The position numbers were made by a program, and so were the translations under genes. A stretch of 64,000 nt of DNA from Pseudomonadota bacterium (GTDB lineage: Bacteria; Pseudomonadota; Alphaproteobacteria; Rs-D84). The notes beneath the pieces were generated by a model. It saw only the letters and a list, made by a program, of their open reading frames with translations, searched no databases and was not told the origin of the DNA. The stretch spans positions 59,604-123,603 of the forward strand of contig JAEXCU010000013.1 of the NCBI GenBank assembly GCA_023402015.1, given 5' to 3'. Shown piece after piece: positions 1 to 64,000 of this stretch. The first letter of the stretch is position 1; each line of letters begins with the position of its first letter.

Positions 1-150
1 CAAAAGTAATCTTTTGATTGTCCGCCAATTCACGTAAACCGGCGCTTTCCACGTCAGAAATGTGAACGAAAACGTCCTGATTACCTGTTTCTGGTTTAAT
101 AAATCCATAGCCTTTTTTGGCGTTGAACCATTTTACTGTACCGTTTGCCA
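1..150 (-). CDS. cspA: cold-shock protein, CspA family (C-terminus cut by window edge)
   Basis: Minus-strand ATG at 148-150; translation MANGTVKWFNAKKGYGFIKPETGNQDVFVHISDVESAGLRELADNQKITF has RNP1 KGYGFI and RNP2 VFVHI of the cold-shock domain. Confidence 0.85.
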
Positions 151-348
151 TAATTTTTCCTTTTATGCTTAATACATTTTACGAATTTGCGTCATTGCAG
201 ACCCGCAGCAGATTTTTTCATTGTATTTTTAGAAAATCTTGCTGTTATGCTTAGATAAGATAAAAGAAGAATTTTTAGAAAATAGATATTGAATAAAATC
301 AACATTAACTATGTTAGCGTGTTTTATACATAATGCAAGGGATTTGTT

Positions 349-1098
349 TTACAGGTATTTTATGTCATATGACATTTTATATGTTCCGCCCGGTATTTGT
401 ATTTTTTCAGATGTTGCCGGTTGTCGGGGTACGGATGATAAAATGTTTTTAATTTCATCTTCGCGGCCAAAATATTTGCAGAAATCAAATTTTAATACCG
501 CGCCCCGGCATACCAATTGATTAAAAATTAATTCGTCATTTATGCAATGTGATTGGGATGATAGGCACACAGATGTATCCAATGTCAGGTAATATGTACT
601 GTCCCACCCAAGGCCATAATTTGCACTGCAAACCAAACATATTGCCAATATGCCAATGATTACCGTCGTTGGCAATAACAGTACATCGTTTTGCGGGTCT
701 TGACCAATTATACTGACACTGCTGACGCCACTGGTGGGGACCAGTTTGTATTTTATTGGCAAATCACATCCATGATGAATACAGCAACGAAATACGTGAT
801 AAATAATATCCGCCAAATCCGGACCAAAACGGCCGCCGATGTCTTTACCCCGTTCGTCGGGAATATGTATTTGCGAATAAAACCTGTATGCTGTATCTGC
901 GGGAAAACCCATAAAAATTTCAATTACCCAATAATATTTTCGTATAAGGTTTATGTATTCTGTGCGGGTTATGTGTGATTTATTATAATATCGCCGGGCC
1001 GTTGCTTCTATGGCCAGGGTGGCAAAATTCAATGACGCGTTATAATCATGTTTTTGCCAGTTATCAATGGCACGTTCCATGTTTTTTACCAATTCCAT
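349..1098 (-). CDS. hypothetical protein; weak resemblance to HEPN/abortive-infection-like proteins (unverified)
   Basis: 249-aa ORF with no recognisable catalytic motif; sits between cspA and nrdG; AT-rich. Confidence 0.4.
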   Translation of the reverse strand: MELVKNMERAIDNWQKHDYNASLNFATLAIEATARRYYNKSHITRTEYINLIRKYYWVIEIFMGFPADTAYRFYSQIHIPDERGKDIGGRFGPDLADIIYHVFRCCIHHGCDLPIKYKLVPTSGVSSVSIIGQDPQNDVLLLPTTVIIGILAICLVCSANYGLGWDSTYYLTLDTSVCLSSQSHCINDELIFNQLVCRGAVLKFDFCKYFGREDEIKNILSSVPRQPATSEKIQIPGGTYKMSYDIKYL

Positions 1099-1131
1099 GA
1101 TGGGGACCTGGGGTTATTTATGGGGTGGATG

Positions 1132-1833
1132 TTATTCGCGCCAAACAACGGATGAAAATAATCCGTTTATTTCATTGCGCAGGTTGGTGTCTGTAAAGAA
1201 TTGATTACGTGCATCTGGTGTGGTGCCGTGTTCGTTATCTTCAAAGTGCGGGATATATTTTTGTATTGCAACATTTGGCACGCCCCGTGCATGCAAATCG
1301 TGCATTATTTCCAACAAATCCAATTTGCTGACAAATCGCGGATCACATGTAATGCGAACTTCGTAATCTTTGCCGGTGGATTGCCAGATGTCCAGACTGT
1401 GAATCATATTATCATGGGCAATATTTTGCCCAACCAAAGAATTGTATTTATCACGCGTAGCCTTGTAATCCAGACCAATCCAGTCCACAACATCCGCCGC
1501 ACGTTTTAACGTTTCAGGATAAAATCCATTTGTATGCAGTCCGATTGCAAATCCCAATTCGCGAACGCGTCGCATGTATGCGATAACCGCATCGCCTTGC
1601 ATTAATGCCTCGCCCCCGGAAAAAACGACCGCTTCCAATTTACCAATGCGCGTTTGCAACCATTGATAAATTTTTTCTGCGTCATATTCGCCGTCGCCGA
1701 CATTTAACAGATGGGGATTGGAACAATACGCACACCGCAATGGACAGCCAACCAGAAACAGCACCGCCGCCAATTTTCCCGGATAATCAATTGTTGTAAA
1801 AGATACCAATCCACCAATCTGAATTTCTTTCAT
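1132..1833 (-). CDS. nrdG: anaerobic ribonucleoside-triphosphate reductase activating protein (radical SAM)
   Basis: CxxxCxxC radical-SAM motif (GCPLRCAYCSNP) near N-terminus; about 230 aa; immediately downstream of nrdD. Confidence 0.9.
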   Translation of the reverse strand: MKEIQIGGLVSFTTIDYPGKLAAVLFLVGCPLRCAYCSNPHLLNVGDGEYDAEKIYQWLQTRIGKLEAVVFSGGEALMQGDAVIAYMRRVRELGFAIGLHTNGFYPETLKRAADVVDWIGLDYKATRDKYNSLVGQNIAHDNMIHSLDIWQSTGKDYEVRITCDPRFVSKLDLLEIMHDLHARGVPNVAIQKYIPHFEDNEHGTTPDARNQFFTDTNLRNEINGLFSSVVWRE

Positions 1834-1836
1834 GGC

Positions 1837-2022
1837 CTAGGCCGCCTTTTTCATTAATTCTTCGTGGCGTTGACCTGTTGTCAGGCTGTTTTGTTCAGTA
1901 AAGGTTTTTCTTTCACAAAATTCAGAATATTTGCCGATGTTAAAATTGGATACCGGTCTGATAAATCCCATAGAGCGTGAAAAGCGTTCGCATGGTGTTC
2001 TTTGTGTATTTGCTGCTTGCAT
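1837..2022 (-). CDS. small glycyl-radical domain protein (NrdD C-terminal Gly-radical loop encoded separately)
   Basis: 61 aa with RSMGFIRPVSNFNIGKYSE, matching the NrdD glycyl radical motif R-x-C-G-Y-L...FN.GK.E; own RBS GGGAGG 8 nt upstream of ATG at 2020-2022; different frame from nrdD; TAG stop 3 nt before nrdG ATG. Confidence 0.55.
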   Translation of the reverse strand: MQAANTQRTPCERFSRSMGFIRPVSNFNIGKYSEFCERKTFTEQNSLTTGQRHEELMKKAA

Positions 2023-2053
2023 GATGGTTTTCCTCCCTTTCTGATTTTTTGTT

Positions 2054-4087
2054 TTATTGTGCCTGATTCTGATTTGCGGCGATTTCGGCGTCGCATTTTG
2101 GACAGAATTCGTAATTTCCCGCCAAATATCCGTGTTTTGGACATATTGAAAATGTCGGGGTCAGTGTCATATACGGTATGCGATAGTTTTCAAATATCGT
2201 ACGGACAATTTTTTGTGCGGCGTCCCCAGATGAAACCGGTTCACCCAGATACAAATGCAACATTGTGCCGCCCGTATATTTACGCTGTAATTCTTCTTGG
2301 TGTTCCAGGGCGACAAACGGGTCGTCTGTAAAGTTCACCGGCAACTGGGTTGAATTGGTGTAATACGGCGCGTCGGGCGTTCCTGCGGTAATAATATCCG
2401 GGAAATTCTTTTTATCCGTTTTTGCAAAACGATAAGAACAACCTTCGGCGGGTGTGGCCTCTAAATTATACAAATTACCGGTCTGTTCCTGGAAATTGGC
2501 CAGGTTTTCGCGAATGAAATCCATTACGTCCAAAACCAATTTTTTACCCATTGGCGTGGCGATGTTTTCGCGATCATCGGTAAAGTTGCGAACCATTTCG
2601 TTTGCGCCATTTACCCCGATTGTTGAAAAGTGATGATTCCAATCACCCAAATAACGTTTGGTAAATGGATACAGACCACGTTCCATATTCTTGCTGATTA
2701 TATTGCGTTTGATTTCCAATTGGTCGCGGCCCAAATCCAACAGGCGTTTTAATTCGCGGAACAAACCTTCGCGGTCGCCTTTGTGAATATATCCCAGGCG
2801 GGCCAGGTTCAGTGTGAATACACCAATGGAACCGGTTTTTTCCGCCGACCCAAATAAACCACCACCACGTTTTAATAATTCACGTACGTCCAAACGCAAA
2901 CGGCAACACATTGACCGAACGTCCGTCGGGTTCAGGTCCGAATTCAAGAAATTTTGGAAATTCGGAATTCCGTATTTTGCGGCCAAATCAAACAAAGGCT
3001 TTACATTCGGGTGTTCCCATGGGAAATCTGGGGTAATGTTATATGTCGGAATTGGGAATGTAAACGGACGGCCCTGGGCATCGCCTTCGGTCATGACTTC
3101 CAGAAATGCCTTGTTAATAATGTCCATTTCCGCCTGTAAATCACCATATGTGAAATCTACGGCCTTTTTACCAACAAATGGGTGTTGATTTTTTAAATCT
3201 TCGGGACATGTCCAATCAAACGTAAAGTTAATAAATGGTGTTTGTGTTCCCCAACGGCATGGTACCGCGCAGTTAAATATTAATGTCTGCATTGCATTTT
3301 TAACATCTGCATATGTCAGATTGTCAATGCGTACATATGGTGCCAGGTATGTGTCCACGGACGAAAACGCCTGGGCGCCGGCAAATTCATTTTGCAATGT
3401 CCCCAGGAAATTCACCATATGGGAAATTGCGGTTGCCATATGCTTGGCAGGTTCGCATTGCAAATAACCCGGAACGCCGTTAAATCCTTCGTACAATAAT
3501 TCACGCAGGGACCAACCGGCGCAGTATCCGGTTAACCATCCCAAATCATGAATGTGAACGGCTGCGTTTTTATGTGCCTCGGCAATTTCACGTGGATATA
3601 AATTCAACCAATATTCGGCCGTTACGCGTTCAGATGTGCGCAGAATCAGGCCGCCGATTGAATAACCGACATTTGCATTTTCCTTAATCCGCCAATTGGA
3701 ACCACCGACATAACCTTCTATGACGTCAACCGCATCAACAGATGCATTGCGAATTTCTGTGCGTTTTTGACGGTAAATAATATAACTTTCTGCGGTTTTA
3801 TATGCCCGTGCATCCATCAGGGTTTGAATAACAATATCCTGGATTGATTCCACAGACGGAACCTTGGTTGCGAATTGCGTGTCCAATTTGTCCAGAACTG
3901 TCTGGGTAATTTTAACAACATCTTCTTCGGAAATTTCGCCTGTAACGTCCACGGCCCGTTTTATTGCGTTAAATATCTTTTTGGCATCAAAAGGAACTGT
4001 TTCCCCGCTGCGCTTTTCCACAGCAACCATTTTGGTCGCCAGGGTTGGAATAATTTGTATTTTTGTTTCGTTTTCTGCCGTCGCCAT
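2054..4087 (-). CDS. nrdD: anaerobic ribonucleoside-triphosphate reductase, class III
   Basis: N-terminal ATP-cone, large RNR core and C-terminal Zn ribbon CPKHG...CPKCD; ATG at 4085-4087 with GGAG RBS (track ORF begins at TTG 4117); ends before the glycyl-radical loop. Confidence 0.9.
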   Translation of the reverse strand: MATAENETKIQIIPTLATKMVAVEKRSGETVPFDAKKIFNAIKRAVDVTGEISEEDVVKITQTVLDKLDTQFATKVPSVESIQDIVIQTLMDARAYKTAESYIIYRQKRTEIRNASVDAVDVIEGYVGGSNWRIKENANVGYSIGGLILRTSERVTAEYWLNLYPREIAEAHKNAAVHIHDLGWLTGYCAGWSLRELLYEGFNGVPGYLQCEPAKHMATAISHMVNFLGTLQNEFAGAQAFSSVDTYLAPYVRIDNLTYADVKNAMQTLIFNCAVPCRWGTQTPFINFTFDWTCPEDLKNQHPFVGKKAVDFTYGDLQAEMDIINKAFLEVMTEGDAQGRPFTFPIPTYNITPDFPWEHPNVKPLFDLAAKYGIPNFQNFLNSDLNPTDVRSMCCRLRLDVRELLKRGGGLFGSAEKTGSIGVFTLNLARLGYIHKGDREGLFRELKRLLDLGRDQLEIKRNIISKNMERGLYPFTKRYLGDWNHHFSTIGVNGANEMVRNFTDDRENIATPMGKKLVLDVMDFIRENLANFQEQTGNLYNLEATPAEGCSYRFAKTDKKNFPDIITAGTPDAPYYTNSTQLPVNFTDDPFVALEHQEELQRKYTGGTMLHLYLGEPVSSGDAAQKIVRTIFENYRIPYMTLTPTFSICPKHGYLAGNYEFCPKCDAEIAANQNQAQ

Positions 4088-4163
4088 CTTATTACTCCGA
4101 GATTCATAAAAACACAAGATATAGTGGTTGTGTTGCTGATTTGATTACAATATATAGTTTTAT

Positions 4164-4178
4164 ATGATTTCTATCAAC
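4164..4178. promoter_or_regulatory. FNR/CRP-family binding site candidate upstream of nrdD
   Basis: aTGATttctATCAAc, 9/10 match to TTGAT-N4-ATCAA, about 80 nt upstream of the nrdD start in a 440-bp AT-rich divergent intergenic region. Confidence 0.3.
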
Positions 4179-4560
4179 ATATAAAAGATAAAAAAATTTT
4201 CATTTTTTACTTTACTTTTAAAAAGGGGGATTTTCCGCTGGGTGGCGCCATATGCGATTCATTTAATATATTCACTAAATGCGTTTTTGTGTTAAAAATT
4301 TATGCTTTTTTTACACAAAAATGATTCGGATTTTGTAAAAATTACAAAATATAGATTAAAAATTGCGAATCAGTATCTATATATTGACAAAATGATGTAA
4401 AAAAGGGCAACTTTGACAACTTTTCATCCCGGAATTTCTGTATTTAATCGCGAATCATATAATTAGGTTGTTTTTCCGCATTTAAAATTTATATAATTGG
4501 GATATTCCAGGTTATGGTAATCTGGATTTTTGCTTAACTAAACACAAGAGTAATATCGTT

Positions 4561-6147
4561 ATGATGAAAAATATATACGACATGCTGCATGATGTTTGTT
4601 CCCAGAACAAAGACAGGATTTTCTTTGTCAGACAAAATGAAACATATGCAGATTTGTTAAGAAAAGTAAAACAGCGCGCCGTGGTATTGGCCAAACGGTT
4701 CGGCATTAAAAAGGGCGACACTGTTGCGATTCTGTCGGGGAACACACCTGATTTTATTCGTTCTTATTTTGCGATTGCGTCCCAGGGCGCGCGCGCACTG
4801 ATGTTGGACACCGGATTGTCGCAATCAGAACATCTGAATATGATGCAGCGCACAAATTGCAAATTGGTTCTGGCGCAAAAGTCGCACTTCATAGAAGGTG
4901 CGCCTGAAACATATGATATTGAAACCATTGATGACACGGATGAAAAAGATTTTGTTGTCGCAGATGTCGTTCGCGAAGATATTGCAATGTTATCGTTTAC
5001 ATCTGGTTCAACCGGCAATCCAAAAATTGTTGGATTAACGCACGACAATATATTATCACTGGCCGATGGCGCATTATTTTATAAACCAATTATTCACCCC
5101 GGTTATACGTTTTATGGATTTTTACCGCTGTATCATATTTATGGTGTTGTGATTAATATCGTTGCACCGTTGGTTTTGCAGGGAAAATTACTGTTGCAGC
5201 CGATATTAAATCCGCGTGAATTTTTAAAAGATTTCCAGGAATACCGGCCCGAAGTAATTCCGGCTGTTCCCCGTATATGGGAAGCGTTTTATAAAAAAAT
5301 CGTGGACGGCGCACGGGAAAAACATTCATGGACGTTGTTGCGTGTGATTGTTGCAATGCGGCATGTATTGCGTGCGGTGGGATTGGGATTTATTGTTGAC
5401 CGCGCGTTAAAACCGATACATGACATTTTTGGTGGCAATACCAAGGTTTTGGTGTCGGCCGGTGCAACATTAAAACCCTCAATTCGTAAATTCTTTGAAA
5501 GAATGGGATTTGTTGTGGGGGATTGTTATGGCCTGACAGAAACAACGGGACCGGCCAACTTTAATTTTGCATTTCGTTTGCCAAATGGCGCCATGCATTA
5601 TGCCGGACCATTGCCGGGAAATGAAATTCAGATTCATGACCCTGACAAAGACGGTGTTGGCGAAATCTGGGTTCGTGGTAATTTGGTAATGCCCGGATAT
5701 ATTAATAATGACCAGGCAAATGCCGATGCATTCCAAGACGGTTGGTTTAAAACTGGCGACATTGGTAAATTGGATAAATATGGTCGTCTGATTGTCAAAG
5801 GCCGTCAAAAACAGGTTATCGTTCTGGACAGTGGTAAAAATGTTTACCCCGATGAACTGGAAGACCTGTATTTGCAAAATGATGAAATTCTGGCGGCGGC
5901 GGTTTTTGAATATGTGATAAATGACAAAGTTGTGCCATTTGCCGTATTTCAGGTTAAACCGGGAACCAGTGTGGCCAAGGTTGCGATGTTGCTGAAAACG
6001 TCCAATTTGAAAATTGCGCCGTATAAATGGGTAAAACATTTTGCAATAACCGAAGAAGAACTGCCCCAGACATCTGCGAAAAAGATTAAGCATTTTGTGG
6101 TGCGTGAAATGTTGGATTCTGGTGCGTTTACACGACCGGCAGATTAA
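4561..6147 (+). CDS. AMP-dependent acyl-CoA synthetase/ligase (long-chain fatty acid CoA ligase-like)
   Basis: AMP-binding signature SFTSGSTGNPKIVGLTHDNI, conserved GDCYGLTETTG and WFKTGDIG motifs. Confidence 0.85.
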   Translation: MMKNIYDMLHDVCSQNKDRIFFVRQNETYADLLRKVKQRAVVLAKRFGIKKGDTVAILSGNTPDFIRSYFAIASQGARALMLDTGLSQSEHLNMMQRTNCKLVLAQKSHFIEGAPETYDIETIDDTDEKDFVVADVVREDIAMLSFTSGSTGNPKIVGLTHDNILSLADGALFYKPIIHPGYTFYGFLPLYHIYGVVINIVAPLVLQGKLLLQPILNPREFLKDFQEYRPEVIPAVPRIWEAFYKKIVDGAREKHSWTLLRVIVAMRHVLRAVGLGFIVDRALKPIHDIFGGNTKVLVSAGATLKPSIRKFFERMGFVVGDCYGLTETTGPANFNFAFRLPNGAMHYAGPLPGNEIQIHDPDKDGVGEIWVRGNLVMPGYINNDQANADAFQDGWFKTGDIGKLDKYGRLIVKGRQKQVIVLDSGKNVYPDELEDLYLQNDEILAAAVFEYVINDKVVPFAVFQVKPGTSVAKVAMLLKTSNLKIAPYKWVKHFAITEEELPQTSAKKIKHFVVREMLDSGAFTRPAD

Positions 6148-6164
6148 AGCACGTCGCCATGCGG

Positions 6165-6203
6165 CATTTCCGGTTTTATTGAAATAAAACCGGAAATGCC
6201 GTG
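6165..6203. terminator. intrinsic terminator hairpin after acyl-CoA ligase
   Basis: ggcatttccggttttattgaaataaaaccggaaatgcc long inverted repeat. Confidence 0.5.
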
Positions 6204-6312
6204 CGGCGGCCGGATAAATTGCAAAATAATTCACGAAAAAGGGTTTATATGGGCGTTGTGGACTTGACAAAAAGATAAAAAGTATTATATTAATTACAGC
6301 AAGGGGTTTAAA

Positions 6313-6873
6313 ATGACGAAAAAGACCAATCCGGCAATTTTTTATATTTTGAAATCACTGGTTGACAGACAGGTGCCCGAACTGCGCCAGCAGGTTCATA
6401 ATGGCGCCGTTGCATCCCAGAATATTTCCGTTTTAAAAGACCAGGTGGCATCTTTGGCGCAATATGCCGCAACCAATCGTCATGACCGCGAGGCCGTCCA
6501 AGACGCAGAAACTGACATGGATGCATGTGAACGTGAAATCAGTTATTTGACGGAACAGGTAAATCAGGCCCAGAATGCCAAGAATCAATTGAACGACGCA
6601 CGAAAATTTAACACATTGTTTGAAAAAGAAATTGTTATGCCCGCAGTCAAAGCACACGAAATTAACGAATTAAATGCACAATATAAACGCCTGGATCGCG
6701 AGGTTGGCGATATTGAATGCATGTATTACACCCAACGCAATTATGTAGAAGATATCCAGGCGGAACCGGAATCGCCCGAACGTGCCGTATTGGCAAATTA
6801 TTACGAAAAACTGAATAAAAAGCGCGAAGAACTGAATCGTTTGGCGCAATATATTCGTGTTTTGCAACGATAA
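6313..6873 (+). CDS. hypothetical coiled-coil protein
   Basis: 186-aa ORF, heptad-rich, RBS aaggggtttaaaATG. Confidence 0.55.
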   Translation: MTKKTNPAIFYILKSLVDRQVPELRQQVHNGAVASQNISVLKDQVASLAQYAATNRHDREAVQDAETDMDACEREISYLTEQVNQAQNAKNQLNDARKFNTLFEKEIVMPAVKAHEINELNAQYKRLDREVGDIECMYYTQRNYVEDIQAEPESPERAVLANYYEKLNKKREELNRLAQYIRVLQR

Positions 6874-6889
6874 TTGGGTTGCACAATAT

Positions 6890-6916
6890 TACGGGGCCAT
6901 AATGTGGCCCCCTTTT
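6890..6916. terminator. bidirectional intrinsic terminator
   Basis: ggggccataatgtggccccctttttt between convergent genes. Confidence 0.6.
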
Positions 6917-8158
6917 TTATTTGCAAACGGCGGTGTATGGTGGCACGGAACGTTCTGTATCAATTTCCCCATCACCGCAATCCAGACAATTAAATTTGCG
7001 GTTTTGTGAATGATGCCGGTCCAATGGTATGAATTTGCCGGCCAAATCACTGACGTTGGATACATATGAAAAACTGGGAAAACCAAAATAAAACGCGCGG
7101 GAACGACCACTGCAATCGCGGGTGCGACCGGGATAACAATTTGGATTATTTATTTGCGACGGGTCGGGTATGCAATACGAAACACACGTTTGGGCATCTG
7201 TTATCATTTTTTCGCAATCGGTGCACGAAGACTGTGGAACGCGCAATGTGGCCCCAATCGCGCCATAAATTGCCCCTGTTGTTATATTTGTGCATTTTTT
7301 GACGTCTTCGGTTTTCGTTGGATCGGCAACGCATTCCCATTCCAATGTATTATAATTTAAACGTGCAATCATGTTATCTGGGCATGTTTTTGCGGGGAAC
7401 GGATTGATGCATTCCCAAACACTGTCCACCAAGACGGCGGTTTGTTGTTCTGCGCATAATGGTTTGCGCGATTCATCGGCCACGCATTCTAATAAATCAG
7501 AATCCCAAATCATATCGCCGCCACAATTGGTTTTGGTATTATATCCCAGACACTGCCACCGGCCAAAGCGATATGTTTTAACCGTACCAGCGGGGCATAT
7601 AACGTCGGGTGATATGGGCGTGGTAAATACGGTTTGGGAATCTGGAACCTCGTACTGGGTCATATAAATTAATTGGCCGTTGGTTAATTCCAATTCGGAT
7701 ATTATTGTTTTGGGGACGCTGCGCTTGTCGCTGGTGCCGCCGGATACAATTTGGCCGTCCATAAATATTCCAAACGTGCCGGCATCGGAATAATATTGTT
7801 CTAAAACTTCCATCATATTATTAAAATCCGCGTCCGCCAGGGCGCCGGTTGCGGTTATTATATAACTGGCATCTGGTTTTTTATTTCGCACAATTTCACA
7901 TTTTGTTTTTGCACCACCGGCGTTCAGGCAAATTGTATTACTGGTGATATTATTTTGTGCGATACAGATGTCGTTAAAATCGGTACCCTTAATCTGGGCA
8001 TTGTGCATTGCCGCCGTGCATTCCGCAACACCGCGTAAATCAGAACGATTTATGGCATATTCTGTTTCTTGTTCGGGGATGCGCTGGCTGGGGCTGCTGA
8101 TCATATAATAACCCGCCATAAATATTGCAACCAAAACTATGATAAAAATATTCATCAT
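6917..8158 (-). CDS. cysteine-rich secreted/membrane-anchored protein
   Basis: 413 aa; N-terminal TM/signal anchor IFIIVLVAIFMAGYY; about 30 Cys in CxxC-like spacing in the extracytoplasmic part. Confidence 0.6.
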   Translation of the reverse strand: MMNIFIIVLVAIFMAGYYMISSPSQRIPEQETEYAINRSDLRGVAECTAAMHNAQIKGTDFNDICIAQNNITSNTICLNAGGAKTKCEIVRNKKPDASYIITATGALADADFNNMMEVLEQYYSDAGTFGIFMDGQIVSGGTSDKRSVPKTIISELELTNGQLIYMTQYEVPDSQTVFTTPISPDVICPAGTVKTYRFGRWQCLGYNTKTNCGGDMIWDSDLLECVADESRKPLCAEQQTAVLVDSVWECINPFPAKTCPDNMIARLNYNTLEWECVADPTKTEDVKKCTNITTGAIYGAIGATLRVPQSSCTDCEKMITDAQTCVSYCIPDPSQINNPNCYPGRTRDCSGRSRAFYFGFPSFSYVSNVSDLAGKFIPLDRHHSQNRKFNCLDCGDGEIDTERSVPPYTAVCK

Positions 8159-8246
8159 TCCCCCTTGCGATTTATTAAAAGTCTAGGTAATATAAGGATA
8201 AAATGCAATAGGAAAACTGATTGCAAAAATAAAAAATGGCCAATAA

Positions 8247-8729
8247 ATGAAAAAATATCTTCTGATTTTATCGCTTCTGGTTTTTACTGCGTGCGGTTTT
8301 CAACCAATGTTCACCGGCCAGGATACGGATATTTACGTTCCACCAATAAATGGTATTAATGGTATTGATTTGCGCAATGCGCTAAATGCAAAATTCGGTG
8401 GCCAGCGTGATGCAACCGCGCCGTATACTTTAACGGTCAGTTTGGCCACACCAATCACCCGGTACAAGGCACTGGAACGTACCGGCGACGCAACATGGCA
8501 ACAAATCGTCTTAAATGCAAATTACACATTGACCCATAATGGCGAACAAATCGCATCAGGCACAGAAACGGCGTCGGAATCTTATACATTTGTGCGGTAT
8601 CTGGTGGCGGCGAATGCGTCGTATAATAATGCGGTTCAAAATACGATTAAGGTTTTGGCCGATAAAATTGGAACACGTGCAATCGCAGAAACGCGTCAGT
8701 ATTCAATCGGGAACGATGATAACAAATGA
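8247..8729 (+). CDS. lptE: LPS-assembly lipoprotein LptE-like
   Basis: Lipobox LVFTAC then GFQPMF (compare E. coli LptE CGWHLR); immediately upstream of and overlapping holA as in the conserved leuS-lptE-holA arrangement. Confidence 0.6.
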   Translation: MKKYLLILSLLVFTACGFQPMFTGQDTDIYVPPINGINGIDLRNALNAKFGGQRDATAPYTLTVSLATPITRYKALERTGDATWQQIVLNANYTLTHNGEQIASGTETASESYTFVRYLVAANASYNNAVQNTIKVLADKIGTRAIAETRQYSIGNDDNK

Positions 8730-9715
8730 AATGGAAAGAAACAGATTTTGGAAATGGAATTGAATCCATTCGGGCTGTTTTAATTTATGGCCCTGATGCT
8801 GGCCAGGTTGATGAATACTGTGATAGGGCGGTTGAAAAATTACAAATTGACCGGGATAATTTATTTGCGCTGGATTCTGATGAACTGCGTGAAAAACAGG
8901 ATGCGTTATTTGCAGAAAGTTGCAGTCCATCCATGTTTGGTGGTCGGAAATTGGTTATAATTTCTGGTGCAACTGACGGGTGTGCACGACAAATTTCTGA
9001 TTTGGTTGAACATCCCGGATTATGCGCGACGGTAATTGTTGCCGCGGGTGATTTGCGCGCGGGTGGTTCTTTGCGTTCATTATTTGAAGGTGGCGACAAA
9101 GTTGCCGCATTACCGTGTTATACCGATGATGCGCGGACTTTGGCGACCCTGATACGCAAAGAATTATCGGCAGATGCGGGAATTCAACAAATCACACCCG
9201 ACGCCATGGCGTATATGACATCGCACCTGGGTGGCGACCGTGGAATTACACGTGGTTTTTTAACAAAGATTGCATTGTATGTTGATGATAAAAAAATCGT
9301 AGAACTGGAAGACGTTGAAAAATGTCTGCCTGATACCGGTGCGGCGGATATGGATGATTTTTTATATTCTTTGACCGCCGGTCATATTCAACAGACGATG
9401 ATGGCCCTGGACAGATTGTTATATGACAATGCGGAACCAAACATGTTGGTTCGGATGCTGGACGGACATTTTAAAAAATTATTAACCGCCGTGGTTGAGG
9501 GGCAATTGCCGCGGCTGTTTTGGAAAGTGGCTGAAAAATTTAATCATGCCATTAAAATTTGGCCGGAATCTGAAATAACCGCCGTGTTGGTACGATTAAA
9601 TGAATTGGAAAAACAATTACGCACAACCGGCATGCCGGGCGAGGTTTTATTACGTGATTTTTCATTAAAGTTGGCCGTACGCGCGGCAAAATTATCAATC
9701 AGGAGAAGAAATTAA
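8726..9715 (+). CDS. holA: DNA polymerase III subunit delta
   Basis: 329 aa, AAA-like fold markers (LIYGPD, clamp-loader delta architecture), ATGA overlap with lptE. Confidence 0.75.
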   Translation: MKWKETDFGNGIESIRAVLIYGPDAGQVDEYCDRAVEKLQIDRDNLFALDSDELREKQDALFAESCSPSMFGGRKLVIISGATDGCARQISDLVEHPGLCATVIVAAGDLRAGGSLRSLFEGGDKVAALPCYTDDARTLATLIRKELSADAGIQQITPDAMAYMTSHLGGDRGITRGFLTKIALYVDDKKIVELEDVEKCLPDTGAADMDDFLYSLTAGHIQQTMMALDRLLYDNAEPNMLVRMLDGHFKKLLTAVVEGQLPRLFWKVAEKFNHAIKIWPESEITAVLVRLNELEKQLRTTGMPGEVLLRDFSLKLAVRAAKLSIRRRN

Positions 9716-10479
9716 TGTTATCATCTGTTTATGCACCCAAAGATTTTAAACGTCTGCGTGTGGTTGGCGATTTGGTTGCGCGCTGTTTTGATTATATTTC
9801 CCCGCATATTGTCGCGGGTACGTCCACCGGCCAAATTGACCGCATGGTTGCAGAATTTTTGCGTCAAAACGGTGCACGTTCGTCAGATTTGGGATACCAG
9901 GGTTATCCAAAAAGTATTTGCACATCTGTCAATGATGTTATCGTTCATGGTATCCCCAGTGATGATGTTATATTAAAAGACGGTGATATTGTAAACGTTG
10001 ACCTGACCGCCGAGTACAAGGGTTTTCATGGTGATGCATCACGAATGTTTATGATTGGTCGTGTTTCACCCCAGGCGCGTAAATTGGTACAAACATGCCA
10101 GGATGCATTGAATGCTGCCATTTCTATCTGCGCACCAGGCGTGCCGTTGTCTGAAATTGGCCGTACGATTGAATCCGTGGTTAATCCGCATGGTTTTTCA
10201 ATATCGCGCGATTTTGTTGGTCATGGTATTGGCAAAGTTATGCATGATGACCCACAAATTTATCATTTTTATGACAGGCATTGGGACCGGGTAAAAATGG
10301 TTCCAGGATTGGTATTTACAATTGAACCAATGATTAATACCGGCCGCCCCGAATGCAAAATTGATGCAGATGGTTGGACGGCACGTACGATTGACGGTGG
10401 ATTATCTGCGCAATGGGAACATACAATTGGAATTACCGAAGACGGCGCAATAATCTTTACAGAACCAATGATGCAATAA
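9715..10479 (+). CDS. map: methionine aminopeptidase type I
   Basis: Pita-bread metal ligands: VHGIPSD...DIVNVDL...HG...FVGHGIG...FTIEPM...WEHT. Confidence 0.9.
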   Translation: MLSSVYAPKDFKRLRVVGDLVARCFDYISPHIVAGTSTGQIDRMVAEFLRQNGARSSDLGYQGYPKSICTSVNDVIVHGIPSDDVILKDGDIVNVDLTAEYKGFHGDASRMFMIGRVSPQARKLVQTCQDALNAAISICAPGVPLSEIGRTIESVVNPHGFSISRDFVGHGIGKVMHDDPQIYHFYDRHWDRVKMVPGLVFTIEPMINTGRPECKIDADGWTARTIDGGLSAQWEHTIGITEDGAIIFTEPMMQ

Positions 10480-10497
10480 TTTACACGGGCAACAATA

Positions 10498-11178
10498 TTG
10501 AAAACACCAGATTTATCTTTTCGCATCGGACATCGTGAAAGATTAAGACAAAAATTTCTGGATGATCAATTGGCGGATTATGAATTGCTGGAATTATTAT
10601 TAAGTTTCGCAATTCCCAGACGTGATGTTCGTCCGCTGGCACGTGGACTGATGGCAAAATTCGGTGGAATTCATCAGGTGTTAACGGCGCCAATTGAAGA
10701 ATTAATGAAATATGACGGCGTCGGTAAAAATACCGCGATATTTATCAAGGCAATTCACAAAACAATGTTGCTGGGTTATAAAGCATGTTTGGATAAAAGA
10801 CCTGTTTTTCATGATGAAAAGATTTTAACCAATTATTGCAAAATGTTATTATCCGGCAAACAAAAGGAAGAATTTCATGTCCTTTATTTGGGTGCGGATT
10901 TACGTTTGTTGCACCACGATTTACACAGTGTTGGAACCGTGGACAGTTCAGCCGTCTATCCACGTGAAATTTTGAAACGCGCATTGGATGTCGGTGCACG
11001 CAGTGTCGTTTTATTGCATAATCATCCGACACCATGTACTTCTTTTTCAACCGAGGATATTGAAATCACGGACAAAATCAAAGAAATATTGGAAAAGGTT
11101 GAAATTCGTTTGCACGATCATTACGTGGTATCTGGTGGTTTGATTTATTCTGCGCGCAATATGTTCTTGTTAAAATAA
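10498..11178 (+). CDS. radC: RadC-family JAMM domain protein (UPF0758)
   Basis: HhH N-terminal region plus JAMM motif LLHNHPT...S..D. Confidence 0.8.
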   Translation: MKTPDLSFRIGHRERLRQKFLDDQLADYELLELLLSFAIPRRDVRPLARGLMAKFGGIHQVLTAPIEELMKYDGVGKNTAIFIKAIHKTMLLGYKACLDKRPVFHDEKILTNYCKMLLSGKQKEEFHVLYLGADLRLLHHDLHSVGTVDSSAVYPREILKRALDVGARSVVLLHNHPTPCTSFSTEDIEITDKIKEILEKVEIRLHDHYVVSGGLIYSARNMFLLK

Positions 11179-11811
11179 ATCTGATACATCGCATACTACC
11201 TTTAACTGGCGCGTGCTGATGGGTTGCAGTTTGTTTTTCACAATTGTATAAACAGTTTCTGTGGCCATCGTGGGGGTTGTCCACGATTCTTGCCATGGGC
11301 GTGAAATTTTTACCACACGAAAATCAGGCCGGAATGCAAATTGTAATTTTTGCAATGCGCATTCTGCGCCCTGGGTGGTTCTGAATCCGTCCGGGGTTAT
11401 GTCAATGTATGTGCCATTATTGTTTATTGCAATCTGATATTGGTCATAATAATGGTCTGTTCCATTTTCATGTCGTGTGCGTATTATTCTGTCAGGTCGC
11501 CCGTCATGGTTAATGTCGCGGTTAAAAGCATCCATGCGTGCAACACCGGCGCCAAATTCATTTAATTCGTATTGTTCCGAATAATCCGGATTTATCAGGC
11601 CGTCTGATTCCGTTTTATTGGTTGGTGCCGGTTGGTTCGTTGTATTTGTTGCATTAATCGTTGGCGATTCCACGTTGTTCGTACGATGAATTTGCGGTGT
11701 TTTTCCCGCAATCAACATGTATCCCAACACGCCAATAACCACCAGCATTATTACCAATAACACTGTCAGACCTGTGGCCCCACGTTGTGATTTATATAAT
11801 TGCGTTGTCAT
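11170..11811 (-). CDS. hypothetical membrane-anchored protein
   Basis: 213 aa with N-terminal TM LTVLLVIMLVVIGVLGYMLIA, N/T-rich linker. Confidence 0.5.
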   Translation of the reverse strand: MTTQLYKSQRGATGLTVLLVIMLVVIGVLGYMLIAGKTPQIHRTNNVESPTINATNTTNQPAPTNKTESDGLINPDYSEQYELNEFGAGVARMDAFNRDINHDGRPDRIIRTRHENGTDHYYDQYQIAINNNGTYIDITPDGFRTTQGAECALQKLQFAFRPDFRVVKISRPWQESWTTPTMATETVYTIVKNKLQPISTRQLKVVCDVSDLF

Positions 11812-11821
11812 CTTTATCGCC

Positions 11822-12850
11822 TTAGATTTGTGTTATTCGTCCGGGTGTCCATCCTTCCAGTACGCGGATTGCGGCGGCAATGCGTGATAATTCAGCATCG
11901 TTTAAATCCCGTATCCGTTTATTAATGGACAGTCCCGTTAATTTTTCAATTTGCCGATGGTATGATGATGTATTATTTTCAGACGGTGGGGCATATTTAC
12001 TGATTGCCGATGCAATGGTCAGGTTATTATAACTGTCGCTGCGCATCAGGGCACGAATTGCGCGCATGCCGGTTGCTTCGTCTGGGAAAACGGCAAAACC
12101 ACCGGCGGAACCAATTGCACCCATACGCGCGGCAAATTCGGAATATCGTATGTTGCCCGGATTGGAATTGCGCCACGCGCGACTGCCCCCGGTGCGTCTG
12201 GTGCGGGTTCCGTCCGCGTTATGATAAATGACGTCCTTGGCCGATTCTGTGGCCCGTGTTGGTTGGCCATTGCCGGTGTTATTAATTGTTGGGGTGCGGT
12301 CAATTGCAACGTTGGTGTCAGGTGATACTGAAACAGATACGTCTTGCACTGCGCCTGCACCAACGATTGGCGATTGTGCATATGGAATTTCATGTGGTGC
12401 CGCACCGGTGTACGTTGCGCCGGAATCATATATTTCGTATTCTTCGTATAAATCGTATTCATTACGGGATGACAGTTTTGATTGGCGCGCATCCAACAGG
12501 CGGTTAACTTCGCTGATTTCAACGCGTATTGTGCGACACCCACGCGCAAATAAATCATCGCCGTAAATTAAATTTATAATTGGTCCGACCGCCGCCAGTG
12601 TCCCGAATATCAGCAATAAATTACGCATATTTGTGAACAGGTCGTTTTTGGCGCCGCGTATCATTGATATCGCCCATCCAAACAACAGTAAACCTGTTAT
12701 GAAAACAATAATAATCCACGCATAATATGCAAATGTTTCAAAACTGCGCAAAATACACGACGGATCTTCCAGGTATATAAACGACCCGTCCGCACCCAAT
12801 ATATGAAATCCGGAATTTGTCAGTAATCTAAGAATCGTATTTATATTCAT
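11822..12850 (-). CDS. hypothetical membrane protein with conserved C-terminal domain
   Basis: 342 aa; 2 TM near N-terminus; C-terminal block WRNSNPGNIRYSEFAARMGAIGS...FAVFPDEATGMRAIRALM of unknown function. Confidence 0.5.
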   Translation of the reverse strand: MNINTILRLLTNSGFHILGADGSFIYLEDPSCILRSFETFAYYAWIIIVFITGLLLFGWAISMIRGAKNDLFTNMRNLLLIFGTLAAVGPIINLIYGDDLFARGCRTIRVEISEVNRLLDARQSKLSSRNEYDLYEEYEIYDSGATYTGAAPHEIPYAQSPIVGAGAVQDVSVSVSPDTNVAIDRTPTINNTGNGQPTRATESAKDVIYHNADGTRTRRTGGSRAWRNSNPGNIRYSEFAARMGAIGSAGGFAVFPDEATGMRAIRALMRSDSYNNLTIASAISKYAPPSENNTSSYHRQIEKLTGLSINKRIRDLNDAELSRIAAAIRVLEGWTPGRITQI

Positions 12851-12867
12851 AAACGTTCATTGGGCGC

Positions 12868-14022
12868 CTATTTTTTTATTGCGGCGCCGGTAAAGAAACC
12901 GGGCATAGAAAAATCTTCGTCATTTGCGGCAATTCCGGCCCACCCGAACAGGTCGCCCATCAGTCCGGATTCATCACGTTTTGCCTTTTTAAATGGTAAA
13001 ATGTTTTTTAATTTTCCGATTTTTCCATGGCTTTGATTCTTGGGCGCGGCGACAATTTTATCCTGGTTTTCTGCAAATTCTGTGGCCAATTGTGCCAATG
13101 TTGCATCCGCGTCATCTGTATCATCAGAAAATGCATTCGGTACCACAGGTGTAATTTCATCGGGTTCAGACGTCGTGTCGTTAATATGTTCTTCGGCGAT
13201 ATCTTCGCGCAGTGGGGTCATACTTTCCAATAACTGTTCCAATGTTTTTTCAATTGGGGCGGTTGGGGCATCATCTGTAATCATGTCTGCGATGCTGACC
13301 GTTTCTGTGGAAATTTCCTGTGTGTCTTCGTTATCTGTTTCGGTCATTTCGGTTGTAATATTTACATCGCTGATGATAACTTCGTCAACCGCAATATCTG
13401 TATCCACCGGTGTTGGAACGCTGTCATTTTTTTCAGGTTCCACAATTTCCACCGGGGCGGGTTCGGATGTTTCTGTTTGTGTATTTTTTGCCGCCAAAAT
13501 GGATAAAATGGGAATAATTTTTTCGTTTTGTTCATCTGCGGCGGGTTCTGATTCCACAGTGGCCGATTCCATTGGCACTGATTCCACCGTTTCAGATTCC
13601 ACTGGGGCGTTTTCTGCCGATTGTGGTGCGGTGGTGTTTTCCGCAGTATTCGGGATAATTTCGTTTGTTGGTTCCGCGGTTGTTTCCACATTTTCCATTG
13701 GCGCCGGGGCAACACGCGCAGGACGCACGCGCGGTTTTTTAACAGGTGCCTTTTTTACAATTTCTGTTTCATTTGTTGGGATAACATCAATCTGTTCGTT
13801 TTTTATTTCAGATTCTGGGGCGACCGGTTCCGTAATTGGGGCAGATTGAATTTCATCTGTGGCAATGGTTTGGGTAATTGCATCATCGGCATCCACCGGA
13901 ACACCAAACAAAACGGTGTCAGACGCCAACCCCAGTGCGGCCCGCACTTCGTCAAAAGCGGCGCGAATATCCGCCATAGCGAAAATTTCATTACCGGAAA
14001 TATATATGATTTTGGTCTTCAT
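12868..14022 (-). CDS. acidic low-complexity protein (E/T/P/V-rich)
   Basis: ATG at 14020-14022 (MKTKIIYISG) with GGGGGA RBS; the track's longer ORF to 14079 lacks an RBS; highly acidic repetitive middle. Confidence 0.55.
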   Translation of the reverse strand: MKTKIIYISGNEIFAMADIRAAFDEVRAALGLASDTVLFGVPVDADDAITQTIATDEIQSAPITEPVAPESEIKNEQIDVIPTNETEIVKKAPVKKPRVRPARVAPAPMENVETTAEPTNEIIPNTAENTTAPQSAENAPVESETVESVPMESATVESEPAADEQNEKIIPILSILAAKNTQTETSEPAPVEIVEPEKNDSVPTPVDTDIAVDEVIISDVNITTEMTETDNEDTQEISTETVSIADMITDDAPTAPIEKTLEQLLESMTPLREDIAEEHINDTTSEPDEITPVVPNAFSDDTDDADATLAQLATEFAENQDKIVAAPKNQSHGKIGKLKNILPFKKAKRDESGLMGDLFGWAGIAANDEDFSMPGFFTGAAIKK

Positions 14023-14104
14023 AGAATCTTGTCCCCCACTAGATGCGGTTATTATATCACATTTTGGTGTTGAACGCATATAAAAAATATCTTAAACTGG
14101 GGAT

Positions 14105-14314
14105 ATGTCAGATATAAAACAGCAAATTTTTCAAGAATTGTCCCAATTGGAAGATGCCGCGGCCCGATTGCGTGGTGCCGCCGCCGTTGCGGGCAAGCAA
14201 ACAGATTTAGAAGTTGCCATTTTAACCGAACAGGTTAAAACCCTGCGCGAGAAAAATAACCGCGCCACAGATATGATTGATAAATCGTTGACGATATTAA
14301 AGAAGTTGAAATGA
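14105..14314 (+). CDS. small coiled-coil protein upstream of zapA (ZapB/DUF4164-like)
   Basis: 69-aa coiled coil, ATGA overlap with zapA. Confidence 0.5.
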   Translation: MSDIKQQIFQELSQLEDAAARLRGAAAVAGKQTDLEVAILTEQVKTLREKNNRATDMIDKSLTILKKLK

Positions 14315-14586
14315 GTGTTGTATCAATACCAATTGTAAATAAAAATTATCCCATGGGATGCGAAGACGGGCAAGAGGCGCGCCTGATTGAACTGGGCAAA
14401 ATGGTGGACGGCCGGGCGCGTGAAATTTTGGATAAAATTGGGCCTTTGCCAGAAAATGCTTTGTTGGCCACATTGTGTATTGTTTTGGCCGACGAAGTTC
14501 ATAACCGACCAACCCCAACCGTTTCGGATGCGGATTTAAAAGAAATATTGGCCCGGATTCGTGAAATAAAAAATAAAATTAATTAA
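14311..14586 (+). CDS. zapA: cell division protein ZapA
   Basis: VSIPIVNKNYPMGCEDGQEARLIELGKMVDGRAREI matches the ZapA core (V.I.G..Y.i.C.dGeE..L...A..vd). Confidence 0.7.
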   Translation: MSVVSIPIVNKNYPMGCEDGQEARLIELGKMVDGRAREILDKIGPLPENALLATLCIVLADEVHNRPTPTVSDADLKEILARIREIKNKIN

Positions 14587-14615
14587 GAAATAAAAATGCG
14601 CCATTGGCGCATTTT

Positions 14616-15770
14616 TTATATTGTTCGCTGCATTTGATTCACAATCATACTGTGCACTGGTGAATATTGTGCAATAACGCGTTCTTTGATTGTGTTCAAT
14701 TCCGGCGTGGGTTGTTTAAAATATTTGGCCCGTGCCAGTTTTAACAAATCTTCGCGTGTTAAATGCATCAAATGATACCGATTGGCATCGTCTGTTTCAC
14801 ATAGGAATTCAATCAGTTCTTCGCGCGATTTGGATTCAATTGTTTGCCATTCTTTGGCGTACTGTGCGCGTGCGATTTTCTTTGTATCGGCGGCAAACAC
14901 GTTGGATGTGTCCCATGTATCAAACAGGTATCCCATTTTTTCGCGATTGTGGCCGGTGTAAACGTGTTTGCCCATGCTGTCTGCGACAAATTCGTTGTTT
15001 ACGATACGCCCACGTCCCAGAAACATAATCATATGAAACTGATTTTTACTGCCGCGATAACGCGGAACAATCATCATTGTACCCGCGTCCAGCGCATCTG
15101 CGGAAAAATTTTTACGCGCAAAATCCGACATCGCCGCCGCGCGAACAGAATCAGGTGCATTTGGCGCAACACGGCGACGTGTCAGATATTTATTTAATGC
15201 CACATTATATGCGGAATCAGATTCAAACATTTTGCCTTCGCGGATGCATTCATCATATTCTGGCCCGCGATATTTCGTGCGCATTTGGTATTTAAATTGG
15301 CCACAGGCGCGACTGGCATCCCGGGGGACAATTGTCAATGTATCACCCATTTCGGACAATGCGCGCGTTAATTGGGTATATTGACCATATACGCAATGCA
15401 GGCCAACCGGCGCGCCGGGCAATTCGCGACGGACCGCGGCGCGATATCCGTTTTTGCCAACCAATGGGCCCAGTTTTTGTTGTGCGGTCAGCATGTTTTC
15501 CATGTATTTATCGCGCAGATTTTCCGCCTTTTTATCCAAATTCATTTCATCCAGCATCATGTAATAATGGGATTCATATTCCGGCGTAAAATTGCCCAAT
15601 GCCAATTTTGGCAGATTCAATTCAGCGCGTGATACCGGCATTTGTGGCAATATAATATTTTTTGTTTGGGGCGTGGTTGGCGGAATTTCCTGTTGGCCGC
15701 GCGTTTGACCCGATACAAACATCAATCCAGTACCCAGAATCACATATGGAACGATAAATTTTGCATTCAT
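14616..15770 (-). CDS. hypothetical secreted protein
   Basis: ATG at 15768-15770 (MNAKFIVPYVILGTGLMFVSG signal peptide). Confidence 0.55.
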   Translation of the reverse strand: MNAKFIVPYVILGTGLMFVSGQTRGQQEIPPTTPQTKNIILPQMPVSRAELNLPKLALGNFTPEYESHYYMMLDEMNLDKKAENLRDKYMENMLTAQQKLGPLVGKNGYRAAVRRELPGAPVGLHCVYGQYTQLTRALSEMGDTLTIVPRDASRACGQFKYQMRTKYRGPEYDECIREGKMFESDSAYNVALNKYLTRRRVAPNAPDSVRAAAMSDFARKNFSADALDAGTMMIVPRYRGSKNQFHMIMFLGRGRIVNNEFVADSMGKHVYTGHNREKMGYLFDTWDTSNVFAADTKKIARAQYAKEWQTIESKSREELIEFLCETDDANRYHLMHLTREDLLKLARAKYFKQPTPELNTIKERVIAQYSPVHSMIVNQMQRTI

Positions 15771-16111
15771 TTTCACACCTTTGCAATCAAACAGACGCAC
15801 CGGTATTAACCGCTTTGTCTTGTATTAAGTTATTTTTTTTGATTGGTTCGTCGCAATATGGAAATTTGCGGCGTACATTCAGACAAAATGGAAATCCAAA
15901 ATGCCCCGACTTGCCCTTGTGGCAGCCCGCCCCATCAGGGGAACCAAAGTTTGTATATACATATAATAATTATAATTCACAGAATTTCAAGGGGAAAAGA
16001 AACTTTTTTTAATTTTTTTCTTTGTCGGCCGCGTTGTGTGGGGATTATGTACATTTTGGGCGATTTTTTCTGTTGTTATTTTTTTTCAAATGTTCTAAAT
16101 TTTGGGGTGTC

Positions 16112-18343
16112 ATGAGTAAAGAAATTATTGAAAATATTGATTCACAACAGTTATCTGATGCCCTGTCAGAACGGTATCTGTCATACGCGGTCAGCACCAT
16201 TGTATCGCGCGCGTTGCCGGATGTTCGCGACGGGTTGAAACCGGTGCACCGCCGTATTTTGTATTCTATGTTGCGCCAAAAATTGTCCCCGTCGGCCGCA
16301 TTTCGCAAATGCGCAACCGTGGTTGGCGACGTTTTGGGGCATTATCATCCCCACGGGGACAGTTCGGTTTATGATGCCATGGTGCGTCTGGCCCAGGATT
16401 TTTCTGTTCGTTATCCATTAATTGACGGCCAGGGAAACTTTGGCAATATTGACGGCGACCCCCAGGCGGCATATCGTTATACAGAATCAAAAATGACCGA
16501 TGCGGCCATGCTGATTATGGAAGGTTTGGACGAAAACAGTGTTGATATGATGCCGAATTTTGACGGCACAACACTGGAACCAACCGTAATGCCGGGGGCG
16601 TTCCCGAACCTGTTGGCCAATGGTGGAATGGGTATCGCGGTGGGTATGGCAACAAATATTCCGACACACAATGTGGCCGAGGTTTGTGATGCCCTGAATT
16701 TAATGATTGACCACCCGGACGCCACAACGGCCCAAATTATCAAGAAAATGGTCGGGCCGGATTTTCCAACGGGCGGCGTATTAATTGATAATTTTGATAC
16801 CATTGTTAAAAATTATGAAACCGGGCGGGGCGCGTTTCGCATTCGTGCAAAATGGGATGTTGAAAAACTGGAACGCGGCGGCCAACAGGTTGTTATAACA
16901 GAAATTCCATATGGCATTATCAAATCCAAATTGGTGGAACAAATCGCCGGTTTGATTGATGCGAAAAAACTGCCCCTGGTGGATGATATTGTGGATGAAT
17001 CCACAACCGATGTTCGTATTGTGATTATTCCGAAAAATCGTAATATACCGGCGGATAAAATGATGGCCCACCTGTTTGCGATGACCGATTTGGAATACCG
17101 GTTCAATATGAACTTTAACGTTATTGATTCGCGTGGCGCGCCGCGTGTAATGGGTATTGGCGACGTATTGCGTGAATTTATTGCGCACCAGAAAAATGTT
17201 CTGACGCGTCGTACAAATTGGCGCCTGGGCAATATTGCGCGCAGACTGGAAATTCTGGGCGGATTGCTGGTTGTGTATTTAAATCTGGACCGGGTGATTG
17301 AAATTATCCGAAACGAAGATGATGCCAAGGCGGTTTTGGTTGCAGAATTTAATCTGACCGATGTTCAGGTAGAGGCGATATTAAACACCCGCCTGCGCAG
17401 TTTACGTAAATTGGAAGAAATGGAAATACGTCGCGAAGATGCGGCGTTGTTGGCCGAACAAAAACAGTTGCAGGAATTATTGGCCAGTGAACAAATGCAA
17501 AACGACCAATTAAAGGCGTGGTTTGCAGATATTAAAAAACGTTATGATAAAAAGACCACTTTGGGTCGCCGCCGCACAGTTTGGGCGGAACAGACCGAAG
17601 AAATTGTTGTAAATGCCGAAGAATTTATTGAAAAAGAACCACTGACGATTATTTTGTCTGCAATGGGTTGGATTCGTGCGGCCAAGGGTCATTTGGACCT
17701 GAATAATTTGGATTTAAAGTTCAAGGAAGGCGACGAATTGCAATACGCATTCCATGCCCAATCCACGGATAAAATTAATTTGTTTGTTTCGTCTGGTAAA
17801 ATGTTTACTTTGGCGGCGAACGAATTGCCGTCGGCGCGCGGGTTCGGTGAATCTGTGCGAATGATGGCCGATATTGGGGCGGACGAAGAAATTGTCTGTG
17901 CGTTTGTACTGGATACGACCGCAAAATATTTATTGGTGGCGCGCCATGGAACTGGATTTATCGTATCGGGTGAAAATTGCGTGGCCCAAACCAGAACCGG
18001 CAAACAGGTCATGAATACCGATGCCAAGAATTTGGCCAGCATGTGCGTCCCCGTATCAGGCGATATGGTTGCAATGTCGGGGTCTAATGACAAATTGCTG
18101 ATATTCAGCGCATCGGAAATTCCGGAAATGACACGTGGCAAAGGCGTGATATTACAGAAATATAATGCTGAACGTACGTATGTTTTGGATGCGATGTTCT
18201 TTGATGCGGCGAACGGATTTGGTTGGACCACAGGCCGCGGGACAACAAAACTGGACGATTGGCAACCTTGGGTTGGCCGCCGTGCAACCCAGGGCCGCAC
18301 AATACCGTTTGGATTCCCGCGCAGTGGAAAATTCGGAAAATAA
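16112..18343 (+). CDS. parC: DNA topoisomerase IV subunit A (GyrA/ParC family)
   Basis: Catalytic-Tyr region ...[10 protein letters not shown]...; GyrA/ParC N-terminus [17 protein letters not shown]; about 744 aa (shorter than GyrA) favours ParC; true ATG 16112. Confidence 0.8.
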
Positions 18344-18372
18344 AAACAAACGCCCAATCGGGCGTTTTTTAC
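18344..18372. terminator. intrinsic terminator after parC
   Basis: aaaaacaaacgcccaatcgggcgtttttt. Confidence 0.6.
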
Positions 18373-18600
18373 TGGATTGTTTCGCTTTTATGTATTACTG
18401 GATTGCCACACCACTATCGTGGTTCGCAATGACAAAACTGCTGTCATCGCGAGGGAGTGTCAACGACCGCGGCAATCCAGGTAATTGATGACCTTTGCAG
18501 ATTTAGGCATGGATTGCCACGCTGCACTGCGTTTGCTCGCAATGACAAAGAGCCAAGAACCTGTCATTGCGAACGAAGTGAAGCAATCCAGATTATTATT
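18372..18600. repeat. cluster of nested-palindromic MITE-like repeats (TGGATTGCC...CTCGCAATGACAA...GTCATTGCGA...AATCCAG)
   Basis: Copies of the same 25-90 nt palindromic units recur at 30603-30850, 31262-31345, 34497-34680, 34858-34925 and 38945-39112; the track's small ORFs here (CHCERSEAIQ / LLAMT peptides) are translations of the repeat. Confidence 0.8.
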
Positions 18601-18966
18601 GCAAAAAACGCCCCAATCGGGGCGTTTAAATTTGTATGAAAATAACGCAATTAGTGCGAAACTTTCGTTTCGGTCATAACGACATGCTTGCGCAATTTCG
18701 GGTCGTATTTGCGAAACTTCATTTTACCGGCCGTATTTTCAGACTTGGTATTTTTTGTTGTGATATAGAAGACCCCTGTTTCTTTGTTCATCAGGGCTAC
18801 GACTTCTTTGCTGCCTTTTTTAGATGCCATTTTATTTGCCTTTTATTATTCTGCCTGGGATTTTAGGGTAAAATTTACTGGAAATCAAGTCTTTTTTATC
18901 ATAATATGATTTTTATGGGGCTATGGCGACTGCGCAGCGTAGCGAAGTGCCGCCATACCCGTCAGT

Positions 18967-19051
18967 GCGGGTATGGCGAAACTGGCAGACGCGCTGGATT
19001 TAGGTTCCAGTGGGGCAACCCATAGGAGTTCAAATCTCCTTACCCGCACCA
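18967..19051 (+). tRNA. tRNA-Leu (anticodon TAG)
   Basis: Acceptor GCGGGTA/TACCCGC, long variable arm, anticodon loop cTGGAtttaggtTCCAG, T-arm AGGAGTTCAAATCTCCT, encoded CCA. Confidence 0.9.
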
Positions 19052-19058
19052 AATTTAT

Positions 19059-19655
19059 TTATTTTGTACGTTGATTATTGGCGGCGTGCTGATTCCACAT
19101 TCCCATGTAATACAGATAGTCTGCATCATCTTTTGGGTTGGCCGTGGTGGGTGAATTCCGATACGTGTATATGGGTTGTTGATAAAATTGGGAAATTTCG
19201 TTTAATTTCGCCTGAAAATCAATCGCGGGGATTTTGTTATTCGCGCGCGCATCGGCCATTTTAATCAGTTTTATAAAATACGGATTATTTATTTGTGCCC
19301 ATATCTGTCCAATACGGCCAATTTTGGGATTCATTGGTAATCCAGTCGCACTGGCCAGTTTGTATTGAAACAATGCGCGTTGATTGAAAACCCCCGGTGT
19401 TTCGCCGCGATGTAATGTAATGCAACCCAATGTGTCAATTTCCAGATTTTTGTATGGTGATGCAGTTGGGTTGGAAATGTTATAAACGACAATTTCTTGG
19501 TTTTTTGTGCGTTCCGATCGCCGGGATATCTGGGATTTTGTATCCATGATAAATGCCCGGGCGATATCATAACAATTAATCGTATCCTTTACGAACGCGC
19601 AGTTATCCTTAATCTGGTCGGGGGTAATGTTATATTTAACATACTTATATGCCAT
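19059..19655 (-). CDS. hypothetical protein adjacent to tRNA-Leu
   Basis: ATG at 19653-19655 with AAGGAT RBS; 199 aa, no recognisable motif. Confidence 0.5.
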   Translation of the reverse strand: MAYKYVKYNITPDQIKDNCAFVKDTINCYDIARAFIMDTKSQISRRSERTKNQEIVVYNISNPTASPYKNLEIDTLGCITLHRGETPGVFNQRALFQYKLASATGLPMNPKIGRIGQIWAQINNPYFIKLIKMADARANNKIPAIDFQAKLNEISQFYQQPIYTYRNSPTTANPKDDADYLYYMGMWNQHAANNQRTK

Positions 19656-19987
19656 GAAATTATCCTTGTATATTTTATAGCATATTCCCAAAATAAAAAT
19701 TGTCAACATTTTTGCGCGGTATTTTTAAACTATGTGATTGCTTATCAATATACGGGGTAATTACGGGGATATGACGGGTCAGGGTTATCCAGATTAGATT
19801 TTACACCGCATGCGGCGACCGTCATTGTACAAATCAGTAAAAATCCCAGAAATAATTTTTTCATATTATTTAAATTATATTCGCCAAACATGCGGTTGTC
19901 AAATCTTTGCATGGCAGGTTTCTTTCCTGGGAATTTTATGATAAAATATATAATTAAACCATTTCATGTCAAAAACCGAGATTTTAT

Positions 19988-21184
19988 ATGTCTGATAAAA
20001 AATTGACCCGCGATTTAAAATTAATGATTGTGTTTTCCAGTCTGCGCAAAATATCAGATTTGTTTTTGGGCACGTTTTTGATTTCGTTCATTATGCAATT
20101 ATCTGCAAATGAAATATTAAACATATCTTTGTATAAATTGTTTGAATATGTCGCAACCGCCGCCGGATATTTTCTGTTCGCCCATTGGTGCAAACGATAC
20201 AGCAAAGTTGCCGTCTTTGCCCTGAATGTTATCCCCAAAGCATTTGTTTTTGGTGCCATTATTTACCTGGGCGATAATGTTGTTAACTATGTCGTGGAAT
20301 TGGGAATTTTAATTGGCCTGGGGGCGGCGATGTTCCATTTGCCAATGAACACCATGACTGGGGAAAAGGTTGCCGCGCCCGTTATGGGACGTTATTTGGG
20401 AATTAAAAATGCGGTGGATTATATGGTTAAAATTGTTGCGCCGGTTATGTTGGGTGCATTTATCACCGTTGGATCATATGTGGAAATCGCATATGTTTTG
20501 CTGGCGTTATCCATTGTGGAATTTGGGTTAACGTTCTTTTTATCGCCGTCGCGGCACCGCAGCCGCAAGCCAATTGATTTTTCAGGATTTTTTGCCTGTA
20601 TGATGCGATTTGCAATATTGCGTAAATTGTTTTTGTTGGAAATCCTGCGCGGTTTCAGCATCGGATTGTTGGGCACAATCATTCCAATGTACACGGTTTA
20701 CATGTTTCATACGGACCTGAACCTGGGGATATTTACGACAATATTTGCAATTTGTTCCATTTTAACATCACTGTTATTGGGAAAATATGGCCGTCAAAAA
20801 ACGCAACCAAAGATGTTATGGATTTGCATGGTTGTAATATTGTTCGGATTGTCCCTGTTTGTTTTCCATACAACGCCGGCCACATTCTTGGTTTATAATT
20901 TCGTATATGCAACGGCAATTTGCGTACTGAATTTAATCGCAGATACCAACATGTTTAATCTGTCTAAATCGCGGTGCGTGACGGTAAATCACAAGATAGA
21001 ATATTTTGTATTTCGTGATTTTGCATTATTCATCGGTCGGTGGATTGGATTTGTCTGCCTGATGTACATTGGTGTATTTGGCAACGCGTCCTGGTTGCGT
21101 TATTTATTGGTTGTAATTACTGCATCAATCTTGGCATCGGGGGCAGTATCGGTCAAAATTTCCCAACATATCCGCGGGCGGTAA
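19988..21184 (+). CDS. MFS-type membrane transporter
   Basis: 398 aa with about 12 predicted TM helices in two 6-helix halves. Confidence 0.65.
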   Translation: MSDKKLTRDLKLMIVFSSLRKISDLFLGTFLISFIMQLSANEILNISLYKLFEYVATAAGYFLFAHWCKRYSKVAVFALNVIPKAFVFGAIIYLGDNVVNYVVELGILIGLGAAMFHLPMNTMTGEKVAAPVMGRYLGIKNAVDYMVKIVAPVMLGAFITVGSYVEIAYVLLALSIVEFGLTFFLSPSRHRSRKPIDFSGFFACMMRFAILRKLFLLEILRGFSIGLLGTIIPMYTVYMFHTDLNLGIFTTIFAICSILTSLLLGKYGRQKTQPKMLWICMVVILFGLSLFVFHTTPATFLVYNFVYATAICVLNLIADTNMFNLSKSRCVTVNHKIEYFVFRDFALFIGRWIGFVCLMYIGVFGNASWLRYLLVVITASILASGAVSVKISQHIRGR

Positions 21185-21265
21185 ATCCCAGGCAAAGCAT
21201 CCTGTTATTCATGTATTAATTCTGTATTAACCTGGACGTGTATAAAAACACCAAAAGGAGGATAC

Positions 21266-23038
21266 ATGTATTTCAGCAATGGAAATTACGAAGCATTTGC
21301 CAACCCGCAAAAGCCCAAAGATGTGGATAAAAAATCTGCATACATTATCGGCGGCGGTCTGGCGGGATTGGCCGCGGCGGTATTTTTAATTCGCGATGGT
21401 AAAATGGCCGGCAAAAAAATCCAAATTTTTGAAGAACTGGATTTGGCCGGTGGCAGTATGGACGGAATTTTAAATCCCCAACGTGGATACATCATTCGTG
21501 GCGGCCGCGAAATGGAGGCCCACTTTGAAACCCTGTGGGATTTATTCCGGTCCATTCCGTCATTGGAAAACCAAGACGTATCTGTGTTGGATGAATTTTA
21601 TTGGCTGAACAAATCCGACCCCAGTTTTTCACATTGCCGTGTTATTGAAAACCGGGGCAAACGCATGAAGTCTGATGGTAAATTAACCCTGACCCAGGGG
21701 GCCATTCGGGAACTGATTGACCTGGCCCTGACGCCCGAAGAAGATTTGCAAGATGTTCAGATTGACCAGGTGTTCAGTGAAGAATTCTTTGAATCAAATT
21801 TCTGGTTGTATTGGGCGACAATGTTTGCATTTGAAAAATGGGCGTCTGCAATGGAAATGCGGCGCTATATTTTGCGCTTTATTCATCATGTGGGAACATT
21901 GGCTGATATGTCTGCATTAAAGTTCACAAAATATAATCAATATGAATCACTGATTACGCCATTGGTGAAATGGTTGGAAAAACAGGGTGTGAAATTTCAT
22001 TACGACACGCGCGTGATAAATGTTCTGATTGATTCCACGCCTGACAGAAAGGTTGCCCAGAAAATTCAATTAACCAAGGGTGGCAAAAAACGGGAAATAT
22101 CACTGACCCCAGATGATTTGGTCTTTATTACCAACGGTTCCATTACCGAAAGTACAACGTATGGCGACAATGATACGCCCGCATCGCAAAAACATGAACT
22201 GGGGGGCAGTTGGGAATTATGGAAAAACATTGCGGCCCAGGACCCAGAATTTGGACATCCGGAAAAGTTCTGTGAAAATATCCCGGCGGCAAACTGGGTA
22301 ATGTCTGCAACGATAACATTGACGGACGACCGTGTTGTGCCGTATATTAAACGCATCTGTAAAAAAGACCCGCACAGCGGATCAATCGTCAGCAGTGGCC
22401 CCGTTACAATCAAGGATTCCAATTGGCTGTATGGATTCAGCATTTCGCGTCAACCGCATTTCCGCAGTCAAAAACCAAACGAATTGATTGTTTGGACGTA
22501 TGGGTTGTTGTCCGATACCCCGGGCAATTACGTGCGCAAAAAAATTGCAGACTGCACGGGCGCAGAATTGTGCGCGGAATGGTTGTATCATATCGGTGTG
22601 CCAATGGCCGAAATAGATGACATTGCGCATCACAGTGCAAATACTGTCCCGTCCCATATGCCGTATATCACGACGTATTTTATGCCACGCGCACTGGGCG
22701 ACCGGCCGTTGGTGGTGCCACGGGGCGCAGTTAATTTCGCATTTATCGGAAACTATGCAGAAACGGTTCGCGATACAGTGTTTACCACCGAATATTCCGT
22801 CCGCACCGCGATGGAGGCCGTGTACACATTACTGAACGTTGATCGTGGTGTGCCCGAAGTATTTGATTCTTGCTTTGACGTTCGTGTATTGTTGCGCAGT
22901 ATTTATTACCTGAACGACAAAAAGAAATTAAGCGAAATAGACCTGCCTTGGTTTATGAAAGTTCTGGAAAAACGCGGAATGAAGAAAATCCAAGATACGT
23001 ATCTGGAACAATTATTAAAACAGGCAGATTTGGTTTAA
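21266..23038 (+). CDS. oleate hydratase (FAD-dependent fatty acid hydratase, MCRA family)
   Basis: N-terminal FAD fold [21 protein letters not shown] and characteristic MCRA-family length of 590 aa; GGAGG RBS. Confidence 0.8.
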
Positions 23039-23102
23039 TTAACACGATAAAAAATGTCATTTATAATCATCATAAATAAAAACAGGCGATTAATTCGCCT
23101 GT

Positions 23103-23130
23103 TTTTATTTTGGCAGCCCCAACCAGATTC
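23103..23130. repeat. partial direct duplicate of tRNA-Glu 3' end (att-like)
   Basis: gtttttattttggcagccccaaccagattc matches 23358-23385 at the 3' end of the tRNA-Glu gene, 255 bp away. Confidence 0.8.
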
Positions 23131-23208
23131 CCTCGGCATAAAATGCCTGCGGGGAAACCGTAACGGCTTGATTGCGCTGCGCTTATCTCGCCTACTTGTT
23201 TTCGCACA

Positions 23209-23266
23209 GTGTCAAATTTTGTGTCAAATTTTGTGTCAAATTTTGTGCAAATTTTGTGTAAAAATA
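23209..23266. repeat. tandem iteron-like repeat (gtgtcaaatttt x about 4.5)
   Basis: gtgtcaaattttgtgtcaaattttgtgtcaaattttgtgcaaattttgtgtaaaa inside the tRNA-Glu-associated spacer. Confidence 0.7.
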
Positions 23267-23365
23267 TGCTAAAAAATGTCAAAAAATGACGATTTGGGAA
23301 ACAAATTATTAAACTATTGGGAAACGATAAATAATAAAAAACCGCAGAAATCTGCGGTTTTATTT

Positions 23366-23441
23366 TGGCAGCCCCAACCAGATTCGAACTGGTGTTCTCG
23401 CCTTGAAAGGGCGGTGTCCTAGGCCTCTAGACGATGGGGCC
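23366..23441 (-). tRNA. tRNA-Glu (anticodon TTC)
   Basis: Revcomp ggccccatcgtctagaggcctaggacaccgccctttcaaggcgag...ccagttcgaatctggttggggctgcca; G1:U72, encoded CCA. Confidence 0.9.
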
Positions 23442-23540
23442 AAAACTGCCACATTAATGAATTTATTCAATCCAAAAATGCTGGCAAATTATAACTGGCA
23501 TTTTTTCTGTTGTCAAGTCAAAACGATGCCAGTTTTTCAT

Positions 23541-23996
23541 TTAGTTTTGTGCCGGGGCGGGTTGTACAACCTCTACTGCGGTGGTTTCTTCAACAACTTC
23601 GCCCGGGATGGTGTCAACCTGCTGAAAAACAATTTCTTTGCCCGCGCCGTTCTTTAATGTCAGGCGGCCGTCTTTTAAATCATATGTTTCAACGGTTGAC
23701 ATAAACTGGAAATAATCTTGCTCTGTTTGCATTGCGTCCATTGGTCCCATCATCATTGTGGATGCCATTGGGCCGAATGCAATTTTGTTGCCGGATACTT
23801 CATATGGTCCGTTGTACAGATTTACAACACGACCGTTAACGCGCATTTCTGACGGGTCAAAAGACAAAATGATGTTTGTGCCTGTTGCATCAGAAACAAA
23901 GTTTGCACCCTTTAATGCCGCCGGGTTTGGTGTTTTGTCATTGCATGCCGCCAATGCCAAAATTCCCGCCGCCAGTGCAAATGGTTTTATGTTCAT
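23541..23996 (-). CDS. HslJ-like (META domain) lipoprotein
   Basis: ATG 23994-23996; lipobox ILALAAC; META/DUF306-like body. Confidence 0.6.
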   Translation of the reverse strand: MNIKPFALAAGILALAACNDKTPNPAALKGANFVSDATGTNIILSFDPSEMRVNGRVVNLYNGPYEVSGNKIAFGPMASTMMMGPMDAMQTEQDYFQFMSTVETYDLKDGRLTLKNGAGKEIVFQQVDTIPGEVVEETTAVEVVQPAPAQN

Positions 23997-24104
23997 TATT
24001 TTTCTCCCTTGGTTGGTATGCCAAGTATAACATATTGTCAATCATAGTAAATGTTATTTTATACCCAATGAAAAACGCACCCGAATGGATGCGTTTTTTA
24101 TTGT

Positions 24105-24123
24105 CTGGCGGGATTGAAGGGGT
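24105..24123. repeat. partial direct duplicate of tRNA-Asp 3' end (att-like)
   Basis: tctggcgggattgaagggg identical to 24292-24310; preceded by a similar T-rich tract. Confidence 0.8.
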
Positions 24124-24293
24124 TGTAAATTCCCACCGCTGTGCGGCGGGCCCCTTTCGGCTTGTACGGTTCAAACTGTGCGTTGCTTGTTTTCACCAAC
24201 TTCGCACACGAACCCTCTGCTTGGGTTCGCGCCCCTGGCATATTCATCAAGACAAATAAAAAACGTATCTTAAAAGATACGTTTTTATTTATC

Positions 24294-24370
24294 TGGCGGG
24301 ATTGAAGGGGCTCGAACCCTCGACCTTCTGCGTGACAGGCAGACGCTCTAACCAGCTGAGCTACAACCCC
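24294..24370 (-). tRNA. tRNA-Asp (anticodon GTC)
   Basis: Revcomp ggggttgtagctcagctggttagagcgtctgcctgtcacgcagaaggtcgagggttcgagccccttcaatcccgcca. Confidence 0.9.
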
Positions 24371-24473
24371 TGAAAGCCCACATATCTTATACTGACTGAT
24401 AAATAATTGCAAGTATTTTTTTCATAAAAAATAAAAATCCCCCATTGGGGGGATTTTTTTATTTGTGGGATGA

Positions 24474-25475
24474 TTATTTAATCAGTTTTCCCATTGCAAC
24501 GGCGGTATCACTCATGCGGTTAGAGAATCCCCATTCGTTGTCATACCATGCGCTGACATGAACCAATTTATCGCCAACAACCTTGGTCTGTCCGGCGTCA
24601 AAAATGGAACTGTGCGCGTCGTGCGTGAAATCAACGGATACCAATGGTTTGTCATTGTATCCGAACGTGCGGGATTCGGCTGCCTTCATTGCGGCATTGA
24701 CGGCTTCAACTGTTGCATCTTTTTCCAGATTAACAATTAATTCCACCACAGAAACGTCAGGGGTCGGAACGCGTATTGCAATGCCATCCAATTTACCCGC
24801 CAAATCTGGCAGTACCAGGCCAATTGCCTTGGCGGCGCCGGTGCTGGTTGGAATCATTGACAATGCAGCGGCGCGTGCGCGACGGAAATCTTTGTGATTT
24901 TTATCCAACAATTGCTGGTCGCCGGTATATGCGTGAACGGTTGTCATCCAACCGGAAACAATGCCGAATGTGTTATCCAAAACCTGGGCCACCGGGGCCA
25001 GACAGTTTGTTGTACAAGATGCATTGGAAACGATTAAATCCGCACTGGTCAATGTGTCTTGGTTAACGCCGTAAACGATTGTTGCGTCTGCGCCCGCAGA
25101 TGGTGCAGATACCAACACGCGTTTTGCGCCGCGTTCCAGGTGAACACGTGCCTTGTCCGCGGCGGTGAACAGACCGGTGCATTCCATAACAACGTCAATA
25201 TTCATTTCGCCCCATGGCAATTGTTCTGGGTCGCGTTGGGCAATGCATTTGATTTTCTGATTGCCGACGATAATTGTGTCGCCGTCTAATTTTACATCCA
25301 TTGGCAATTTTCCATGTACGGAATCGTATTCCAACAAATATGCATTTTGTTCGGCCGGGGCCAAATCGTTAACTGCAACAAATTCAATATCTTCGCGGCC
25401 AGATTCCAATGCAGCGCGCAAAACCAAACGGCCGATACGGCCAAATCCGTTAATGGCAACTCTTACTTTTGACAT
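24474..25475 (-). CDS. gap: glyceraldehyde-3-phosphate dehydrogenase
   Basis: MSKVRVAINGFGRIGR NAD-binding start; active-site SNASCTTNCLAP. Confidence 0.9.
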   Translation of the reverse strand: MSKVRVAINGFGRIGRLVLRAALESGREDIEFVAVNDLAPAEQNAYLLEYDSVHGKLPMDVKLDGDTIIVGNQKIKCIAQRDPEQLPWGEMNIDVVMECTGLFTAADKARVHLERGAKRVLVSAPSAGADATIVYGVNQDTLTSADLIVSNASCTTNCLAPVAQVLDNTFGIVSGWMTTVHAYTGDQQLLDKNHKDFRRARAAALSMIPTSTGAAKAIGLVLPDLAGKLDGIAIRVPTPDVSVVELIVNLEKDATVEAVNAAMKAAESRTFGYNDKPLVSVDFTHDAHSSIFDAGQTKVVGDKLVHVSAWYDNEWGFSNRMSDTAVAMGKLIK

Positions 25476-25578
25476 TTTTATTTCCTTTCGTTTTATATTA
25501 TTGGACAAGTTATAATAGCACCATAAACACGCATATTACAATTGAATTTTGATATTTCGCCATTTATAATCAAACCAA

Positions 25579-26445
25579 ATGAAAACATATGATTCATATA
25601 TTATTGCGGGCCCGACGGCATCGGGTAAATCTGACCTGGCACATAGATTGGCGGGTCAGGTCGGCGGGGTGGTCATAAACTGCGACAGTGTGCAAATATA
25701 TCGCGGAATTGAAAACATATCGGCCAGTCCATTTGCCGGTCGCGAATTGCGTGATGAAATTGATGGCGTCCCGTACAGGTTGTTTTCCATATTGGATTTG
25801 TCGCAACAAATTTCTGTGGCGGATTTTCTGGAATTGGCACGTCGTGAATATGACACGGCCATCCGTGCCGGTCGCGTACCAATTTTTGTCGGTGGCACCG
25901 GATATTATATAAATGCGATTATAAATGGGATTTCGCCCATGCCAGATGTTTGTGCGGCCAACCGTGCACGTGCACGTGATATGGTTGCGGCGGATATAGA
26001 TGCCGCCCGAAAATTATTACCCGATGATTTTGCCGCCACAGACCCGCAACGTACGGCACGCGCACTGGAAGTTTTTTTTGAAACAGGTCGTCATTTAGCG
26101 GAATTTCAATCTTTGCCGCGGACCGGTGCAATTGTTCCGACGCCACATCGTATATTGATAAATCCCGACCCGGATGTATTACGTGCCCGCATCGCGGCGC
26201 GAATTCCAAAAATGCTGGCCGGTGGTGCGGTGGACGAAGCCCAGGTGATAATAGACGCCGGACTGAATGAAAACCGCGCGATTGGCGCGGCCGTACTGTG
26301 TCAAATGTTGCGTGGTCAAATTACGAACGATGAATGCATTGCAAAATGGATAACCCAGACAAACCAATATGCAAAACGGCAACGAACATGGTTCAGAACC
26401 CAATTCGTGGCGGATACAGAAATTAATGATGCATATTTGGTTTAG
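25579..26445 (+). CDS. miaA: tRNA dimethylallyltransferase
   Basis: P-loop IIAGPTASGKSDLA at N-terminus, about 290 aa, IPT family layout. Confidence 0.85.
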   Translation: MKTYDSYIIAGPTASGKSDLAHRLAGQVGGVVINCDSVQIYRGIENISASPFAGRELRDEIDGVPYRLFSILDLSQQISVADFLELARREYDTAIRAGRVPIFVGGTGYYINAIINGISPMPDVCAANRARARDMVAADIDAARKLLPDDFAATDPQRTARALEVFFETGRHLAEFQSLPRTGAIVPTPHRILINPDPDVLRARIAARIPKMLAGGAVDEAQVIIDAGLNENRAIGAAVLCQMLRGQITNDECIAKWITQTNQYAKRQRTWFRTQFVADTEINDAYLV

Positions 26446-26999
26446 CGTTTGTTCTGGCGAACCGTTTCCAATGTAAATATTGATTGAACTTCGCGCATGA
26501 TTTTTAAATCTTTGCGTGCCTGGCGCAGTGCATTTTCCCGTTTTTCCGCATTGCGGTATTGTGGATTGCGCCGACGTTTTTCGCGTTTTTCACGTTGTTT
26601 GGCAAACAGATTTTGTATAAAGGCATTGTTCACAAACAATGTGTTTTTCAGTTTTTCTTTTTCCTGTTTGCGCAATTCTTTGCGGGCCCGGTTGGATATT
26701 GGCAACGCGTGGCCATGCATTGTGAACGCAGATAAATAATCCGCCATTTGGGTTGTCAAAGAATCCAAAAATTGGGGATCTGTATATTTGCCTTCCTGGC
26801 TGGGCAGTGTTGAAATAAATATTTTGGTTTTAAAAATTAAAAACTTTTCTGCGGCGGCGGAATATGGTACCGCTTCGCGCCATTTGTTTCGGGTGGTGGC
26901 CTGACTCATATAAGAAGCACCAAACTGTTCCAAAAATTCACTGGTTATTGTGCGTGTGTAATCGTTAAATGTTATATCCACTGCAGATTTGCGTCCCAT
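26442..26999 (-). CDS. hypothetical basic protein (R/K-rich C-terminus)
   Basis: 185 aa ORF, stop overlaps miaA stop region, no motif recognised. Confidence 0.45.
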   Translation of the reverse strand: MGRKSAVDITFNDYTRTITSEFLEQFGASYMSQATTRNKWREAVPYSAAAEKFLIFKTKIFISTLPSQEGKYTDPQFLDSLTTQMADYLSAFTMHGHALPISNRARKELRKQEKEKLKNTLFVNNAFIQNLFAKQREKREKRRRNPQYRNAEKRENALRQARKDLKIMREVQSIFTLETVRQNKR

Positions 27000-27079
27000 G
27001 ATTGCCCCCTGATATAATGGTTTTTTAATAAATAGGACAAAATTCGGACTTTGTCAAGTGTCGTGTAGAAATTTATAGA

Positions 27080-27913
27080 TTATTTGTCAGATTTTGCAGT
27101 TTTCGTGGTTGTACGCCCACGGGATTTTACAATTTTTTTGTCTGTTTTTGGTTTTTGGGGGCGGACGTCTGTGGTTTTATCGGTTTTTGATGCGTTTGCC
27201 TGTTTATTCATTGAATAATATTCCAGCATTACCGCAATTAAAATGCCCGATTCCTGCATATTCTTGGAAAAAGCAATAACATTGTGAAATTCTGTTTCCA
27301 GTGTGCCCCATCCGGAATATTCCCAATCAATCAGGCCGACAATATCCATGGTTTTGCGATTAACAATAATATTATTGCATATGTCGTTATGATTCCAACC
27401 GTCCCCGTCCTGGGTTCGCAGGTCTTCTATTTCAGCCGGGCGGGCATTATGAACCGCGGTGATAAATTCGGCCAATTGGCGGCCCCATTTCCAACTGTTT
27501 CTGGAAATTGTGCGTAATGAAAATGTATTCAGGTTTTTCCCCGGTATAAAATCATATTTGTAATACGTATATCCGCCCGCACGGACAATGTCAATTTTGG
27601 GAATACGCAGTGGCGATATATCTGCAAATGCATCGGTTATACGCTTTTCACGCATAATATGATCCGCCGGTATTGATTTGTCGTAAAATTTACGAATTTT
27701 GAAAACGTATTTTTTGTCCACAATAAATCCGATATTCCATCCGCCCTTTATCATTTTTGTATGACGAAAATTCAATTCCGGGAATGCCGCCCGCAGTGCA
27801 CGGTATTTATTGCGCCAATCGTATAATTTCACCGTGCGAATTTGATTACGTTTTTGTTTACTGGGGATAAAGTTGCACAAGAAATCACATGTTTCAAAAA
27901 ATAGTTTCCACAT
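27080..27913 (-). CDS. phosphotransferase-family kinase (APH/choline-kinase-like fold)
   Basis: Brenner motif HNDICNNNIIVN and downstream IDWEYSGWG (D..E.. metal-binding) typical of APH/ChoK. Confidence 0.6.
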   Translation of the reverse strand: MWKLFFETCDFLCNFIPSKQKRNQIRTVKLYDWRNKYRALRAAFPELNFRHTKMIKGGWNIGFIVDKKYVFKIRKFYDKSIPADHIMREKRITDAFADISPLRIPKIDIVRAGGYTYYKYDFIPGKNLNTFSLRTISRNSWKWGRQLAEFITAVHNARPAEIEDLRTQDGDGWNHNDICNNIIVNRKTMDIVGLIDWEYSGWGTLETEFHNVIAFSKNMQESGILIAVMLEYYSMNKQANASKTDKTTDVRPQKPKTDKKIVKSRGRTTTKTAKSDK

Positions 27914-27977
27914 ATATTAATCCATTTGATAGGTTTGTATAAATGGTATTGAAAAAAACGAAAAAAACAAGTACTTT

Positions 27978-30191
27978 ATGGATATGTTCAAACCAGGTGA
28001 TGTTGTCAAAGTCTTGATTCCCAACGTTGTTAATGCCGGATATGATTATCGGCTGACTGCGGCGGCCGATTTGGGGACATTTGTTGCATGCACGGTTATG
28101 AACCGTATGTATATTGGTGTTGTTTATGGCATCGGGGACAGTGGTTTGCCCGCGCAAAAGATAAAAAATGTATCCCAGGTATTCCCGACCCATTTGTCTG
28201 TTGCGGATTTGCAATGGATTCAGAAAATGTCTGAATGGACATTAATGTCGCCGGGCTCGGTTTTGCGGTTAATTGTAAATGTGCCCGATGCATTTTTACC
28301 CCCACGGGTTGAACAATTGTATGGTTTTAAATCGGATACCGGTGTTCGTATGACCACCGCCCGCCAGGCTGTTGCAGATGCATTTGCATCAAACGATGAT
28401 GAACCAATGTCTGCATCGGACATACAAAATATTGCACGTGTCAGTTCCGCAGTTGTGCGCACCATGATAAAAAATGGTACGTTGGAACCACGCGATTGCC
28501 GTGCGGTGGAACGCGACAATTTTGCGTATGAATATCATGATATGGGCACCGTTCAGTTAAACGATGAACAGGCCGCCGCCGCCGCCGCCATTGGTACCGC
28601 CATTAATATGGGCGGTTTTTCGGTCCATTTGTTGGACGGAATCACCGGCAGTGGTAAAACCCAGGTATATTTTGATTCCGCATGGCGTGCGTATAACCGC
28701 GGGGAATCTGTATTATTAATGATGCCGGAAATTGCATTAACGGCCCAGTTTATGACGCGGTTTGCGCATCGCTTTGGCGCGCCGCCCGTTGTATGGCACA
28801 GTAATTTAACCGCCGCCCGTCGGCGTGAAATCTGGCGTGGTGTTTTAAATGGCGATATTCGTATGGTTGTCGGCACGCGCAGTGCATTGTTTTTGCCGTG
28901 GCAGAATCTGGGTCTGATTGTGGTGGATGAAGAACACGATACATCGTACAAACAAGAAGACATGGGAAATTATCACGCGCGTGATATGGCGATTTTGCGC
29001 GCGAAAATTGCCGGTTTCCCGGTTGTGTTGGCCAGTGCCACGCCATCTGCGGAAACAATGCAGAATGTTGCAGACGGTCGGTATAATCACCTGCGTCTGA
29101 CGTCGCGATTTGGTGGGGCGCAATTGCCAACCATTAAAACAATTGATTTACGCGAAAATCGTCCGGACGAGTATCGTTTGGCCAATGATACGGATGACAC
29201 GCCGGCGCGGTCGGGATTTTTGTCGTCTGTAATGAATGATGCGATTTCGCAAAACCTGGCCGCCGGGCGCCAGGTAATGCTGTTTATCAATCGGCGTGGA
29301 TTTGCCCCGATTGTTCAGTGTAAAAAATGCGGGTGGGTTGCCACATGCGATGATTGCAGTGTCGGCATGACATACCATAAACGTTTGGGAAAATTATTGT
29401 GTCATATGTGTGGCCGCACATCGCCCATGCCGGATGTTTGCCCGGATTGTGGTGGCGCGGTGTCCACGCGTGGGGTTGGTCTGGAAAAGATTCAGGAAGA
29501 GGTATCCGCCCGTTTCCCCCATGCCCGTACCGCAATCGTTTCCAGTGATACAATCGCGTCCCGCCAGGCACTGGAACGCCTGGTCAATAAAATGGAAACA
29601 GGTGAAATAGACATTGTAATCGGTACACAAATTTTGGCCAAGGGTCATCATTTCCCGAACCTGACCCTGGTTGGTGTGGTGGATGCAGATATGGGATTGT
29701 TTGGCACAGATTTTCGCGCCGCCGAACACACGTTTCAACAATTGTTCCAGGTGGCCGGCCGCGCCGGTCGTGGTGAATTGCCCGGTACGGTATTATTGCA
29801 AACGTATCAGCCGGACCATCCGGTATTACGCGCCATTTGTGCGGGCGACCGTGATGCGTTCATGGCGTCTGATATGGCGGCGCGTCGCAGTGCGAAAATG
29901 CCGCCATATGGTCAATTAATCGCCATTGTGATAGAGGCGGAAAAAGAAACAATATTGCAAAAATATTGCACAGATTTGGCGGCCGCGGCACCGAAATTAA
30001 ATGGCGGCAAAATTATGGGTCCAATCGCCGCCCAGATTTATCAGGTGCGTTCGTGGTATCGCATGCGATTTTTGGTCGCGGGTGATGCGCGGGCGCGCCT
30101 GCAACCGGTGGTGATGCATTGGATTAAAAAGGTAAAACAGCCGGCCAATGTTCGCGTTAAAATTGACGTGAATCCGCAAAATTTTATGTAG
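27978..30191 (+). CDS. priA: primosomal protein N' (replication restart helicase)
   Basis: Walker A GITGSGKT, DEEHD box, tandem Zn fingers CKKCGWVATCDDC...CHMCG...CPDCG. Confidence 0.85.
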   Translation: MDMFKPGDVVKVLIPNVVNAGYDYRLTAAADLGTFVACTVMNRMYIGVVYGIGDSGLPAQKIKNVSQVFPTHLSVADLQWIQKMSEWTLMSPGSVLRLIVNVPDAFLPPRVEQLYGFKSDTGVRMTTARQAVADAFASNDDEPMSASDIQNIARVSSAVVRTMIKNGTLEPRDCRAVERDNFAYEYHDMGTVQLNDEQAAAAAAIGTAINMGGFSVHLLDGITGSGKTQVYFDSAWRAYNRGESVLLMMPEIALTAQFMTRFAHRFGAPPVVWHSNLTAARRREIWRGVLNGDIRMVVGTRSALFLPWQNLGLIVVDEEHDTSYKQEDMGNYHARDMAILRAKIAGFPVVLASATPSAETMQNVADGRYNHLRLTSRFGGAQLPTIKTIDLRENRPDEYRLANDTDDTPARSGFLSSVMNDAISQNLAAGRQVMLFINRRGFAPIVQCKKCGWVATCDDCSVGMTYHKRLGKLLCHMCGRTSPMPDVCPDCGGAVSTRGVGLEKIQEEVSARFPHARTAIVSSDTIASRQALERLVNKMETGEIDIVIGTQILAKGHHFPNLTLVGVVDADMGLFGTDFRAAEHTFQQLFQVAGRAGRGELPGTVLLQTYQPDHPVLRAICAGDRDAFMASDMAARRSAKMPPYGQLIAIVIEAEKETILQKYCTDLAAAAPKLNGGKIMGPIAAQIYQVRSWYRMRFLVAGDARARLQPVVMHWIKKVKQPANVRVKIDVNPQNFM

Positions 30192-30253
30192 TATTCCTAT
30201 TGAACATTTTTTTCGTTTTCTGATATAATATCTACATAACAAAGGAGAGAATA

Positions 30254-30574
30254 ATGGCGAATTTTTTATTTGCATTTGTAATAATGTTTGCGCTGGTGAT
30301 GCTGTGCATTGCGATAATTTGCATACCGATTATGATTGCAAACGCGCGTGGCATCTGTGGCAGTGAAAAGACCGCAATTATCGTGTTATCTTGGTTGGGA
30401 ATATTTTTTGGGATAACATGGATTGTTGCATTGGTACTGTCCATTATTTGGCGCGGTCAATGCTATGCCGGCGGTGATAATCTGGACCGGTTGGAAAAAT
30501 TATCGCGCCTGTACAAAGAAAAGGCAATAAGCAAAGAAGAATTTGAAAAAATGAAAGCGAAATTGTTGTCATAA
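30254..30574 (+). CDS. membrane protein with C-terminal SHOCT domain
   Basis: Two TM helices then LEKLSRLYKEKAISKEEFEKMKAKLL (SHOCT motif). Confidence 0.6.
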   Translation: MANFLFAFVIMFALVMLCIAIICIPIMIANARGICGSEKTAIIVLSWLGIFFGITWIVALVLSIIWRGQCYAGGDNLDRLEKLSRLYKEKAISKEEFEKMKAKLLS

Positions 30575-30604
30575 AAATCCCGCCATTTGGCGGGATTTTT
30601 CGTG
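30575..30604. terminator. intrinsic terminator
   Basis: aaaaatcccgccatttggcgggattttt; the same 24-mer recurs after rph at 58289-58316. Confidence 0.65.
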
Positions 30605-30850
30605 GTACGTGATAGGTGATACGTAATACGATTTTCCTTCGTCATTGCGGGGCCCATCGGGACGAAGCAATCCAGTTAATTAATGAACTTTGCCGCTTTA
30701 TATGTAGATTGCTTCACTTCGTTCGCAATGACAAAGAGCCAAGAAGCTGTTATTGCGGGACGCGTCAGTTGCGTCCACACGAAGTGTGGACGGATGGCAA
30801 TCCAGCCGTCTTTGCAGGCAAAGCCGCGCTGAACATTTTAATGGAATTTG
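30603..30850. repeat. cluster of GTCATTGCG/TGGATTGCC palindromic repeats plus GTGATACGTAATAGGTGATACG sub-repeat
   Basis: Shares units with 18372-18600 and 34497-34680. Confidence 0.75.
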
Positions 30851-31261
30851 TTCCGGCATTCGTGTATAATATGCGGGAATCCATAGGGATATGGGTTCGG
30901 GGTCGTAAGAAAACCCATAAGCTATCGGTGCAGTAATGTGCCGTCATTTAATCCGATGCGGTGTCAACTGCACCGTTATCTCCCGTACTTACCGGTCGGG
31001 GGGTCATTGGTTATAAAATACGGGCAACCGAAAGACCAATGAGGTCATGATAGCTTATGATTTTCTTAACTCCCCGACCGCCAAGATTCTCTCTCCGGCG
31101 GTCTTTTCATAGGAAACGGGTGAAAAAAATAAATTTAGCAATAAAAAATTCAGGCGCCTGTTTCCTGCATGCAAGTGCGGGGTTTGTTTTCTTCCTCAAC
31201 CACACATCATCAGAAAACACCCCGTGCTTTTTATGGGGACGATTATACAATGCGCAAAACA

Positions 31262-31345
31262 CGTCTAAGGTATTGTCCCCACCTGCATTGTTATTGCGGG
31301 GCGCATCCGTCGCGGCCACACAAAGTGTGGACGTATGGCAATCCA
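31262..31345. repeat. palindromic repeat unit (TTATTGCGGGG...CCACACAAAGTGTGG...GGCAATCC)
   Basis: Same family as the 30603-30850 cluster. Confidence 0.7.
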
Positions 31346-31927
31346 TTAATTACCGTAATAACAATTTTCTGTGAATGTAAAAATACCTGCGGAATCGTTA
31401 TTGCTGGTGTCGGACGGAATATAGCACGATGTTTGTGATGTGCTGCCGGCCGCAGATGTTCCGGTCATGCTGTCTGCGGTGGGGCAAATTGTGCAACCGG
31501 ATGTTCCGTTTGATGAACTGCCATAATAACCGGGTGCGCAGCGGTACGTGGTTGTTTCATTACATGTATTACAACTGCATGTGCGTGTTGTTTTTTTCTG
31601 ATACCCGGTGGCGTGCGCGGACCAATCAGAATCACTGGTGCAATTGCTGCATCCGGTGCATGCGCGTTCACACGTATCGTATTCATATGTGCATCCACCT
31701 GCGGAATATGTTGCCGTGATATGTTTAATGTTATATCCGGATTTGCATTTGGTGCACGTGCTGATGGCTTTGCCGCCCAAACATCCCAACAGACTGACAC
31801 TGCTGCAACCAATCATTAATCCGGCGGACATTCCGTCGGGGCAATATTCCATTGAACATACATAACCATGTGCGGGCGCAACAAATGTGCATCCCAAACA
31901 GACCATGGTTAAAATTATTTTTTTCAT
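31346..31927 (-). CDS. cysteine-rich secreted protein
   Basis: 193 aa, signal peptide MKKIILTMVCLGCTFVAPAHG, about 28 Cys with CxxC/CSxC/TCxC spacing; AGGAGA RBS. Confidence 0.6.
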   Translation of the reverse strand: MKKIILTMVCLGCTFVAPAHGYVCSMEYCPDGMSAGLMIGCSSVSLLGCLGGKAISTCTKCKSGYNIKHITATYSAGGCTYEYDTCERACTGCSNCTSDSDWSAHATGYQKKTTRTCSCNTCNETTTYRCAPGYYGSSSNGTSGCTICPTADSMTGTSAAGSTSQTSCYIPSDTSNNDSAGIFTFTENCYYGN

Positions 31928-32186
31928 TGTCCGCTCTCCTGTTATTTTTTCAGAATGAAAAAACCACCAACAATATTGGTGGTCAGGAGGTTGACTACAA
32001 TCTTATGAATTGTGCTGTGTATTGTTAATATTTCACAACCCTCCTGACCCAATGGGTCGGGAGTGTATTTTTCGTCGTAATTGTAAAACGGGCGCCAAAG
32101 CGCGCCACGAGATTGTATTCCGACGCATAAGCAGGGTAGTCACACCCCATTGACGGAACACCCGCCAACAAAATAATTATATATTG
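31928..32186 (-). ncRNA. structured RNA leader, family member D (5' UTR of the Cys-rich protein gene)
   Basis: TATATAAT -10; conserved GGTGTGACTACCCTGC block; hairpin CTCCCGACCCATTGGGTCAGGAGGGTTGTGAAATAT; terminal hairpin CCACCAATATTGTTGGTGG+TTTTTT 30 nt before the ATG; homologous to leaders A/B/C with compensatory stem changes. Confidence 0.55.
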
Positions 32187-32204
32187 CCAATGGTGTAAAT
32201 ACAA

Positions 32205-32236
32205 GAAATAAAAAATGCCGATTTGAATCGGCATTT
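32205..32236. terminator. intrinsic terminator
   Basis: aaaaaatgccgatttgaatcggcatttt. Confidence 0.6.
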
Positions 32237-32238
32237 TA

Positions 32239-32484
32239 TTAACGTGTTGTTTGATTGTTGTTTTGCTGTGATTGTTGGATTTGTTTTTTGCGCGACAACA
32301 TCAATTTTAATTTTGCAATTCCCGCGCGGAATTTATCCATCATCGTTGGGGCATCAAATCGTTCCTGTTCCCTGCGCGCGGCATGACGTAATTTGGCCGC
32401 CGCGTTGGCGTCTTCTTGGCGTTTGATTTCTTCGGGTGGTTGGGAATAGTCAACCTGATAAACTTTTTCATCTTCGTATGGCAT
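32239..32484 (-). CDS. small hypothetical protein downstream of virB11-like gene
   Basis: ATG 32482-32484 with AAGGAG RBS; about 81 aa, charged; overlaps the end of the upstream ATPase gene. Confidence 0.4.
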   Translation of the reverse strand: MPYEDEKVYQVDYSQPPEEIKRQEDANAAAKLRHAARREQERFDAPTMMDKFRAGIAKLKLMLSRKKQIQQSQQNNNQTTR

Positions 32485-32518
32485 TACTTGCTCCTTATAT
32501 TTTATTGGTGGGTTAGAT

Positions 32519-33478
32519 TTATACAACCTCGGTCACAGCGCGCAGTGAACCGTCGCGCGATAATTGAACAACGCGAATTTTCTGTTTCATTTCTGCAATT
32601 AAATCTGTTCTGTCGTATGCGGGTTGCGTGTGTAAAATGCGGTCTGCGAATGCGGCGTATGCAGCATCGGCACTTTCCGCGTGAATTGTTGTGTAAAAAT
32701 GGTCATGTCCGGTTCCCAACATTTCCCACAAAACCGCGGCGTTGTCGGTGGAAATTTCACCACCAATAATAACGTCGGGTGTCATGCGAACCACCAAATC
32801 CAGTAATCGTGCATAGTTAAAATCATTCGTTTGTTCGGTACGCGACAAAACAAAGTGCACGCGGTTTGGTTGGGGAACGCGGATTTCACGCGCATCTTCC
32901 ACGGTGATGACACGACTGTTGATATCAATCAATGTCAACAAATGATTCAAGAATGTTGTTTTTCCGGTGGCGGTGGCACCACTGATGATAATCGGACTGC
33001 CGTCATTTACGGCCGTCATTAAACGTTCGTATGGGTCATCGGGGCGCACACTTTCGCGCGGTTTAACCTTTAATAATTTTTCACCACGACGCAGATGATA
33101 GTTTTCAAAACTGACGTCCGGTGCATTGCCGCCGCGAATACTCATGGCGACGCCGCCCGTTACATCGCGCTCATCGTATTGAACGTTTGGACCGGCAATT
33201 GCAGTAAATCTGTGATTCCCGGGCAGGGTGGCGTACACCACCGGCATGCCATGAATGGGATCAAATGGCCGTTCATAAATGTTTGCAACCGTATGAATTA
33301 AATCCACCAGGTATTGTTTGGTCAGAACATCGGCATTATATGCAACCCACGGAACGCGGGCACCGTGCAGACGCATCCAAACCTGGCCCGCGTGATTAAT
33401 GGCGATTTCTTCTACAAATGATGGTTTGTAAAATTCTTCCAGTGGGCGCAGTAAAGATTCCAGAACAACGTTTGACAT
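32519..33478 (-). CDS. virB11: VirB11-family type IV secretion/traffic ATPase (orphan)
   Basis: Walker A ISGATATGKTT, Walker B/Asp box, His box IHAESADAAYAAF; about 320 aa as in VirB11/TrbB; ATG at 33476-33478. Confidence 0.65.
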   Translation of the reverse strand: MSNVVLESLLRPLEEFYKPSFVEEIAINHAGQVWMRLHGARVPWVAYNADVLTKQYLVDLIHTVANIYERPFDPIHGMPVVYATLPGNHRFTAIAGPNVQYDERDVTGGVAMSIRGGNAPDVSFENYHLRRGEKLLKVKPRESVRPDDPYERLMTAVNDGSPIIISGATATGKTTFLNHLLTLIDINSRVITVEDAREIRVPQPNRVHFVLSRTEQTNDFNYARLLDLVVRMTPDVIIGGEISTDNAAVLWEMLGTGHDHFYTTIHAESADAAYAAFADRILHTQPAYDRTDLIAEMKQKIRVVQLSRDGSLRAVTEVV

Positions 33479-33554
33479 TGTTTTAATTTTATCATAAATC
33501 CTGACTTGAATCAAAAAGGTTTATTTGATAAAATTAAGAAAAAGAGAGATTAAT

Positions 33555-34118
33555 ATGAAAAAAACATTACTTTGTGCAATTTGTTCCGCAGTTTTGTTGG
33601 GCGCATGCGCGTCGGATTCTGATGCGCCGTATAATACCGCCGATTTTGCCCAGGGTGGTGCCGATGCGCCATTGTACAACGAACGTACCAGTGAATTTAT
33701 GCAATCTGATAATCAATATTCAAATATTGATTCATACAAACCAAAAACTGCGGCGGAAAAAGAACAAAGTGATAATCGTTGGAATACATCGCGGATGGAA
33801 ACGCGCTGGCAAGAATACAAGGGCGCAATGGTTCGCGTTCAGATTCTGTTGGGTAATACCGATTTGCGCGAAATGCGCCTGCGTTTGATGCAAAATGCCG
33901 ACGGTATGGATATCGACGGCGATGCACGTACAATTTTGGCCAAGGTTGCAGATTACGAAATGAAACGAATTTGTGGTCGCAATGCCGACAGTATTGTTAT
34001 GGTTTACGATCGTCCGTCATTTGATGTAATGCGTCCAACACCATTCTTTGATTATCGGATCGAAGCCGAAGGCGCCACCATGCGTGAATACGGTTTCCGT
34101 TGTGTTTACAATAATTAA
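33555..34118 (+). CDS. hypothetical lipoprotein
   Basis: ATG 33555 after AAAGAGAGA RBS; lipobox LLGAC. Confidence 0.55.
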   Translation: MKKTLLCAICSAVLLGACASDSDAPYNTADFAQGGADAPLYNERTSEFMQSDNQYSNIDSYKPKTAAEKEQSDNRWNTSRMETRWQEYKGAMVRVQILLGNTDLREMRLRLMQNADGMDIDGDARTILAKVADYEMKRICGRNADSIVMVYDRPSFDVMRPTPFFDYRIEAEGATMREYGFRCVYNN

Positions 34119-34139
34119 TTAACCAAAAACGGGGGAAAT

Positions 34140-34469
34140 ATGAAAAAGATTATGTCTGCGGCCGCATTGTGCGGTGCATTGGTTTTGGGTGCCTGCGACA
34201 GCAATGCCGGCGCACAGAATGGCGATACGGTTGTAATTGACTTTGCGGGGTATTTGGACGGGGTTCAATTCCCGGGTGGTACCGCAACCGGATTTCCATT
34301 AAAATTGGGCAGTGGCCAATTTGTTCCCGGATTCGAAGAACAATTAATCGGCGCGTCCAAGGGTGAATCGCGTGATGTAAACATAACATTCCCGCAAAAT
34401 TATTATCCGGAATTGGCCGGCAAAGATGTCGTGTTCAAGGTAAAAGTTCAAGATATCGTAAAAGAATAA
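34140..34469 (+). CDS. FKBP-type peptidyl-prolyl cis-trans isomerase (periplasmic lipoprotein)
   Basis: Lipobox LVLGAC; FKBP core GDTVVIDFAGYLDGVQF...GSGQFVPGFEEQLIGASKGE...VVFKVKV. Confidence 0.7.
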   Translation: MKKIMSAAALCGALVLGACDSNAGAQNGDTVVIDFAGYLDGVQFPGGTATGFPLKLGSGQFVPGFEEQLIGASKGESRDVNITFPQNYYPELAGKDVVFKVKVQDIVKE

Positions 34470-34496
34470 AAAACGCCCGTATGGGCGTTTTTTTCG
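34470..34496. terminator. intrinsic terminator
   Basis: aaaaaacgcccgtatgggcgttttttt. Confidence 0.65.
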
Positions 34497-34680
34497 TGAT
34501 ACGTAATAGGTGATACGATTTTTTAAAACCATCACCCCCATTGTCATTGCGAGGACCACCGGGACTAAGCAATCCAGTTAACTAACTTTGCCGCTTTATT
34601 TATGGATTGCCATCCGTCCACACTTCGTGTGGCCGCGACGGACGCGGGAATGACAAGACCATTTATTATTGAATTATGCA
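34497..34680. repeat. palindromic repeat cluster (GTGATACGTAATAGGTGATACG; GTCATTGCGAGG; TGGATTGCC; CCACACTTCGTGTGG)
   Basis: Same families as 18372-18600 / 30603-30850. Confidence 0.75.
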
Positions 34681-34681
34681 A

Positions 34682-34854
34682 ATATTCATTGTATAATGCG
34701 AATGCATCGGGCGATTCCCGATGTGAGGTGTAGTACCCTCATATAAGACATTTCTCCAACATGGTTGGAGGGTTGCGATATACTTGAATAAGCAACACTA
34801 TTCTTGTAGTAGGTACTAACCTCCAACCGCCCTTAATCACGGCGGTGTTTTTTT
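34682..34854 (+). ncRNA. structured RNA leader, family member A (upstream of small XRE HTH gene)
   Basis: ATATTCATTGTATAAT promoter-like start; hairpin CATCGGGCGATTCCCGATG; GAGGTGTAGTACCCTCATAT; hairpin CTCCAACATGGTTGGAGGGTTGCGATAT; terminator CCGCCCTTAATCACGGCGG+TGTTTTTTT. Confidence 0.6.
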
Positions 34855-34857
34855 AAC

Positions 34858-34925
34858 TGGATTGCCACGCTGCACTTTGTTTGCTCGCAATGACAACGCT
34901 TTGTCGTCGCGAGGGAGTAAAACGA
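34858..34925. repeat. palindromic repeat unit inserted between leader A and its HTH gene
   Basis: TGGATTGCCACGCTGCACTTTGTTTGCTCGCAATGACAA...GTCGTCGCGAGGGAG, same family. Confidence 0.7.
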
Positions 34926-34963
34926 CCGTGGCGTTCCATAAAAAGAAAACCCAAGGAGGAAAA

Positions 34964-35203
34964 ATGTTAAAAGTACAAACAGAACGTGAATTTTACCAAA
35001 ATCTGGGCAAATTCATTCGCCGTGTTCGCAGGCGATCGGGTATGAGTCCGTTTTATGCCGGCAGGACAGTTGGAATTAACGGCACGATGTTCTATGCAAT
35101 TGAAAAAGGCGATGTCGTCCCCACACCATATCAGATATATAAAATTATTTGCACTTGGTGGCCGGAATATCTGCGACAAATTGAACGCGACAACAAAATA
35201 TAA
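34964..35203 (+). CDS. small XRE-family HTH protein (paralog group with 38523-38753 and 53905-54138)
   Basis: AAGGAGGAAAAATG start context shared with paralog B; HTH GMSPFYAGRTVGINGTMFYAIEKG; 80 aa. Confidence 0.65.
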   Translation: MLKVQTEREFYQNLGKFIRRVRRRSGMSPFYAGRTVGINGTMFYAIEKGDVVPTPYQIYKIICTWWPEYLRQIERDNKI

Positions 35204-35226
35204 AAACGCCCGGTTGGGCGTTTTTA
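35203..35226. terminator. intrinsic terminator (bidirectional, shared with lpxI)
   Basis: aaaaacgcccggttgggcgttttt. Confidence 0.65.
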
Positions 35227-36048
35227 ATTATCCATTGCCACAATAAATATTTTATGTTTGTTTGCGGCCTGAATTACCGCCGGTTTATCCACAACAAAGC
35301 ATGTTTTTGCATTTACCACAATTCCACGCAGATGTGCCGCCGCAACCGCGTTTACCGTGTCCACACCAATGGCGGGGATGTCAATTCGTAAATCCTGGCC
35401 GGGTTTGGTCATTTTGGCAAAAACACCACTGGATTTTTTATGATTTTTCCGCATTTCCACCACGCGGGCCAACATTTTTGCGGTGCCTTCGGCGGCCTCA
35501 ACCCCGATAACCTGTTTATCAACGACGACCGATGCGCCAATGTCTGCGGCGCCGATTGTATGTGAAACCTCTATCGCGCGGTTAATATTTTTTTTATCTG
35601 CGGCCGTTGGTTTTGTTCGTGTCTGAACGCCCGGTGTTGCGAACGTTAATTCCGGCGCCAAATCCTGGGCCGCGACAATTTCAAATCCACGCTTTTCCAA
35701 TACTTTGTTCAATGCAACCCCCATGGAATCATATCCCCGTTGATGTTTTTTTATACTGACCAATGCCGTTAATGTCCATAAATCCGGCCATAAATCCGAT
35801 AAATTTGGATGCCCCAGTGCGCCCACAAAAACCAATTTGCGAATTCCACGCCGGCGCAATGCGCGCGCGCCGCGGCCGCATCCGCCCAATCGCACCACCA
35901 GGTCGGGTTTCAATCGCGGGTCATAAAAGTTTTTCAGTCCCACCGTAAAAACATCCCATCCATTATTACGCAGCGCGTCGCGCGTAAAAAACGGCAAATC
36001 CAAGGCGCCGGCCACCACGGCAATTTTTTTATCTGTGTTTTTCTTCAT
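35224..36048 (-). CDS. lpxI: UDP-2,3-diacylglucosamine hydrolase LpxI (DUF1009)
   Basis: KIAVVAGALDLPFF N-terminus and DUF1009 body; ATG at 36046-36048; alphaproteobacterial LpxH replacement. Confidence 0.65.
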   Translation of the reverse strand: MKKNTDKKIAVVAGALDLPFFTRDALRNNGWDVFTVGLKNFYDPRLKPDLVVRLGGCGRGARALRRRGIRKLVFVGALGHPNLSDLWPDLWTLTALVSIKKHQRGYDSMGVALNKVLEKRGFEIVAAQDLAPELTFATPGVQTRTKPTAADKKNINRAIEVSHTIGAADIGASVVVDKQVIGVEAAEGTAKMLARVVEMRKNHKKSSGVFAKMTKPGQDLRIDIPAIGVDTVNAVAAAHLRGIVVNAKTCFVVDKPAVIQAANKHKIFIVAMDN

Positions 36049-36138
36049 ATGTGTAATGGTACGCATAAATGGGGCTGGAATCAAGTTTTGATTTATGATA
36101 GACTTTTAATAAAGTAAAAATTCTGGGGTAAAATTAAT

Positions 36139-36909
36139 ATGAAAAAAATATCATATCTGGGAATTTTGGCCGTAATATTGACATGCAACGTTGCAAATGC
36201 GGCGAAATCTGATAAACAATTTCGGGCCGAAATATTGGATGGTTTGGACATCGTGGCCGCGCGCGACAATGTTGATGTGTTTGCTGATGCCGCGCCGGGT
36301 GAATTGGGACTGGAAGTATATGAAACAGTCGGCGTGGTTGATGCCAATGCAACCAAGGTTTTTATCCCAACAACCATGTACGTGCGTGGCGGTGGGGGCC
36401 TGAATTTGGGATTTGCCACCGACAAAGCAAAATTTGCCGGCCAAGAATACGAAAGCAGTGGCAGTTATACCGTACAATTGGGTCTGGGGTGGAATTTATC
36501 GTCATATGTTCGCACAGAAATTGATTTCCAGACATCTACGTTTGAATTTTCTGACCTGCCACAGGCACAGGCAACATATCGCACATTGGGCGGGATGTTA
36601 TACTTTGACCTGGCACGTCGTTATGTTCATACCGGCGACATTACACGTCGCAGAACATTTGTTCCGTTTATGGGATTTGGTGCCGGTTTTGGCCAATACC
36701 AATTTGACGGCCCCGGTGGCGCAGATGGTTTTGTAATTGCGGCGCCACGCGCGGCAATTGGGTTTAATGTAATGTTTAACGACCTGATTGGGATTGATAT
36801 CATGTATCAATATCAGATGATGATTGGCAACGGATTTGGTTGGGATGTGCGTCGTGGCGGTGTTGATAACATCAGCAATATTATGGCGTCTTTCCGCGTT
36901 AACTTTTGA
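36139..36909 (+). CDS. outer-membrane beta-barrel protein (OmpA-like/OmpW-like surface antigen)
   Basis: Signal peptide ILAVILTCNVANA; alternating amphipathic strands; C-terminal SFRVNF with terminal aromatic. Confidence 0.65.
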   Translation: MKKISYLGILAVILTCNVANAAKSDKQFRAEILDGLDIVAARDNVDVFADAAPGELGLEVYETVGVVDANATKVFIPTTMYVRGGGGLNLGFATDKAKFAGQEYESSGSYTVQLGLGWNLSSYVRTEIDFQTSTFEFSDLPQAQATYRTLGGMLYFDLARRYVHTGDITRRRTFVPFMGFGAGFGQYQFDGPGGADGFVIAAPRAAIGFNVMFNDLIGIDIMYQYQMMIGNGFGWDVRRGGVDNISNIMASFRVNF

Positions 36910-36925
36910 CAAGGGATTGTAAAAA

Positions 36926-37576
36926 ATGAAAGCGAAAATTTTATTTGGTTTGATTTGCATATTACCAATGGCGGCAAACGCGGCAATCCCGTATCGCGTG
37001 GAACAGGTTAAAATGCCCGCGCCCGAAACACCCGACGGTTATGACAGCGAGGCATTTGCCCGCCTGCGTCGTTTTTATGTTGGTGGTGCATACAATTTTT
37101 CCATGTGGCAAAATTATACAGATGACAACGATGTGCATGTCGCGGGTAAAAACACTTCGTCGTTTGAGGCCATGGCCGGCGTCCGCGTATTGGATACGTT
37201 CCGGGTCGAGGCAAACTATATCCGCACAAATGCCAAATACAACGCATTTAAACTGACCGGCGATACCGCGATGATTAACGCAATATTTGATGCGCGCATT
37301 GATAATATTTATCGTCTGTTCCGTAAGCAGCGCTTGGTTCCATATGTTGGAATTGGTGGTGGTGTGTCTTGGAACAGTGTGGACGATGCACATATCCAAA
37401 ATAAAATAACACCGGTTGCGGCGGCAATGGCCGGTTTGGGCATCGAATTGGGCGACAGATTTACATTGGATTTCGGATACAGATACATGTACATGTTCAC
37501 ACCAAAATTTGATGTAATTAATGATTTTGCACCAACCGCGCATCAGTTCCGTGCCGGTGCACGTATAAACTTTTAA
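36926..37576 (+). CDS. outer-membrane beta-barrel protein (paralog of preceding gene)
   Basis: Signal peptide ICILPMAANA; C-terminal GARINF; tandem with 36139-36909. Confidence 0.65.
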   Translation: MKAKILFGLICILPMAANAAIPYRVEQVKMPAPETPDGYDSEAFARLRRFYVGGAYNFSMWQNYTDDNDVHVAGKNTSSFEAMAGVRVLDTFRVEANYIRTNAKYNAFKLTGDTAMINAIFDARIDNIYRLFRKQRLVPYVGIGGGVSWNSVDDAHIQNKITPVAAAMAGLGIELGDRFTLDFGYRYMYMFTPKFDVINDFAPTAHQFRAGARINF

Positions 37577-37578
37577 CG

Positions 37579-38502
37579 ATGAATCAATGTCCATTTTTTG
37601 GTAAATGTGGTGGATGCAAATATGATTTTGCATCTGCCAATTATCGCACAGAAAAATTATCAGAACTGCGTGGTGTGCAACCAACCGGGGAACCGTTTTG
37701 GACACCGGTGGGTGTGCGCCGTCGCGCGGATTTTTGCTTTGGCAATGGCCAGTTTGGATTTTACGAATCGCGTTCCAAAAATATTGTTTCCGTAAATCAT
37801 TGTCCAAACTTGGTGAATGAAATAAATGATATTTTGCCGCGTGTCGCGGCGTTGCCATGGGTGGGGGCGGGGGCGTGCCTGATTACTGCATGCGATAACG
37901 GAATTGATATTGCGATAACGTCTGATGTTTCGTTTTTCAGCACAGAATTCAAACAGGCCGCAATGAAATTGCCGGCAATTCGTATAACATGGAATGACCA
38001 AGTTATTAAGTGCGACGCAACGCCAATTATAAAATTTGCGGGCGTGTCATGCGAATATCCGTCCGGTGGATTTTTACAGCCAACCGTGCCCAGTGAATCC
38101 GCACTGCGTGATATGGTTGTTTCGGCGGCAAATGGCGCGCGACGTGTTGCGGATTTGTTTTGTGGTCTGGGGAATTTTACATTTGCATTAAATGCCGATG
38201 GATTTGATATTTCCGGCATTGGTTGCAATCGCGATTTGTTTAAAAAACCGCTGACGGTGGGGATGCTGAATGGATATGATTGCGTGGTAATGGACCCACC
38301 ACGGGCCGGCGCAATGGCACAATGCCAAGAACTGATAAAAAGTAATGTTTCGCGCATTATTTATGTATCGTGCAACCCGGCGACATTTCGGCGCGATGCC
38401 CAGATTTTGACGCGCGGCGGGTATTGTATGAAAAAATTGGTTCCGGTTGACCAATTTGTGGGCAGTAATCATTGGGAAATATTTTCCGTATTTGAAAAAT
38501 AA
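37579..38502 (+). CDS. 23S rRNA (uracil-C5)-methyltransferase RumA/RlmD-like (TrmA family)
   Basis: Fe-S motif CPFFGKCGGCKY, SAM motif DLFCGLGNFT, DPPRAG, nucleophile region VSCNPAT. Confidence 0.75.
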   Translation: MNQCPFFGKCGGCKYDFASANYRTEKLSELRGVQPTGEPFWTPVGVRRRADFCFGNGQFGFYESRSKNIVSVNHCPNLVNEINDILPRVAALPWVGAGACLITACDNGIDIAITSDVSFFSTEFKQAAMKLPAIRITWNDQVIKCDATPIIKFAGVSCEYPSGGFLQPTVPSESALRDMVVSAANGARRVADLFCGLGNFTFALNADGFDISGIGCNRDLFKKPLTVGMLNGYDCVVMDPPRAGAMAQCQELIKSNVSRIIYVSCNPATFRRDAQILTRGGYCMKKLVPVDQFVGSNHWEIFSVFEK

Positions 38503-38528
38503 AAACGCCCAACCGGGCGTTTTTATTT
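38503..38528. terminator. intrinsic terminator (bidirectional)
   Basis: aaaaacgcccaaccgggcgttttt. Confidence 0.65.
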
Positions 38529-38753
38529 CTGGGTTTTTGTGGCACCCCGGGCCCGCATTACCAAAAATCCGAAATGCATCAGACGTTGTATGGTTGTATG
38601 GGGTATCAGTTTGGTTCCCCGTTCGTATCGGACCAAGTCGTGGGTTGTTATGCCCAAAATTTTGGCACATTCCACCAGGGTAAAGTTGGCGCTTTTTCTG
38701 GCACCACGCAGTGCAATGCCAATATGTTTGCAATCAACCAGTATAACAGTCAT
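38523..38753 (-). CDS. small XRE-family HTH protein (paralog B)
   Basis: AAGGAGGAAAAAATG start context nearly identical to paralog A; HTH FTLVECAKILGITTHDLVRYERG; 76 aa. Confidence 0.65.
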   Translation of the reverse strand: MTVILVDCKHIGIALRGARKSANFTLVECAKILGITTHDLVRYERGTKLIPHTTIQRLMHFGFLVMRARGATKTQK

Positions 38754-38775
38754 TTTTTCCTCCTTGGGTTTTCTA

Positions 38776-38944
38776 AAAAAACACCGCCGTGATTAAAGGC
38801 GGTTGGAGGTTCATACCTATTATGCAATAGTGCTGTTTATTAGATATTCACAGCCCTCCAACCAATGTGGAGAGTTTAACATATGAGGGTATGAAACCTC
38901 GCATTGGTAATCAACCAATGCATGTGTATTATACAATGAATATT
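38776..38944 (-). ncRNA. structured RNA leader, family member B (inverted copy of A)
   Basis: Minus-strand reading: ATATTCATTGTATAATACACATG + hairpin CATTGGTTGATTACCAATG + GAGGTTTCATACCCTCATAT + CTCTCCACATTGGTTGGAGGGCTGTGAATAT + CCGCCTTTAATCACGGCGG TGTTTTTTT; stem changes compensatory relative to A. Confidence 0.6.
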
Positions 38945-39112
38945 TACACAATTCAACAGTAAACATGGCGCGGCTTTGCCTTGCAAAGACGGCTGGATCG
39001 CCGCGGTCGCTTCTCTCCCTCGCGATGACAAAGAACTGTCATTGCGAGCAAACGAAGTGCAGCGTGGCAATCCAGTATTATAATATTCATAAAAAAACGC
39101 CGCCGGTTTCCC
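38945..39112. repeat. palindromic repeat cluster (CTCGCGATGACAAAGAACTGTCATTGCGAGC...TGGCAATCCAG)
   Basis: Same family as 18372-18600. Confidence 0.75.
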
Positions 39113-39509
39113 GGCGGTGTTTCCGAATGCCCCGAAAGGAAGGAAAGGAGAAAAAGAAATGGGCATTCTAAACTGTAAAAAGGGTTGGGGCCCAGAGTCC
39201 AGAGGAGAGAGAATGTAGGAGGGAGTCTGAATCCCTGAACCCCACGGGGCTTTCGCACCCGGTCATCGGGTTTAACCCCTTTGACGATTCGTAATGTAAT
39301 ACATATTTTCTTATTTGTCAAGTTATTTTGTCAAATTTTATTTTAGGCCATTTTTTTGCCGCTTTCTGGGATGGGTAAAAACGCGCAAAGCCCCGGAAAT
39401 CATAGTATTCCTAGGAAATGGTGCTTATTGTAAAAAATATCGCTGTGGAATAAAATCAAGTCAGGTAGAAATATCTACCTAGGATTTCTTAAAACAGAGG
39501 AGAGAAAAG

Positions 39510-39755
39510 ATGACACATGATGATGTGTGGCGCGCCATAGAACGTTTTGCAACAGAACATGGCATGTCTTGTTCCGGATTGGCCAAGTGCAGCGGACTGG
39601 ATCCAACCACATTTAATAAATCCAAACGGTGGTCCAAAGAAGGTCAGCCCAGATGGCCGTCAACAAACAGCATTTCAAAAATACTGTCTTCTACGGGATC
39701 CAAAATCCAAGACTTTACTAAATTTATTGATACCCCAGACCAGGGGCGTGAATAA
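39510..39755 (+). CDS. phage CI-like repressor N-terminal HTH domain protein
   Basis: DVWRAIERFATEHGMSCSGLAKCSGLDPTTFNKSKR resembles the Phage_CI_repr N-domain; AGGAGAGA RBS; upstream operator-like palindromes CCTAGG...CCTAGG. Confidence 0.45.
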   Translation: MTHDDVWRAIERFATEHGMSCSGLAKCSGLDPTTFNKSKRWSKEGQPRWPSTNSISKILSSTGSKIQDFTKFIDTPDQGRE

Positions 39756-39846
39756 ACTGTTTGTTTTGGATACATCAGACCACAACGGGAATCCGTTGTG
39801 GTCTTTTTTATAGACAACGGGTAAATCCTTTATTATTCTGGGGTAT

Positions 39847-40266
39847 ATGTTAAGTGGTATTCGTATTTATTCATCTGATGCGCTGTGGCGGCAAATACTG
39901 GGCGATTTAAACGCAACCGTCTTGGACGGGCCGGATGTTGCGGATGTAAACCTGGATACTTTGTCGTTGAAATTGCCGATTTCTGTGGTGGAATTAAAGG
40001 CCGCAATTTTGGGTGCCACGGACAACTCTAACATAATTTGCAATATATTCGGCCGTGAAATCCCATTGCCACGCCTGCAACGCCAGATTATTGTTTTGCT
40101 GTATAAAACCGGTGGAATGTCAATTGCGGATTTAAAAAACGCGTTGGGGTATTCGCCAAACACAACAACCCACACCGTGGATACAGCAATTTATCAATTG
40201 CGTAAAACGTATGGCCACAATTTTATTTTGAACAAGAATGGGATTTACAGTATTGGCCAGTTATAA
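39847..40266 (+). CDS. winged-helix DNA-binding protein (OmpR/PhoB C-terminal-type domain, no receiver)
   Basis: C-terminal SPNTTTHTVDTAIYQLRKTYGHNFI matches trans_reg_C (HTVDVHIRRLRKKL). Confidence 0.5.
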   Translation: MLSGIRIYSSDALWRQILGDLNATVLDGPDVADVNLDTLSLKLPISVVELKAAILGATDNSNIICNIFGREIPLPRLQRQIIVLLYKTGGMSIADLKNALGYSPNTTTHTVDTAIYQLRKTYGHNFILNKNGIYSIGQL

Positions 40267-40918
40267 GTTGATTTCTTTTGATAAAATCCCCAGTACACAG
40301 ACATATGCGTTGGATATGGTTGCATATGGCCAGGCATCTGACCGTACCGTCATTATGGCCGAGGCCCAAAGTGCCGGCCGGGGCCGATATAAACGGCAAT
40401 GGGTTTCACATCACGGCAACCTGTATACCAGTTTTATTTATTATATGGAAGAACGTGATCCGCGTCTGTCGTACGTGGTGGCGGTGGCGATTGTAGAAAC
40501 ACTGATATCATATGGTGTGCAACCAACAATCAAATGGCCCAATGATATCTTGGTGGATGACAAAAAAATCTGTGGCGTGTTAATTGAATATGCCGGGTCT
40601 TTTGTTGTGGTGGGAATTGGCATAAACATCAAAACAAATCCAACAGTTGAAAAATACAAAACAACAAAACTGGAAAATTATGCAAACGTGGCAAAGCCAG
40701 ATTTGCTGAACAGGTTAATGAAGAATTTAGATAAATGGATGGCGGCCGATTTTATTTCTGTGCGTGCGCGATGGATGGAATTGGCAGCCGCATTAAATAA
40801 AATTGTAAAATATCGCGGCGAAGAAGTGGAACTGAACGGTATAAATGAAAATGGTGCGTTGGTTTTACGACGTGGTTCACAATATTTCTTGGCGTATGGT
40901 GATGAAATAACGATGTAA
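40238..40918 (+). CDS. birA: biotin--[acetyl-CoA-carboxylase] ligase
   Basis: BPL motif AEAQSAGRGRYKRQWVSHHGNLYTS; no N-terminal HTH (group I BirA). Confidence 0.8.
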   Translation: MGFTVLASYKLISFDKIPSTQTYALDMVAYGQASDRTVIMAEAQSAGRGRYKRQWVSHHGNLYTSFIYYMEERDPRLSYVVAVAIVETLISYGVQPTIKWPNDILVDDKKICGVLIEYAGSFVVVGIGINIKTNPTVEKYKTTKLENYANVAKPDLLNRLMKNLDKWMAADFISVRARWMELAAALNKIVKYRGEEVELNGINENGALVLRRGSQYFLAYGDEITM

Positions 40919-41087
40919 AAATGGCGGATTTGTGCATATTACAAAATAACGGCTTGACTTTTATCGCGAATTATGATATTATATTTATATAAACAGTAAA
41001 GATTGTACCCACACCACGGTGTGGTTTTTTTTATTTCATTTTGGCCGCATTTTTATGCGGCCTGTTTTATTTAAAAGGATTGTTCGC

Positions 41088-41501
41088 ATGCAATTAAAAT
41101 TGATAAAAAATCCTGATGAAAACAGGGGCATAATTTATAAAATCGCGCGCGTAATATATACCGAAACATCTGCATCATCCCTGATTGCGGTTGAGGCATT
41201 GGCTGCGATGATTGCAAATCGCAGTGCGGCATTAAACCAATCGCCCATGGAAATTATCAATGATTGTGATTTATTTGAATCAAACAATCCCAAATCACCA
41301 CGACATAAACCAACGTCATCGGTGGATGTTAATTCGCGCGGTTTTTGTATGTGTTTGCGGGTTGTGCGACGCATGATGAATTCTGCGCTGGATGATGTAT
41401 GTAATGGTGCGACCATGTTTCATCACAGTGATTGCATGCCACAGTGGGCCGCGGCGCGTGGATATATCGCAGACATTGACGGGTTATTATTTTATGCATA
41501 G
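41088..41501 (+). CDS. cell-wall hydrolase, SleB/CwlJ (Hydrolase_2) family; putative endolysin
   Basis: ATG 41088 after AAAAGGA; IARVIYTETSASSLIAVEALAAMIANRSA ... MFHHSDCMPQWA, the Hydrolase_2 pattern. Confidence 0.65.
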   Translation: MQLKLIKNPDENRGIIYKIARVIYTETSASSLIAVEALAAMIANRSAALNQSPMEIINDCDLFESNNPKSPRHKPTSSVDVNSRGFCMCLRVVRRMMNSALDDVCNGATMFHHSDCMPQWAAARGYIADIDGLLFYA

Positions 41502-41733
41502 GGGGGCGTTGGTGAAAAAAATAATCAGCGGCGGATTCTTGGCAGGGCGCAGAACGTATGTGATATCTGCTGTTGGAATACTGTCGGCGGTGGGCGCATA
41601 TCTGGTGGGGGACACAGATATATTTACGATGTTGCAGGCAATCTTTACATTGGGTGGAATATATTTTCTGCGAAAATCAAGCCAAACAAAAGGAAGCGAA
41701 AATGGAAAAAATCCCAGAAAAATTTCTGAATGA
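41494..41733 (+). CDS. putative class II holin
   Basis: 79 aa, two TM helices (VISAVGILSAVGAYLV, FTMLQAIFTLGGIYFL), K/R-rich C-tail; ATG overlaps hydrolase stop (ATGCATAG); overlaps scaffold gene start by about 30 nt. Confidence 0.45.
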   Translation: MHRGALVKKIISGGFLAGRRTYVISAVGILSAVGAYLVGDTDIFTMLQAIFTLGGIYFLRKSSQTKGSENGKNPRKISE

Positions 41734-42358
41734 AGATGGCACATTAAATGCCGCGGCATTAATGAAGTCTTATTCAGAATTGGAAAAGAAAATTGGAACG
41801 ATGATTTCTGTGCCGGGTGATGATGCCGATGATGCATCACGTGAAAAATTTAAACGTGCAATTGGTGTACCGACATCACCGGATGAATATCCAACCAATG
41901 CAATATTTGATGACGATTCTGTTCGTCAAAAATTTCATGAAATTGGATTAACTGCAACCCAGGTTGAAAAAATTTATCAAATCGCCGAAGAATTTTTATC
42001 ACCTGTGCTGACAGAATTGTTCACAACGCAAAACGAAACAGGTGCGATGTCTGAATTAAAAAGTTTCTTTGGTGGTGAAGAAAAAATGAACGAAGCGTTG
42101 CATGCAATTGCCGCGTTCGGCCAACAGTTTTTACCCCATGATGCATTTGATGCATTATGCGCCACACCCCAGGGAATCCAAAGCGTTTACAACATGATGC
42201 AATCAATGGAACCACATGTTGAAACAGATAAAAATGCAGTTGAAAATTTAACAGATAATGATTTACGACGCATGATGCAGGACCCAAAATATTGGCGCGA
42301 CAAAGATCCAGAATACGTTCGCAAGATTGAAAGCGGATTTAAAAAATTATATTCGTAA
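41702..42358 (+). CDS. T7 gp9-like capsid scaffolding protein
   Basis: C-terminus MMQDPKYWRDKDPEYVRKIESGF aligns with T7 gp9 C-terminus AMSDPRYRTDANYRRQVEQKVIDSNF; acidic body; AAAGGAAG RBS. Confidence 0.65.
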   Translation: MEKIPEKFLNEDGTLNAAALMKSYSELEKKIGTMISVPGDDADDASREKFKRAIGVPTSPDEYPTNAIFDDDSVRQKFHEIGLTATQVEKIYQIAEEFLSPVLTELFTTQNETGAMSELKSFFGGEEKMNEALHAIAAFGQQFLPHDAFDALCATPQGIQSVYNMMQSMEPHVETDKNAVENLTDNDLRRMMQDPKYWRDKDPEYVRKIESGFKKLYS

Positions 42359-42458
42359 ATAAAATGCACTTTCTCCTTTACTAATTTTTATGTTTCCGAT
42401 AAAATATAAATCAAGAACAAAAAAATTTGTTCTATCCAAAAAATAAAAGGAGAGAAGA

Positions 42459-42716
42459 ATGGCATTCACATTCTTGAAGCCAGCCGCAAAGAAAACAGCT
42501 GCGAAAAAGCCAGCTGCGAAACCGGCCGCAAAAAAACCAGTTGCTAAAAAAGCACCTGCGAAAAAAGTTGCTGCTAAACCAGCCGCAAAGAAACCAGTTG
42601 CAAAAAAAGCAGCCGTAAAAAAACCGGTTGCCAAAAAAGCACCTGTGAAAAAAGTTGCTGCGAAACCAGCGGCAAAAAAGACAGTTGCCAAAAAAGCACC
42701 TGCAAAAAGAAAATAA
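42459..42716 (+). CDS. histone H1-like lysine/alanine-rich DNA-binding protein
   Basis: Tandem (P)AAKKPVAKKA repeats, 85 aa, GGAGAGAAGAATG RBS, terminator at 42721-42750. Confidence 0.65.
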   Translation: MAFTFLKPAAKKTAAKKPAAKPAAKKPVAKKAPAKKVAAKPAAKKPVAKKAAVKKPVAKKAPVKKVAAKPAAKKTVAKKAPAKRK

Positions 42717-42988
42717 TATAATCCCGCGTTTGCGGGATTTTTTCTTGTAATGCCCGGATAATCCCCCGGGCATTTTTATTTAAAAAAGTTTCAGTCTGAT
42801 AAGGCAACCCCCAGTCCGACTGAAATTTTTTTTTGGGACAATCCCGCGTGGACCCCGTGTTTTGTTTCATGGCGCACAATATGCATAACCAAAAAACAAA
42901 ATTTTAATCGGCATGCATTGACGCATCAATCACCGATGCGCGTTTTTATATCGCATGTCTGTTTTCATTTTTAACCAAAGGAATATGT

Positions 42989-43828
42989 ATGTCTGTTTCC
43001 ATAGATAACGTCTTCGTGAAACAATTTGAAGCCGACGTCCATTTGGCATACCAACAAATGGGCACAAAATTGCGCGCAACCGTGCGCAGCAAAACCGGTG
43101 TTGTGGGTGCATCCACGACCTTTCAAAAGGTTGGGCGCGGCACCGCCAGCACTAAATCACGTCATGGCATTGTGCCGGTGATGAATTTAAACCATGAACC
43201 TGTGGAATGTCTGTTGCAGGATTATTATGCGGGTGATTGGGTTGATGCATTAGATGAATTAAAAATAAACATAGACGAACGTCGTGTTGTGGCATCTGCG
43301 GGTGCGTATGCATTGGGACGTAAAACCGATGAATTGATTATCGCCGCCATGAATGGTGCAACCGCAACCGTTGGTGATTATTCAACCGGCCTGACCAAGA
43401 ATTTGATTTTGTCCGCCGTTGAAACGCTGAATTCCAAAGATGTTCCAGATGACGGCCGCAGATTCGCGGTTGTTGGGGTGCATCAGTGGAATGAATTATT
43501 GTCATTGGATGAATTTGTTTCCGCCGATTACATTGGCGACGATTTGCCATTGGTAAATGGTGGCGCATCAAAAAAATGGTTGGGGATTACATGGTTGTTG
43601 CATAACGATTTGCCGGTTAATTCTAATAAACGTGATTGCTTTATTTACCATGCCAGCAGCATTGGGCACGCATGTGGCCAAGATGTCAAAACAGATATTT
43701 CTTGGCATGGTGAACGCGCCGCGCATTTTATCAGCAACAGCATGTCCCAGGGTGCAGTTCTGATAGATAGCGACGGTATCGTTCGCGTTAAATGCAGCGA
43801 TGTGGATGCAACAAAATCAAATGAATAA
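42989..43828 (+). CDS. putative major capsid protein (by position after scaffold)
   Basis: 279 aa, strong AAAGGAATATG RBS, follows the gp9-like scaffold as gp10 does in T7; no direct motif. Confidence 0.45.
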   Translation: MSVSIDNVFVKQFEADVHLAYQQMGTKLRATVRSKTGVVGASTTFQKVGRGTASTKSRHGIVPVMNLNHEPVECLLQDYYAGDWVDALDELKINIDERRVVASAGAYALGRKTDELIIAAMNGATATVGDYSTGLTKNLILSAVETLNSKDVPDDGRRFAVVGVHQWNELLSLDEFVSADYIGDDLPLVNGGASKKWLGITWLLHNDLPVNSNKRDCFIYHASSIGHACGQDVKTDISWHGERAAHFISNSMSQGAVLIDSDGIVRVKCSDVDATKSNE

Positions 43829-43839
43829 AAGGATAATAC

Positions 43840-44070
43840 ATGGCGTTTCAAAATAAAAACCTGTCTGTAATTGCATATGCCAATGGATTTACATTATGGC
43901 ACTATGCGGCGAACGAAACAATGGCAACAATCAGTGCCAGTGGATATTTTAACAGTGTTAAAACGCTGATGAATGTTGGGGATATTGTAATCATCAATGC
44001 ATCTGACAATACGTCCATTAAAAAGGTTGGCATCACATCTGGCAATATTACGGTTGCGGCGCTGGCATAA
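43840..44070 (+). CDS. small virion-associated protein (putative)
   Basis: 76 aa ORF tightly packed after capsid gene. Confidence 0.4.
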   Translation: MAFQNKNLSVIAYANGFTLWHYAANETMATISASGYFNSVKTLMNVGDIVIINASDNTSIKKVGITSGNITVAALA

Positions 44071-44137
44071 AAAATACTGATGTTTAATATCGGGCCACAT
44101 TTTGTGGTCCGATTTTTATAAAAGATAAGGGCACAAT

Positions 44138-44656
44138 ATGCTGACGAAAATAGATTTATGTTCAATGGCATTACTGAAATTGGGCGAAAAACCAATTCAA
44201 TCTTTGATAGATGATAATGCCGCCGCGCAATTGGCACGAACGCTGTTTGACCCGGTTATGGATGCACTGATTGCATCACACCCATGGCGATTTGCGTGTA
44301 AATCGTATGATTTGATTAAAAATGCAGATGGTGATTTTTTGATACCGGCCGATTGCCTGCGCGTTGTGAAATGTAATGGCGAAATCATTGGCAACAGAAT
44401 TGTGGCGCGCGACGATGCTATTACGATACTGGCCGTAAATCGCGTTCCGGTTGAATCATATCCGGGGTATTTTGTATCCCTGGCGGCAACCAAATTGGCG
44501 ATGGAATTTTGTATTCCATTGATTGGTGAACAAACGGTATTTCGTATGTTGGCCGCATTATACGAAGATGAACTGCAATCTGCCAAATTCATAGACAGCA
44601 CCACATCCGTTGCACGCGACATAGAAAACTTTTCATTAATTAACGCACGTTTTTAA
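44138..44656 (+). CDS. putative tail/adaptor protein (position of T7 gp11)
   Basis: 172 aa; synteny only. Confidence 0.35.
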   Translation: MLTKIDLCSMALLKLGEKPIQSLIDDNAAAQLARTLFDPVMDALIASHPWRFACKSYDLIKNADGDFLIPADCLRVVKCNGEIIGNRIVARDDAITILAVNRVPVESYPGYFVSLAATKLAMEFCIPLIGEQTVFRMLAALYEDELQSAKFIDSTTSVARDIENFSLINARF

Positions 44657-46383
44657 TGGGGGAAATCATGGGAAATTTTATTAAAACACAAAATTCTTTT
44701 GCAGATGGCGAAGTGGCCCCGGAATTTTATGCCCGCGACAATATAAATGGATTATCCCGATTGGAAAATATGGACGTGCTGGCCGGTGGCGGATTAAAAA
44801 GACGCGCCGGTTTGGAACATGTTGCGGGTTTAAATTCTTATGCGCGCCTGATACCATTTTCTGTGGGCGAAGACGACGATTACCTGTTGGCATTGACCGG
44901 CGGTCATATATTGGTTTTTCACGACGGCGTTCAAATCCAGGATATTTTATGCGTGTGGCCGGCGGCGGCATTGGACAACCTGCAATATGCCCAGCGTTTC
45001 GGTACAATGATATTTGTACATCCCGACTATCAGCCATATGTTTTGAAAAAAACAGGTTCGCAATTCACAATATCTAAATTTAATTTTGCGATAAATGAAA
45101 ATGATATGTCGGTAAACATTCCGTTTATACGGTTTGATGACGCCAGTGGCATAAACATTACAATTTCGTCAAACAGTTTGGGTGGAAATTATGCAACATT
45201 TACAACCAACAAAGATTTTTGGACATCTGATAATGTTGGCACGCGATTGTTGTTATTAAACAAGCAATGGCGCATTGTGCAATATGTCAGTCCAACCGTC
45301 GTTTATGTATATTGTAATGGGCAATTCACAATACCGTCCGCCGCAGTGTCTGATTGGTCTGAATCCGCATTCAGTGAACGTCGTGGATGGCCATGCAGTA
45401 TAACATTTCACCAAGACAGATTGGTTTTTGGCGGTTCGCGTTCATACCCCAGTGGTGTTTGGTTGTCCCAGGTGGGACGTCATGATAATTTCAGTGTCGG
45501 CACCGGTCTGGATGACGAGGCAATATTTATAACCCTGTTGTCGCAACAGCGCCAGCAGATTTGTACCGTGGTCAGCAGCGATAACCTGCAAATTCTGACG
45601 TCTGTGGGTGAATGGGCAATTTCCAGTAAACCATTAACACCGTCTATGGTGGATATAAAACAACATACCGCCGTTGGCAGTGTGGCATCACGATATTTAC
45701 CGCCCCAGAAAATAGAAGGCGCCACAGTTTTTATTTCAGGCAGTAAAAAAGACATACGCGAATTAAGTCTGGATGAACTGGGGGAAAATTATAATGCGTC
45801 TGATTTATGCAGTTTTGCGAAACACTTAATGCAAAATCCCATAGACATCGCATACAACCAACAACGGCGACAATTGTTTGTTGTAATGGCGTCTGGCGAC
45901 ATGGCGGTATTAAACCAAAATTCGTCATTGGGAATATCTGCATGGGGGTCATATAAAACCCAGGGCAATTTTAAATCCGTTGCGGTTATTGCGGGGGAAA
46001 CATTTGTGGTGGTTGAACGCGGCGGCGAATTTGCATTGGAAAAATTTTCAGATTCGGCGTTAACAGATTCGGGCAACCGTGGTTTTTCGTTTGCCGCATC
46101 GGCGTTGCCGCTGCGTGGGTCAGGGCATAATGCGTCATTAATGCGCATTCGCAAAATTACTGCGCGGGTAATAAATACAAAAACACTGTTTATAAATGAA
46201 ATGCGTGCGTCATTGCCAAATGAAATATATACACCTGATTTGCCGGGATTCAGCGGGGATGCAGGTATAAATTTACTGGGGTGTCAGCGCAACTGTATCC
46301 AATCGCCATGGACAATCCAAAGCAGTGAACCATTACCGGCGACAGTACTGTCAATAACGGTGTATGGGTATTATATGGTTTAA
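44656..46383 (+). CDS. putative tail tubular/nozzle protein (position of T7 gp12)
   Basis: 575 aa; start overlaps upstream stop; synteny only. Confidence 0.35.
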   Translation: MGEIMGNFIKTQNSFADGEVAPEFYARDNINGLSRLENMDVLAGGGLKRRAGLEHVAGLNSYARLIPFSVGEDDDYLLALTGGHILVFHDGVQIQDILCVWPAAALDNLQYAQRFGTMIFVHPDYQPYVLKKTGSQFTISKFNFAINENDMSVNIPFIRFDDASGINITISSNSLGGNYATFTTNKDFWTSDNVGTRLLLLNKQWRIVQYVSPTVVYVYCNGQFTIPSAAVSDWSESAFSERRGWPCSITFHQDRLVFGGSRSYPSGVWLSQVGRHDNFSVGTGLDDEAIFITLLSQQRQQICTVVSSDNLQILTSVGEWAISSKPLTPSMVDIKQHTAVGSVASRYLPPQKIEGATVFISGSKKDIRELSLDELGENYNASDLCSFAKHLMQNPIDIAYNQQRRQLFVVMASGDMAVLNQNSSLGISAWGSYKTQGNFKSVAVIAGETFVVVERGGEFALEKFSDSALTDSGNRGFSFAASALPLRGSGHNASLMRIRKITARVINTKTLFINEMRASLPNEIYTPDLPGFSGDAGINLLGCQRNCIQSPWTIQSSEPLPATVLSITVYGYYMV

Positions 46384-46405
46384 TTTTTAACAATGGGGGA
46401 AAAAT

Positions 46406-46753
46406 ATGGGACAAATTGTTTCGGATGTAACATCCATTTTGGATTATAAAAAAGAAAAGAAAGAGGCCAAAAACGAAAGACAAAAAATCTTGGCTGAAAT
46501 GGCGGAAAATGAAAAGACAAAAACCAACCTGGTGAAAAAGGCTTTGGCGGCACAACGTGCCAAATATGGTGCGTCGGGGATGTCAAACCGCGGCATGACC
46601 GAAGGCGCCGTTTTAAAACGTTTAAAGAACGAAACAGAACAACCGTACAATGAAAAACGAAATGCCAGTTTGGAAAAATTAAGAAAAATAAAAGTAAATA
46701 AACCAAATCTATTGAAATCTTTGTTAAGCAGATTTGACGATTTGGTCGGTTGA
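46406..46753 (+). CDS. lysine-rich coiled-coil virion protein (putative)
   Basis: 115 aa, GGGGGAAAAATATG RBS. Confidence 0.4.
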   Translation: MGQIVSDVTSILDYKKEKKEAKNERQKILAEMAENEKTKTNLVKKALAAQRAKYGASGMSNRGMTEGAVLKRLKNETEQPYNEKRNASLEKLRKIKVNKPNLLKSLLSRFDDLVG

Positions 46754-46768
46754 TATAGGGGCACAGAT

Positions 46769-47317
46769 ATGCATAAAATTTCATATACCGGTGATGGCGA
46801 AACGAATGAATACCTGTTTGCTTTTCCATTTTTTCAGACGGGCGATGTGCGCGTTGCATTGAATAATGTTGTTCAGGATGCATCCAAATACAGTGTGATT
46901 GCCAACGAAGATTTTACCGGCGGCACCGTGGTTTTTCCGGCCCCGGTTGATACAGGCATTCAGATTGATATCTTTCGCCAGGTGTCTTTGACCCGTGTTG
47001 TTGATTATCAACCCACCGCCAAGATTGATCCAGAAAATCTGAACAGCGATTTTAATTTTTTATTGGCGGCGTTTCAGGACCTGCATGCGGTTGATATAGA
47101 CCTGGCCGAATGGGCGAATACACACGACAATGTGTTATCTTTTCTGCAATATAATTTACAGGTAATACAAGATAAACTGTCGGGTGGGTCGGTTATGGGG
47201 CTGTATCGTAATTTATTAACTGTGTTGGACAGTGCGTTGCCCACGTTGATAAATGATTATGGTTCCATTAACGAACCGGCGCCGGGTGAAAACAGTGATG
47301 ACTACGGCGTTTTATAA
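46769..47317 (+). CDS. tail fibre protein, T7 gp17 N-terminal (tail-attachment) domain only
   Basis: MHKISYTGDGETNEYLFAFPFFQTGDVRVALNNV... parallels T7 gp17 N-terminus (YQLDGSNRDFNIPFEYLARKFVVVTL); only 182 aa, no distal fibre domain. Confidence 0.6.
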   Translation: MHKISYTGDGETNEYLFAFPFFQTGDVRVALNNVVQDASKYSVIANEDFTGGTVVFPAPVDTGIQIDIFRQVSLTRVVDYQPTAKIDPENLNSDFNFLLAAFQDLHAVDIDLAEWANTHDNVLSFLQYNLQVIQDKLSGGSVMGLYRNLLTVLDSALPTLINDYGSINEPAPGENSDDYGVL

Positions 47318-47900
47318 TTTCTTGGATGAATGGAATGCATTGATTGGCATGAAAACGCCGGAACACCACCGTAAAATAATGGAATTTTTGGTGGCAACGT
47401 TAAATGATGCGCCGCATCGTGGGTTGCTGATGGCGTTTCGTCATTCGGGAAAATCAACCGTTGTGGGAATCTTTGCGGCATGCGTGTTATATTTGCATCC
47501 GGAAACCAGAATATTAATTCTGTCCGCGGAAAGCCGTTTGGCTGCACGCATGGTTGCGCATATTCGTCATATTTTGGAAAACCATCCGCGATGCAGTGAA
47601 ATGGTTCCCACAATAAAAAAAGAATGGGCGTCAGGACGCATCACAATCAATCGGCCGATTGGAATTCGCGAACCGTCCGTCGTATGCCAGGGTGTACATG
47701 GAAATATAACCGGTTTGCGCGCGGATTTAATTATTTGCGATGACGTAGAGGTTCCAAATACAACCAATACGGCACAAAAACGGGAAAACCTGCGGGAAAG
47801 GTTGCGGGAATTGGATTTTATATTATCACCCACCGGCACAATGATTTACATTGGTACGCCGCACACAACAGATACGATTTATCGTACAACGGAAAAGTAA
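47298..47900 (+). CDS. terminase large subunit, N-terminal ATPase fragment
   Basis: Walker A FRHSGKST, Walker B LIICDDVE, motif III-like YIGTPHT; ends abruptly after the ATPase core. Confidence 0.65.
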   Translation: MTTAFYNFLDEWNALIGMKTPEHHRKIMEFLVATLNDAPHRGLLMAFRHSGKSTVVGIFAACVLYLHPETRILILSAESRLAARMVAHIRHILENHPRCSEMVPTIKKEWASGRITINRPIGIREPSVVCQGVHGNITGLRADLIICDDVEVPNTTNTAQKRENLRERLRELDFILSPTGTMIYIGTPHTTDTIYRTTEK

Positions 47901-48581
47901 TTAAATTGATGTCGGTGCATCCGGTGCGTTGTCCGTGTCATACTGATCGCGGGTGCTGATAAATGTGCGCAGTTTGCCCAACAATTCTGTGCCTGCGTCG
48001 CCAAACATCGGCAGGTATGTTTCATATTCGGGCATGTCTGCCTGTAATTGCGCGCGCGCGCGTTCGGACAGTGGCTGATTTAACATATCACTGGCAACCT
48101 TCCACAGGAAATATGCCCGGTATGTTTTGGTGATGATTGACCATTTATCCAACAGGTCCGGTCGTTCCGCCAATGCGGCGCGTATTGCGACAATCCATTC
48201 ATCGCCAAATTTTTTAATAACGGGTAATTCCTGGATTTGGTCCAGGCCTGCCTGGTCGGGGGTAAATGCGTTAATACCGTTTTCCAATTCAGTCCATTCA
48301 GACGGCAATAATGGTACCGTTGCAACGGTTTCGGCCATCATGCCACCATATGGCAATAAATCGCGGTCAATGCTGTTCATTGGGGTTTTGCCACTGCGCA
48401 GGTTTGCAATGTGTTGAACCAAACTTTTGCCCGTGGGCAATTGTGATATTTCGTGCAGAACGTCATCATCCGCTTCGCCAATAAATATTTCATTAACAGC
48501 GGCCCAACCGCCAAATATAACGTGTTCTTGACGATACAGGTTTAATAATTTTTGTGCGACAACGCTGGCTTTTGGTTTCAT
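47901..48581 (-). CDS. hypothetical protein (last gene of dnaB-repressor module)
   Basis: 226 aa; co-directional with dnaB and repressor; function unknown. Confidence 0.45.
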   Translation of the reverse strand: MKPKASVVAQKLLNLYRQEHVIFGGWAAVNEIFIGEADDDVLHEISQLPTGKSLVQHIANLRSGKTPMNSIDRDLLPYGGMMAETVATVPLLPSEWTELENGINAFTPDQAGLDQIQELPVIKKFGDEWIVAIRAALAERPDLLDKWSIITKTYRAYFLWKVASDMLNQPLSERARAQLQADMPEYETYLPMFGDAGTELLGKLRTFISTRDQYDTDNAPDAPTSI

Positions 48582-48614
48582 TTCACAGTCCCCCCGGTTG
48601 TGATGACGAACGAA

Positions 48615-49622
48615 TTATTCCATAACAATCATGATAACCTTGTGCATGGTGCGGCCGATAATTTTTTCTTCGGGTGAAGATACCTGGCCGTACAGTTTGC
48701 CCTTGGAATCTGCACGCACACTGACAATTTGTGCGGTGGCGGTATCATTGGAATCCAAAGAATTAAAATCTGTATCAATGCAAACGGCCAAATCACCAAC
48801 GACCGGCGCAATGTTCGCGTCCGCAAATACATATGATTTTTCAGGAATAAATCCGCCCATTCTTTTGGTGTTTGGAACAACGGCATAAATACCCTGGCGG
48901 CCTTCCAGTGTTAAGGGTGCCACAATCATTGTTTTGTCAGATTTTTTGAAACTGATTGCTTTGCCAGATGGAACACCGAACACAGGCACCAATTTTTTAC
49001 GTGCACTGTCGTATAATTTTGCGCCATACAAACTGCTGTGCATGTCAATGCCAGACAATGGATTGCCCGGAATCAGAACGGATTTTACGCGTTCTTTGAC
49101 CTTGTTAATTTGTTTATTTAAATCACCAGATTTATACAGGGTTGCAATTTTATCAAACAATGCATCAACACTGTATGCAAAGGATTTTGCCAATGGTTCA
49201 ATTTCATTTTGGTAAACTTCGCGTTGGCCAACCTCTATCTTGTGATAAACGGACAGGGTCATGCCGGCGTCTTTGGCCGCCTGGGCAATTGTTTTGCCGG
49301 TTTGTTGACGGATTTTGCGCAGGCCACTGCCGAATATTTTCAGGCCGCTGTCTTCGTTATCATTCATACGGCGTTTGATTTCGTTTTGCCATTGATTTGC
49401 AACATCGTCAGATTCTTTGATAAATATATCGGATAATTTGCAACCCAAAATATTGCAGATATTCAGCAATTGTTTTTGGTTCAGACGACGTACGCCTTTT
49501 TCAATTTTGGATACCGCAGACAAAGACAAATTGGATTGACGGGCCAATTCGGTCATTTTCATGCCCGCCGCCAAACGAATATTTCTGATGTTATTTGGGA
49601 AAATTATTTCTTCTTGGGCCAT
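48615..49622 (-). CDS. CI/LexA-like repressor: two XRE HTH domains plus C-terminal S24-like domain (catalytic Ser apparently absent)
   Basis: HTH1 MTELARQSNLSLSAVSKIEKG, HTH2 IAQAAKDAGMTLSVYHKIEVG; C-terminus KRMGGFIPEKSYVFADANIAPVVGDLAVCID resembles the LexA GDSM...GDLVLVD block, but G-D-S-M is replaced. Confidence 0.6.
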   Translation of the reverse strand: MAQEEIIFPNNIRNIRLAAGMKMTELARQSNLSLSAVSKIEKGVRRLNQKQLLNICNILGCKLSDIFIKESDDVANQWQNEIKRRMNDNEDSGLKIFGSGLRKIRQQTGKTIAQAAKDAGMTLSVYHKIEVGQREVYQNEIEPLAKSFAYSVDALFDKIATLYKSGDLNKQINKVKERVKSVLIPGNPLSGIDMHSSLYGAKLYDSARKKLVPVFGVPSGKAISFKKSDKTMIVAPLTLEGRQGIYAVVPNTKRMGGFIPEKSYVFADANIAPVVGDLAVCIDTDFNSLDSNDTATAQIVSVRADSKGKLYGQVSSPEEKIIGRTMHKVIMIVME

Positions 49623-49687
49623 CGCACAACTCCTGTACTATCTTGACAAAATATTAGTCAATTTTTATATGCTTGGCAAGAAAATAA

Positions 49688-51247
49688 TTACAAACCAATG
49701 TCGTCGGGAATTGCGTTGGCGTCAATAATTTCTGGTGCAAAATCGCCATCAGATGGTGAATTGTTCTGTGCGCCAGAATTTGTAAATCCACCGGAAGGAT
49801 TGATTTCAATTTCATCCAGATTGTCAAACAAACTGTAATCGCCAAAGAACGCCAAATGAACACTTTCGGGACGGCCATGTCGGTTTTTTCCGATGATAAC
49901 ATCCGCCTTGCCACGGGCGCGTTCCAGACGTTTTTGATAACTTTCCTGGATTTTATCGTTGGTGTTGCCCGACAATCGTTGGGACGGATCGCGATTTTCC
50001 AAATAGTATTCTTCGCGGTACGTGAACATAACAATGTCGGCGTCCTGTTCAATAGACCCCGATTCACGCAAATCGGCCAGTTGCGGACGTTTGTCATCGC
50101 GGGATTCAACGCTGCGCGACAACTGGGACAGGGCGATAACCGGCACATCCAATTCTTTGGCCAGCATTTTCAGACCACGTGTGATTTCGGAAATTTCCTG
50201 GACACGGTTATCATTGCGCCGGCCACCGGGCGACGTCATTAATTGCAGATAATCAATTACGATTAATGCAATACCGCCCGCCTTGCGCGCCAGACGACGT
50301 GCACGCGTGCGCATCATGGGAACGGACATACCGGGGGTGTCGTCAATGAACAGTGGGACCTTGCTGATGGCGGCACTGTATTGCGACATTTTTAAAAAAT
50401 CTTCGTCTGTCAATGTGCCTTCACGCATGGCCGATGCCGGAATTTTTGACTGCGATGCCAAAACACGCGCGGCCAATTGCGATGCAGACATTTCCAAACT
50501 GAAAAATGCGACGGCGCCTTTGTATTTTTCATTGGCGCGTCCGTACAGAATTGCATTTGCGGCATTAAACGCAATATTCATCGCCAGGGTTGTTTTACCC
50601 ATTGCGGGACGACCGGCGATGATAATTAAATCACTGTGGTGCAGACCGCTGATGGATTTGTCCAACGCGTTTAATCCGGTGGTCAGACCGGATAATTTTC
50701 CGTCGGCCTTGTATGCGATTTCTGCCTCTTGTAATGCGGATTGTAATGCGGTTGCAATTGACGACACTTCGCGTTCAGATGTACCCGATGTCGCCATTTC
50801 AAACAGTTGTTGTTCCGCCAATTCAATTTGGCGCGAAACAGGATTGTCCAAATCTTCTATGAATGCAGAATCAGTTATTGATTGCCCCAGGTTGATTAAA
50901 TCGCGCCGTAATGCGTTTTCATAAACAATACGGCCATATTGTTCAACATTAACAACCGTTGCACCCGCACCAGATAATTGCGTCAGATAATCAACACCGC
51001 CAACAGATTCCAATGTTCCCTGTTGGTCCAGATAATTTTTCGCCGTGATTATATCAAACGGAATACCTGCGGCAAATTGGCGTTCGGCCAATTTATAAAT
51101 TTCTTGGTGCGCAGGATGGGAAAAATGTTCCGGTTTCAGGAATTCAGCAACGCGTTCCAGCGCGCGGTTATTCATCAATACCGCGGCCAGGACGGCCTGT
51201 TCTGCTTCCAGATTTGTTGGCAAAGTTTTGGGAGTAAAGTCCATGTC
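49688..51247 (-). CDS. dnaB: replicative DNA helicase DnaB
   Basis: N-domain LPTNLEAEQAVLAAVLM, Walker A IIAGRPAMGKTTLAMN, H4 motif, Arg finger; ATG at 51245-51247; C-terminal extension of about 50 aa. Confidence 0.85.
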   Translation of the reverse strand, partial: DMDFTPKTLPTNLEAEQAVLAAVLMNNRALERVAEFLKPEHFSHPAHQEIYKLAERQFAAGIPFDIITAKNYLDQQGTLESVGGVDYLTQLSGAGATVVNVEQYGRIVYENALRRDLINLGQSITDSAFIEDLDNPVSRQIELAEQQLFEMATSGTSEREVSSIATALQSALQEAEIAYKADGKLSGLTTGLNALDKSISGLHHSDLIIIAGRPAMGKTTLAMNIAFNAANAILYGRANEKYKGAVAFFSLEMSASQLAARVLASQSKIPASAMREGTLTDEDFLKMSQYSAAISKVPLFIDDTPGMSVPMMRTRARRLARKAGGIALIVIDYLQLMTSPGGRRNDNRVQEISEITRGLKMLAKELDVPVIALSQLSRSVESRDDKRPQLADLRESGSIEQDADIVMFTYREEYYLENRDPSQRLSGNTNDKIQESYQKRLERARGKADVIIGKNRHGRPESVHLAFFGDYSLFDNLDEIEINPSGGFTNSGAQNNSPSDGDFAPEIIDANAIPDDIGL

Positions 51248-52091
51248 AGATATAGTATATAAAAATTTTGCTTTTTCAACGCCTTTTTTGCATGGATATC
51301 GTGAATTAAGAATTCCGATTGTGGATGCCAATGGTGTGCCCGCGTGGCCGGATGTTTATCCGATTTCACGAATAGAAATGTTGCGTGAAACGGTTGGGCC
51401 GCGGCACTTTTCATCCCAGATGATGTTGGAATTCGTATCCATGGACCGGGCGCGGTTGGACCCGGATGCGTTGCACATGTATAATGCGGATTTTGATGCG
51501 CGCACGGCAAAAATTGGTGATAACCAAATTACCAGCGTGGTGGTGTATTGGGACCCGTCCACGGGACGCGCAGGACGCGACGGCAGTGTTTGCGTATTGC
51601 TGTATCGTGATGACCATGCGCGACGCGCATTCATTCACGATGTTGTATATCTGACCGTGTCAGACGGTGAACTGCACCCATTGGCGCGGCAATGCGAAAT
51701 GATATTGGATTTTATGCGCCGTCATGGTGTGGGGCGAATTATCATTGAGACAAACGGTATCGGAAACGCGTTGCCTGAAATTATGCGCGATGTCGCAACG
51801 CGCCGTGGCGCGGGTATTAATGTCCAGAAAATCACAAATAATAAAAATAAACAGACGCGAATCCTGGATGCGATTGAACCCGTGCTGACCACCGGGCGCC
51901 TGTATGCGCATGCGCGCGTTCAACATACACCATTACTGGCAGAAATGCTGGGGTGGTGCCCGATTGGGACCACCGGCCATGACGACGGATTGGATGCATT
52001 GGCCGGTGCAATAACGGCCGTGCCAACGCCCGTTCGCCCATTGGGTGGGCGTGTTCGCCCCATAATGGCAAATACAAATTTTACCATTTAA
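51243..52091 (+). CDS. terminase large subunit, C-terminal nuclease fragment
   Basis: RNaseH-like nuclease acidic residues VVVYWDPSTGRAGRDGS, IIIETNGIG, GHDDGLDAL (Terminase_6C pattern); GGGAG RBS; ATG 51243. Confidence 0.65.
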   Translation: MSDIVYKNFAFSTPFLHGYRELRIPIVDANGVPAWPDVYPISRIEMLRETVGPRHFSSQMMLEFVSMDRARLDPDALHMYNADFDARTAKIGDNQITSVVVYWDPSTGRAGRDGSVCVLLYRDDHARRAFIHDVVYLTVSDGELHPLARQCEMILDFMRRHGVGRIIIETNGIGNALPEIMRDVATRRGAGINVQKITNNKNKQTRILDAIEPVLTTGRLYAHARVQHTPLLAEMLGWCPIGTTGHDDGLDALAGAITAVPTPVRPLGGRVRPIMANTNFTI

Positions 52092-52174
52092 AGATTTGTT
52101 CAGATATTTCATATGGAAAATATCTGCCACAAAAATTATGCGAAATAAATTTGCAAAGAAAAAAGGATTTAATT

Positions 52175-53407
52175 ATGCAAACAGATTTAAATAATTTGCA
52201 GCAAATGTATCGTCGTGCGCTGGATGCGCGTTCGCCGTGGCTGGCCCGGTGGGACAGTGCAAAAAAATACACCATGCCAACCGCCGATGATGATTTGGCG
52301 GTTTTGTTTGACGCGACCGCGGCAGACGCGGTTGATAACCTGGCCGCGTCAATGTATTCATTGCTGACCCCGCCGGAATCATTATGGTTGAATCTGGTGC
52401 CGGAAAGTGATGCGTCGCCCGACGCCGCCACGGCAACGGGGGCACTGCGTGCGAACATAAACGATTCAAATTTTTATACGACAATTCATCAATGCTATCT
52501 GGATTTGGTGGTTTTGGGTACGGCATGTTTATTCATGTCGGAAAACCCAATTGGTGGTGCGTCTGCGTTTTCTTTTACCGCAATTCCGATGACGGATATC
52601 GCAATTCTGCCGGGGGCGGTTTTTCATACCACGTCCATGCCGGCGCGCGATGTTATGGAAAAATATCCCACATGGACACCACCGGCGGATTTACGCGATA
52701 AAATAAAAAAAGACCCCGATACCCCGCTGCGTTTGGTGCAAAGTTTGGTTAATACGGAATTTACCGCGTGGTTGGATGTGGGTGGGAATATACAAAACAA
52801 TATTGTGTCGCGTGGAACGTTTGAAACCAATCCGTATTTAATATTTCGCTGGTCGCTGGCCAGTGGTGAAATATACGGGCGCAGTCCGGTTATGCGGGCA
52901 TTACCCGATATTAAAACCGCAAACAAAGTCGTTGAATTGGTGTTAAAAAACGCAACCATTGCCGTTTCCGGCATATGGCAGGCCGATGACGACGGTGTAA
53001 TAAACCTGGCAAATATAAACCTGACGCCGGGTGCAATTATACCCAAGGCCGTTGGTTCATCGGGCCTGACCCCGCTGTCCGCCGGGGCCGATTTTGATGT
53101 TTCCCAGATAATATTAACAGACCTGCGCGATAGAATCAGACACGCATTGTTGGCGGACCGTTTGGGATTGTTGAGTGAAAAAGAAATGACGGCGACCGAA
53201 ATAATGGCGCGCAACGCCGATATGATGCGCATATTGGGTGCAACGTACGGACGACTGTTGCATGAATTTATCCGACCATTATGCGAACGCGGATTACAAA
53301 TTTTATCGCGTCGCGGTGTTATTCCAAAAATATCACTGCATGGCGATGCGGAATTAAAATATATTGCGCCGATTGCCCAAATGGCCGCGGCAGAAAATGT
53401 TATATAG
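52175..53407 (+). CDS. T7 gp8-like portal (head-tail connector) protein
   Basis: NLAASMYSLLTPPESLWLNL aligns with T7 gp8 NLASKLMLALFPMQTWMRL; about 410 aa; position after terminase. Confidence 0.6.
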   Translation: MQTDLNNLQQMYRRALDARSPWLARWDSAKKYTMPTADDDLAVLFDATAADAVDNLAASMYSLLTPPESLWLNLVPESDASPDAATATGALRANINDSNFYTTIHQCYLDLVVLGTACLFMSENPIGGASAFSFTAIPMTDIAILPGAVFHTTSMPARDVMEKYPTWTPPADLRDKIKKDPDTPLRLVQSLVNTEFTAWLDVGGNIQNNIVSRGTFETNPYLIFRWSLASGEIYGRSPVMRALPDIKTANKVVELVLKNATIAVSGIWQADDDGVINLANINLTPGAIIPKAVGSSGLTPLSAGADFDVSQIILTDLRDRIRHALLADRLGLLSEKEMTATEIMARNADMMRILGATYGRLLHEFIRPLCERGLQILSRRGVIPKISLHGDAELKYIAPIAQMAAAENVI

Positions 53408-53417
53408 GGGTAAAATC

Positions 53418-53609
53418 ATGAAAGAAATAGAATTAAATTATGCACGCTGCTTTGGTACCGCCGCGGGCGCCGCGGTATTGGCGCACCTGCGTCGGATTAC
53501 GATTGAACGTGCCCTGGGGCCGGATGCAACCGATGCGCAACTGCGTGGGTTGGAAGCGCAGCGCACCCTGGTACATCAAATTGAAAATATGATAGAGCGG
53601 GGTAAATAA
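53418..53609 (+). CDS. small hypothetical protein
   Basis: 63 aa, AGGGGTAAAATCATG RBS. Confidence 0.4.
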   Translation: MKEIELNYARCFGTAAGAAVLAHLRRITIERALGPDATDAQLRGLEAQRTLVHQIENMIERGK

Positions 53610-53611
53610 CC

Positions 53612-53869
53612 ATGTCATCACAGCAAAGCGCAATGGGCATTGTGGATTTTCTGCGCGACAGTTGGTTTTTAATTGCATTTATTGCCGGCATGATTTATTG
53701 GGTCGCGCGCCAGGATTCATCCCTGGCCGATATCCAGCGTGCCGACCAGCGTTTAACATCATTGGAAAACCGCACGACAATACTGGAAACAGGCATTGGC
53801 CAATTGCAGATAAAAATAGACGGCATCAAAGATGACGTTGCATTAATAAAAACCGCCGTTATAAAATAA
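53612..53869 (+). CDS. membrane-anchored coiled-coil protein (i-spanin/holin-like)
   Basis: One N-terminal TM (WFLIAFIAGMIYWV) followed by coiled coil; 85 aa. Confidence 0.4.
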   Translation: MSSQQSAMGIVDFLRDSWFLIAFIAGMIYWVARQDSSLADIQRADQRLTSLENRTTILETGIGQLQIKIDGIKDDVALIKTAVIK

Positions 53870-53904
53870 AGAATAACCGCCGAATTTTATTTCGGCGATT
53901 TTGT

Positions 53905-54138
53905 TCAGATTTTGGGCCAGTTTTCGCCCTTGATTAAATCAGGCTGGGTCGCATTTATAAACAGATACATTTGATATATGCTGATTGGTTTCTGGGCCGA
54001 TTCATATTGTTGATATTCAACCAATGATACGCCCAATTTATCGGCAATGAATTGCTGGGATAAACCCAACTTTTCACGTGTTGCGCGAATTGATGCGGCA
54101 ATTTCCTGATAGAACATTTGTTCATTTTTATTTTGCAT
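53905..54138 (-). CDS. small XRE-family HTH protein (paralog C)
   Basis: ATG 54136-54138 after GGGGAGGGGATAACAAAC; HTH LSQQFIADKLGVSLVEYQQYESA; 78 aa. Confidence 0.6.
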   Translation of the reverse strand: MQNKNEQMFYQEIAASIRATREKLGLSQQFIADKLGVSLVEYQQYESAQKPISIYQMYLFINATQPDLIKGENWPKI

Positions 54139-54356
54139 GTTTGTTATCCCCTCCCCACACTTGCTCCGATGAAATACCACCATATAAATATGGTGGTTGG
54201 AGTTTAAGAACAATTGAGTGAATTGCGTGCTCTATTCAATATATTCAGCACACTCCAACCACTTGGTTGGACTTTCACCCGCTTTGGATGAAACACTCAA
54301 GGGATTCTTACGCCCCATGGCAGAAATCACGCTGCCACAGAAAGATTATATGGTTT
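54139..54356 (-). ncRNA. structured RNA leader, family member C
   Basis: Minus strand: CCATATAAT -10, hairpin GGCAGCGTGATTTCTGCC, CTCCAACCAAGTGGTTGGAGTGTGCTGAATAT, terminal hairpin CCACCATATTTATATGGTGG + TATTT, then RBS. Confidence 0.5.
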
Positions 54357-54377
54357 ATTTCACAGTTTCGCAAGATT

Positions 54378-54403
54378 AAAAAACGCCCGTAATTGGGCGT
54401 TTT
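54378..54403. terminator. intrinsic terminator after rne
   Basis: aaaaaacgcccgtaattgggcgtttt. Confidence 0.6.
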
Positions 54404-54407
54404 ATTT

Positions 54408-56204
54408 TTATCCAACCAATTTCTTCCAGATACTGGGCTTTTTTTCAGGTTGTTTTTTACGTCTGCGACGTGGCGTTGACATTGTTGTCTTTTTCGCATC
54501 CACATGTTGTGCATTTTTCTTTTTTGCATCGGTTGATGGTGCAAATGCGGTCAACAAATCTTCGGTTTTGTTTTGTTCGGGGGCAACACGCTGGATTGAA
54601 TATTGGTCAATATTCATCAGGCTGTCGTCGCCAACAATAACAATTTCTGTTTCAAATTTTGCCTCCATTTCCGCCAATTCTGCGCGTTTATGATTCAACA
54701 GATAAATCGCAACATCGGTCGGAACCGTCATAATGATTTTCTGGGCACTTTTGGCCAACAGTTTTTCCTGTAAATGACGGAACAAAATTATCGCGGCGGT
54801 TTGAATGGATGGTACAACGCCGGCGCCCATGCAATGTGGACACTGGACATACGAAGATTCCATAAAACTGCTGCGTAATCTTTGGCGTGATAACATTAAA
54901 ACACCAAAGTTATTAATTTTGGCAACCTGGGTGCGTGCGCGGTCGCGCTTCATAACTTCGCGCATTTTCATTTCCAATTTGCGGTTGTTGCGTTCTTCTT
55001 CCATATCAATAAAGTCAATTGCAACAATGCCCGCCAAATCGCGCAAACGCAATTGCAGGGCGATTTCTTCGGCCGCTTCCAGATTGGTATTCAGGGCCGT
55101 TTGCTCTATATCTTTTTCTTTAATCGCGCGTGAAGAATTCACGTCAATGGTAACCATTGCCTCGGTCTGATTAATGACCAATGAACCGCCCGACGGCAAT
55201 TGAACATATGGTCCATGCAAACCTTCCAATTGTTTTTCAACGCCCGCCTTGACCATTAATGGAACAGCGGTATCTTTGTATTGCACCAATTGTTTGCGTG
55301 GTGCACGGCCATACATTTGCTGAAAATATTGTTTGGCGGCATCAAATGCATCTTCGCCTTGAATAACCAAGACATCTTCTTTGTCGGACAAGAAATCGCG
55401 TACCACGCGGCGCAATAATGAATCTTCGGTATGAATGGTCACAGGTGCCACCGATTCCAGTGTGATTTTGCGGATTTCATTCCATAAATTCACCAGGTAA
55501 TCATAATCGGCCGCAACATCTGCCGCCGCGGCGCCAAATGCCGCCGTGCGCAGAACAACCGTCATGCCCTTGGGTATTTTTAAACCATGCAGAATATCGC
55601 GCAGACGGGCGCGTTCGGATTTGTCCGAAATCTTTTTGGAAATTCCATAACTGTTGCGTTTACGGGAATTGGGCATTAACACCGCAAAACGTCCCGCCAG
55701 CGACAGGTATGTCGTCATGGACGCACCTTTTTGGCCGCGTTCTTCCTTGACACCCTGGACCAGCAAGATTTGCTTTGGCTTGATAACGTCCTGGATTTTA
55801 AATTCGCGTGCGCGTTTAACAAATTCTTTGTTGTCTTCGCCGGCACTGTGGTCATCGTATTCGGCAACTTCGTCCCCTTCGTCATCTGGGTCGTCGTCAT
55901 CGTCAACAATATTGGCGTGTGCCAATTCCAACAGTTTCTTTTTTTGTTCTGGGTTTACCTGATAATAATCGGGATGAATTTCAGAAAACGGTAAGAATCC
56001 GTTTTTCCCCGATCCATAATCTACAAACGCCGCCTGCAAAGATGGTTCTACGCGTATGACCTTGGCCAGATAAATATTTCCCTTTATCTGGGGTTTTGTC
56101 GTTGTTTCAACGTCAAAATCAGAAACACGCCCGGTTGCGGTATCCACCACAACCACCCGCGTTTCTTCCGGGTGGACTGCGTCCACATAAATCTTCTTTG
56201 ACAT
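54408..56204 (-). CDS. rne: ribonuclease E/G family endoribonuclease (short RNase E)
   Basis: S1 domain and catalytic core (MSKKIYVDAVHPEETRVVVVD...GNIYLAKVIRVEPSLQAAFVDYG), Arg/Lys-rich tail. Confidence 0.8.
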   Translation of the reverse strand: MSKKIYVDAVHPEETRVVVVDTATGRVSDFDVETTTKPQIKGNIYLAKVIRVEPSLQAAFVDYGSGKNGFLPFSEIHPDYYQVNPEQKKKLLELAHANIVDDDDDPDDEGDEVAEYDDHSAGEDNKEFVKRAREFKIQDVIKPKQILLVQGVKEERGQKGASMTTYLSLAGRFAVLMPNSRKRNSYGISKKISDKSERARLRDILHGLKIPKGMTVVLRTAAFGAAAADVAADYDYLVNLWNEIRKITLESVAPVTIHTEDSLLRRVVRDFLSDKEDVLVIQGEDAFDAAKQYFQQMYGRAPRKQLVQYKDTAVPLMVKAGVEKQLEGLHGPYVQLPSGGSLVINQTEAMVTIDVNSSRAIKEKDIEQTALNTNLEAAEEIALQLRLRDLAGIVAIDFIDMEEERNNRKLEMKMREVMKRDRARTQVAKINNFGVLMLSRQRLRSSFMESSYVQCPHCMGAGVVPSIQTAAIILFRHLQEKLLAKSAQKIIMTVPTDVAIYLLNHKRAELAEMEAKFETEIVIVGDDSLMNIDQYSIQRVAPEQNKTEDLLTAFAPSTDAKKKNAQHVDAKKTTMSTPRRRRKKQPEKKPSIWKKLVG

Positions 56205-56409
56205 TCAGTAATCCTTTTGTTTTGTGCGCGTATGCAATGGATATAACCCGTCCCCGTGGGGCGTCCAAGCCCATGCCAAGGGAATGCGCAACGATGACAA
56301 ACAGCGCAAAGCGAATTACATAAAATAGTGATAATACAAACACTTATATTAACCCCATATCATACACATCCCCCAGCATAGCATGTGGCGGCGTCATATG
56401 GCAAGGTAT

Positions 56410-57429
56410 TTATTTTTTGATTTTTTTGGAATTTTTGGTCAGGTGCGGAATAACCTGTTTGGCTTCGTCCAACAGACGCTTCATCCGTGCACGCAACCAA
56501 TTTTCATATATAAAGAACAATCCGCCCACGCCAATCAGTGGCAACACATAATAAATTATGCGATACGCCAACAGGGCGCCAAATATGTCGGCCTTGTCCA
56601 CGGTGTCCGGCAACGCCAGCAAGAAAACACTTTCAAATACACCGATGCCACCTGGGACCTGGCTGAATACGCCGGTGGTCTGGGCCACAACAAACAGGCC
56701 GATATACGTCCAAAACGGTATTTCAACAAACGGCCGCAGGCAGAAATACAATACCAATCCGGCCAGAACACTGTCCGTTATACCCAACAACATTTGCATC
56801 AGGGCCATTTGGGTCGTCGGTATTTGAAATTTTAATTGGCCGATTTTAATGCTTTTGCCATGAAAGAATATTGTCATGGCGAAATATATTAATAACGCCA
56901 CAATGCAAATTACAAACAGGGTGCTGATACCAATACTGGCCCCGGCAGATCGGTTGAATAATTCGGCCGGCACCATAAAATACCCGATAATTAAGATTGC
57001 CGCCGCACCCAGAAAATATGTAAATCCGGATATGGTCAGCATTTTTACAATGTCGCCACCATGTATGCGCCAACGTGTATACAGGCGATATCTTATGGCC
57101 CCACCTGATACAACGGCGTGTCCGGCATTATTGCTGATTGCAAAGCCCAACATCCCGGCCAACATCCATTTCCACCAAGAAACCTTTTTATTTTCACCCA
57201 CATACCGCAATGCCAGGTAATCATACAGTGATAATGATAAATATCCCAATAAACATGCCACGCACGCCGCAATCAGGTTTGGTACCGGAATTGCGACCAA
57301 CGCGCGCAAAATGTCTGACATGCTGTAATTACGCAATTGCCACCACAACATTACGGCGGCCAGAATAAAAAAGAAAATGCCCGAATAACTTATTAACTTT
57401 TTCAACAGGCGTTTCGTCTTGGCTGACAT
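56410..57429 (-). CDS. MprF-like flippase/LPG-synthase TM-domain protein (UPF0104)
   Basis: 339 aa polytopic membrane protein with the lysylphosphatidylglycerol synthase TM-region layout. Confidence 0.6.
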   Translation of the reverse strand: MSAKTKRLLKKLISYSGIFFFILAAVMLWWQLRNYSMSDILRALVAIPVPNLIAACVACLLGYLSLSLYDYLALRYVGENKKVSWWKWMLAGMLGFAISNNAGHAVVSGGAIRYRLYTRWRIHGGDIVKMLTISGFTYFLGAAAILIIGYFMVPAELFNRSAGASIGISTLFVICIVALLIYFAMTIFFHGKSIKIGQLKFQIPTTQMALMQMLLGITDSVLAGLVLYFCLRPFVEIPFWTYIGLFVVAQTTGVFSQVPGGIGVFESVFLLALPDTVDKADIFGALLAYRIIYYVLPLIGVGGLFFIYENWLRARMKRLLDEAKQVIPHLTKNSKKIKK

Positions 57430-57550
57430 AAAAATCCTTTTTCAGGTTTTGCAGGATACCAATATCCAAAATAAAATGCAAATTTAAAAAAAATTGCAAT
57501 CAGTGTACTTTATTATATACTAATCATGAAATTTAACCAAAGGTAATTAA

Positions 57551-58267
57551 ATGTTGCGTCCATCATTGCGTAAACCAGATCAAATGCGTCCTGTGTCATT
57601 GGAAACAGGCGTAAACAAATGGGCCGAAGGGTCATGCCTGATAAAAATGGGCGGAACCCAGGTTTTGTGTACGGCATCGGTGGATTTAAATCAACCATTG
57701 TGGAAACGGATTCAGAATAAAACAGGCGGTTGGGTAACGGCCGAATATTCCATGCTGCCCCGGTCGGTTGGTATGCGCAAAAATCGCGAAACGTTAATGA
57801 AAGACCATCGCAGTGCGGAAATTTCCCGTCTGATTGGTCGGGCATTTCGCAGTGTCGTGGACATGGAAAAATTGGGCCGTCATACGATTACAATTGATTG
57901 CGATGTGATTCAGGCCGACGGTGGCACGCGTTGCGCGTCAATTACGGGCGGGTTTGTTGCGCTGGCACTGGCGGTGCGTTGGTTATTGGACCAGGGCCGC
58001 ATTCGTGAAAACCCAATTCGGGAACATGTTGCCGCAATTTCGGCCGGTCTGTGGGACAATGAATTAATATTGGATTTGGATTACGAAGAAGATTGTGTTG
58101 CCGAATTGGACGCAAATTTTGTCGTTTCCGGAAATGGAAAATTTGTAGAAGTTCAGGCCACCGGCGAACAGCATCCATTTACCCAGGAACAAATTGTAAA
58201 ATTAATGGAAATGGCGTCTGCGGGTTGCGAAAAATTAATCGCCATGCAGCACCAGGTTTTGGAATAA
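57551..58267 (+). CDS. rph: ribonuclease PH
   Basis: 238 aa; RNase PH phosphate-binding region TGGWVTAEYSMLPRS...; CDVIQADGGTRCASITG. Confidence 0.9.
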   Translation: MLRPSLRKPDQMRPVSLETGVNKWAEGSCLIKMGGTQVLCTASVDLNQPLWKRIQNKTGGWVTAEYSMLPRSVGMRKNRETLMKDHRSAEISRLIGRAFRSVVDMEKLGRHTITIDCDVIQADGGTRCASITGGFVALALAVRWLLDQGRIRENPIREHVAAISAGLWDNELILDLDYEEDCVAELDANFVVSGNGKFVEVQATGEQHPFTQEQIVKLMEMASAGCEKLIAMQHQVLE

Positions 58268-58312
58268 ATATAATTATCCCATAAAAATATATCCCGCCAT
58301 TTGGCGGGATTT

Positions 58313-59644
58313 TTAATCTTTTTGATTTAATATATCGCCCGACTTTATATATTCAGGGGTGGATTTTGGTAATTCTTGGCGTGCACGTTTTGCATATGTG
58401 CGTGCGTTTTTCATATCGCCGGCCATATTATAAAATTCTGCGCGTGCCCAATTTGCCCGGCCGGAATCTGTTTCATCATATGCGCGCGCCATGACCCAGT
58501 ATGCCAATGGCGAAGATTGGGTTAAAATGGCACGTTTACATAATTCTATGGCGCGTGCGTTGTCGCCGGGCTTGTTCCTTTCGGCCAATACCAACGCCAG
58601 TGCCGTTTGAATTTGTGGTGCGTTCCCGGCCAGGCTCAGACTGCGTTCATATGCCGTTATACTGTCGTCATAATGGCCGAATTGGTATTGGATATCCCCC
58701 AATAATTCATAAAAATATGGATTTTCCGGATGCCGCGATATCAGTGTTTGCGCACCCGTGCGGGCCGCGTCCAAATTGCCGGCCTGCATTCGTGCAATGG
58801 CGCGCGCATAAATTGCCGCATCGGATGTATCAGAATTTGGATACAGGTTTTTAACGCGGTCCGCACTGTCCAGATATCCAATCAATTTTGCCCGCACCAG
58901 TTCATATTCTGCCGCGCGCTGTGATTCCAATTTTTTGTTTGGGGTGTATTTGCTGTTTAATTTTTGTACCTGTTCACGGACATTTTTTAAACGTTCTGTG
59001 GTCAATGGATGATTAACCTGGTTCGGGTTAATTTTGGATTCCATTGGGTGCGACATCTGGTCCATTTGTTCAAAAACTTCTATGAATCCATGCGGGTTTT
59101 GACCGGCCCGAACCATTAAATCCATGCCCATGCTGTCTGCGATGCGTTCTTCGTCGCGTGAAAATGCCAACATTGATTGCGTCGCCACCCCCGACGACCC
59201 GGCCAACACCCCCGCGCCCAGGGACGGGTTTCCCCCCGCCACCATTAATCCAACACCCAGTGCCTGAATCAGCATCGCACGTTTAAATTCGGCCGCCATG
59301 CGCGCCGACATTTGTGCCATATGCCCCCCGATTGTATGGCCCAGTTCGTGTGCAATCACTGCCTGTAATGCGGTGGGCGTTTTTATCTGGGTCAGCAGTC
59401 CTGTATAGATAAAGACATCTTCACCGCCCATGACAAATGCATTAAAATCATTGTCATTAACAATGTGAATTTTTAACCGGTTTTGTGGAATGTCCGCCGC
59501 CACGGCCAATGGCATAACCAATTCCATCAACAATTTTTCGGTTTCTGTATCGTTAATCAACGATGCCCCCCGCGCGGGAATTGCGCACATTAAACACAAT
59601 AAAAATGCAAATATTTTACGCACCAATAATTTCCCCACGGTCAA
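58313..59644 (-). CDS. M48 zinc metalloprotease with C-terminal TPR repeats (BepA/YfgC-like)
   Basis: HELGH zinc motif at AHELGHTIGGHM; signal peptide; TPR-like repeats in the C-terminal half. Confidence 0.8.
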   Translation of the reverse strand: MTVGKLLVRKIFAFLLCLMCAIPARGASLINDTETEKLLMELVMPLAVAADIPQNRLKIHIVNDNDFNAFVMGGEDVFIYTGLLTQIKTPTALQAVIAHELGHTIGGHMAQMSARMAAEFKRAMLIQALGVGLMVAGGNPSLGAGVLAGSSGVATQSMLAFSRDEERIADSMGMDLMVRAGQNPHGFIEVFEQMDQMSHPMESKINPNQVNHPLTTERLKNVREQVQKLNSKYTPNKKLESQRAAEYELVRAKLIGYLDSADRVKNLYPNSDTSDAAIYARAIARMQAGNLDAARTGAQTLISRHPENPYFYELLGDIQYQFGHYDDSITAYERSLSLAGNAPQIQTALALVLAERNKPGDNARAIELCKRAILTQSSPLAYWVMARAYDETDSGRANWARAEFYNMAGDMKNARTYAKRARQELPKSTPEYIKSGDILNQKD

Positions 59645-61670
59645 ATATAAACATTAAATCACGTATCCACGGTGTTGGCGCATCCATATCCCGCGCCGCC
59701 GATGATGCCAGACGGAATAAATCGCGATGCATGCGGTAATCAACAAAATGATAATTTATCCAACCACTTTGACGTGTCCCCAACAGTTCGCCCGTGCCAC
59801 GCATCATTAAATCTTGTTCTGCAATTGCAAATCCGTCATCGGTTTCGCACAGCACGTCCAATCGTTTCAGGCCATCTTCGCTGATGTTGCGGCCGAATGC
59901 CAGGATGCAATATGATTGTTGATTGCCGCGTCCTACACGCCCGCGCAATTGATGCAGGGCCGCCAATCCAAACCGTTCGGCATTTTCAATAACGATTATT
60001 GTAGCGCGGGGGACGTCAATTCCAACCTCTATGACCGTGGTTGCAACCAGTATCGGCATTTTGTCGTCGTCTGCCGCGAATTGGGCCATTACGGCGTCGC
60101 GCTGTTTTTTATCCATTTGCCCATGAACCAGGCCCGCGCCCGGAAAGTATTTTTTCAGGTCTTTATATCGCTCCTCTACGGCGGTCAGGTCAGATTCCGC
60201 GGATTCGGCAACCAGTGGGCATACCCAGAAAACCTTGGCGCCACCCGCAATTTGCGATTGCAGGCGCGCAACCAATTCACCAATGCGTGCAATTGGTAAT
60301 TTTGTTGTTTTAATGGGCAAACGACCCGCCGGTTTTTCATTAATAATTGAAACATCCATGTCGCCATAAATCGTCATGGACAGCGTTCGTGGAATTGGTG
60401 TTGCAGATAACGCTAATAAATCGGGATTGTTTCCTTTGGCACGCAGGGCCTGGCGCTGGGACACGCCAAAGCGATGCTGTTCGTCCACAATAACCAATCC
60501 CAAATCCCGGTACATGACATCTTCGGAAAACAGTGCGTGTGTGCCAACAATGATTTTTGTGCGCCCCGAACGCAGCGATATCAGTTTTTCTTTGCGGGCT
60601 GCGCCTTTGTCCCGGCCGGTCAGAATATCGCACACAATGCCGATTTTGTCGCACATGGGTTTTAATTTTGCAAAATGTTGCTGTGCCAGCGTATCGGTCG
60701 GTGCCAACAGGGCGGTTTGACCGCCCGATTGGCACATTTCAACCGCTGCGGCCAATGCGACAATTGTTTTACCACTGCCGACGTCGCCCTGGACCATGCG
60801 CATCATTGGTACATCTGCGCCCATGTCGCGCGTAATTTCATCAATCGTACGTTGTTGTGCGCCCGTTAATGCAAATGGCAACGCGTCATAAAATTTATCC
60901 ATTAATTTGTATTTTTGGGGCCGGGGCGTGCGGCGATTTCGCATATCTGTGCGGTTGCGGCGACTGATTGCGATTGCCGATTGATGCGCCAACAATTCCC
61001 AATATGCCAGTTTTACAATATATTCAGAATTCGGCGTCAAATCATCAGATGATTTTGCATAATGCACATGGTTCAGTGCATCAAAAAATTCGCGCACATC
61101 CGCATCGTCTTCGCCCGCGATTTTATCAGGCAATGCGGCAAAAATCTGGTCGCGAACGGCGGTAAATGTTTTCTGGGTTAATCCTTCGCCGGCCGGGTAT
61201 ATCGCCTGAATCTGGGGGATTTTGTCGGCGTTTTCCATATCTTCTATAAAGTCCGGATGGTTAATAACCGCGCGGGATGATTTTTCCAATTTACCACTTA
61301 TCATGCGCCATTGGCCCACCGGCATTTTATTTAACCAATAATCCAAAAAGTTCACATTAAAGAACTGAATCACCAACGGATTGCCCATTTTGTCATTGCA
61401 TATAATTTGCGTTGGGGTCCGCCGGCCACGAAATACGCCGCCTTTTTTATGCGATTTGACCAATACTGGAATTGTTATAACATCGCCGGGATTGGCATCT
61501 GAAACGCATTCACTGATTTCGCGGGCGCGGACATATGCCGGCGTATGCAACATGAAATCCAACACGCGCCGTCCGCCCAGGACATCTGCGAACCGCGCGG
61601 CCAGTTTCGGCCCCACGCCCTTGATAAATTGCAGGTCTGTGCCCAGAAAATCAAACAATTCTTTTTTCAT
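59616..61670 (-). CDS. recG: ATP-dependent DNA helicase RecG
   Basis: Wedge domain, Walker A GDVGSGKT, DEQHRFG, helicase C motifs QLRGRVGRG. Confidence 0.85.
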   Translation of the reverse strand: MKKELFDFLGTDLQFIKGVGPKLAARFADVLGGRRVLDFMLHTPAYVRAREISECVSDANPGDVITIPVLVKSHKKGGVFRGRRTPTQIICNDKMGNPLVIQFFNVNFLDYWLNKMPVGQWRMISGKLEKSSRAVINHPDFIEDMENADKIPQIQAIYPAGEGLTQKTFTAVRDQIFAALPDKIAGEDDADVREFFDALNHVHYAKSSDDLTPNSEYIVKLAYWELLAHQSAIAISRRNRTDMRNRRTPRPQKYKLMDKFYDALPFALTGAQQRTIDEITRDMGADVPMMRMVQGDVGSGKTIVALAAAVEMCQSGGQTALLAPTDTLAQQHFAKLKPMCDKIGIVCDILTGRDKGAARKEKLISLRSGRTKIIVGTHALFSEDVMYRDLGLVIVDEQHRFGVSQRQALRAKGNNPDLLALSATPIPRTLSMTIYGDMDVSIINEKPAGRLPIKTTKLPIARIGELVARLQSQIAGGAKVFWVCPLVAESAESDLTAVEERYKDLKKYFPGAGLVHGQMDKKQRDAVMAQFAADDDKMPILVATTVIEVGIDVPRATIIVIENAERFGLAALHQLRGRVGRGNQQSYCILAFGRNISEDGLKRLDVLCETDDGFAIAEQDLMMRGTGELLGTRQSGWINYHFVDYRMHRDLFRLASSAARDMDAPTPWIRDLMFIFDRGEIIGA

Positions 61671-61874
61671 ATATATGTAAATTTAGCCAAAACCTGGCCC
61701 ATAAGCAATAATAAAAAACGCCACACTGGCGCAACTAATTGAAAGGAACCACCGTTTCCTTGGTGTTGATTTTAAAGTCTATTTATGGTATAATATAACC
61801 CATCAGGCGGTTTTCCCGCCGTTTTTTTATTTGCCCTGCGATATCGCGGGGCTTTTTTATACAAAGGACAACAG

Positions 61875-63104
61875 ATGATAACAATGCCTATATTTCTAAG
61901 AGATTTAATAGAATCAAATGCTTATACAAATACTCTGCATCCAAACCATCAAATTATAAATGAAAAAGTGATAAATTATATGCGAATTTTATATCCAGGT
62001 TATATGACACCCGATGCAACGGGAAGGTTTGTTCCCACAGAATATGATATGACCCTTGAACAGTTTAACGAAGCCCAAAAACAAATTGAAGCCGATTTTG
62101 AAGATGAAAAACAAGATGCTTATGATGAGCTATTAGAAGAATATGGACAAGAATATTTTGAAAATTTGGGTATTGATTTAAATATGGACGATTTTGTGGA
62201 ACCAGGTGAATCAATACCGGTAAAAGTTTTATATGGCGATGATACCATTGCACTTCAGTATTTGGAAACGTATGATCTTGATATTCCGGATTTTAAGAAA
62301 ATTGATAAAATCTGGATCTGGTATAGTGAAGAATCAGACACAACTTGCGAGAAATGCGAAAGTTGTGATGGTAAAATATTTTACAGCAAAGATGATATTC
62401 CACAATGTCCCATTCATCCAAATTGTAAATGCTGGGTGGAAGAAATAGAAATTGATGAATGTGGTAATATTATAAATCGTATGTGTATTGCCGGAAAGAA
62501 TCCGACAGATGAATCTGATGATGATATACAAAGTGATCAAATAAATGAGCAGGAAATGATACTCAATGAAAATTTAACACCTGAACAAATCCGTGAAAAC
62601 TCTATACACCTAACAATGGCCGAAGAAGGTGGATATATAGATAACCCAAATCTTATAGATCAGCCAACAAATGCCGGTATAACACAACCTGCTTTGAATA
62701 ACTTTAATCAAAGATACCCAGACGCAGGATTCCCGGTAAACATCAAAGATTTAACCGGTGCCCAAGCGGAAAAAATTTATACAGAAATCTATTATAATGA
62801 TAGAAATATTGGGGATATAAATGATACGCGTATTGCGCATGCAATATTTGACATGGGCGTTATGAGTAATTTTTCAAATGTTGGTAAAATGGTTCAAACC
62901 ACAATTAACAGTACTCAGGGTACAAATTTACCTGTGAACGGAAAAGTCGGAACCCGGACAATAGAAGCGCTTAACAATATACCAACAAACAAAGTGGACA
63001 AGTTTATCGAAGTTTTAAAACAAAATCGTCTTGAATATTTACGTTCTTTGGATGGTTGGGATAAATACGGACGTGGTTGGACAGCCCGGACAAACAGGTA
63101 CTGA
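61875..63104 (+). CDS. fusion protein: phage MuF/SPP1-gp7-like head-morphogenesis domain + GH108 muramidase + PG_binding_3
   Basis: MuF C-motif CEKCESC...PQCPIHPNCKCW; GH108 motif EEGGYIDNPNLIDQPTNAGIT; C-terminal PG-binding repeat; markedly lower GC than surroundings. Confidence 0.55.
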   Translation: MITMPIFLRDLIESNAYTNTLHPNHQIINEKVINYMRILYPGYMTPDATGRFVPTEYDMTLEQFNEAQKQIEADFEDEKQDAYDELLEEYGQEYFENLGIDLNMDDFVEPGESIPVKVLYGDDTIALQYLETYDLDIPDFKKIDKIWIWYSEESDTTCEKCESCDGKIFYSKDDIPQCPIHPNCKCWVEEIEIDECGNIINRMCIAGKNPTDESDDDIQSDQINEQEMILNENLTPEQIRENSIHLTMAEEGGYIDNPNLIDQPTNAGITQPALNNFNQRYPDAGFPVNIKDLTGAQAEKIYTEIYYNDRNIGDINDTRIAHAIFDMGVMSNFSNVGKMVQTTINSTQGTNLPVNGKVGTRTIEALNNIPTNKVDKFIEVLKQNRLEYLRSLDGWDKYGRGWTARTNRY

Positions 63105-63105
63105 A

Positions 63106-63540
63106 CTAAAATTTTGTGTTTATTGCACTTATTAAATGTGATATATAATTATTAATAAAATCCAAAGTGGGTGTATATGCCATAAGGGCAGATAAGTTGC
63201 CGCAATCATTATAACAAACATCTGGATTATACATATCGTCTGATGTCTGTTTGTATGCAGTTATCAGGCCACGAAGATTATTTTTCATTGATTCAGATTG
63301 TTTAGAATAATATTTGTCTATTATTTTATGTGCAACAGATTCATAGCAAACAACCTGACTGTCTGCTGCAAGGATCATTCCAGAGCCACTAGAATTTTTA
63401 TTAACATTTTGTTTGAAGTTTTGATCACATTTTTCTAGATCATGTTTATAAAATGATTCTGAAATAGACGTCTGCGCAGAAATAGTAATTGGAAATATGA
63501 AGAAAAATGCTAAAAATAATCGCTTCATGTCAAATATCAT
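63106..63540 (-). CDS. periplasmic DUF1311/LprI-like (lysozyme-inhibitor-like) protein
   Basis: Signal peptide; two Cys pairs and YY/L spacing reminiscent of DUF1311; AT-rich like the neighbouring muramidase gene. Confidence 0.4.
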   Translation of the reverse strand: MIFDMKRLFLAFFFIFPITISAQTSISESFYKHDLEKCDQNFKQNVNKNSSGSGMILAADSQVVCYESVAHKIIDKYYSKQSESMKNNLRGLITAYKQTSDDMYNPDVCYNDCGNLSALMAYTPTLDFINNYISHLISAINTKF

Positions 63541-63578
63541 AAATAATTTGTTGTTAAAAAGGAAGTGCTTTTATTAAG

Positions 63579-63599
63579 AATGGGGCGGATGACCGGATT
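63579..63599. repeat. partial direct duplicate of tRNA-His 3' end (att-like)
   Basis: aatggggcggatgaccggatt identical to 63737-63757. Confidence 0.8.
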
Positions 63600-63738
63600 G
63601 TTCGCATCCGCTCACCACACGTAAGGCTCAAACTGCGTAAACTTGTTTTCGCCAACTATCGTGTCGTACCGGCGGTTCTTATCACGGTATCGCAACCGAT
63701 TAATAAAAAAACGCCCCGCTGGGCGCATTTTTTATTAA

Positions 63739-63816
63739 TGGGGCGGATGACCGGATTCGAACCGGCGACATTTGGTACCACAAACCAACGCTCTAACCAA
63801 CTGAGCTACATCCGCC
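63739..63816 (-). tRNA. tRNA-His (anticodon GTG) with encoded G-1
   Basis: Revcomp g-gcggatgtagctcagttggttagagcgttggtttgtggtaccaaatgtcgccggttcgaatccggtcatccgc-c-cca. Confidence 0.9.
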
Positions 63817-63820
63817 ATAC

Positions 63821-63896
63821 TGGTGGAGCTGATCGGACTCGAACCGACGACCCCTTGCATGCCATGCAAGTGCTCTACCAACTGAGCTACAACCCC
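63821..63896 (-). tRNA. tRNA-Ala (anticodon GGC)
   Basis: Revcomp ggggttgtagctcagttggtagagcacttgcatggcatgcaaggggtcgtcggttcgagtccgatcagctccacca; G3:U70 identity pair. Confidence 0.9.
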
Positions 63897-63974
63897 ATTG
63901 CCGCCATATTCTATATTTCTTCTTGCAAAAAGTCAAATAGATTTGCTAACCTTTTTTATATAAGGAGATAAATT

Positions 63975-64000
63975 ATGGATTATCAAGTGCTGAAAGCCGA
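63975..64000 (+). CDS. start of unidentified CDS (truncated by window end)
   Basis: AAGGAGATAAATTATG RBS/start; MDYQVLKA... Confidence 0.3.

Follow-up and report, generated by a model that had tools for sequence, protein, structure and literature searches.

A T7-type large terminase encoded by two genes around a dnaB operon in the chromosomes of Candidatus Enterousia and relatives

The window analyzed here, a 64-kb stretch of DNA (64,000 nucleotides), is bacterial chromosome with a domesticated T7-like structural gene cluster and not a phage genome. In this cluster the large terminase gene (terL) is kept as two separate open reading frames (ORFs), with nothing lost and both halves intact. Three genes, among them a dnaB of predicted host type, lie between the halves on the opposite strand. 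We consider it probable that the two ORFs specify a functional two-polypeptide terminase in a domesticated, GTA-like element and that a host dnaB operon fills the gap between them. The features of the split are as follows.

47253..47900, + strand: TerL-N, ATPase core with Walker A, Walker B, and motif III (NF033889, T7 gp19 alignment)
47898..47903, no strand: junction 1, where the TerL-N stop codon TAA directly meets that of the 226-aa gene, which is convergent and reads TTA on the + strand
47901..48581, - strand: 226-aa protein, last gene of the dnaB module (conserved, dN/dS 0.16)
48615..49622, - strand: 335-aa candidate regulator bearing two XRE-type HTH domains plus a C-terminal domain (HTH_3 in two stretches)
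49688..51244, - strand: DnaB replicative helicase, 518 aa, MDFTPK... (NF006606 equivalog)
51242..51245, no strand: junction 2, a CATG palindrome common to the divergent dnaB and TerL-C starts
51243..52091, + strand: TerL-C, rest of the ATPase domain (residues ∼1-100) and RNase H-like nuclease (NF033889, PF22530, Terminase_6C)
51252..51279, - strand: candidate dnaB promoter, TTGAAA, 16 nt, TACTAT, 7 nt to the ATG (consensus scan)

The ORF list and profile searches assigned both pieces to one T7-type enzyme. The ORFs and motifs described in an earlier note on this DNA were all present in the window: FRHSGKST, LIICDDVE, and YIGTPHT in TerL-N (47253/47298-47900, +), whose conserved sequence starts near the ATG at 47298, and DPSTGRAGRDG, IIIETNG, and HDDGLDAL in TerL-C (51243-52091, +). 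TerL-N and TerL-C covered positions 269-461 and 481-709, respectively, of phrog_38, and positions 2-191 and 218-500 of the 500-position NCBIfam model NF033889 (termin_lrg_T7), for which TerL-N scored 225 bits (cut-off, 150). T7 gp19 residues 42-214 aligned with TerL-N. On L089, which encodes an intact relative of ∼500 aa, TerL-N residues 7-210 mapped to 9647-10261 and TerL-C to 10262-11167. Since the two ORFs abut exactly when placed against intact ∼500-aa relatives, no segment is missing and none is duplicated, and the proposal that the pieces are consecutive was thus borne out by both profiles and by the alignment. The same note had described the ORFs as an ATPase piece and a nuclease piece; an ATPase core and a nuclease are indeed present, but the break falls inside the ATPase domain, ∼8 residues past motif III and within a variable acidic loop. 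The break is not at the ATPase/nuclease hinge; the remainder of the ATPase domain lies in TerL-C, ahead of the nuclease. TerL-N ends 5 residues past the homologous ...GTPHTTDTIY.

AlphaFold2 predicted that TerL-N folds alone (pLDDT 85) and that TerL-C residues 75-260 form a confident nuclease fold, with the PhiV-1 terminase (8dgc_E) as the best fold match of both. TerL-C residues 1-70 were modeled at a pLDDT of 27-51, though many of them are invariant. We found at least 898 homologues of TerL-N, the best 120 of which were all 199-221 aa long, and 725 of TerL-C (almost all of the best 120 were 279-282 aa). No variation was seen in Walker A, Walker B, or motif III, nor at the acidic residues of the nuclease.

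Both junctions are extremely compact. At junction 1 the window has zero intergenic bases, a 4-nt stop overlap (TTAA or CTAG) was found in 49 of 79 loci, and a terminator scan found none. At junction 2 the start codons of dnaB (51244-51242, -) and TerL-C (51243-51245, +) overlap, an arrangement conserved in nearly all loci, and the TerL-C Shine-Dalgarno sequence GGGAG is the complement of the dnaB codons Thr-Pro. An alternative dnaB start at TTG 51331 was rejected in favor of ATG 51244; L066 has stop codons upstream of the ATG. The candidate dnaB promoter sits in the first codons of TerL-C and is near-invariant in 31 short-type loci. Synonymous-codon entropy was 0.26-0.38 over TerL-C codons 1-30 versus a gene mean of 0.72, and it was normal past codon 30 and all along TerL-N. 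Part of the 5' conservation of TerL-C is due to the overlapping dnaB promoter and not to protein function. Promoter consensus hits for TerL-C and the portal gene were at chance level.

The three complete opposite-strand genes reported between the halves were confirmed. Profile scores matched the dnaB to the host-type chromosomal helicase: its 615 bits against the chromosomal equivalog NF006606 exceeded the cut-off of 540, whereas its 414 bits against TIGR03600 phage_DnaB fell short of the cut-off of 498.65. The 335-aa protein (73-89% identity among loci, dN/dS 0.07) had been called a dual-HTH CI/LexA-like repressor; the two HTH domains hold, but domain searches detected no S24/LexA-type domain. 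The 226-aa protein had no match in Pfam, PHROGs, NCBIfam, or PADLOC.

The split terL belongs to a T7-like (pelagiphage-Hodr-like) head, tail, and packaging cluster of ∼12.9 kb (41019-53869), whose other genes are listed here.

41019..41501, + strand: cell-wall hydrolase (SleB/Hydrolase_2-like), first cluster gene (weak Pfam Hydrolase_2; phrog_938 endolysin)
41573..42358, + strand: T7-type scaffold (capsid assembly) protein (PF05396 Phage_T7_Capsid; dN/dS 0.21)
42989..43828, + strand: major capsid protein (PF19821, E 1e-71; phrog_3437)
43840..44070, + strand: 76-aa capsid-accompanying protein, p76 (phrog_18004)
44138..44656, + strand: tail tubular protein A, T7 gp11-like (PF17212 Tube; phrog_394)
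44656..46383, + strand: tail tubular protein B, T7 gp12-like (phrog_376, E 5e-81)
46406..46753, + strand: 115-aa coiled-coil protein, p115 (in 76 loci; dN/dS 0.15)
46769..47317, + strand: tail-fiber N-terminal (tail-attachment) domain only (PHROG tail-fiber N-terminal matches)
52151..53407, + strand: portal, T7 gp8-type head-tail connector (PF12236, E 2e-84; dN/dS 0.06)
53415..53609, + strand: Bbp19-like small phage protein (PF25181, E 6e-13)
53612..53869, + strand: 85-aa protein, p85, last cluster gene (conserved in 65 loci)

Host lipB (40238-40918) directly precedes the hydrolase gene, whose position is conserved in the loci. A strong terminator (44089-44113) follows the p76 gene, the homologues of which adjoin the capsid gene in relatives, and a bidirectional terminator (53875-53900) follows the p85 gene. 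Judged by eye, p85 has a hydrophobic stretch near its N terminus. Profile searches gave no family match for p115. Neither a small terminase nor T7 gp14-16-type ejection proteins were recognized in the cluster, and no integrase, phage replication gene, DNA polymerase, or RNA polymerase was found in or near it. The tail-fiber N-terminal gene was lost in a subclade (L007, L055, L063, L073, L074, L077, and L078). With no ejection proteins recognized and a fiber that is reduced and in some species lost, any particle made may fail to deliver DNA.

The hosts, Candidatus Enterousia and its relatives, are uncultured Alphaproteobacteria of the gut (order Rs-D84) whose genomes are smaller than 1 Mb (∼0.9 Mb, for OZ007020.1 and in PMC12306168). 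The earlier note had spoken of a T7-like packaging gene; the cluster is chromosomal and is flanked on both sides by housekeeping genes (LpxI, lipB, RNase E/G, PriA, and RecG). A relative was present in at least 550 species genomes, 80 of which, as species representatives, we fetched to compare the locus. Every sufficiently long locus had the order lipB, hydrolase, scaffold, capsid, p76, tubA, tubB, p115, fiber-N, TerL-N, [226-aa gene, HTH, DnaB], TerL-C, portal, p81, p85, as did ∼50 further contigs in IMG/VR. At least one species, L065, has lost much of the cluster to a deletion, and the cluster is therefore dispensable. Every cluster gene is under purifying selection, with dN/dS values of 0.08 for TerL-N, 0.14 for TerL-C, and 0.06 each for capsid, portal, and DnaB (host LipB, 0.12), computed over about 60-80 species from a saturated pS of ∼0.7 and a pN of 0.08-0.25. 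The capsid protein is 81-96% identical across species. Pairwise distances of LipB or DnaB correlated with those of capsid, portal, and TerL-C at 0.6-0.8, much as LipB did with DnaB (0.67). Across the species examined, the cluster thus co-diverges with host genes.

Outside the main group, terL is broken at the same point in two lineages (loci L141/L232 and L235/L236), both plainly two-gene arrangements without dnaB: in one, the ORFs are separated by a 335-bp noncoding spacer, and in the other, they overlap and are translationally coupled. The closest relatives outside the split lineages are intact terminases of ∼500 aa (44-53% identity) from genomes and metagenomes, all on bacterial contigs where the context was examined. 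Lone terL genes without structural neighbors occur in other bacteria. A limited literature search, which included the phrase "split terminase," found no published description of a two-piece large terminase.

The Enterousia terL resembles T7 gp19 and the PhiV-1 TerL (NF033889, PDB 4BIJ, 8DGC) in family, fold, and motif order but consists of two polypeptides, totals ∼480 aa versus 586, and is chromosomal rather than phage borne. Chromosomal T7-like clusters of the alphaproteobacteria Azospirillum, Sediminicoccus/Roseococcus, and Micavibrio share the Enterousia cluster's capsid (∼55-63% identical), p76, tubA, tubB, TerL, hydrolase, portal, Bbp19, and scaffold genes; they differ in their intact TerL, T7-like order (portal first), and extra inserted genes. 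In phage databases, the closest relatives of the structural genes are Pelagibacter phage EXVC031P Hodr (capsid and portal identities of 44% and 31%) and fecal virome scaffold MT838907.1 (63% and 43%), which also have p76 and a Bbp19-like gene. The genes of MT838907.1 run portal, Bbp19, scaffold, capsid, whereas the Enterousia portal block follows the split terL. Hodr has a single 501-aa ORF (L082 8461-9966), annotated only as hypothetical, directly upstream of the portal gene, the expected place of terL; tblastn of both TerL halves against L082 gave no match, and we assume this ORF to be terL on the strength of its location and length.

Like the GTAs RcGTA, BaGTA, VSH-1, and FpGTA, the cluster combines phage-derived structural and packaging genes with a lack of replication and integration genes, and it is chromosomally fixed, vertically inherited, and under purifying selection, in Alphaproteobacteria as for RcGTA and BaGTA. 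It differs in its split terminase and in a nested host operon that is presumably essential. We take its origin to be a T7-like/pelagiphage-like podovirus and not the ancestors of RcGTA or BaGTA. A podovirus-like GTA, the FpGTA of Faecalibacterium, was recently reported (PMC12946183). As for the split itself, the proposed two-chain enzyme would resemble the T4 topoisomerase gp39/gp60 and the split genes of Nanoarchaeum, naturally split genes in which one enzyme, assembled noncovalently, comes from two separately translated genes; a permissive surface loop and a strongly reduced host genome are further likenesses. Unlike those genes, the terL halves are parted by a presumably essential operon on the opposite strand.

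The earlier note had left two readings side by side, a terminase that is naturally two-piece and a mobile replication/lysogeny module. Our data favor the former: the halves are intact and under strong purifying selection, and the same break occurs elsewhere without intervening genes. A recent insertion of a satellite, moron, or transposon-like module into the terminase gene of a phage is highly improbable. The three complete genes on the opposite strand, a helicase and an HTH regulator among them, do superficially resemble a phage replication/immunity module, and a related lineage lacks them at the same split; however, the suggested target-site duplications were not found, with no direct or inverted repeats at either junction, nor did we find a recombinase or a compositional break. 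The DnaB scores as chromosomal, the surrounding DNA is bacterial chromosome, and the arrangement is the same in every sufficiently long locus compared, the module genes diverging in step with those of the host. Nor does it seem at all likely that terL is rejoined on demand, by excision of the 3.3-kb module in producer cells or by RNA or protein splicing (intron or split intein). Other bacteria do carry gene-interrupting elements that are excised in development, the B. subtilis skin element being one, and a lysing producer could afford to lose dnaB. Here, flanking repeats and a recombinase are missing, and no intron family or intein was detected, in agreement with the earlier note. Since TerL-N ends 0-6 residues past homology and TerL-C opens directly with Met and homologous sequence, neither end has room for an intein half. 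In addition, each half has its own stop codon, Shine-Dalgarno sequence, and start codon, conserved across species, and both of the other configurations clearly consist of two genes.

A decaying prophage remnant, in which the interruption killed the terminase and its fragments persist where they overlap or border dnaB-operon signals, or through separate recruitment to other jobs, for instance as a lone ATPase or nuclease, is unlikely but deserves more weight. The dnaB promoter within the 5' codons of TerL-C, the overlapping gene ends at both junctions, the lack of recognizable terS and ejection proteins, the truncated fiber, the decay seen in L065, and the lone terL genes of other bacteria would all fit. 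Against it, purifying selection spans the full length of both halves and not just the overlaps, none of the catalytic motifs varies, conservation of portal, capsid, scaffold, and tail tube matches that of DnaB in strength, and the split is maintained where dnaB is absent. We give least credence to an active, inducible T7-like prophage with its remaining genes elsewhere or beyond the window. Head, portal, tail-tube, and terminase genes form a complete set, and IMG/VR pipelines call the region viral, but the flanks are housekeeping genes, integrase and DNA and RNA polymerases are absent, and the chromosomal position is fixed, with co-divergence across the species examined, in genomes of ∼0.9 Mb.

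In the two-polypeptide terminase that we favor, conservation of both halves and the poor stand-alone model of the TerL-C N terminus suggest that TerL-N and TerL-C would act as a noncovalent heterodimer. TerL-N would supply the ASCE ATPase core, and the first ∼70-100 residues of TerL-C would dock on it, completing the ATPase domain and tethering the nuclease; this two-chain protomer would then assemble on the portal like a normal TerL. Judging from its genes, the most likely product of the cluster is GTA-like particles into which host DNA is packaged. We take the dnaB, dual-HTH, and 226-aa genes for a host operon that ended up between the two terL genes, an arrangement presumably now locked in by extreme compaction through the shared CATG start, the dnaB promoter in TerL-C codons, and the overlapping stops. 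TerL-C and portal would then have to be expressed either from a promoter within dnaB or by antisense read-through of dnaB. Speculatively, such dnaB-antisense expression could couple particle production to helicase shut-off.

The earlier note had described two plus-strand ORFs as ATPase and nuclease pieces of a T7-type large terminase (terL), separated by three complete genes on the opposite strand. ORF listing and profile searches recovered the ORFs, their motifs and the intervening genes, as follows:

47253-47900, plus strand: TerL-N, with conserved sequence from near the ATG at 47298; Walker A FRHSGKST, Walker B LIICDDVE, motif III GTPH.
47901-48581, minus strand: 226-aa gene, no detectable family.
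48615-49622, minus strand: 335-aa protein with two XRE-type HTH domains (HTH_3).
49688-51244, minus strand: DnaB, start ATG (MDFTPK...) at 51244; PF00772 and PF03796.
51243-52091, plus strand: TerL-C, RNase H-like nuclease.

TerL-N matched positions 269-461 of phrog_38, positions 2-191 of 500 of the NCBIfam model NF033889 (termin_lrg_T7) and residues 42-214 of T7 gp19, and TerL-C matched positions 481-709 of phrog_38 and 218-500 of termin_lrg_T7. TerL-N scored 225 bits on NF033889 (cut-off, 150) and carries the Walker A, Walker B and motif III elements of the ASCE ATPase of a T7-type large terminase; FRHSGKST, LIICDDVE and GTPH were invariant across 31-61 species sequences. TerL-C provides the C-terminal RNase H-like nuclease with its conserved acidic residues: D104, E169, and D247/D248 of the 282-aa ORF were invariant in the species alignment, and PF22530 was detected by profile search (E, 1e-9). 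Alone, TerL-C reached 105 bits on NF033889, under the 150-bit cut-off set for the whole protein. A PDB sequence search with TerL-C gave zero matches, and a fold search was used in its place. Instead of both activities on one polypeptide of ~500-590 aa, the cluster has two same-strand ORFs with 3.3 kb between them, and each ORF has a separate start and stop.

To locate the break, we searched 1.8 billion representative proteins for terminase relatives outside the Enterousia-type lineage, the nearest of which were intact terminases of ~450-510 aa with 44-53% identity. In an alignment with six intact relatives, TerL-N ended 5 residues past the conserved ...GTPHTxDTIY, and TerL-C started with Met followed by SDIVYKNFAFSTPFLHGY..., in one-to-one register with the acidic, variable linker of the intact proteins and with their conserved PFLxGF...RLxIP block. 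On a relative with an intact terminase (L089), the tblastn matches of TerL-N and TerL-C abutted at adjacent nucleotides 10261/10262. No terminase residues are therefore missing at the break, and the abutting alignment, together with the phrog_38 and termin_lrg_T7 spans, confirms that the two ORFs are consecutive segments of one terminase. A short duplication at the break (DTIYR versus DIVYK), suspected from the sequence, was discarded, as TerL-C residues 2 to 19 align one-for-one with the intact linker and the tblastn pieces abut without overlap. The earlier note had placed the break between ATPase and nuclease, which did not hold: TerL-C opens with ~100 residues of the ATPase domain, and its nuclease domain follows only after them. 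Because the two pieces abut in intact relatives with nothing missing or duplicated, the break falls in a permissive loop within the ATPase domain and not at the ATPase/nuclease hinge.

AlphaFold2 modeled TerL-N alone as a compact ATPase core (pLDDT, 85). In TerL-C, residues 75 to 260 (nuclease) were predicted with confidence, and the first 70 residues had a pLDDT of 27 to 51, in spite of which many of them are invariant across species. Such a combination of low pLDDT and invariance is the pattern expected of a segment that would fold only against a partner. The best structural match of both models was the terminase of the T7-like phage PhiV-1 (8dgc_E; TM-score of 0.77 for TerL-N), and the TerL-C nuclease model also fitted terminase nucleases in the fold search. 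The predicted structures thus agree with a break inside the ATPase domain.

We then evaluated how widely the split is conserved. TerL-N had at least 898 homologues, the best 120 of which were all 199-221 aa long with 76-85% identity, bar one near-identical match. Almost all of the best 120 of 725 TerL-C homologues were 279-282 aa long, so independent gene callers choose the same ATG. When each GTDB species was represented by a single genome, at least 550 genomes held a relative, and the loci of 80 of them were fetched. These organisms, from humans, ruminants, chickens, and rabbits, bear the name Candidatus Enterousia or are listed as uncultured gut Alphaproteobacteria; one relative is a circular genome of 958,618 bp (OZ007020.1). 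Enterousia belongs to the order Rs-D84, has genomes under 1 Mb, and is represented by uncultured organisms (PMC12306168). The whole gene order, including the three minus-strand genes, was identical in every sufficiently long locus of the 80 fetched, and the same arrangement was found in ~50 further IMG/VR contigs. Synonymous sites were saturated (pS, ~0.7) and nonsynonymous change was low. The dN/dS values, which are upper bounds given this saturation, were 0.08 for TerL-N, 0.14 for TerL-C, 0.06 for the capsid, 0.06 for the portal, 0.13-0.14 for the tail tube, 0.06 for DnaB, 0.07 for the HTH protein, and 0.12 for LipB, with a range of 0.06-0.23 over the cluster genes. Pairwise distances of cluster proteins correlated with those of LipB and DnaB at 0.4-0.8, about as well as LipB with DnaB. 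Together, the shared gene order, the low dN/dS, the invariant motifs, and the distances tracking host markers establish that the split is ancient, fixed, and vertically inherited and that both halves are kept by selection.

Several loci departed from the common layout. In one Enterousia species (L065; JAZLBQ010000007.1, 9665-14604), the cluster has decayed around the putatively essential operon: the capsid-to-fiber region and most of TerL-C and the portal are deleted, and TerL-N and the dnaB genes are kept. Extra DNA of 0.3-1.3 kb lies between TerL-C and the portal in four loci (L019, L056, L062, and L066) and after the portal in L027. Two contigs of the MAG JAZTWT01 (L036 and L039) each carry a cluster copy, with TerL-N at 75-76% identity, which suggests a mixed bin or two copies in one genome. 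A 402-aa TerL-C homologue from a metagenome (P0272) was rejected as a terminase fusion, its length being explained by an internal tandem duplication of ~120 nuclease-domain residues that is either an assembly artifact or real.

The cluster is embedded in a bacterial chromosome, not in a phage. Upstream lie LpxI, outer-membrane proteins, a tRNA methyltransferase, and lipB, with PriA further upstream, and downstream lie RNase E/G, RNase PH, an M48 peptidase, and RecG. Bounded by lipB and by a bidirectional terminator at ~53.9 kb, the cluster comprises, in order from lipB, a cell-wall hydrolase, scaffold, capsid, a 76-aa capsid-associated protein, tail tubular proteins A and B (tubA and tubB), a 115-aa protein, a tail-fiber N-terminal domain, TerL-N, the three minus-strand genes, TerL-C, portal, a Bbp19-like protein, and an 85-aa protein. 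Neither an integrase nor any phage replication gene, such as a polymerase, turned up when 41-54 kb and the flanks were annotated. For the 226-, 115-, and 85-aa proteins and for the C-terminal part of the dual-HTH protein, no family or solved-structure relative was found.

Some features of the cluster bear on its expression and its particles. Strong intrinsic-terminator-like hairpins in the scaffold/capsid gap (42720-42774) and just after the capsid and 76-aa genes (44089-44113) recall the terminator that T7 has after its capsid gene and suggest that genes within the cluster are differentially expressed. The tail fiber is cut down to a 182-aa N-terminal attachment domain (46769-47317), and its gene is wholly missing from one subclade (L007, L055, L063, L073, L074, L077, and L078), so that the way in which particles attach to cells, if they attach at all, comes into question. 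The downstream housekeeping genes surround, ~8 kb beyond the cluster, a gene (61875-63104) for a 409-aa protein carrying a phage-type lysozyme domain (GH108), which may be a host enzyme or else a lysis gene that became detached from the element.

The helicase nested between the terminase pieces is of the host type. DnaB has the N- and C-terminal domains of a bacterial replicative helicase and exceeded the curated cut-offs of NF006606, the equivalog model of the chromosomal replicative helicase (615 bits; cut-off, 540), and of TIGR00665 (511 bits; cut-off, 385), whereas it fell under that of the phage_DnaB exception model (414 bits; cut-off, 498.65). Its start is the ATG at 51244 and not an upstream TTG, with stop codons in the upstream frame of a relative (L066), and across the loci it is as conserved as RNase E/G. 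The dual-HTH protein had been called a CI/LexA-like repressor, which we could not sustain: the two HTH_3 domains are present, but no Peptidase_S24 (self-cleaving) domain was detected, even when the C-terminal 161 residues were searched with E values of up to 10. PADLOC made no defense-system assignment in the three genes. A phage origin of these genes is unsupported, because a search of the related pelagiphage Hodr found no homologue for any of the three.

Terminases split without dnaB were found in other lineages. In a 31%-GC alphaproteobacterial genome whose longest contig is 1.05 Mb (L141, the same as L232), a related cluster with a 66% identical capsid lies beside lipB, at the opposite cluster end from that in the window. 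Its terL (8416-10261 in L141; 15369-17214 in L232) is split at the same residue into a TerL-N of 213 aa, ending ...GTPHTENSIYY, and a TerL-C of 289 aa, on the same strand and separated only by a 335-bp noncoding spacer. This spacer is AT-rich, with a terminator-like hairpin and repeated CTCCGAAAG motifs, and its folding gave a z-score of only -2.2. In another bacterium, two contigs of 0.31 and 1.47 Mb (L235, 8001-9480, and L236, 8001-9441) have a lone terL split at the same linker into a classic pair of translationally coupled ORFs: the start codon of TerL-C, an ATG behind a GGAGGAG ribosome-binding site, overlaps the stop of TerL-N (ATGGGTGA). Capsid and portal genes are lacking near these lone terL copies, which have housekeeping genes on either side and, beside them, a variable slot with defense-like genes (OLD-like/AAA_15 in one strain, Peptidase_M78 and Beta_protein in the other); L086-L088 have a similar lone terL, which is intact.

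Many other related clusters, among them those on the main chromosomes of Azospirillum species, in Sediminicoccus/Roseococcus, and in a Micavibrio MAG, have an intact TerL. In IMG/VR contigs from isolate genomes (L152, L157-L162, and L165-L167), ~18-kb clusters have the order portal, Bbp19, scaffold, 3.4 kb, capsid, p76 (the 76-aa protein), tubA, tubB, 3 kb, intact TerL, and hydrolase; their capsids are at least 90% identical across many Azospirillum species, on replicons of ~3 Mb. Together with the similar clusters of Sediminicoccus/Roseococcus and Micavibrio, they may be further domesticated T7-like elements. In neighbor-joining trees, which are rough and cannot decide between a single and several origins of the split, the L141 capsid was sister to the Enterousia clade and the three split lineages fell in one region of the TerL tree. 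The splits of L141/L232 and L235/L236, which have no dnaB, show a two-gene terminase to be viable in its own right, and the dnaB operon fills the gap rather than defining the split.

At both ends, the minus-strand genes are interlocked with the terminase. At the left junction, TerL-N and the convergent 226-aa gene end in directly adjacent stops in the window; in 49 of 79 loci these stops overlap by 4 nt (TTAA/CTAG), and no terminator was found between them. At the right junction, the divergent dnaB and TerL-C starts share a CATG palindrome in almost all loci, and the TerL-C Shine-Dalgarno sequence GGGAG is the complement of the dnaB codons Thr-Pro. The first ~25-30 TerL-C codons have a normalized synonymous entropy of 0.26-0.38, versus a gene mean of 0.72, and their minus strand contains a near-invariant TTGAAA, 16 nt, TACTAT, 7 nt, and ATG. 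TTGAAA/TACTAT is thus a plausible candidate dnaB promoter giving a leaderless mRNA, so that the promoter of a putatively essential gene may be written into the terminase coding sequence. A consensus promoter scan gave 39 matches versus 34.8 expected, a total at chance level; this candidate was the only match backed by conservation, and none could be named for TerL-C. Among the 80 loci (region 51245-51330), ~31 species have the -10 element 7 nt from the ATG and are apparently leaderless, and ~42 species have a 15- to 18-nt insertion that adds 5-6 residues to the TerL-C N terminus and an AAGGA ribosome-binding site for dnaB. Given the interlocked layout, TerL-C and the portal would have to be transcribed either from inside dnaB or by antisense read-through of all three genes. 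Any interference of cluster activation with dnaB expression is speculative.

The earlier note had offered two readings of this arrangement, a mobile replication/lysogeny module (satellite or moron) or a naturally two-piece terminase, and the second prevailed, both halves being conserved and under selection and the split being also present without dnaB. Target-site duplications, which a mobile module could have left, were sought at 47890-47910 and 51225-51250, and no repeats were found. Profile searches and PADLOC detected no recombinase among the three genes, and there was no compositional discontinuity. Presence/absence polymorphism was likewise lacking: the genes occur in all sufficiently long loci and the ~50 IMG/VR contigs, and among the loci compared they are absent only from the distant 31%-GC lineage. 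These observations, with the host-type DnaB and the lack of homologues in Hodr, led us to reject the mobile module, and a recent insertion is contradicted by the same absence of repeats and fixation among relatives. Rejoining of terL by excision or splicing fares no better: junction repeats are missing, Rfam introns gave only subthreshold chance matches in 40-55 kb and in the L141 spacer, and there is no room for intein halves, as TerL-N ends 0-6 residues past homologous sequence and TerL-C opens with Met and homologous sequence. These results agree with the earlier note, which had set aside an intein or intron.

The best-supported interpretation is that the cluster is a domesticated GTA-like element of T7 type whose large terminase consists of two noncovalently associated chains. 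TerL-N and TerL-C would assemble as a heterodimer, the cluster would produce particles that package host DNA, and its activity may be coupled to dnaB by regulation. As in GTAs, phage-derived head, tail, and packaging genes reside on the chromosome without replication or integration functions, and the structural genes are vertically inherited under purifying selection. A GTA is further defined by particles that package essentially random host DNA, without preferential transmission of the whole cluster, and by their release and the transfer of markers to recipient cells. The main rival is a nonfunctional remnant, or pieces recruited for other jobs, against which stand selection along the full length of all structural genes, the invariant catalytic residues, and the retention of the split where dnaB is absent. 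An active prophage is contradicted by the housekeeping flanks and the fixed locus across species. A more elaborate scenario strikes us as rather unlikely: the cluster would found a new family of T7-like-podovirus GTAs with a heterodimeric terminase, interlocked with an essential dnaB operon through the shared CATG, the in-codon promoter, and the overlapping stops, and particle production would send antisense transcription through dnaB and the regulator, so that the producer stops replicating.

In the literature searched, we found no account of phage-derived clusters in Enterousia/Rs-D84, of alphaproteobacterial GTAs of T7-like type, or of large terminases that are split in nature. A recent paper describes a GTA-like element in Faecalibacterium that is podovirus-like (PMC12946183), and both GTA-like domestication and split genes are already known as general kinds; the present case adds the T7-type origin, a terminase broken within the ATPase fold, and a putatively essential host operon nested inside. 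If the interpretation as a domesticated element is true, a natural viral packaging ATPase exists as two chains broken inside the ATPase fold, a ready system to dissect the communication between ATPase core, lid, and nuclease. In annotation, cluster genes in Rs-D84 genomes should not be labeled prophage, pseudogene, or contamination. The nesting of a putatively essential replication operon in a phage-derived operon would be unusual as a regulatory architecture. An alphaproteobacterial GTA-like element of podovirus origin would extend the few known GTA families to a widespread uncultured gut lineage, in which ~10 kb of phage genes under strong selection in genomes under 1 Mb would imply a real benefit.
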